Source: Actinomycetales bacterium
Lineage (GTDB): Bacteria; Actinomycetota; Actinomycetes; Nanopelagicales; Nanopelagicaceae
Direction: 5' to 3'
Assembly: GCA_018969355.1 (NCBI GenBank)
Contig: JAGWYO010000006.1
Coordinates: 15,961-39,960 of the forward strand
Length of the DNA stretch: 24,000 bases
Shown: one piece after another, positions 1-24,000 of the stretch
How positions within the stretch are numbered: the first letter of the stretch is position 1
How the letters are laid out: each line of letters starts with the position of its first letter
Position numbers and translations under genes: made by a program
Notes under the pieces: generated by a model
Told to the model about the DNA's origin: nothing
Database searches by the model: none
The model's input: only the letters and a program-made list of their open reading frames with translations

Positions 1-2003
1 TCCGATGTAGTCAATCGCAAGAAAACTTCGCTCATATCAATTATCCAACTCAATTGGTTGGGCGTGTAAAGAGTACGTAAAAAAGCACGCTGACTTGTAA
101 TTGCTTCAGATCCTGCAGAAATCGCGCCTTGGCTTATGTGAATGCGGGTAATTGTTCCCTGCGCCATAAGAAACCAGGGCCAAATCTTCCAGCGCGAACC
201 TTCGGTCATTAGCACATTGAGTGTTTGGATACAGTTATCTAAGTCAGAGGCTTCTAACTGCGCACGAGCTAATACCATCATGGCATCGAGTGGCCCATTT
301 ATTCCAACATATCCGGCTTGAAGTGCCTGAGAGATTGCGATGTGTGATATTTCAGCAGCTTGGAGATATTGACCTTCGGAATACAGAAGCATCGATTGCA
401 TGCAAAGGAGCTGATAAGAACTCAATTGGTGATCGCCATCTGGTGGCAATGATGTGGCTGTGGCATATGCATCTGCCAGAGCTGTAAAATCATCATGGAG
501 AAATGCTTGGCGGGCTCGTAATCGCAAAAGCGCACGTAAGTCGGTGGAATCAAGCTCAGAATCTGATTCTAGATTTAAAAGGGCAATATCAAGACATTGA
601 GTTGTTCGTTCAAAATCACCACGGGCAAAATAAACATTTGCCTTGACCATAGCGCTGATGCGATAGAGGAGTTTTCCTTCTGGGGATAGTCCAGCGATGT
701 ATTCAAGCTCTGTTGCCAAGGCCTCAGCGCTCTTAAAATCAGATGAAACAAGATGGCCAACTACTCGAATCGACTTCTTCATTACTTCACCATGTGCAGA
801 AGCATCACCAGCAAAATCAGCCCATTTAATCAGCAAGTCACCTCGCCCAATAGAGGCCATCTGACGCACACTTGATCTGAACATTTTCGCAAACTGTTCT
901 TTATTTCCAGATTCATAAGCAAAATGCAGGGCCTTTGAAAGCTCCCCTCTTTGGACAAAGAGCTCAGCCAATTTTTCCTGCACAACTTGCTTCTGGTCCC
1001 AATCCTCAAGAGGAATTTGTGTTAATGCCTCATAGATAATCGGATTAAAGCGATAGGTACGATTCACGGTGGTAGAAGCTGTCACTAATAGCCCATCCAT
1101 GGCTATTCGATTCAGCAACTCTTCGGAATAATCTCTACCGAGTATCAAAGAAGCAATTTCAAGATCAAATTCTTCAATAATCGCTAGTTTGCGCAGTTTT
1201 TCACGGGTGGCCTGCGAAAAAGTGTTATAACTTTCAATAGCCAGAATTCCTAAGGGATTAACATTTGCGGCAGATGCCGCCAAAAAAGTTGTATGAGAAT
1301 TTCCTTTTGCGATATTACGACATATCAATTGAACTGCTGCTGGCCATCCTTCGCACATCGCTAACTCTTGAGCATTGCCATTTTCAGTTAAATCCACACC
1401 ATTTATTGCTGCTATAAATTCAACTTCTTCTTTTGAAAACTTTAGTTCGGCAGTTGTGATTACGCTCAAGTTCCCTATTGCTGCATATCTAGCTAAAGAT
1501 GTCATAGGTGAATTTCTTCGAATGATGACTAAGTGAGAATTGCTAGGGACGTTATCGATAATCAACTGGGCATATGGTGCAAGATTATTATTGTCTGCAG
1601 GTCCAGCATCGATGACGAAGTTATATTCTCCATCTAATCGACCAACTGCAGCTGCTAACAATTTGATAGATTCACCAGGCTCAAAATGCTCTAGCTGGTC
1701 GACATTTATAAAGAAATTTGGGAAGTGGGCCGATATTGCTGCAATGACATGAGCTTGAAAATCTTGAATAGTGTCAGTGACATCTGCGGTGTACCAAAAG
1801 GTTGGGCGATCATTTTCTTTCACCCATTGAGCAACCAAGGTTGTTTTTCCAAACCCTGCAGGGGCGATGACCAAAGTTGCTCCGGGAACGTTGGATTCAA
1901 AGAGATTGAAAAGATGTTTGCGAGATAAGAAACTAGCTGCCAGGGCAGGTGGCTGCGAGCGCGAAAGGCTCACCCCCGAAGAGGTGATGTTGTGAGTGCT
2001 CAT
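1..2003 (-). CDS. MalT/LuxR-type large ATP-binding (STAND) transcriptional regulator, N-terminal ~667 codons; the C-terminal part lies beyond the left window edge
   Basis: Absent from the supplied ORF track because it has no stop inside the window. Hand translation of the minus strand from ATG 2003-2001 stays open to base 1: MSTHNITSSGVSLSRSQPPALAASFLSRKHLFNLFESNVPGATLVIAPAGFGKTTLVAQWVKENDRPTFWYTADVTD... The Walker A motif APAGFGKTT follows an RxxL segment as in MalT/LAL regulators. A long helical, TPR-like region comes next. An in-frame TGA 15 codons upstream, with no start codon between, fixes ATG 2003. Track ORFs 221-487(+), 575-760(-) and 1540-1928(+) are shadows of this gene. Confidence 0.7.
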   Translation of the reverse strand, partial: MSTHNITSSGVSLSRSQPPALAASFLSRKHLFNLFESNVPGATLVIAPAGFGKTTLVAQWVKENDRPTFWYTADVTDTIQDFQAHVIAAISAHFPNFFINVDQLEHFEPGESIKLLAAAVGRLDGEYNFVIDAGPADNNNLAPYAQLIIDNVPSNSHLVIIRRNSPMTSLARYAAIGNLSVITTAELKFSKEEVEFIAAINGVDLTENGNAQELAMCEGWPAAVQLICRNIAKGNSHTTFLAASAANVNPLGILAIESYNTFSQATREKLRKLAIIEEFDLEIASLILGRDYSEELLNRIAMDGLLVTASTTVNRTYRFNPIIYEALTQIPLEDWDQKQVVQEKLAELFVQRGELSKALHFAYESGNKEQFAKMFRSSVRQMASIGRGDLLIKWADFAGDASAHGEVMKKSIRVVGHLVSSDFKSAEALATELEYIAGLSPEGKLLYRISAMVKANVYFARGDFERTTQCLDIALLNLESDSELDSTDLRALLRLRARQAFLHDDFTALADAYATATSLPPDGDHQLSSYQLLCMQSMLLYSEGQYLQAAEISHIAISQALQAGYVGINGPLDAMMVLARAQLEASDLDNCIQTLNVLMTEGSRWKIWPWFLMAQGTITRIHISQGAISAGSEAITSQRAFLRTLYTPNQLSWIIDMSEVFLRLTTS

Positions 2004-2092
2004 GGGACAAGGGTGAGGCCAGGTGGTGTTTATGACAAGGTGAAATCACCCTATGAGGGGTGAGATGAGCGGGGGATTTCCTTCAGGCACAA

Positions 2093-2557
2093 CTACAGAG
2101 CTAGGTTTTTTCTTATCTGATCTGCGTGCTCAATGGCATGACGGGTATAGACCTGCAGCCAACGCTCTAGTGAGAACTCACCGCTCTCTGAGTGAATACA
2201 CGAGTTCTTTAACTGTGCAAGTTCAAGACGCTTGATGATTTCAAGTGATCCTGCACGCACTGCTTTAAAAACAGCAATTGATGACTCTACAGGCATATCT
2301 GTATATCCAAGAGTTGGGTTTTTTGCCCACAGACCTTCGTCATAACCTTGAATAGCAGATCCAGGTTCTGCAACTAAGCGCTTGAGGCGGGCAAAAGACT
2401 GTGCCTCGCTATCTGCGCAGTGGTGAATGACTTGGCGAGAACTCCAATCCTGCCCCACACACAGATCTAACTTTGATTCAGGAACGTTGGTGGCAATAGC
2501 TAAAAACTCATTCGTTGCCTTTTCATAAGCGGCGGCTATTTCGGATATAGATGCCAT
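2093..2557 (-). CDS. YfiT/DinB-family (DinB_2-like) putative metal-dependent enzyme, of the type related to thiol S-transferases
   Basis: 154-aa ORF. RQVIHHCADSEAQSFARLKRLVAEPGSAIQGYDEGLW and YTRHAIEHADQI line up with my recollection of B. subtilis YfiT (RQVVHHLADSHMN...RFKLAL...PYDE..W and WHSHHHIAHI), which would give the His metal triad of the DinB fold. The start ATG overlaps the stop of the upstream small ORF. Confidence 0.7.
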   Translation of the reverse strand: MASISEIAAAYEKATNEFLAIATNVPESKLDLCVGQDWSSRQVIHHCADSEAQSFARLKRLVAEPGSAIQGYDEGLWAKNPTLGYTDMPVESSIAVFKAVRAGSLEIIKRLELAQLKNSCIHSESGEFSLERWLQVYTRHAIEHADQIRKNLAL

Positions 2558-2706
2558 CAGTTTCCAATCTGTAATTGGACAGAATGGCTCTCAACGAAAT
2601 GATCATCATCTCCCACTTTGTCCACCAAGAGAACAACGATTATCACCAGCAGCCCGGCAATGATTCCAATTAGTAGGCCCGACTTCTTATCAAGGTTAAT
2701 CTGCAT
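2557..2706 (-). CDS. 49-aa single-pass membrane peptide, below the ORF-track size cutoff
   Basis: Hand translation gives MQINLDKKSGLLIGIIAGLLVIIVVLLVDKVGDDDHFVESHSVQLQIGN*. It has a KK-flanked 20-residue hydrophobic helix followed by an acidic tail. Its TGA (2559-2557) overlaps the DinB-family ATG (2557-2555) by one base (TGATG). A TATATT box (2718->2713) lies 6 nt before the ATG, the same geometry as other apparently leaderless genes in this window. No homology evidence is available. Confidence 0.4.
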   Translation of the reverse strand: MQINLDKKSGLLIGIIAGLLVIIVVLLVDKVGDDDHFVESHSVQLQIGN

Positions 2707-2732
2707 GTCGTAAATATAGCCCCAAAGTAAAG

Positions 2733-2770
2733 AACGGCCCGGTTCGCATCGCTGCGCACCGGGCCGTTCT
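2733..2770 (-). terminator. Intrinsic terminator downstream of pstS
   Basis: Perfect 12-bp GC-rich inverted repeat GAACGGCCCGGT (2733-2744) / ACCGGGCCGTTC (2759-2770) with a 14-nt loop, 22 nt after the pstS stop. On the minus strand it is followed by TTTACTTTGG. Confidence 0.65.
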
Positions 2771-2791
2771 ACCCTCGATTTTTAAAGCGGT

Positions 2792-3943
2792 TTAACCGAT
2801 CTTTGCTACCTGAGCAAGTGACTTCTTTAGAAGCTCACCGTCGATCACGCTAAAGCCAAGAGGACCACCAACATCCTTAGAGCACTTGGAGCTCAAGATA
2901 TAAGTGGCATAGGCCTTAACTGCTGCTGCCTTAGTCTTATCTGGATAAGCAGTATCTGCTAGAAGGTAAGAAACGATACCGAGAGGATAGGCGCCCTTTT
3001 CCGTCGTTGCATAGTTATAGGTAAGGAAGCCGTTGGCATCCTGTGTGGCTGATGCAAGGAATGCACCCACACCAGTTGAATCAGGAACTACTGATGATCC
3101 AGCAGGGTTAATCACATTTGCAATCTTTAGATTATTTGCTGTTGCATAGTTCACTTCAGCGTAGGTGATTGAGTAAGCAGTCTTTCCAGCGAGCTGAGAA
3201 ACACCTGTCGATGAAGCAGCTCCAACTACACGACCTAAGTTAGCTGGGGCGTTGATATCTCCTGGGAAAGAATCTTTAAACACCTTGCTCTTGGCCTTTG
3301 TCCACACAGCAGATGCTGACTTGTTCAAGTAGTTAGTGAAGTTCTCTGATGTTCCAGAAGAATCTGAACGGTAAACAACCTTGATTGGCTTATCTGGCAA
3401 TGTGTAGTGCTGTTGCACAACCTGTGTACGAAGAACTACTGGATTTCCATTTGCATCCTTCTTTGGATTTCCATTTGCATCCAGTTTATAGATGACCTTA
3501 GTTGTTGAACGGTTGTTATCAGCAACAATTGCTGGATCATTCCAACGTGTGATAGTTCCACCGAAGATTCCAGCGATTGTTGATGCTGACAGTGAAAGAG
3601 TTGTCTTTGCTGGAAGATTGTGCAAAATTGCAATTGGTGCTGCAACTAATGGCACGTGAATCAGTGTTGCGCGCTTTGTTGCTGCTGTGTAAGCACCATC
3701 TGACATCCAGAAATCACCAATTGATTTATCTGAGTTAGCTTGTCCTGTACCAGATGATGATGAAGCGTAAACATATGTGTGTCCTGAACCACTGGCAGCA
3801 AATCCAGCTTTGCAACCTTCGATAAGTAGAGCAGGAAATGATGCTCCTGAACCCTGAAGATCAACTGCATATGCTGGCGTACCTGCTACTAGACCGAACG
3901 CGAGTGCAAGTGATGCAACTTTCGCGAGCTTTGAAATTCTCAT
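2792..3943 (-). CDS. pstS: Phosphate ABC transporter substrate-binding protein PstS
   Basis: 383 aa with an N-terminal signal peptide (MRISKLAKVASLALAFGLVAGTPAYA|VDLQ). PstS hallmarks are GSGASFP, SSSGTGQ..., DFWMSDG and ITRWNDPAIV. SD GAGGGG lies 6 nt before the ATG. There is no lipobox Cys. Confidence 0.9.
   Translation of the reverse strand: MRISKLAKVASLALAFGLVAGTPAYAVDLQGSGASFPALLIEGCKAGFAASGSGHTYVYASSSSGTGQANSDKSIGDFWMSDGAYTAATKRATLIHVPLVAAPIAILHNLPAKTTLSLSASTIAGIFGGTITRWNDPAIVADNNRSTTKVIYKLDANGNPKKDANGNPVVLRTQVVQQHYTLPDKPIKVVYRSDSSGTSENFTNYLNKSASAVWTKAKSKVFKDSFPGDINAPANLGRVVGAASSTGVSQLAGKTAYSITYAEVNYATANNLKIANVINPAGSSVVPDSTGVGAFLASATQDANGFLTYNYATTEKGAYPLGIVSYLLADTAYPDKTKAAAVKAYATYILSSKCSKDVGGPLGFSVIDGELLKKSLAQVAKIG
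3441..3488 (-). repeat. In-frame 24-nt tandem duplication inside pstS
   Basis: ggatttccatttgcatcc occurs at 3441-3458 and again at 3465-3482 (18/18 identical, period 24). It encodes DANGNPKK-DANGNPVV. Confidence 0.9.
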
Positions 3944-3983
3944 GTAATTCCCCTCATAGGTTTAGATGTCAACTACAGCAACA

Positions 3984-4049
3984 AACCTATGGAGCCAGGG
4001 TTAACGCATAAGGAGTACTGGTTGAACGCGAGTAAACCTTTAGGTGAAC
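3984..4049 (-). promoter_or_regulatory. Candidate Pho-regulated pstS promoter: five 11-nt-phased repeat units plus a TAGGTT -10 box
   Basis: The minus strand reads GTTCACCTAAA GGTTTACTCGC GTTCAACCAGT ACTCCTTATGC GTTAACCCTGG CTCCA TAGGTT. Units start at 4049, 4038, 4027, 4016 and 4005. Units 1, 3 and 5 are strong, unit 2 is weak and unit 4 is degenerate. The last heptamer is 9 nt upstream of TAGGTT (3989->3984). This layout resembles PhoB/PhoP-type PHO boxes, which replace the -35 element. Confidence 0.55.
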
Positions 4050-4063
4050 AAATGGTGTCTCTA

Positions 4064-4942
4064 CTAGCCAAAGCGCCCGGTCACATAACTCTCAGTTCGA
4101 GAGTCTTGTGGGCGGGAGAAAATCTCAGAAGTTGGAGCAACTTCAATCATCTGGCCAGGTCCGCCATCAGAGAGAAAGAAGGCGGTGTAATCAGAGACGC
4201 GTGCAGCCTGCTGCATATTGTGAGTAACAATGATGATCGTCATTGTCTCTGACAGGTGGCGGATGGTCTCTTCAATACGAAGGGTTGAACCTGGATCCAA
4301 CGCTGAACATGGTTCATCCATGAGCAAGACTTGTGGGCGAACAGCTAGAGCACGTGCGATGCACAAGCGCTGCTGCTGACCGCCAGAGAGTGACCCTCCG
4401 TGAGCACCCAAGCGGTCCTTTACTTCATTCCATAAACCTGCCCGCTCTAGACACTCCTCCAATAAATCCTCTTTGTTCTCAACTTTAAGTTGAGCTAACT
4501 TGAGACCAGAGAGAACGTTTTCACCAATTGTCATTGATGGGAACGGGTTAGGCTTTTGGAACACCATTCCAATTTGCAGGCGGATCTTGGTTACATCTGT
4601 ACCTGGTGCGTAGACATCTTTGCCATCGAGCAGAACTTCACCGGCCATGGCAGCACCGGGAATGAACTCATGCATGCGGTTAATTGTGCGGATAAAGGTT
4701 GATTTACCGCATCCTGATGGACCGATAAGGGCGGTAACAGTGCCTGCTGCAAAATCTAAAGAGATATTTGAAAGCGCGTGATGCTTTCCAAACCAAGCGT
4801 GCACGCCGCGGGTCTCAAGGCCAGTTCCAAGTGCTGCAGTGCCGGGCACCTTAACAGCTTTGGCCTTAGCAACTTCTGCCAATGATGATGGCTTTACTGA
4901 TGTCTGCATTTCTTGGTTCTCGCTTTCATGTGAGGTGCTCAT
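4064..4942 (-). CDS. pstB: Phosphate ABC transporter ATP-binding protein PstB
   Basis: 292 aa with Walker A GPSGCGKST, signature LSGGQQQRLCIARA, Walker B LLMDEPCSALD and the PstB-typical C-terminus YVTGRFG. The ATGA overlap with the pstA stop (4939-4942) supports this start. That start gives an N-terminal extension of roughly 35 aa relative to E. coli PstB. Confidence 0.95.
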   Translation of the reverse strand: MSTSHESENQEMQTSVKPSSLAEVAKAKAVKVPGTAALGTGLETRGVHAWFGKHHALSNISLDFAAGTVTALIGPSGCGKSTFIRTINRMHEFIPGAAMAGEVLLDGKDVYAPGTDVTKIRLQIGMVFQKPNPFPSMTIGENVLSGLKLAQLKVENKEDLLEECLERAGLWNEVKDRLGAHGGSLSGGQQQRLCIARALAVRPQVLLMDEPCSALDPGSTLRIEETIRHLSETMTIIIVTHNMQQAARVSDYTAFFLSDGGPGQMIEVAPTSEIFSRPQDSRTESYVTGRFG

Positions 4943-5982
4943 TTAGAAACCTTTCGGGATCCGAGGAAGCGTGCTGATGTGAAGAGAATAAGAACAAGTC
5001 CAACAAGAACGAGTAGGCCGGCCCAAGCACGAGTAATCGCCTCGGGTGAACCTGCATTAAAAGATTTCCAGATGTAATACGGCAATGAACCCATCGGACC
5101 TGTGAAAGCGTTTGGATTAACTTTGTCGCCACCACCAGTAAGCAGAAGAATTGGCGCAGTTTCACCAGCAATGCGTGCAACACCTAAAATGACTGCAGTG
5201 ACTAAACCACTTCTAGCTGCAGGTAAAACAATCATGGCAACTGTGCGCAACTGAGTACCACCTAGTGCAGTTCCAGCTTCACGCAAATCATTTGGGATCA
5301 AGTTAAGAACTTCTTCAGATGTTCGGGCAATAGTAGGAATCATCAGGATAGTGAGCGAAAGCGCTCCCATAAATCCTGAGTAACCTTTAGTGATCGGATA
5401 AAGAATCGCTGAAAGAATAAATAAGCCTGCAACAATCGATGGAACACCACTCATCGCTTGAACAAGAAAGCGAATTGGCCCAGTAAATCTGCCTTTAATT
5501 TCAGTCAAATAAAGTGCAGTCAATATTCCAATGGGAACACTCATCACTAATGCCAATACCATCAATGTAAGAGTTCCAGTTATAGCGTGGAGCAATCCAC
5601 CATTTGAAAGCGGATCCGTTGGTGTTGCTAAAGCCATGTCTGTGGTAAACAGTCTAAAACTGATGCCAGGTAGGCCTTTTTGTAGCACCGTTGCCAAAAT
5701 ACTTGCAGCGGGAATAACTGTGACGATTGCGCCAATAGCAACTAGAGAATTAACTAGTGCGTCTTTTGCAGCTGCATTGCCACGTTGGATTCCCTTAAAT
5801 GCGGTTGTAAAGATCGCATAAGCGATAAAGAAGCAAACAAAATAAGCAAGCTTACCTTTAAGAGGTGTTAGGAAGACGAGTAAGTATGAGCTCAACAGCG
5901 AACCTATAAAAATAGCCCCGTCGATAGCTCGATCTTTTGGCGAAGCCGCCCATGGTCTTGTTGGCGTAGCAGTCATTGTCAT
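4939..5982 (-). CDS. pstA: Phosphate ABC transporter permease PstA
   Basis: 347-aa polytopic membrane protein. The EAA loop REAGTALGGTQLRTVAMIVLPAARSGLVTAVILGVARIAGETAPILL is PstA-type (ARxAGETAP). Confidence 0.9.
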   Translation of the reverse strand: MTMTATPTRPWAASPKDRAIDGAIFIGSLLSSYLLVFLTPLKGKLAYFVCFFIAYAIFTTAFKGIQRGNAAAKDALVNSLVAIGAIVTVIPAASILATVLQKGLPGISFRLFTTDMALATPTDPLSNGGLLHAITGTLTLMVLALVMSVPIGILTALYLTEIKGRFTGPIRFLVQAMSGVPSIVAGLFILSAILYPITKGYSGFMGALSLTILMIPTIARTSEEVLNLIPNDLREAGTALGGTQLRTVAMIVLPAARSGLVTAVILGVARIAGETAPILLLTGGGDKVNPNAFTGPMGSLPYYIWKSFNAGSPEAITRAWAGLLVLVGLVLILFTSARFLGSRKVSK

Positions 5983-5984
5983 CT

Positions 5985-6968
5985 TTAGCGCCCTGACTTC
6001 CCAGTGGTTTTCACAATCAAGTTAGCAATTGCATTCACAATTAATGTGAGTAGGAATAGAATCAAACCCGCAGCCATGAGAGCTTTTATTTCATATGGGC
6101 TTGCATCACCAAATTTGAGGATGATTAATGAGGCAACGTTTCCACCGGCACCAAGCAACATCTGCCAGTTGACTTGAAAAACAATATTGAGAACAGTGAA
6201 AACTGCAACTGTTTCACCCATCGCACGTCCCAAGCCAAGCATTGCTCCACCTATCACTCCACTTCGCCCATGTGGAATAACGACTGCTTTTATCATTGCC
6301 CACCGTGTTGCACCTAGTGCATACGCGGCTTGAATGCGATCAAGTGGTGCCTGTGAAAAAATTTCGCGTGAAACAGAGGTGATGATTGGGATGATCATGA
6401 TTGAAAGCACCACTCCTGCGACAAATGGCGAGCGTGTATAAACCGGCACTTGCATATCAAAAATTGGAATAAAGCCCAAATAGCGATGCAAAAGCTTGGC
6501 CCAATATTCAACACTAGGCATCAATACTAGGAAGCCCCAAATACCAAAAAGAATTGAAGGGAACGCTGCCATCAAGTCGATAATTGTTATGAGTATTTTC
6601 TTAAGCCAGCCAGGTGCGTAAAAGTTCAAAAATAGCGCTGAAAACACTGAGATTGGAACGGCTATGACCACAGCGATAAGAGAACACAAAATCGTTCCGA
6701 CCAGCATGGCTGCTAATCCAAAATGACTATCTAGGACGTTTCCAGCGTCATCTGTTGAGATTGACCACTCAGAATGAGTAATAAAACCAATTCCTTCTTG
6801 GCGCAAAACTTCAAAGCCGCGGTAACCAAGGAAAATCGCAATCAGTCCAAGAATGGCTAATGAAGACAATCCACCACCCGTAACAACGCCTCGGAAAACT
6901 TTATCTGAACGACGTGGTTCAGTAACGATTTCGCGTGGAGCTGGAATTACCAGTTCTGCTGTTGACAT
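5985..6968 (-). CDS. pstC: Phosphate ABC transporter permease PstC
   Basis: 327-aa polytopic membrane protein. The loop AAYALGATRWAMIKAVVIPHGRSGVIGGAMLGLGRAMGETVAV is PstC-type (GRAxGETxAV). The start is 2 nt after the phoU stop, and no SD is visible. Confidence 0.9.
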   Translation of the reverse strand: MSTAELVIPAPREIVTEPRRSDKVFRGVVTGGGLSSLAILGLIAIFLGYRGFEVLRQEGIGFITHSEWSISTDDAGNVLDSHFGLAAMLVGTILCSLIAVVIAVPISVFSALFLNFYAPGWLKKILITIIDLMAAFPSILFGIWGFLVLMPSVEYWAKLLHRYLGFIPIFDMQVPVYTRSPFVAGVVLSIMIIPIITSVSREIFSQAPLDRIQAAYALGATRWAMIKAVVIPHGRSGVIGGAMLGLGRAMGETVAVFTVLNIVFQVNWQMLLGAGGNVASLIILKFGDASPYEIKALMAAGLILFLLTLIVNAIANLIVKTTGKSGR

Positions 6969-6970
6969 TA

Positions 6971-7624
6971 TTAGGAGGCATACCTTCCAGTGACAAGGAA
7001 ATAAACACGTCGCGAAATAGAGACTGCATGATCTGCATATCGCTCGTAATAGCGCCCTAAAAGGGTCAAATCAATTGCTGTTTCAATTCCGTGCTTCCAT
7101 GTCGGCTCAATTAATATGGCGATTAGTTTGCGGTGTAGGTCATCCATCACGTCATCATCTCGCTCGACTTCAAGGGCCATTTCAGTATCGCGAGTGGAGA
7201 TTACAACACCAGTTTTTTCAGTGATTGCTACAGCTGCAACTCCCATTGCTTGGGTAATTGAAACTAGCTCCGGTGGCACCGCTGCATTTGGGTGACGCAA
7301 ACGAGCAATCTTTGCAACGTGGTGAGCTAGGTCGCCCATTCGCTCTAAATCTGAACCCATGCGCAGTGCAGTTATGAGAGCTCGTAGATCTGATGCAACC
7401 GGTTGTTGCCTTGCAATAATGTCGATAACGCGTGAATCAATTTCATGCTGATAGTCATCAATCTTGACGTCTGTTGCGATTACTTCTTCAGCAAGTTTCA
7501 AGTCGCATGAAAGAATTGCACTCGTTGCTTTTGTCATAGAACTGGCAACCATCGCAGTAAGGTCAACCAGAGACTGCGATACGTTATCTAGTTCATCTTG
7601 GAAAACAGATCTAATGAGGGCCAT
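6971..7624 (-). CDS. phoU: Phosphate signalling/transport accessory protein PhoU
   Basis: The track ORF extends to 7663, but I place the start at ATG 7624 (MALIRSVFQDELD...). This matches the usual actinobacterial PhoU N-terminus as I recall it (M..AYHEELD). The extra 13 codons would overlap the PHO-box-like repeats. A TAGGTT box sits 7 nt upstream of ATG 7624. Two PhoU repeats are visible (QQPVASDLR...DLERMGD and ...YYERYADHA). Confidence 0.9.
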   Translation of the reverse strand: MALIRSVFQDELDNVSQSLVDLTAMVASSMTKATSAILSCDLKLAEEVIATDVKIDDYQHEIDSRVIDIIARQQPVASDLRALITALRMGSDLERMGDLAHHVAKIARLRHPNAAVPPELVSITQAMGVAAVAITEKTGVVISTRDTEMALEVERDDDVMDDLHRKLIAILIEPTWKHGIETAIDLTLLGRYYERYADHAVSISRRVYFLVTGRYAS

Positions 7625-7631
7625 GGCGCTA

Positions 7632-7686
7632 AACCTATGTGGAGGTGATGAATAGAGGCCCATGGTTAGGTGAACGGAAGGTTAAC
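7632..7686 (-). promoter_or_regulatory. Candidate Pho-regulated phoU promoter in the phoU/senX3 divergent region
   Basis: The minus strand reads GTTAACCTTCC GTTCACCTAAC CATGGGCCTCT ATTCATCACCT CCACA TAGGTT TAGCGCC ATG. Units start at 7686, 7675, 7664 and 7653 in 11-nt phase. The last heptamer is 9 nt from TAGGTT (7637->7632), which is 7 nt from ATG 7624. The geometry matches the pstS promoter. Confidence 0.55.
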
Positions 7687-7706
7687 TGGCGAATCGAGCC
7701 TATAGA

Positions 7707-8780
7707 GTGAGGCCTGTGAAGTTCTTGCGCCGAGAATTAGAGGCCCCAGAACCTAGAGCCTTGCCTGAAATGCTTCTTGAGACCCTCACTCTCCTCGATG
7801 AAGATTCAATGATTTTAGCCCCGGGAGAGATTCCATTATTTATCACCCCTGGTGTTGAAACTCTGGGGATTCTAAAAGATGGCCGTGTTCAAAGCTCTGA
7901 ATTACTTGCAACAGTTCGAGTGGTCCGGCGAACACATAATCAACAGGTGGGGATGATTGAAATTCCTAGAGGACCAATTGGAGAAGGCAAGCACGAGCTA
8001 ACTGTAAAGGTACTTCCACTAACAAAAGATGATTTAGTTTTAGTTCTTATTAGTGATGAGAGTGAAGCACAACGTGTTCATGATGTTCGCCGAGATTTCG
8101 TAGCAAATATTTCACATGAATTAAAAACTCCAATCGGTGCCCTCTCTCTTTTAAGCGAAGCAGTTCTTGGTTCAAAAGATGATCCAGAATCCGTAGTTAA
8201 ATTTGCCACCCGAATGCAATCTGAGGCAAAGCGATTAACAGATTTAGTCCAGGAAATTATTGATTTATCGCGTGTTCAAGATTCTGATCCATTACAACTT
8301 GCTCAGGAGGTCAGCGTTGACTATGTGGTTAGAGAGGCAGTCGATCAATGTCAAATCACAGCAGATAGTCGCACTATCACCGTGAGTTATCTTGAAAACA
8401 GCGATGCTGTTGTATTAGGCGATCGCGATCAATTGATTATGGCAGTTCATAATTTGGTTGAAAATGCCATCAACTATTCACCTGAAAATACAAAGGTTTC
8501 AATTACTACTACCAGTGAATCTGGCATCATAGATATCTCTGTTACAGACCAGGGAATTGGAATATCTGAATCTGAACAAGATCGTATATTTGAACGTTTC
8601 TATCGTGTGGATCCGGCACGTTCACGCCAAACAGGTGGAACTGGGTTAGGTCTATCAATTGTTAAGCACGTGGCAGCAAAGCATGGCGGTGAAGTAAAGG
8701 TATGGAGTGTCGAAAATGTGGGCAGTACTTTTTCAATCCGACTACCCATCTATGAATCACCTATGGAGAATGCTCAATGA
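7707..8780 (+). CDS. senX3: SenX3/PhoR-type sensor histidine kinase with no predicted transmembrane segment
   Basis: H-box RRDFVANISHELKTPIGAL, N-box HNLVENAINYSP, G-boxes DQGIGI and GGTGLGLSIV, and a PAS-like N-terminal region. The track start is GTG 7707. An alternative leaderless start is GTG 7716, which lies 7 nt after a TAGAGT box (7703-7708). The stop overlaps the regX3 start (ATGA, 8777-8780). Confidence 0.85.
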   Translation: MRPVKFLRRELEAPEPRALPEMLLETLTLLDEDSMILAPGEIPLFITPGVETLGILKDGRVQSSELLATVRVVRRTHNQQVGMIEIPRGPIGEGKHELTVKVLPLTKDDLVLVLISDESEAQRVHDVRRDFVANISHELKTPIGALSLLSEAVLGSKDDPESVVKFATRMQSEAKRLTDLVQEIIDLSRVQDSDPLQLAQEVSVDYVVREAVDQCQITADSRTITVSYLENSDAVVLGDRDQLIMAVHNLVENAINYSPENTKVSITTTSESGIIDISVTDQGIGISESEQDRIFERFYRVDPARSRQTGGTGLGLSIVKHVAAKHGGEVKVWSVENVGSTFSIRLPIYESPMENAQ

Positions 8781-9463
8781 CAAAGATACTTATAGTTGAA
8801 GATGAATCATCATTTTCTGAAGCTTTAGCTTTCTTGCTTGGAAAAGAGGGATTTGAAGTAAGTGTTGCAGAAGATGGCCGTGCCGCACTCAATCACTTTG
8901 CAAAAGAAGGCGCGGACTTGATTCTTCTTGACCTCATGATTCCAGAAGTATCGGGTGTAGATGTATGTCGCACCATTCGCACAACTTCACAAGTTCCAAT
9001 CATCATGCTCACTGCAAAAGATACAGAAATAGACAAGGTGGTTGGCCTTGAACTTGGCGCAGATGACTATGTCACTAAGCCGTATTCATCACGTGAGTTA
9101 ATAGCACGCATCAAGGCCGTCTTGCGTCGTGGGATACCAGACAGTGAACTGCACGGTGATCTTGATGTTGTCTCAGTCGGCCCAATTAAGTTGGACACAG
9201 CAAGACACCAAGCATCTATCAATGGTGCTCCGGTTGGATTACCGCTTAAGGAATTTGAATTATTGGAGTTTTTAATGCGAAATGCTGGCCGTGTTTTAAC
9301 TCGCTCTCAACTTATCGACCGAGTGTGGGGTGGAGATTATTTTGGGGACACAAAGACCCTCGATGTTCATATCAAGCGTTTGCGTTCAAAGATCGAAATA
9401 GATCCTGCTAACCCTGTGTTGATTCAAACCATAAGAGGTCTTGGTTACAAGTTAGAGAACTAA
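8777..9463 (+). CDS. regX3: OmpR/PhoB-family response regulator (RegX3/PhoP-like)
   Basis: 228 aa. The receiver domain begins MTKILIVEDESSFSEALAFLLGKEGFEV, very like mycobacterial RegX3, with the phospho-acceptor in LILLDLMIP. The C-terminal winged helix contains TLDVHIKRLRSKIE...IQTIRGLGYKL. Confidence 0.9.
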   Translation: MTKILIVEDESSFSEALAFLLGKEGFEVSVAEDGRAALNHFAKEGADLILLDLMIPEVSGVDVCRTIRTTSQVPIIMLTAKDTEIDKVVGLELGADDYVTKPYSSRELIARIKAVLRRGIPDSELHGDLDVVSVGPIKLDTARHQASINGAPVGLPLKEFELLEFLMRNAGRVLTRSQLIDRVWGGDYFGDTKTLDVHIKRLRSKIEIDPANPVLIQTIRGLGYKLEN

Positions 9464-9478
9464 TCCTCAAGTGCCAGC

Positions 9479-9502
9479 ACTCTCATATTCTTTTATGAGG
9501 GT
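9479..9502 (+). terminator. Weak candidate terminator or attenuator after regX3
   Basis: ACTCTCAT (9479-9486) pairs with ATGAGGGT (9495-9502): 8 bp including one G-U, with an 8-nt loop. An A/U-rich tail ATTTATAGATCTTATTA follows. The stem is short and AT-rich. Confidence 0.3.
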
Positions 9503-9544
9503 ATTTATAGATCTTATTACTGCCTCTAAACCTATTATGTAATC

Positions 9545-11080
9545 ATGACTTCTCTAGAAAACATTCGAAGCGTGGTGAATGAGCCCAAATTCACCTATCG
9601 GCAACGTATTGCACAATTAGCCAACTTGGCAGAAAACTTGCTTGATCCACCACCAGTACGTAAACAGTGCACCGAGGCTCATGAGAAGCGGATTATCTGC
9701 GACATGTTTGAGGGCAACGCTCCTTATCGCCCACGTTATTTGCTACCTGACTACAAAAAAGTTCTAGAAAACGGTTCGCGATTCCTAGAGCTACCCGTTG
9801 CTAAGGATTTTGATGACGCTCTGGCATTCCTATTAATAATGTATTCGGCAACACCATCTATTACCGGCTACCCCGTTTACTTTGGAGATCTAGATTCTAT
9901 CCTTCTTCCCTACGTTGATGGTGTGAGTGATGAAGATCTATATGCCAAATTAAAACGTTTTTGGATTTCACTCGATCGAATGTTTCCGGATGCCTTTGCA
10001 CATACAAATCTAAGTCCAATCTATAACCGAGTTTCAAAGATGATTTTGAAATTAGAGCGTGAATTACTGCAGGTGGTTCCTAACATTTCCTTAAAAGTTG
10101 ACCCAAAACTCACTAGCAATGAATATCTCCTCGATGCAGTGCAGACTGTCTTTGCTTGTGGTAAGCCACATTTCATCAATGATGAGATGATGCAAAGAGA
10201 TCTAGGTTCTGAGTATGCAGCTGTTAGTTGCTATAACTCGCTTAAGATTAGAGGCGGTTCTCATACTTTGGTGCGCATAAACTTGAAGAAAACTGCCCAA
10301 GAGTGTGATGGCGGAGTAAATAAATTCTTTGAAACAACACTTCCTTATTACCTTGGTCTGACTGCCGAACTCATGGAGTCAAGAATTCTTTATTTGGTTG
10401 AGGAATCTGGATTCTATGAGAGCAACTGGTTAGTAAATGAAGGCCTGCTTGATTTAGATAGGTTTTCTGCAATGTTCGGTCTATTTGGTTTGGCTGAGTG
10501 CGTCAATATCTTGATGGAACAAGAAGGTGTTTCGGGCACCTATGGTCACAGTATTGCCGCCGATGATTTGGGGTATCGCATCACTAGTTTTATCGCAGAT
10601 TGGGTTAGCCGAAGCAAAATGCCTTACTGCAATGGAAATGATGGCTACGCTTTCTTGCATTCTCAATCTGGAATTGACCTTGATCTTGACGTAACAGCTG
10701 GAACTCGAATTCCTATTGGCACAGAACCTCCACTCCTAGAACATCTACGCACAGTTTCTCGCCACCACCATCTCTTTGCCTCCGGCATTAGTGATGTTTT
10801 ATCTTTTGACGAAACTGCCGTAAAGAATCCACAGGCAGTTGTTGATGTGATTCGTGGGGCTTTTAAGAGTGGAATGCGTGATTTCACATTCAATTTGGAT
10901 AGCAACGACTTCATACGAATTACGGGCTATTTAGTTCGTAAATCTGATTTAGCAAAAATGCCATCTGCTCGTCATGCAAGCACATACCTGGGTGCAGGTT
11001 CCGTAGCAGATTCTCATGTTGATCGGCGCAATGTAAAGCGAGTAATGAGTGCTGAAAGCTCACCTAGCTCTGGTAGCTAG
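9545..11080 (+). CDS. yjjI: Short glycyl-radical enzyme, YjjI family (DUF3029-like); function unknown
   Basis: 511 aa. The C-terminal FIRITGYLV (R458-G461-Y462, nt 10916-10930) is a near match to the glycyl-radical signature R-[IVT]-[CSA]-G-Y. A candidate thiyl Cys lies in VFAC204GKPHF. The N-terminus (NEPKFTYRQR...ICDMFEGNAPYRPRYLLPDY) matches my recollection of E. coli YjjI. It is followed by an overlapping activase gene. A TATTAT box (9533-9538) is 6 nt before the ATG, with no SD. Confidence 0.7.
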   Translation: MTSLENIRSVVNEPKFTYRQRIAQLANLAENLLDPPPVRKQCTEAHEKRIICDMFEGNAPYRPRYLLPDYKKVLENGSRFLELPVAKDFDDALAFLLIMYSATPSITGYPVYFGDLDSILLPYVDGVSDEDLYAKLKRFWISLDRMFPDAFAHTNLSPIYNRVSKMILKLERELLQVVPNISLKVDPKLTSNEYLLDAVQTVFACGKPHFINDEMMQRDLGSEYAAVSCYNSLKIRGGSHTLVRINLKKTAQECDGGVNKFFETTLPYYLGLTAELMESRILYLVEESGFYESNWLVNEGLLDLDRFSAMFGLFGLAECVNILMEQEGVSGTYGHSIAADDLGYRITSFIADWVSRSKMPYCNGNDGYAFLHSQSGIDLDLDVTAGTRIPIGTEPPLLEHLRTVSRHHHLFASGISDVLSFDETAVKNPQAVVDVIRGAFKSGMRDFTFNLDSNDFIRITGYLVRKSDLAKMPSARHASTYLGAGSVADSHVDRRNVKRVMSAESSPSSGS

Positions 11081-11747
11081 CACGATTAAGTTTTCTTGGG
11101 TCGATGGCCCAGGAAATCGTTACGTACTATTCTTGCAGGGCTGCAACTTCAACTGTTTAGCCTGCCACAACCCGCAAACTATTCCTTTGAAAACTCCGCG
11201 TGCCAACGAGATGACTGTGCAAGAAGTTCTTGAGGAGATTCGTTGCTCAATGCCCTATATCTCAGGGATTACTGTTTCAGGTGGTGAAGCCACGGTGCAG
11301 CATGAATTTGTGCATGATCTCTTTAAGGAAATTAAATCGCGCAAAGAGTTTGAGGCTCTTACTACCTTCATTGATAGTAACGGAAATGCACCCCAAGAAG
11401 TGTGGGATCAATTAGCCCCATACACCGATGGCGTTATGCTTGATTTAAAAGCCCTCGATGATGCCAAGCACATCGAGCTCACCGGAAGTTCAAATGCAAT
11501 TGTCCTAGATTCAATTAAGTATTTAGATTTGATTGGAAAACTCTATGAAGTGAGATTGCTCTTAGTCCCAGGCCAGAATGACTCTGATAAAGAGTTAATT
11601 GATACGGCCGTGTTGTTGAGAGGGATTAATCCAGAGATGCGCATCAGGATAAACGCGTTTAAAACCCACGGCGTTCGAGCACAAGCTCGACAATGGCCAG
11701 AAGTAAATGATGCCGATCTGGCTCGCTACAGAAATATTGTCAATTAA
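11049..11747 (+). CDS. yjjW: Glycyl-radical enzyme activating protein (radical SAM, PflA/YjjW type)
   Basis: 232 aa containing VDGPGNRYVLFLQGCNFNCLACHNP (CX3CX2C cluster motif after VDGPG) and the GGE SAM motif (VSGGEATV). GTG 11049 overlaps the yjjI 3' end by 32 nt. No in-frame ATG, GTG or TTG lies between the yjjI stop and the VDGPG motif. Confidence 0.8.
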   Translation: MLKAHLALVASTIKFSWVDGPGNRYVLFLQGCNFNCLACHNPQTIPLKTPRANEMTVQEVLEEIRCSMPYISGITVSGGEATVQHEFVHDLFKEIKSRKEFEALTTFIDSNGNAPQEVWDQLAPYTDGVMLDLKALDDAKHIELTGSSNAIVLDSIKYLDLIGKLYEVRLLLVPGQNDSDKELIDTAVLLRGINPEMRIRINAFKTHGVRAQARQWPEVNDADLARYRNIVN

Positions 11748-13084
11748 AGCCGAGCAAAAGCATCATCAAGAACGCTTAAAGCATCTTTAAGGAGCTCATC
11801 TGTAATAACAAGCGGTGGCAGGAAGCGCACAACGTTTGAATATGTACCAGCAGTAAGAACCAACACGCCTTGACTCTGGCAGTACTTAACAACTGCGTTC
11901 ATAGCTGCTGTGTTTGGATTCTTAGTTCCTGGCTCTACTAATTCAATTGCCTGCATAGCACCGCGCCCACGCACTTCACCAATTACTGGATACTTCTTAG
12001 CAAGTGCGCGAAGCGATGATCCTAGAATCTCACCAATGTGCTTGGCACGGGCCACAAGGTTTTCTTCTTCCAAAACCTGTATTGCGCCAAGGGCTGCAGC
12101 ACATGCGATTGGGTTACCACCGTATGTTCCACCTAAACCTGATGCATGCACTGAATCCATTACTTCAGCGCGGCCAGTAACTGCTGCAAGTGGAAGTCCA
12201 CCAGCAATACCCTTAGCGGTAACAACCATGTCAGGAACAACGCCTTCTTCTTCAACGGCAAACATATGTCCTGTGCGAGCAAAGCCAGTCTGAACTTCAT
12301 CTGCAATAAAGACGATTCCATTGTCCTTTGAATATTTTGCCAGCGCTGGAAGGAATCCCTTAGGTGGAACGACAAACCCACCTTCTCCTTGAATTGGCTC
12401 AATCAAAATCGCAGCAACGTTATGTGCTCCGATTTCTTTATCAATTTTATGTGTGACCATGTCGATGGCATCTTCGGTAATCGTTTCTTGATTGCCCACC
12501 CAATGGAATGAATAAGGCATTGGTACGCGATAAATTTCAGGGGCAAATGGACCAAATCCCTCTTTGTATGGCATATTTTTTGCAGTCAGCGCCATAGTGA
12601 GATTTGTGCGTCCGTGATAACTGTGTTCAAAAACAACAATTGCTGGACGCTTGGTGTAGTGGCGGGCAATCTTTACGGCGTTTTCAACTGCTTCAGCACC
12701 TGAGTTAACAAGAAGTGACTTCTTTTTATGTGAACCAGGAGTCATTGCATTGAGCTTTTCGCACACTTCGATGTAGTTCATATAGGGAGCAACTGTGAAG
12801 CAGGTATGTGTAAAGGCCTGTACTTGTTCGATAACGCGATCGACAACGCGTTGGGCAGCATTGCCTACGTTTGTAACACCAATTCCTGAACCTAAATCAA
12901 TAATCTGATTGCCATCGATATCGAGCAAGATTGCATCACTTGCACGTTCAATTACAACTGGAATCGCCATGCCCAATCCGCCAGAAGTCGCTTCCGTGCG
13001 GCGCTTGAGCGCCTCGGTAGATTGTGGTCCCGGAATAGCCGTCACCAAACGACGTTCTTGAGTCAGATGAGTAAGTGTCTCCAT
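11744..13084 (-). CDS. gabT: Class III PLP aminotransferase, 4-aminobutyrate (omega-amino acid) aminotransferase type
   Basis: 446 aa. GabT-like throughout: AIPGPQS..., DGNQIIDLGSGIGVTNVGN, YHGRT, DEVQTGFARTG and the PLP-Lys region VTAKGIAGGLPL. A TAGACT box (13096->13091) is 6 nt before ATG 13084, with no SD. Confidence 0.85.
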   Translation of the reverse strand: METLTHLTQERRLVTAIPGPQSTEALKRRTEATSGGLGMAIPVVIERASDAILLDIDGNQIIDLGSGIGVTNVGNAAQRVVDRVIEQVQAFTHTCFTVAPYMNYIEVCEKLNAMTPGSHKKKSLLVNSGAEAVENAVKIARHYTKRPAIVVFEHSYHGRTNLTMALTAKNMPYKEGFGPFAPEIYRVPMPYSFHWVGNQETITEDAIDMVTHKIDKEIGAHNVAAILIEPIQGEGGFVVPPKGFLPALAKYSKDNGIVFIADEVQTGFARTGHMFAVEEEGVVPDMVVTAKGIAGGLPLAAVTGRAEVMDSVHASGLGGTYGGNPIACAAALGAIQVLEEENLVARAKHIGEILGSSLRALAKKYPVIGEVRGRGAMQAIELVEPGTKNPNTAAMNAVVKYCQSQGVLVLTAGTYSNVVRFLPPLVITDELLKDALSVLDDAFARL

Positions 13085-13141
13085 GGGAAAAGTCTAAGGC
13101 CTCATTTCTCATCGGGACGCCCAGAAGTTACCCTTAGTGCT

Positions 13142-14575
13142 ATGAGTTCACTGAGAGATTCGGCACCACTTCTGGATGCCTATCTCTCTTACTTTGAAAC
13201 TAGGCGCACCCCTTTCACCATCCCAGGTCACAAGCAGCGTGCATCACGCCTAGATGCAGCTTTAGGTGCTGTGGTCGATGCCGACACACCTTTATATGGT
13301 GGCTTAGATGAAATTAAATTAACTAACCAGACACTCAAGAAGGCAGAGGCTCTGGCAGCTAGATTATGGAAGGTTGACTTTGCTCGCTTTTCAACTGGTG
13401 GATCTACTCATGCCAATCAAGCAATGATTTTGGCTCTAGGAAAACCTGGAGACAAAGTTGCCCTCTCGCGCACAGCACACCGTTCAATTCTTAGCGCTCT
13501 TGTTTTAGCAGGCCTAGAACCCATCTGGTTATCACCGCAGATAGATGCAACAACTGGTGTGCCAACAGGAATCTCGGTTGCAGAGTTTGAAAAAGTAATT
13601 CATCAAAAACCAATTGCGCTGCTGCTCACTGAACCTGGTTATCTAGGCACTTTATCTGATTTAGGCGCACTCGTTAAGAGTGCACATTCACATTCAATTC
13701 CAGTCATTGTGGATGCTGCATGGGGTGGCCACTTTGGTTTCTCACCATTGACACCCCAGCATTGCTTGCAGTTGGGTGCTGATGCACTCATTACAAGTGT
13801 TCACAAAGCACTTCCTGGATATAGCGCCTCGGCTTTACTCCTTGCCCAAGGCAAGTTGCTTAACCTGGATCGCATTGAGCAAAGCTTTGAAACTACTCAT
13901 ACCACCTCCCCTGCCGGTGCACCGCTTGCATCTATTGATGGATGTCGGGCATTGCTGCAAACTCGAGGAGAAGAGTTAGTTTCTCAACTCGTAAAAAATG
14001 TTGAGAGCTTTAAAACAAAGGTTCAGACACATTTCGATGTGCCCATCTTTTTAAACACTCGTGATTTTGCCCCAGGCCGCTTTGATCCAGCCAAGATTGT
14101 TCTGCGAGCTAACCAATTAGGTGCATCCGGAGTTGAGATCGAGAAGAAGTTACAAACTCAAGGAATCCGGGTTGAGATGGCAGATAACGACACGGTCGTA
14201 ATCTTGGCGACTCTGGCAGATTTCACTGAGGAGTTTGATCACTTGGCCAAGGTTCTAGTTCCAATCCTTAACACACTGCAAGCAACAGCGCGCCCAACGG
14301 CAACATCGTTGAGCTGGTCGGTGGTGCCAACCGTTGCCATCTCAATGCGCGATGCTTACTTTGCCGATACCGAAATGGTTGCAGCCAAAGATTGTGTTGG
14401 GTGCATCTCAGCTGACTTAATCGCCCCTTATCCCCCAGGTGTTGCAGTGGTCGCACCTGGTGAAGTGTTAACTTCACAGATTCTTGATGGTCTGGCAACA
14501 ACTAAGGCAGCTGGTGTGCGCATCGCCTATGCCACAGATCCTTCTCTTACAACCTATCGAACCGTCAAGAATTAA
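13142..14575 (+). CDS. PLP-dependent Orn/Lys/Arg decarboxylase family protein (SpeA/YaaO-like)
   Basis: The track ORF starts at 13022 but would then overlap gabT on the opposite strand. I place the start at ATG 13142 (MSSLRDSAPLL...). FTIPGHKQ, STGGSTHANQ and the PLP-Lys ITSVHKALPG align with B. subtilis SpeA-type decarboxylases. A TACCCT box (13129-13134) is 7 nt before the ATG. Confidence 0.8.
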   Translation: MSSLRDSAPLLDAYLSYFETRRTPFTIPGHKQRASRLDAALGAVVDADTPLYGGLDEIKLTNQTLKKAEALAARLWKVDFARFSTGGSTHANQAMILALGKPGDKVALSRTAHRSILSALVLAGLEPIWLSPQIDATTGVPTGISVAEFEKVIHQKPIALLLTEPGYLGTLSDLGALVKSAHSHSIPVIVDAAWGGHFGFSPLTPQHCLQLGADALITSVHKALPGYSASALLLAQGKLLNLDRIEQSFETTHTTSPAGAPLASIDGCRALLQTRGEELVSQLVKNVESFKTKVQTHFDVPIFLNTRDFAPGRFDPAKIVLRANQLGASGVEIEKKLQTQGIRVEMADNDTVVILATLADFTEEFDHLAKVLVPILNTLQATARPTATSLSWSVVPTVAISMRDAYFADTEMVAAKDCVGCISADLIAPYPPGVAVVAPGEVLTSQILDGLATTKAAGVRIAYATDPSLTTYRTVKN

Positions 14576-14581
14576 GCCTGT

Positions 14582-14598
14582 GTTGCACTATGTGCAAC
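14582..14598. promoter_or_regulatory. Perfect 7-3-7 palindrome GTTGCAC-TAT-GTGCAAC, a candidate operator
   Basis: Read directly from the sequence. It lies 7 nt after the decarboxylase stop and 47 nt before the aldehyde dehydrogenase ATG. No U-tract follows. A near copy occurs at 18437-18452 across the iclR start codon. Confidence 0.5.
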
Positions 14599-14615
14599 GG
14601 GTATGGCCATGATTT

Positions 14616-14637
14616 GTTCACCTTGAGCCGATAACAT
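14616..14637 (+). promoter_or_regulatory. Candidate promoter of the aldehyde dehydrogenase-malate synthase pair: GTTCACC-N9-TAACAT
   Basis: GTTCACC (14616-14622), then 9 nt, then TAACAT (14632-14637), then 7 nt, then ATG 14645. The heptamer-to-box spacing is identical to the pstS and phoU promoters. No SD is present, so the transcript looks leaderless. Confidence 0.45.
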
Positions 14638-14644
14638 CAGCGAC

Positions 14645-16129
14645 ATGTCTGATACACAAACTTGGCAAAAGCGCGCACTTGATCTCAAGCCACGATCGCA
14701 GATTTTCATCAATGGACAATTCGTTGATGCAGCCAGTGGTAAAACCTTTGAAAACTTCTCACCCAGTGATGGACATCTAATTTGTAATGTTGCATCTGGT
14801 GATGGTGAAGATATTAACCGCGCAGTTGCATCAGCTAAAAAGGCATATGACTCCGGTGTGTGGAGTGAGATGAATCCACGCGATAAAAAGGCAATTATGT
14901 TGCGCTGGGCACAACTGCTCAATGAACACCGAGAAGAATTGGCTTTACTTGAAGCTATCGACACAGGCCGTCCTATTGCAGATGCACTCAGTGTGGATGC
15001 TCCTAACTCTGCTCGAGTAATCCAGTGGTATGGCGAAACTATTGATAAGACTTATGACGAAATTGCACCGGCTCCACGCAACGCACTTGCCATGGTGACA
15101 CGCGAACCCCTAGGCGTGATTGGCGCAGTTGTTCCTTGGAACTATCCCATGATGATTACAAGTTGGAAACTAGGTCCGGCATTGGCTATGGGAAACAGCA
15201 TTGTTGTTAAACCTGCAGAAAACTCATCACTGAGTGCGCTCAAGATGGCTGAACTAGCCATTGCTGCAGGATTGCCTGCAGGTGTCTTTAATGTGGTGCC
15301 AGGTCTTGGCTCAGAGGCAGGACAAGCACTTGCCCGTCACATGGATGTTGCAAAGATTGCATTTACAGGTAGCGGACCTACTGGTCGAAAGATGATGCAA
15401 TATGCCGCTGAGTCAAATATGAAACAGGTTTCACTTGAACTTGGTGGAAAGAGCCCACAAGTTGTCCTCAATGACTGCACCGACTTAGAAGCTGCTGCAT
15501 CAACTATTGCTTGGGCCATCTACTACAACGCAGGTCAGACTTGTAATGCTGGATCTCGAATCATCGTTGAGAAAGGCGTGAAAGAAGAGCTCTTTGCACA
15601 CCTTCATACATTCTTAGAAAGCTTTGTCGTTGGAAATCAATTTGATCCAGCAACGCAGATGGCTGGACTTGTCTCTGAACTACAACGCGACCGCGTTAAC
15701 GCCTACCTTGATCTCATTGGCCAAGATGGTGAAAAGCTAATCTTTGGTGGTCAAAAGACCTCCGGAAAAGATCTGCTTATCAAGCCAACATTAATTGATA
15801 ACGTCAAGCCTGGCTCACGTCTTGCCCAAGAGGAGATCTTTGGACCAGTCTTAGTTGCTATTGATGCAAAAGATGAAGCTGAAGCTTTGCAGTTAGCAAA
15901 CGGAACTGAATACGGACTTGCAGCATCGGTATGGACTAATAATGTTGCCCGCGCACATAAGTTTGCCCGCAAACTTCGTGCTGGAACTGTTTGGGTTAAC
16001 ACATTCGACATGCTCGATGTGATTACTCCATTCGGAGGCTTTGGTGCTTCAGGTAATGGAAGAGACAAGTCATTGCATGCCTTAGATGCATACAGCGCAT
16101 TGAAAACAACGTGGGTTGATCTGAATTAA
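14645..16129 (+). CDS. NAD(P)-dependent aldehyde dehydrogenase, PuuC/aminoaldehyde dehydrogenase-like
   Basis: 494 aa. The N-terminus WQKRALDLKPRSQIFINGQFVDAASGKTFENFSP parallels E. coli PuuC. The catalytic Glu is in ELGGKSP and the catalytic Cys in GQTCNAGSR. Confidence 0.9.
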   Translation: MSDTQTWQKRALDLKPRSQIFINGQFVDAASGKTFENFSPSDGHLICNVASGDGEDINRAVASAKKAYDSGVWSEMNPRDKKAIMLRWAQLLNEHREELALLEAIDTGRPIADALSVDAPNSARVIQWYGETIDKTYDEIAPAPRNALAMVTREPLGVIGAVVPWNYPMMITSWKLGPALAMGNSIVVKPAENSSLSALKMAELAIAAGLPAGVFNVVPGLGSEAGQALARHMDVAKIAFTGSGPTGRKMMQYAAESNMKQVSLELGGKSPQVVLNDCTDLEAAASTIAWAIYYNAGQTCNAGSRIIVEKGVKEELFAHLHTFLESFVVGNQFDPATQMAGLVSELQRDRVNAYLDLIGQDGEKLIFGGQKTSGKDLLIKPTLIDNVKPGSRLAQEEIFGPVLVAIDAKDEAEALQLANGTEYGLAASVWTNNVARAHKFARKLRAGTVWVNTFDMLDVITPFGGFGASGNGRDKSLHALDAYSALKTTWVDLN

Positions 16130-17701
16130 ATGCCTGGCGTTGAAATAACTGGCAATGTAGTTCCACGCTCAGAAGAGATTCTGACGCAGCAGGCACTCGA
16201 CCTCATTGCACTGCTGCACCGCACACTCAATCCGCGTCGCTTAGAACTCTTAGCTGCACGCAAAGTGCGCATGCAGCACATTGCAGATGGCAAAGACTTT
16301 GATTTCCTGCCACAAACTAAAGCGATTCGTGATGATAAAAGCTGGAATGTTGCACCGGCTGCGCCGGGTTTAAATGATCGGCGCGTAGAGATCACTGGTC
16401 CCACTGAGCGAAAAATGACGATTAACGCCCTGAACTCTGGGGCAAAGGTCTGGTTAGCAGATTTAGAGGATTCCAATACCCCACTGTGGGAAAATGTTAT
16501 TAATGGTCAACTCAATTTGTTGGATGCAATTACTCGAACAATTGATTTCACAAATGAAGTTGGCAAAAGATATGAACTACGCCCAGATAGTGAATTGGCA
16601 ACTATTGTTGTTCGTCCTCGAGGCTTTCACTTGCCGGAAAAACACATCCTTGTTGATGGCCAGATAACTTCAGGTTCATTTGTTGATTTTGCTTTATACA
16701 TGATCACTTGTGCCAAATTACAGATTGCTCGTGGGCATGGCCCTTACTTCTATCTTGCCAAGATGGAGTCCCACCTTGAAGCTCGTATGTGGAATGAAGC
16801 TTTCAATCTTGCCCAGGATTTCTTAAACATTGCGCGCGGCACCATAAGAGCAACAGCACTTATTGAAACTTTGCCTGCAGCTTTTGAAATGGAAGAAATT
16901 CTCTTTGAACTCAAAGATCATGCGGCTGGACTTAATGCTGGACGCTGGGACTATCTCTTTAGTGTCATTAAAAACTATCGCTTGCGCGGTGCTGATTTTG
17001 TCTTGCCAGATAGAAATAGCGTTGCAATGACTGCGCCCTTTATGCGTGCATATACCGAACTACTTGTGAAAACCTGCCACACCAGAGGCGCACATGCAAT
17101 TGGCGGAATGGCAGCATTCATCCCAAGTTCTGACCCAGCAGTTAACGCAACTGCATTTGAGAAGGTGGCCGCAGATAAAACGCGCGAGGCAAATGAGGGC
17201 TTTGATGGCTCATGGGTTGCCCATCCAGGAATGGTAGAACTGTGTAGAGAGCAGTTCACCAAGGTTTTAGGTGATCGTCCTCATCAAAAGGAAAAGACAA
17301 AGTCAGAAGTTTCAGTCTCGGCAGCTCAATTACTTGATATCAAAGCCACACCTGGCACCGTAACTGAGGCAGGACTTCGCAATAACATCAGTGTTGCAAT
17401 CCAATATCTTGAGCGTTGGTTGGCTGGTTCTGGCGCAGTGGCAATCTTTAACTTGATGGAAGATGCAGCTACAGCTGAGATTTCACGCTCACAGATCTGG
17501 CAATGGATTCATAACGAAGTCAGGCTTGAGAGCGGTGAGCTAGTCAGCGCTAGCTATGTTAAGCAGTTGGCCGATGAAGAGGTTGCAAAACTGCCCCACT
17601 CAACTGACTACACACAAGCTCAAAAGATGTTTATCGAGACTTCAGTTAATGATGATTACTTAGAGTTTCTGACTCTGCCTGCATATGAGGCGATGGCCTA
17701 A
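16130..17701 (+). CDS. aceB: Malate synthase A
   Basis: 523 aa, collinear with E. coli AceB: RRVEITGPTERKMTINALNSGAKVWLADLEDS, GPYFYLAKMES, LIETLPAAFEMEEIL, GRWDY, GGMAAFIPS and LMEDAATAEISRSQIWQWI. The ATG is the base immediately after the aldehyde dehydrogenase TAA (16127-16132, TAAATG). Confidence 0.95.
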   Translation: MPGVEITGNVVPRSEEILTQQALDLIALLHRTLNPRRLELLAARKVRMQHIADGKDFDFLPQTKAIRDDKSWNVAPAAPGLNDRRVEITGPTERKMTINALNSGAKVWLADLEDSNTPLWENVINGQLNLLDAITRTIDFTNEVGKRYELRPDSELATIVVRPRGFHLPEKHILVDGQITSGSFVDFALYMITCAKLQIARGHGPYFYLAKMESHLEARMWNEAFNLAQDFLNIARGTIRATALIETLPAAFEMEEILFELKDHAAGLNAGRWDYLFSVIKNYRLRGADFVLPDRNSVAMTAPFMRAYTELLVKTCHTRGAHAIGGMAAFIPSSDPAVNATAFEKVAADKTREANEGFDGSWVAHPGMVELCREQFTKVLGDRPHQKEKTKSEVSVSAAQLLDIKATPGTVTEAGLRNNISVAIQYLERWLAGSGAVAIFNLMEDAATAEISRSQIWQWIHNEVRLESGELVSASYVKQLADEEVAKLPHSTDYTQAQKMFIETSVNDDYLEFLTLPAYEAMA

Positions 17702-17702
17702 C

Positions 17703-18446
17703 TTAGGCAATAAGCGCAGTGATTTCTTGAGCTGCTGCAATTAACTCAGGAGTCAGCGAAATCAATTGCTCTCGCGTAGTTGTTTGTGTTGGCAAAGTGA
17801 TGTTGAGATAAGCAATAAATCTTCCATCACGTGCGCGAATAGATGCAGAGATCCCACACCATTGCTCAGTGTGCTCTTTATAGTTATATGCAACTCCAGA
17901 AATACGTGCTTGCAAAACTTCAGTACGAAGTTCTTCGGGATCTGTGATTGTGAAATCAGTAAGTGCTGCTAATGGTGTGGCCAAGTAATTCTCTAAATGT
18001 GCATCTGGAAGAGATGCCAAATACAGTTTGCCCACAGATCCGCAATTAAGTGGAACATGCATTCCAGCTAAATCAACTTCTTCTGGCAGATCCATTCGTA
18101 TTTGATCAAGAACTATTAGTTCACCACGAGCAGCAATTTCAAGAAATGCACTTGCCCCAAATAGAGCTGAAATCCGCTCTAGTACTGGCCGTGCTTTTCG
18201 GCTCATCAGATTTGTTTGCGTTGAAGCAGCTAACTTAAATGCACCGCTTCCAACTGTGAATCGACCGGATTCATCATCTTTTTCAACTAATTCAAATTCA
18301 AGCAAAGTATTTATCAAGCGCCACGCAGTTGCGCGATTGATGTCCATAGTTTTTGCCAGCTCTGGAATTGTTTGTGGCTGAGGAGATTGAGCCAAAAGAT
18401 CAAGCATGGCCAGCGCACGCTCAACAGATTGAATCCGTTGCACCAT
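17703..18446 (-). CDS. IclR-family transcriptional regulator
   Basis: 247 aa. N-terminal wHTH (VERALAMLDLLAQSPQPQTIPELAKTMDINRATAWRLINTL) plus an IclR effector domain. SD AAGGAG lies 8 nt before the ATG. It is convergent with aceB, with 1 nt between the stop codons. Confidence 0.9.
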   Translation of the reverse strand: MVQRIQSVERALAMLDLLAQSPQPQTIPELAKTMDINRATAWRLINTLLEFELVEKDDESGRFTVGSGAFKLAASTQTNLMSRKARPVLERISALFGASAFLEIAARGELIVLDQIRMDLPEEVDLAGMHVPLNCGSVGKLYLASLPDAHLENYLATPLAALTDFTITDPEELRTEVLQARISGVAYNYKEHTEQWCGISASIRARDGRFIAYLNITLPTQTTTREQLISLTPELIAAAQEITALIA

Positions 18447-18474
18447 GTGAACCGCTCCTTACATTTTCGTGAAC
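18437..18474. promoter_or_regulatory. Operator-like repeats across the iclR start: GTTGCAC-CAT-GTGAAC, and a second GTGAAC 22 bp away
   Basis: GTTGCAC (18437-18443), then CAT (complement of the iclR ATG), then GTGAAC (18447-18452), is a near copy of the 14582-14598 palindrome. GTGAAC recurs at 18469-18474, exactly two 11-nt steps later. On the minus strand this reads GTTCACGAAAA TGTAAGGAGCG GTTCAC-ATG and brackets the SD. Confidence 0.45.
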
Positions 18475-18572
18475 TATGAGATTTAGGTTAGCGCAATCTG
18501 TGGCGTTGGCATATATGCGGGGACTAGTCTTTGGCCCATCAGCCATATGCGATATTTCTAAGGGGTTTGAGC

Positions 18573-19673
18573 GTGAAAATGAAGGCAGCAGTTCTAGATG
18601 GCATCGGTTCAAAGTTTGAAGTCCGTGAAGTTGAACTAGATAAACCAAAATCTGGGGAACTCCTTGTAAAGGTTGCAGCAAGTGGATTGTGTGCAAGTGA
18701 TTTAAACGCTGTCGATGGAAAGCGCAAGCTAGTTCCATTTCCTGCAGTTATTGGCCATGAAGCCGCTGGTGTTGTTGTCGAGGTTGGTCCTGATGTAACA
18801 GGTGTTGCTGTTGGAGATCACGTCATTATGTCTATCGTTCCTAGCTGTGGAACTTGTGAATACTGTGCAAGTGGTCGGCCAAACTATTGCGCAACTGCAG
18901 GTAATGCAATGTCAGTGGGTGGTTTATTTGATGGCACTTCACGCCTGAGCCACAATGGTGAAAAACTCAATCATTTTTTAACAGTTGCCTCCTTTGCTGA
19001 ATATGTAGTCGTTCCGGCATCTGGCGCAGTTGTGATTCCTAAAGAGATGCCCTTAGATCGTGCAGCCCTTATTAGTTGCGCAGTGTTGACTGGCTATGGC
19101 GCAGTCATGAACACCGCCAAAGTCAAACCTGGTTCAACTGTGGCAGTCTTTGGTTGCGGCGGAGTGGGATTAAATATTGTGCAGGGTGCTCGTATGGCAG
19201 GTGCAACGACAATCATTGCAGTGGATGTAACGCAGGAAAAACTTGATTTAGCTAAAAAGGTGGGCGCTACTCATGTCATCAATGGAGCAACTAGTGATCC
19301 GGTTGCACAGGTTAAGCAAATCTGTGGCGGCGTCGACTATGCCTTTGAAGCCCTCGGTCGTGAGAGCACCATCCAGCAGGCTTGGGGCACGGTAGGTGTG
19401 GATGGAACGCTGATTTTGGTGGGCCTGATGAAAAACGGAGCCACGATCACCCTTGATGCCGGCCCTTTTGTCAACGAACAGTCCATTAAGGGTTGCTACT
19501 TTGGCTCAGCCAACCTGAGAAAAGACGTACCAGCGTTAGTAAAAAGTTATCTAAATGGCGACCTATTCCTAGACGAACTCATATCTGAGCGGATAAGTTT
19601 AGAAGGCCTTAATTCGGCCTTTGATCGTTTAAGGGCCGGGGAGGGGGCGCGAAACGTCTTAGTCTTCGACTAA
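18573..19673 (+). CDS. Zinc-dependent alcohol dehydrogenase (class III / mycothiol-dependent formaldehyde dehydrogenase-like MDR family)
   Basis: GHEAAG catalytic Zn motif, structural Zn cysteines CGTCEYCASGRPNYC, and Rossmann motif GCGGVG. The track start is TTG 18531. I prefer GTG 18573, which lies 7 nt after SD AAGGGG. ATG 18579 (MKAAVL...) is also possible. Confidence 0.85.
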   Translation: MKMKAAVLDGIGSKFEVREVELDKPKSGELLVKVAASGLCASDLNAVDGKRKLVPFPAVIGHEAAGVVVEVGPDVTGVAVGDHVIMSIVPSCGTCEYCASGRPNYCATAGNAMSVGGLFDGTSRLSHNGEKLNHFLTVASFAEYVVVPASGAVVIPKEMPLDRAALISCAVLTGYGAVMNTAKVKPGSTVAVFGCGGVGLNIVQGARMAGATTIIAVDVTQEKLDLAKKVGATHVINGATSDPVAQVKQICGGVDYAFEALGRESTIQQAWGTVGVDGTLILVGLMKNGATITLDAGPFVNEQSIKGCYFGSANLRKDVPALVKSYLNGDLFLDELISERISLEGLNSAFDRLRAGEGARNVLVFD

Positions 19674-19743
19674 TTCGTTTTACGTAAGTACAAAATTCCA
19701 GACCGCTTGCGCTCAACACGTGTAGTGCAAGAGGTAAGGATGT

Positions 19744-20913
19744 ATGACAAAACACATACCACTTACAACTAGGAGGAACGCAGTGAAGTTATCAAAACTA
19801 ACTAGCGGATCTGTAGCTGCAGCACTTGTTGTTGCACTTGCAATTCCAGCACTCAGTACTTCTTCTGCATCAGCTGCTACAGACTACTCAAAAATCACCA
19901 ACGCCTCACAAGGTGGCGGTATGGCCGGTCTAGCAGCTGCATGTAAGAAAGAAGGTCAGCTCAACGTAATCGCTTTGCCTCTTTATTGGGCAAACTACGG
20001 CGAGATGATTGAAGGATTTAAGAAGACATACGGCGTCAAGATTGATGAAGCTAACCCAGAAGGTTCTTCACAGGAAGAAATTGATGCTGCGGTCACAAAT
20101 AAGGGAACTAACCGTTCACCTGACGTGTTCGATATCGGTCTTGCAGTAGCAGTGAAGTATCTCAACACAGGTACTTTCGCACCATACAAGGCCAAGACTT
20201 GGCAGTACTTGCAGTTCGCTCAGACAATTGACCCAAGTGCACAGGTATCACCTAACTACACAGGAACTATGACAATTGGTTACAGCGGAACTCTTGGAAC
20301 TATCACCAAGCTCGATGATCTACTAGATCCAAAGTTCAAGGGCAAGATTGCTCTTAACGGAGATCCACAAGGTTCATCAGCGGCTATGAATGGTATCTTC
20401 ATGATTAACAAGGCATTGGGTGGAACTTTTGATGATGTCACAAAGGGTGTCGCATTCTTTAAGAAGTTAAAGGATGCAGGAAACTTCATCAACGTTAATC
20501 CAACAGAGGCAACAATTGCTTCAGGACAGACTCCAGTTGTCATCGATAACGGTTATATTCAAGCTGGCGTTATTAAGACAATGGCTGCTGCTGGCAAGGT
20601 ATGGAAGATGTACACACCTGCAGCTGTTGGTTCTACCTACAACAGCGCAGTATCTGCATGGGCACCACACCCAGCATGTGCTCGCCTATGGATGGAATAC
20701 ACACTTGGTGAAACAGGCGCAACTGTCTGGGCTAAGGGTGGAGCAACTCCAACTCTATGGGTATGGCTACTTAAGACTGGGCGTGCATCTGCAGAAGGTA
20801 AAGCAGCTATTGGTGTGAGCAAGGTTGTTGCTGAAAAGGCAACTGCTGATCAGACCGCCAAGGCCCGCCTCTACCTAAAGACTGCATGGCCTGCAGCTGT
20901 GGGAACAAACTAA
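19744..20913 (+). CDS. ABC transporter periplasmic-type substrate-binding protein (PotD/AfuA/PhnS-like class); substrate unknown
   Basis: Signal peptide with the hydrophobic core SVAAALVVALAIPALSTSSASAA, and a mature part of about 345 aa. It is the first gene of an SBP-permease-permease-ATPase set. The start is ambiguous. ATG 19744 gives a TRRNAVK twin-arginine-like motif. GTG 19783 lies 6 nt after a perfect AGGAGG. The subfamily assignment is weak. Confidence 0.75.
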   Translation: MTKHIPLTTRRNAVKLSKLTSGSVAAALVVALAIPALSTSSASAATDYSKITNASQGGGMAGLAAACKKEGQLNVIALPLYWANYGEMIEGFKKTYGVKIDEANPEGSSQEEIDAAVTNKGTNRSPDVFDIGLAVAVKYLNTGTFAPYKAKTWQYLQFAQTIDPSAQVSPNYTGTMTIGYSGTLGTITKLDDLLDPKFKGKIALNGDPQGSSAAMNGIFMINKALGGTFDDVTKGVAFFKKLKDAGNFINVNPTEATIASGQTPVVIDNGYIQAGVIKTMAAAGKVWKMYTPAAVGSTYNSAVSAWAPHPACARLWMEYTLGETGATVWAKGGATPTLWVWLLKTGRASAEGKAAIGVSKVVAEKATADQTAKARLYLKTAWPAAVGTN

Positions 20914-20926
20914 GAAGTCAATTCAC

Positions 20927-21844
20927 TTGACTCAACTTCAATACAAGGGAACCGGTTCTGCCACTGGCAGGACCGGTTCTCGGTATTGGCGCAGTAAAAG
21001 GGCATACCTAGGTGTGATCCCATTTCTCATGGTGAGCGGATTATTTCTTCTCTATCCAACATGGAATGTGGCATCAGGTGCTTTTCAAGACAACTACGGA
21101 AAATCGAGTACTTCTGTTTTAAAGGGGGTCTTTAACTCTCCCGTTGCCCGTCACGCTTTTGCTAACTCACTTGAAATCTCCATTAAAACTGCAATTGCTG
21201 GAGCAATTATGGGTGGCCTCTTTGCATGGGCGATAGTTAACGGCAAACGCGATGGGTATTTCTACCGTTTCTCAGTGGCTTTGAGCTCTGTGCTCGCCCA
21301 GTTCGGTGGCGTTATGTTGACCTTTGCATTCTTAGCAACTTTTGGTTTTAATGGGCTCGTTGCAAATCTAGCGATAAAAGTTGCCCCTAATTCTTTCCTT
21401 GCAGAATCCTCATGGCTCTATGGCATGCTGGGTTTGAGCGTTCTTTATACTTTTTTTCAGATCCCACTCATGGTGCTTGTCTTTCTACCAACACTTGAAA
21501 ATCTCAAGCCCCAATGGCGTGAAGCATCTGATGCACTTGGTGGTAAAGCTTGGGAATACTGGCTTCGCATTGGAATTCCTATTCTCACGCCTTCATTTGC
21601 TGGAGCTGCACTACTTCTTTTTGTTAATTCATTTTCTGCCTATGCAACAGCCCAAACACTGATCAATCTTTCGGATTTCCTGACTCCTCTTGAAATCGCA
21701 ACGGCCCTTACTAGTGAAACTGGTGGGTCTAATCCAGCTGAAGCTAAAGCTCTCTCCTTATTCATGGTAATCGTTGTGATTATTGCAATGACTATCTACG
21801 CACTCCTTCGCCGTCGCGTGAGTAGATGGGAGCAGCGCCGATGA
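20927..21844 (+). CDS. ABC transporter permease
   Basis: 305 aa with about 6 TM segments and the EAA loop REASDALGGKAWEYWLRIGIPILTPSF. The start is uncertain. TTG 20927 has no SD and its first 18 codons contain the 20949-20979 hairpin. The next in-frame start is GTG 21014. Confidence 0.75.
   Translation: MTQLQYKGTGSATGRTGSRYWRSKRAYLGVIPFLMVSGLFLLYPTWNVASGAFQDNYGKSSTSVLKGVFNSPVARHAFANSLEISIKTAIAGAIMGGLFAWAIVNGKRDGYFYRFSVALSSVLAQFGGVMLTFAFLATFGFNGLVANLAIKVAPNSFLAESSWLYGMLGLSVLYTFFQIPLMVLVFLPTLENLKPQWREASDALGGKAWEYWLRIGIPILTPSFAGAALLLFVNSFSAYATAQTLINLSDFLTPLEIATALTSETGGSNPAEAKALSLFMVIVVIIAMTIYALLRRRVSRWEQRR
20949..20979 (+). other. Strong RNA hairpin at the SBP/permease junction
   Basis: GAACCGGTTCTGCC-ACT-GGCAGGACCGGTTC forms 14 bp (one G-U) around a 3-nt loop, 36 nt after the SBP stop. 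It is extendable by G47-C81 and G48-U80. No U-tract follows. Confidence 0.7.
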
Positions 21845-22635
21845 AAAAGAGATGGGGTGTTCGCATTTGGCGCTGGTCAATCATCACTGTAGTTGGTGCT
21901 TACTTGATCGTGCCTTTGTATGCCATGTTTGATTTCTCGACAAAACCATTTGGTTTCCAAGATAAGGGTCGAACATTGCGAGCCTGGCAAATCATTCCAT
22001 CCCAACAAGATTTGATGATCTCTATTGCAAGATCTCTCATCACCGCCGGCATAGTCATGTCTCTAATCTTGTTCCTCATCGTTCCAACTGCCATTTGGGT
22101 TCACTTGAAATTGCCTTTATTGCGCCGTCCATTTGAACTTTTGTGCTTACTCCCACTTGCAATCCCAGCAATCGTTATCGTGGTTGGTATTGCACCACTT
22201 TATCGTTGGATCTCGATTCACTTAACTGAATCACCTATCACCTTATCTGGTGTGTATTCGATGCTCATTTTGCCCTACACATACCGCTCCCTTTCAGCAG
22301 CCCTTGATGCAGTAGATATCCATACATTGGCAGAGGCAGCCCGCACTTTGGGCGCAAATACATCACGCGTAATCTTTGGAATTATCATGCCAACCATTAA
22401 GACAGGTATAGTCAATGGTTCTTTCATCGCTATCGCCTTAGTTATGGGTGAATTTACGATTTCAAATATCCTCAATTACAAGACTTTCCAGGTGGTTATC
22501 GCCCAAATCGGTCGCACTAATGGAAACGTTGCAGTTGCAGTTTCTCTGGCTTCAATTCTCTTTGTACTTGTGATACTCCTAGCCATCCCTACTAAGAAAC
22601 GTCGCAGCGCAGTTCTCGACGTTGACCTCGTCTGA
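21841..22635 (+). CDS. ABC transporter permease
   Basis: The EAA loop is AEAARTLGANTSRVIFGIIMPTIKTGI. The track start is 21826. I prefer ATG 21841, which forms an ATGA overlap with the upstream permease stop (21841-21844). Confidence 0.8.
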   Translation: MKKRWGVRIWRWSIITVVGAYLIVPLYAMFDFSTKPFGFQDKGRTLRAWQIIPSQQDLMISIARSLITAGIVMSLILFLIVPTAIWVHLKLPLLRRPFELLCLLPLAIPAIVIVVGIAPLYRWISIHLTESPITLSGVYSMLILPYTYRSLSAALDAVDIHTLAEAARTLGANTSRVIFGIIMPTIKTGIVNGSFIAIALVMGEFTISNILNYKTFQVVIAQIGRTNGNVAVAVSLASILFVLVILLAIPTKKRRSAVLDVDLV

Positions 22636-22652
22636 AACGAAAGGACCGTAAG

Positions 22653-23702
22653 TTGAGCTCCTCGACATATGTACAACTAGTTGATCTCGCCAAGCATTTT
22701 GGAAAGGTCAGAGCACTAGATGGCTTAAGCCTTGATATCGCACAAGGCGAACTCGTCGCACTGCTGGGTCCATCAGGGTGTGGCAAGACAACTGCACTTC
22801 GCGCCCTTGCTGGCTTGCAAGAGTTAGATCGCGGCCAACTCATTGTTGATGGCAAAGATGTAACTTTCCAGAGTGCAAGCAAACGTGGAATGGGAATGGT
22901 TTTTCAGGCTTATTCACTCTTTCCACACATGACTGCGCGCGAAAATGTTGAGTATGGTTTAAAGCTAAAGACGCATAAAACTGCTGGCGATAAGCGCAAA
23001 GCTCGCTCAGCTGAACTATTAGAACTTGTAGGTCTTTCAACTCATGCAAATCACTATCCGCATCAACTCTCAGGTGGACAGCAACAGCGCATTGCTTTAG
23101 CCCGCGCCCTTGCGATTTCCCCTAAGGTTTTGCTCCTCGATGAGCCACTCTCAGCCCTCGATGCCAAGGTGCGCACGCAGTTGCGTGAGGAAATCCGACG
23201 GATTCAAATGGAACTGGGAACTACCACTCTCTTTGTTACCCACGATCAAGAAGAAGCGCTCAGCATTGCTGATCGCGTGGGAGTGATGCGCAATGGCCAG
23301 CTAGAACAAATTGCTGCCCCATCTGAGCTCTATGACCGCCCCAAAACATCATTTGTGGCTGAGTTCGTTGGATTAACTAACCCAATCTCAGGCAAAGTAT
23401 CAGGTGGCTCAATTGAGATTCTAGGAAGCGTGGTTAAAACTCTTCCAGGCTCAGTGACATCAGGAACTGGTATCGCACTCGTGCGACCAGAGAGCATTGA
23501 CGTTGTTGCCAGCAAGTCAGGCAACGCAAAAGTTGCAGCAGCAAGCTTCCTAGGTGCTTCTTGCCGCTTAAACATCACGATGAATGATGGCGCAAAAGTT
23601 ACAGCCCAGCTTCCAAGCTCTGATGCTGCAGGCATTGGTGCAGGTGCAACAGTCTCCGTATCTCTTCTAGACATGCCGGTATTCGTGAAGGCTGCGGGAT
23701 GA
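22653..23702 (+). CDS. ABC transporter ATP-binding protein (PotA/CysA/FbpC-like, with a C-terminal regulatory or TOBE-like extension)
   Basis: 349 aa with Walker A GPSGCGKTT, Q-loop VFQAYSLFPHMT, signature LSGGQQQRIALARA and Walker B LLLDEPLSALD. The TTG start lies 7 nt after AAAGGA. Confidence 0.9.
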   Translation: MSSSTYVQLVDLAKHFGKVRALDGLSLDIAQGELVALLGPSGCGKTTALRALAGLQELDRGQLIVDGKDVTFQSASKRGMGMVFQAYSLFPHMTARENVEYGLKLKTHKTAGDKRKARSAELLELVGLSTHANHYPHQLSGGQQQRIALARALAISPKVLLLDEPLSALDAKVRTQLREEIRRIQMELGTTTLFVTHDQEEALSIADRVGVMRNGQLEQIAAPSELYDRPKTSFVAEFVGLTNPISGKVSGGSIEILGSVVKTLPGSVTSGTGIALVRPESIDVVASKSGNAKVAAASFLGASCRLNITMNDGAKVTAQLPSSDAAGIGAGATVSVSLLDMPVFVKAAG

Positions 23703-24000
23703 TCTTTGGCTCAATTACAAAGTTAGAAACTTTCACTGATGAATTCGTTTGCTTTGTAAAGGTAACAACATCTGATGGTCACATCGGTTGGGGGCAAACC
23801 TCTAACTATCACTCAGATATCACTGCGCAGATTTTTCATCGCCAGGTGGCTCCATGGGTATTAGGCAAAGATGCTTCAGATATTGGAGCACTTGTTACCT
23901 TAGTTGAAGCCCGTGAACATAAATTTCCAGGAAGTTATCGTGCTCGCGCCAATGCAGGCTTAGACACTGCGCTGTGGGATTTGCGTGGCAAGGTTGAGGG
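23699..24000 (+). CDS. Enolase-superfamily (mandelate racemase / muconate lactonizing enzyme family) protein, N-terminal 100 codons; continues past the right window edge
   Basis: Not in the track because it has no stop in the window. ATG 23699 overlaps the ATPase TGA (ATGA). The translation is MIFGSITKLETFTDEFVCFVKVTTSDGHIGWGQTSNYHSDITAQIFHRQVAPWVLGKDASDIGALV...GLDTALWDLRGKVE. The xDxALWDLxGK motif is typical of the MR/MLE N-terminal capping domain. Confidence 0.7.
   Translation, partial: MIFGSITKLETFTDEFVCFVKVTTSDGHIGWGQTSNYHSDITAQIFHRQVAPWVLGKDASDIGALVTLVEAREHKFPGSYRARANAGLDTALWDLRGKVE

Follow-up and report, generated by a model that had tools for sequence, protein, structure and literature searches.

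The locus lies in a 24,000-nucleotide stretch of DNA, here called the window, from an aerobic freshwater acI actinobacterium (Ca. Planktophila / Nanopelagicaceae) with a streamlined genome. Two overlapping genes encode a glycyl-radical enzyme (GRE) of the YjjI family and its radical-SAM activase, YjjW. They follow a two-component system on the same strand and converge with an aminotransferase gene. Window positions and strands of the features are:

7669..7686, + strand: between phoU and senX3, a pair of PHO-box-like heptamers, GGTGAAC and GGTTAAC, 11 nt apart (context; motif scan)
7707..9463, + strand: senX3-regX3-type two-component system (context; HisKA/HATPase_c, Response_reg/Trans_reg_C)
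9470..9505, + strand: weak, partly conserved hairpin right after the regX3 stop, then a T-rich stretch (fold energy, alignment)
9533..9538, + strand: TATTAT, a -10-like hexamer 6 nt before the yjjI ATG, predicted leaderless promoter (TAnnAT conservation)
9545..11080, + strand: yjjI, 511-residue YjjI-family glycyl-radical enzyme (PF11230, TIGR04040)
10157..10159, + strand: codon of C205 (position verified), poorly conserved and not the catalytic cysteine
10229..10231, + strand: codon of C229 (AAVSC229YNS), predicted thiyl-radical cysteine, family-invariant (hhalign with PflB and NrdD)
10925..10927, + strand: codon of G461 (R458-I-T-G461-Y), predicted glycyl-radical site, family-invariant (aligned with PflB)
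11049..11080, + strand: 32-nt overlap of the yjjI and yjjW ORFs
11049..11747, + strand: yjjW, 232-residue radical-SAM activase, short form without ferredoxin-like insert (TIGR04041, PF04055, PF13353)
11142..11165, + strand: radical-SAM [4Fe-4S] motif C32-x3-C36-x2-C39 of YjjW (CNFNCLACHN; alignment)
11744..13084, - strand: gabT-type aminotransferase, convergent with yjjW, bounding the module (NF004714 at 708 bits, cut-off 639)

The YjjI/YjjW pair and its catalytic residues

The yjjI product matches the NCBIfam YjjI model TIGR04040 at 671.9 bits (cut-off 498.3; E = 5e-202), with residues 6-498 covering positions 2-497 of the 497 in the profile. It matches the Pfam YjjI-like model PF11230 at 638.7 bits (cut-off 23; E = 6e-192) and aligns over its full length with E. 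coli YjjI at 43% identity. The yjjW product matches TIGR04041 marginally (252.2 bits, cut-off 250.2), as well as PF04055 and PF13353. Against E. coli YjjW it shows 39% identity over the full length and a gap of 44 columns at the Cys-rich insert of the E. coli protein. The TIGR04041 match falls into two stretches because this insert is missing. An earlier note on this DNA, made from the letters alone, had named the YjjI/YjjW family and proposed a profile search of both proteins; these matches bear the assignment out. The motif and profile features lie far beyond chance level. YjjI/YjjW is an already known family, and the present pair brings no new one.

The activase was read earlier as PflA-type, and the motifs behind that reading are all present: VDGPG at residue 18, CNFNCLACHN, and GGE (G78-G79-E80). 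C32, C36, C39 and G78-G79-E80 are invariant in an alignment of 10 activases. The start codon is GTG, a start supported by alignment of the N-terminus with homologous activases. Metagenome gene callers place the start at ATG 11211, and a protein called from there loses the CX3CX2C motif. The ferredoxin-like insert, with two further Cys clusters, is found in E. coli and two clostridial versions and is missing from the present YjjW, from loci L005, L012, L095 and L090, and from Actinobacillus; it appears to be a variable part of the family. The overlap of exactly 32 nt, as had been noted, compares with 29 nt in both E. coli and L005. yjjW stands behind yjjI in essentially all loci whose contig reaches that far. 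The two genes are likely translationally coupled through this overlap.

The glycine motif of the YjjI family is R-[IV]-[TS]-G-[YF]. Here it reads R458-I-T-G461-Y, within DFIRITGYLV. G461 and R458 are invariant among 20 YjjI-family representatives at no more than 50% identity, and a threonine before the radical glycine is normal for the family. G461 is thus the predicted radical glycine. The fingerprint with its threonine had been recognized before and stands; the protein does not literally end there, since 50 residues follow G461. A PROSITE scan had also been proposed. The signature, which we take to be [STIV]-x-R-[IVT]-[CSA]-G-Y-x-[GACV], gave no match when run as a regular expression on YjjI. 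F456 and T460 deviate from it, and the deviation is common to the whole family. In E. coli YjjI the motif is VTG465YMVR, and a radical-trapping probe labelled Gly465, the homologue of G461, in live cells (bioRxiv 10.64898/2026.08.13.742689).

The earlier note had placed the thiyl radical on "C204" of VFACGKPHF. This residue is C205. It is conserved only in actinobacterial and enterobacterial clades; most other family clusters have S, T, N, G, A or L in its place, and it was rejected for that reason. The sole cysteine invariant across the 20 representatives is C229. It sits in VSCYN, an instance of the family loop (V/A)-S-C-(Y/F)-N, and in hhalign comparisons it falls on PflB C419 and on C384 of E. 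coli NrdD. C229 is the predicted catalytic cysteine.

A structure prediction, as had been suggested for comparison with the PFL and NrdD barrels, gave an AF2 model with pLDDT 82.5 and pTM 0.86. Foldseek returned 139 PDB matches at E <= 0.001, and all 50 of those listed are class III ribonucleotide reductases (RNRs) or PFL-like GREs. Class III RNRs fill the first 23 places, with E from ~1e-17 to 1e-14 and TMq reaching 0.76, and PFL-like GREs come next. YjjI is thus predicted to have the ten-stranded alpha/beta barrel of solved GREs (PFL/NrdD), and its modelled fold is nearest to class III RNR. Going by the alignments to PflB and NrdD, the C229 and G461 loops would be juxtaposed in the barrel centre.

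Transcription and neighbouring genes

The senX3-regX3 products are most similar, among NCBIfam models, to PhoR/PnpS and PhoB-type models, with scores under their cut-offs. From the regX3 stop to yjjI there are exactly 81 nt holding a weak hairpin, as described before (-9.4 to -11.1 kcal/mol, z = -1.9). Its arms, GCCAGCACTC ... GAGTGCT, recur in many of 22 acI loci. Across these loci a TAnnAT element at a fixed 6 nt from the yjjI ATG is at least 90% conserved, unlike the remainder of the spacer. yjjI has no visible Shine-Dalgarno sequence in front of it. The conserved element together with the hairpin after regX3 suggests a separate, leaderless unit, and yjjIW is probably transcribed on its own. 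Read-through from regX3 is possible, the hairpin being weak and not predicted in all loci, and this counts against separate transcription.

The position of the pair had led the earlier note to speculate on a phosphate role. On that account yjjIW would serve the phosphate-starvation response, co-transcribed with or controlled by SenX3-RegX3, and YjjI would act on an organophosphorus or other phosphate-scavenging substrate. yjjIW does lie close behind regX3 on the same strand and near pst-phoU, with only the weak hairpin between, and 21 related genome loci share this layout. If the substrate were nucleoside-derived, nucleic-acid scavenging under phosphate starvation would give a loose rationale. 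However, the synteny survey that had been proposed finds this adjacency in 21 of 80 related genome loci, all from a single close clade (YjjI identity 82% or higher). Sister acI lineages (74-82%) lack it, as does every more distant genome examined, and no pho-gene linkage of yjjI occurs outside that close clade among the actinobacteria, enterics, Firmicutes and Pasteurellaceae examined. PHO-box-like repeats occur before pstS (3999-4049) and between phoU and senX3, but no GGTKRAC heptamer lies between 7687 and 12195; the motif was taken from the present window and from analogy with the Streptomyces boxes, presumably GTTCACC. The -10-like element at leaderless distance from the yjjI ATG also speaks against shared control. 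A phosphate role is improbable, yjjIW most likely lies outside the phosphate regulon, and its place beside phosphate-sensing genes looks like a local accident.

On the other side of the pair lies an island of amine/GABA catabolism in which gabT is joined by genes for a PLP decarboxylase, an aldehyde dehydrogenase and a Pot-like ABC transporter. YjjI could in principle work with this polyamine/GABA-type set, for example as a radical C-N lyase acting on an amine, and gabT abuts yjjW in 17 loci. Yet gabT is convergent on the opposite strand, its adjacency is limited to the close Planktophila clade, and even there it is broken in L012, L016, L019, L021 and L023 by an inserted short-chain dehydrogenase or other genes. 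Such neighbours were not found in the other lineages examined. We consider a link to amine catabolism very unlikely.

Function, oxygen and a possible substrate

The host habitat is oxygenated water, and oxygen destroys glycyl radicals. One could thus see yjjIW as the decaying relic of an anaerobic ancestor, functionless in an aerobic lineage. This reading is effectively refuted by the selection analysis and deserves almost no credence. Both frames are intact with every catalytic motif present, and dN/dS is 0.03-0.05 for yjjI and 0.07-0.09 for yjjW, comparable to the neighbouring regulator genes (regX3, 0.02-0.03). The pair is still present in genomes of ~1.4 Mb (L012). It turns up widely in lake metagenomes, and the exact YjjI protein is encoded on at least 22 metagenome contigs. 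These values point to strong purifying selection on both genes, and the locus almost certainly encodes a functional YjjI/YjjW glycyl-radical pair.

The aerobic nature of the host had been surmised from the sequence. It agrees with the assignment to Ca. Planktophila / Nanopelagicaceae and with an order survey in which the cultivated species were absent from anoxic samples (PMC12817590). That reported absence fits poorly with use of a glycyl radical there. Elsewhere the family is tied to low oxygen. E. coli yjjI is directly activated by FNR (PMC3688515), Yersinia yjjI is induced anaerobically, and Crp/Fnr-family regulators lie divergently upstream of yjjI in 6 clusters of the Firmicute/Pasteurellaceae branch.

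YjjI is among the few E. coli GREs without a known reaction. The earlier statement that none had been established holds: a preprint of August 2026 still lists YjjI as a putative GRE yet to be characterised (bioRxiv 10.64898/2026.08.13.742689), and a 2026 review of the GRE superfamily does not mention it. We hypothesize that the gene neighbourhoods of other lineages point to its substrate, with yjjIW standing repeatedly, in several separate lineages, beside genes for nucleoside uptake and breakdown. In E. coli and Edwardsiella yjjIW is divergent from deoCABD, and nupC adjoins in Edwardsiella. Loci of the Pasteurellaceae type read yjjI-yjjW-nupC-deoD on one strand. In the branch with clostridial and erysipelotrichaceal YjjI some loci read bmp-yjjI-yjjW-ABC ATPase-permease-permease, Actinobacteria have yjjIW-bmp-ABC with cdd and pdp added in some loci, and Trueperaceae have bmp directly upstream of yjjIW. 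When neighbours in the Firmicute/Pasteurellaceae branch were clustered without bias, nupC and a Bmp-type ABC ATPase (each in 6 of 30 distinct clusters) were the top specific neighbours after yjjW. The enterobacterial deo neighbour is divergent, not co-transcribed. No nucleoside gene lies beside yjjIW in the present window or in any acI locus, or near it in the clostridial, erysipelotrichaceal and Proteus loci.

Because of these recurring transporter and catabolism genes in other phyla, together with the NrdD-like predicted fold, the YjjI substrate may be nucleoside-related (a nucleoside, or a pentose or pentose phosphate from one), a proposal that we make tentatively and put at rather less than an even chance. 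The main alternative is a functional GRE that acts on a non-nucleoside small metabolite under low oxygen, its nucleoside neighbours being coincidental or reflecting shared anaerobic regulation. A nucleoside gene within ~6 kb was seen in 16 of the 75 distinct YjjI clusters with usable flanks (6 of 48 in the actinobacterial branch), leaving 59 with none nearby, and yjjIW travels on its own as a two-gene cassette, turning up beside unrelated genes. E. coli yjjI co-expression data also pointed elsewhere, to the nitrate/nitrite regulon (PMC3228777). Against this, nupC, bmp-ABC, deoD, deoCABD, cdd and pdp recur in varied arrangements in several separate lineages, and yjjIW is even inserted inside a bmp-ABC operon, a pattern hard to explain by chance. 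We regard a non-nucleoside substrate as a serious possibility, though well short of probable.

Taken as a whole, the locus may be a self-contained two-gene GRE module with its own leaderless transcript and a nucleoside-related substrate, an explanation that we place just short of an even chance. A leaderless yjjIW mRNA would most likely start at A9545 from its own promoter, as sequence conservation suggests. Going by family chemistry and the conserved motifs, YjjW would hold a [4Fe-4S] cluster by C32, C36 and C39 and cleave S-adenosylmethionine to give a 5'-deoxyadenosyl radical (step 1). Taking a hydrogen from YjjI at G461, this radical would turn the residue into a stable glycyl radical (step 2). 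In each turnover the radical would move from G461 to C229, and the thiyl radical would abstract a hydrogen atom from the substrate (step 3). Attack on ribose could then be RNR-like or diol-dehydratase-like, without the second reducing cysteine of RNR. In an aerobic host YjjI would be used only at low oxygen, or be shielded from oxygen. It is conceivable, if rather unlikely, that YjjI is an unrecognised nucleoside-directed GRE with an RNR-like barrel attacking the ribose in a free nucleoside, or a pentose or its phosphate made from one. It might then carry out a radical 2',3'-diol dehydration that frees the base, or a reduction of the nucleoside itself, and would have a role in anaerobic nucleoside salvage or catabolism. 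On this reading, its strict conservation in the streamlined acI bacteria of oxygenated lakes would imply that these "obligate aerobes" regularly make use of brief low-oxygen periods or microniches, or that the glycyl-radical system withstands oxygen better than expected.

One would not expect genes for oxygen-labile chemistry to be under strong purifying selection in oxygenated lakes, yet yjjIW is, in actinobacteria whose genomes are among the smallest of the free-living ones. For YjjI, C229 can be set as the catalytic cysteine and the fold as NrdD-like, both as predictions, and the nucleoside-gene company replaces an "unknown substrate" with a few candidates that can be tested. A true nucleoside link would mean a new radical route in nucleoside metabolism and would alter our picture of the oxygen conditions in which the most abundant freshwater bacteria live.

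Comparison with known systems

Class III RNR (NrdD) is the closest solved fold to the YjjI model (Foldseek E ~3e-17, TMq up to 0.76). The two share a thiyl cysteine at aligned positions (C384 in E. coli NrdD), a glycyl-radical C-terminal region and a small activase of the PflA/NrdG type. In contrast, sequence identity is only 13-15%. Pfam NRDD (PF13597) scores 26.1 on residues 179-356 only, below its cut-off of 26.2, and none of the NCBIfam NrdD models match YjjI. The second catalytic cysteine of NrdD (C175 in E. coli) stands opposite a gap in YjjI by hhalign, and YjjI C52, which is not family-invariant, stands opposite a histidine of NrdD. YjjI also lacks the ATP-cone and the C-terminal Cys4 zinc site: its last cysteine is C362, so the C-terminal 149 residues can hold no such site. 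It has 511 residues, against 712 in E. coli NrdD. With the second catalytic cysteine and the zinc site missing, likeness of fold does not fix the chemistry.

PFL and the PFL-like eliminases and dehydratases (PflB, PflD/YbiW, HypD, glycerol and propanediol dehydratases) share the superfamily fold. PflB G734 and C419 align with YjjI G461 and C229, and the dehydratase/eliminase classes, like YjjI, use one catalytic cysteine. The Pfam PFL-like model scores 23.5 on YjjI, below its cut-off of 24.3. E. coli PflB, with 760 residues, exceeds YjjI by ~250, in line with the earlier remark that YjjI is shorter than characterised GREs. The position of PflB C418 is S228 in YjjI, which therefore lacks the PFL-type cysteine pair.

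The closest counterpart is the E. coli pair YjjI (b4380) and YjjW (b4379). Both systems have the R-I/V-T-G-Y glycine motif, the VSCYN cysteine loop, the same gene order and a similar overlap, and the function of both is unknown. They differ in the activase, whose short form, without the ~44-residue Cys-rich ferredoxin-like insert of E. coli YjjW, is common to Pasteurellaceae, some Firmicutes and other actinobacteria. Unlike E. coli yjjIW, the present pair is not adjacent to deoCABD and is not known to be controlled by FNR. E. coli is a facultative anaerobe, whereas the present pair is kept by an aerobic, genome-streamlined freshwater actinobacterium.

The gene pair and its host

The two genes downstream of senX3-regX3 had been assigned, in the earlier note, to the YjjI family of glycyl-radical enzymes (GREs) and the YjjW family of activases. 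This assignment is borne out by profile matches above the curated cut-offs.

9545-11080, plus strand: yjjI, 511 aa, matched end to end by the YjjI family
11049-11747, plus strand: yjjW, 232 aa, GTG start; YjjW activase model, Radical_SAM, Fer4_12

YjjI matches PF11230 (E 6e-192) and scores 671.9 bits with TIGR04040, whose curated cut-off is 498.3, and YjjW lies barely above the cut-off of the activase model (252.2 against 250.2 bits). Automatic annotation already gives this identification, with close relatives publicly labelled 'YjjI family glycine radical enzyme', and the locus adds a member to a known, uncharacterised family. The family is small: a scan of 1.84 billion representatives returned 480 proteins at E <= 0.001, and full-length YjjI clusters number only about two dozen among the matches listed. 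An August 2026 preprint describes YjjI as an uncharacterised putative GRE (bioRxiv 10.64898/2026.08.13.742689), a June 2026 superfamily review does not mention it, and functional characterisation of YjjI/YjjW was not found in open-access papers or bioRxiv.

The window has a G+C content of about 45%, and its closest public relatives are freshwater acI actinobacteria (Ca. Planktophila, Ca. Nanopelagicaceae bacterium and lake bins labelled 'uncultured actinobacterium'). At least 22 metagenome contigs, drawn from several samples, encode the identical 511-aa YjjI, and its surroundings on them are identical too. Direct indexing places the previously reported activase motifs at VDGPG 18, C32/C36/C39 and GGE 78 of YjjW, and confirms the 32-nt overlap of the two genes. 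The GTG start of yjjW is supported by alignment of the YjjW N-terminus with the N-termini of nine homologues. Public metagenome gene calls (loci L001-L004) instead start yjjW at ATG 11211, 162 nt late, giving 178 aa. The CX3CX2C iron-sulphur motif is thereby lost, so the automatic acI annotation of this gene is truncated.

Judged by selection, the pair is functional. Synonymous sites were saturated in a first set of relatives, 70-87% identical, and in two comparisons of a second set at about 87-92%. Against a 92% identical relative (L006), dN/dS was 0.052 for yjjI and 0.090 for yjjW, compared with 0.020 for regX3 and 0.033 for senX3. A related complete chromosome of 1.41 Mb (L012) retains yjjI-yjjW.

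Transcription and the phosphate neighbourhood

A speculative link to the Pho regulon is unsupported, with the linkage found in one close group only and no PHO-box-like heptamers near yjjI. The family alignment was used to find 80 genome loci, to which window proteins were then mapped. In essentially all loci with enough flank, yjjW directly follows yjjI. The pst-phoU / senX3-regX3 block lies upstream of the pair in 21 of the 80, every one with a YjjI at least 82% identical to that of the window. It was not found in acI loci at 74-82% identity (L027-L039, L067), nor in the more distant actinobacteria of the survey, including Dactylosporangium, Nocardioides and large soil bins. A heptamer scan of the window found no PHO-box-like heptamers at 7687-12195. 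The features of the region and of the regX3-yjjI spacer are as follows.

2093-2557, minus strand: DinB_2-superfamily ORF, 154 aa, beside the phosphate transporter genes, a position conserved in several acI loci
2792-7663, minus strand: phosphate transporter genes (phoU, two permeases, ATPase, a 120-nt gap and, last, a PstS-like binding-protein gene)
3999-4049: PHO-box-like heptamers GGTGAAC/GGTTAAC, in the 120-nt gap before the pstS-like gene
7669-7686: GGTGAAC and GGTTAAC, a pair of PHO-box-like heptamers 11 nt apart within the 43-nt divergent phoU/senX3 spacer
9473-9482: GCCAGCACTC, straight after the regX3 stop, conserved in the window and 21 related loci
9533-9538: TATTAT (TAnnAT), exactly 6 nt before the yjjI ATG, conserved in 22 acI loci
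11744-23702: polyamine/GABA-type island, downstream of the pair

The transporter gene order differs from the usual pstSCAB-phoU. GGTKRAC occurs 15 times in the window against 7.5 expected.

Direct indexing confirmed the 81-nt spacer between regX3 and yjjI, which was aligned across 22 acI loci. Two elements are conserved, GCCAGCACTC and TAnnAT, and the remainder drifts freely. The spacing of TAnnAT is that expected of a -10 element, which would give a leaderless mRNA from the A of the ATG. Leaderless mRNAs are common in Actinobacteria, and no Shine-Dalgarno sequence is visible before yjjI. In many acI loci GCCAGCACTC pairs with a downstream GAGTGCT as a hairpin, followed by T-rich sequence. This fold is weak and not universal (-9 to -15 kcal/mol, z +0.15 to -2.0 across loci). 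GCCAGCACTC might be a protein-binding site instead of, or besides, a terminator arm; its sequence is kept even in loci without a well-predicted hairpin. In a generic sigma-70/terminator scan the number of sites did not exceed that in shuffled sequence, and the spacer had none. An Rfam scan found no RNA families in the whole window, so the spacer contains no riboswitch or leader of a known kind. Downstream, the convergent gabT bounds the module. From these sequence features, the most economical reading is that yjjI-yjjW would form a separate transcription unit; alternatively, transcription may read through from regX3 into the pair.

Besides gabT and a PLP Orn/Lys/Arg-decarboxylase-like gene, the island has genes for aldehyde dehydrogenase, malate synthase, a Zn-dependent alcohol dehydrogenase and an IclR regulator, and it encodes a Pot-like ABC transporter made up of a binding protein, two permeases and a TOBE-domain ATPase. 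The start of the decarboxylase-like gene is uncertain: from TTG 13022 its ORF would overlap gabT by 63 nt, and gene callers place the start some 120 nt inward (477 aa; 13022-13141 at issue). Some Planktophila loci (L019, L023, L036, L056; also L010 and L014) carry a 266-aa short-chain dehydrogenase gene on the opposite strand between yjjW and gabT.

Catalytic residues, fold and nucleoside neighbours

The glycine of DFIRITGYLV is G461 by direct indexing, as first proposed for the glycyl radical, and both R458 and G461 are invariant among 20 representatives at 50% identity or less. The motif in this set is R-[IV]-[TS]-G-[YF]. The threonine before the glycine, earlier read as a peculiarity, is thus a family rule, and E. 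coli has VTG465YMVR. A radical-trapping probe labelled Gly465 of YjjI in live E. coli (bioRxiv 10.64898/2026.08.13.742689).

The catalytic cysteine lies elsewhere than had been suggested. The cysteine of VFACGKPHF, numbered C204 in the earlier note, is C205, and we rejected it as the thiyl residue since most family clusters have S, T, N, G, A or L there. C229 (AAVSC229YN) is the sole invariant cysteine among the 20 representatives. D117, D144, E299 and R388 are invariant as well, and R64, H153, K207, R244, H372 and Q374 nearly so; these residues are predicted to line the pocket. In profile-profile alignment (hhalign), S228-C229 pairs with C418-C419 of pyruvate formate-lyase (PflB) and G461 with its G734. 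C229 likewise pairs with C384 of E. coli NrdD, the class III ribonucleotide reductase (RNR).

The family profile found no solved relative at E <= 10 among all PDB sequences. A structure model of YjjI was built from 32 sequences (pLDDT 82.5, pTM 0.86). Its top 23 fold matches are class III RNRs, those of Prevotella copri, Streptococcus thermophilus and phage T4, with E between about 1e-17 and 1e-14 and a TMq of at most 0.76. Next in rank are PflD, YbiW, HypD, benzylsuccinate synthase, propanediol and glycerol dehydratases, and PFL. The model thus predicts that YjjI belongs, as a compact form, to the glycyl-radical barrel superfamily and is structurally nearest NrdD, and the aligned residues suggest that the Cys and Gly loops touch (C229-G461). 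Three defining features speak against YjjI being an NrdD, and we rejected that identity. The second catalytic cysteine of NrdD, C175, falls opposite a gap in YjjI; the zinc site is missing, there being no cysteine beyond residue 362; and the score against the NRDD profile is under the cut-off. The 50 residues that follow the Gly loop form a tail with predicted disorder (pLDDT below 50 at residues 473-490 and 496-511). Within it (window 10979-11077, residues 479-511), R495, R499, V500, S502 and E504 are kept in actinobacterial and enterobacterial YjjI, and its last 10 codons overlap yjjW.

As read from sequence, the pair has the complete motif set of a radical-SAM activase and a glycyl-/thiyl-radical enzyme. 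By analogy with family chemistry, YjjW would produce a radical on G461 and C229 would pass it to the substrate. YjjI could then attack a ribose moiety without the reducing cysteine of RNR, in which case dehydration or elimination would be favoured over net reduction, barring the use of formate or another external reductant.

Neighbourhoods were surveyed in about 170 loci. The pair is divergent from deoCABD in E. coli and lies between deoCABD and nupC in Edwardsiella. Actinobacillus and many Pasteurellaceae-type metagenome loci have yjjI-yjjW-nupC-deoD on a single strand. In the branch including clostridial and erysipelotrichaceal YjjI, a 5.4-Mb genome and several metagenome loci carry bmp-yjjI-yjjW-ATPase-permease-permease, placing the pair inside a PnrA/Bmp-type nucleoside ABC operon. 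A bmp-ABC transporter directly follows the pair in five actinobacterial loci, some also with cytidine deaminase and pyrimidine-nucleoside phosphorylase, and Trueperaceae have a bmp gene just upstream. Of 75 distinct YjjI clusters (90% identity) whose flanks were usable, 16 have a nucleoside gene within about 6 kb (8/24, 6/48 and 2/3 per branch). In an unbiased clustering of neighbours in the Firmicute/Pasteurellaceae branch, the specific partners that ranked highest after yjjW were nupC and the Bmp-type ATPase, each in 6 of 30 clusters, level with a Crp/Fnr-family regulator (6/30). Neighbour clustering in the actinobacterial branch gave the Planktophila-specific pst/senX3/gabT block, the Bmp cluster in 5 loci and otherwise unrelated housekeeping genes (phosphoglucomutase, DEAD-box helicase, TldD, cysteine synthase, MMPL, topoisomerase), with no universal partner besides yjjW. 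Nucleoside genes are absent beside the pair in the clostridial, erysipelotrichaceal, Proteus and all acI loci examined. The association is far from universal and recurs in separate lineages with different genes and architectures. A YjjI-nucleoside link was not found in open-access papers or bioRxiv. Because of this recurrent neighbourhood and the RNR-like fold, our best available guess, tentatively held, is that the substrate could be a nucleoside or a nucleoside-derived pentose.

Oxygen and the comparison with E. coli

In a survey of the host order, hypolimnetic abundance is reported to correlate positively with dissolved oxygen (PMC12817590), and related YjjI genes are present in aerobic soil actinomycetes too. 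The strong selection on an oxygen-labile system in such organisms is an ecological paradox and the most interesting aspect of the locus, whose value lies in it and in the nucleoside lead from the comparative survey. In the Firmicute/Pasteurellaceae branch, a Crp/Fnr-family regulator gene (cNMP_binding and HTH_Crp_2) stands divergent and just upstream of yjjI at one locus (L159, 2520-3146) and in five other clusters. In those organisms the arrangement would agree with control by oxygen or redox state.

Yersinia intermedia yjjI is induced anaerobically, and E. coli yjjI is among the operons under direct FNR activation (PMC3688515) and co-clusters with nitrate-respiration genes (PMC3228777). The E. 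coli K-12 genes have the same order as in the window, with an overlap of 29 rather than 32 nt. E. coli YjjI is 43% identical to the window protein over its full length, and YjjW 39%. E. coli YjjW differs in an insert of about 44 residues with two further Cys clusters, which the window YjjW lacks. In the activase alignment the short form also occurs in other actinobacteria, Actinobacillus and several Firmicute-type loci, and the long form is that of E. coli and two clostridial versions.
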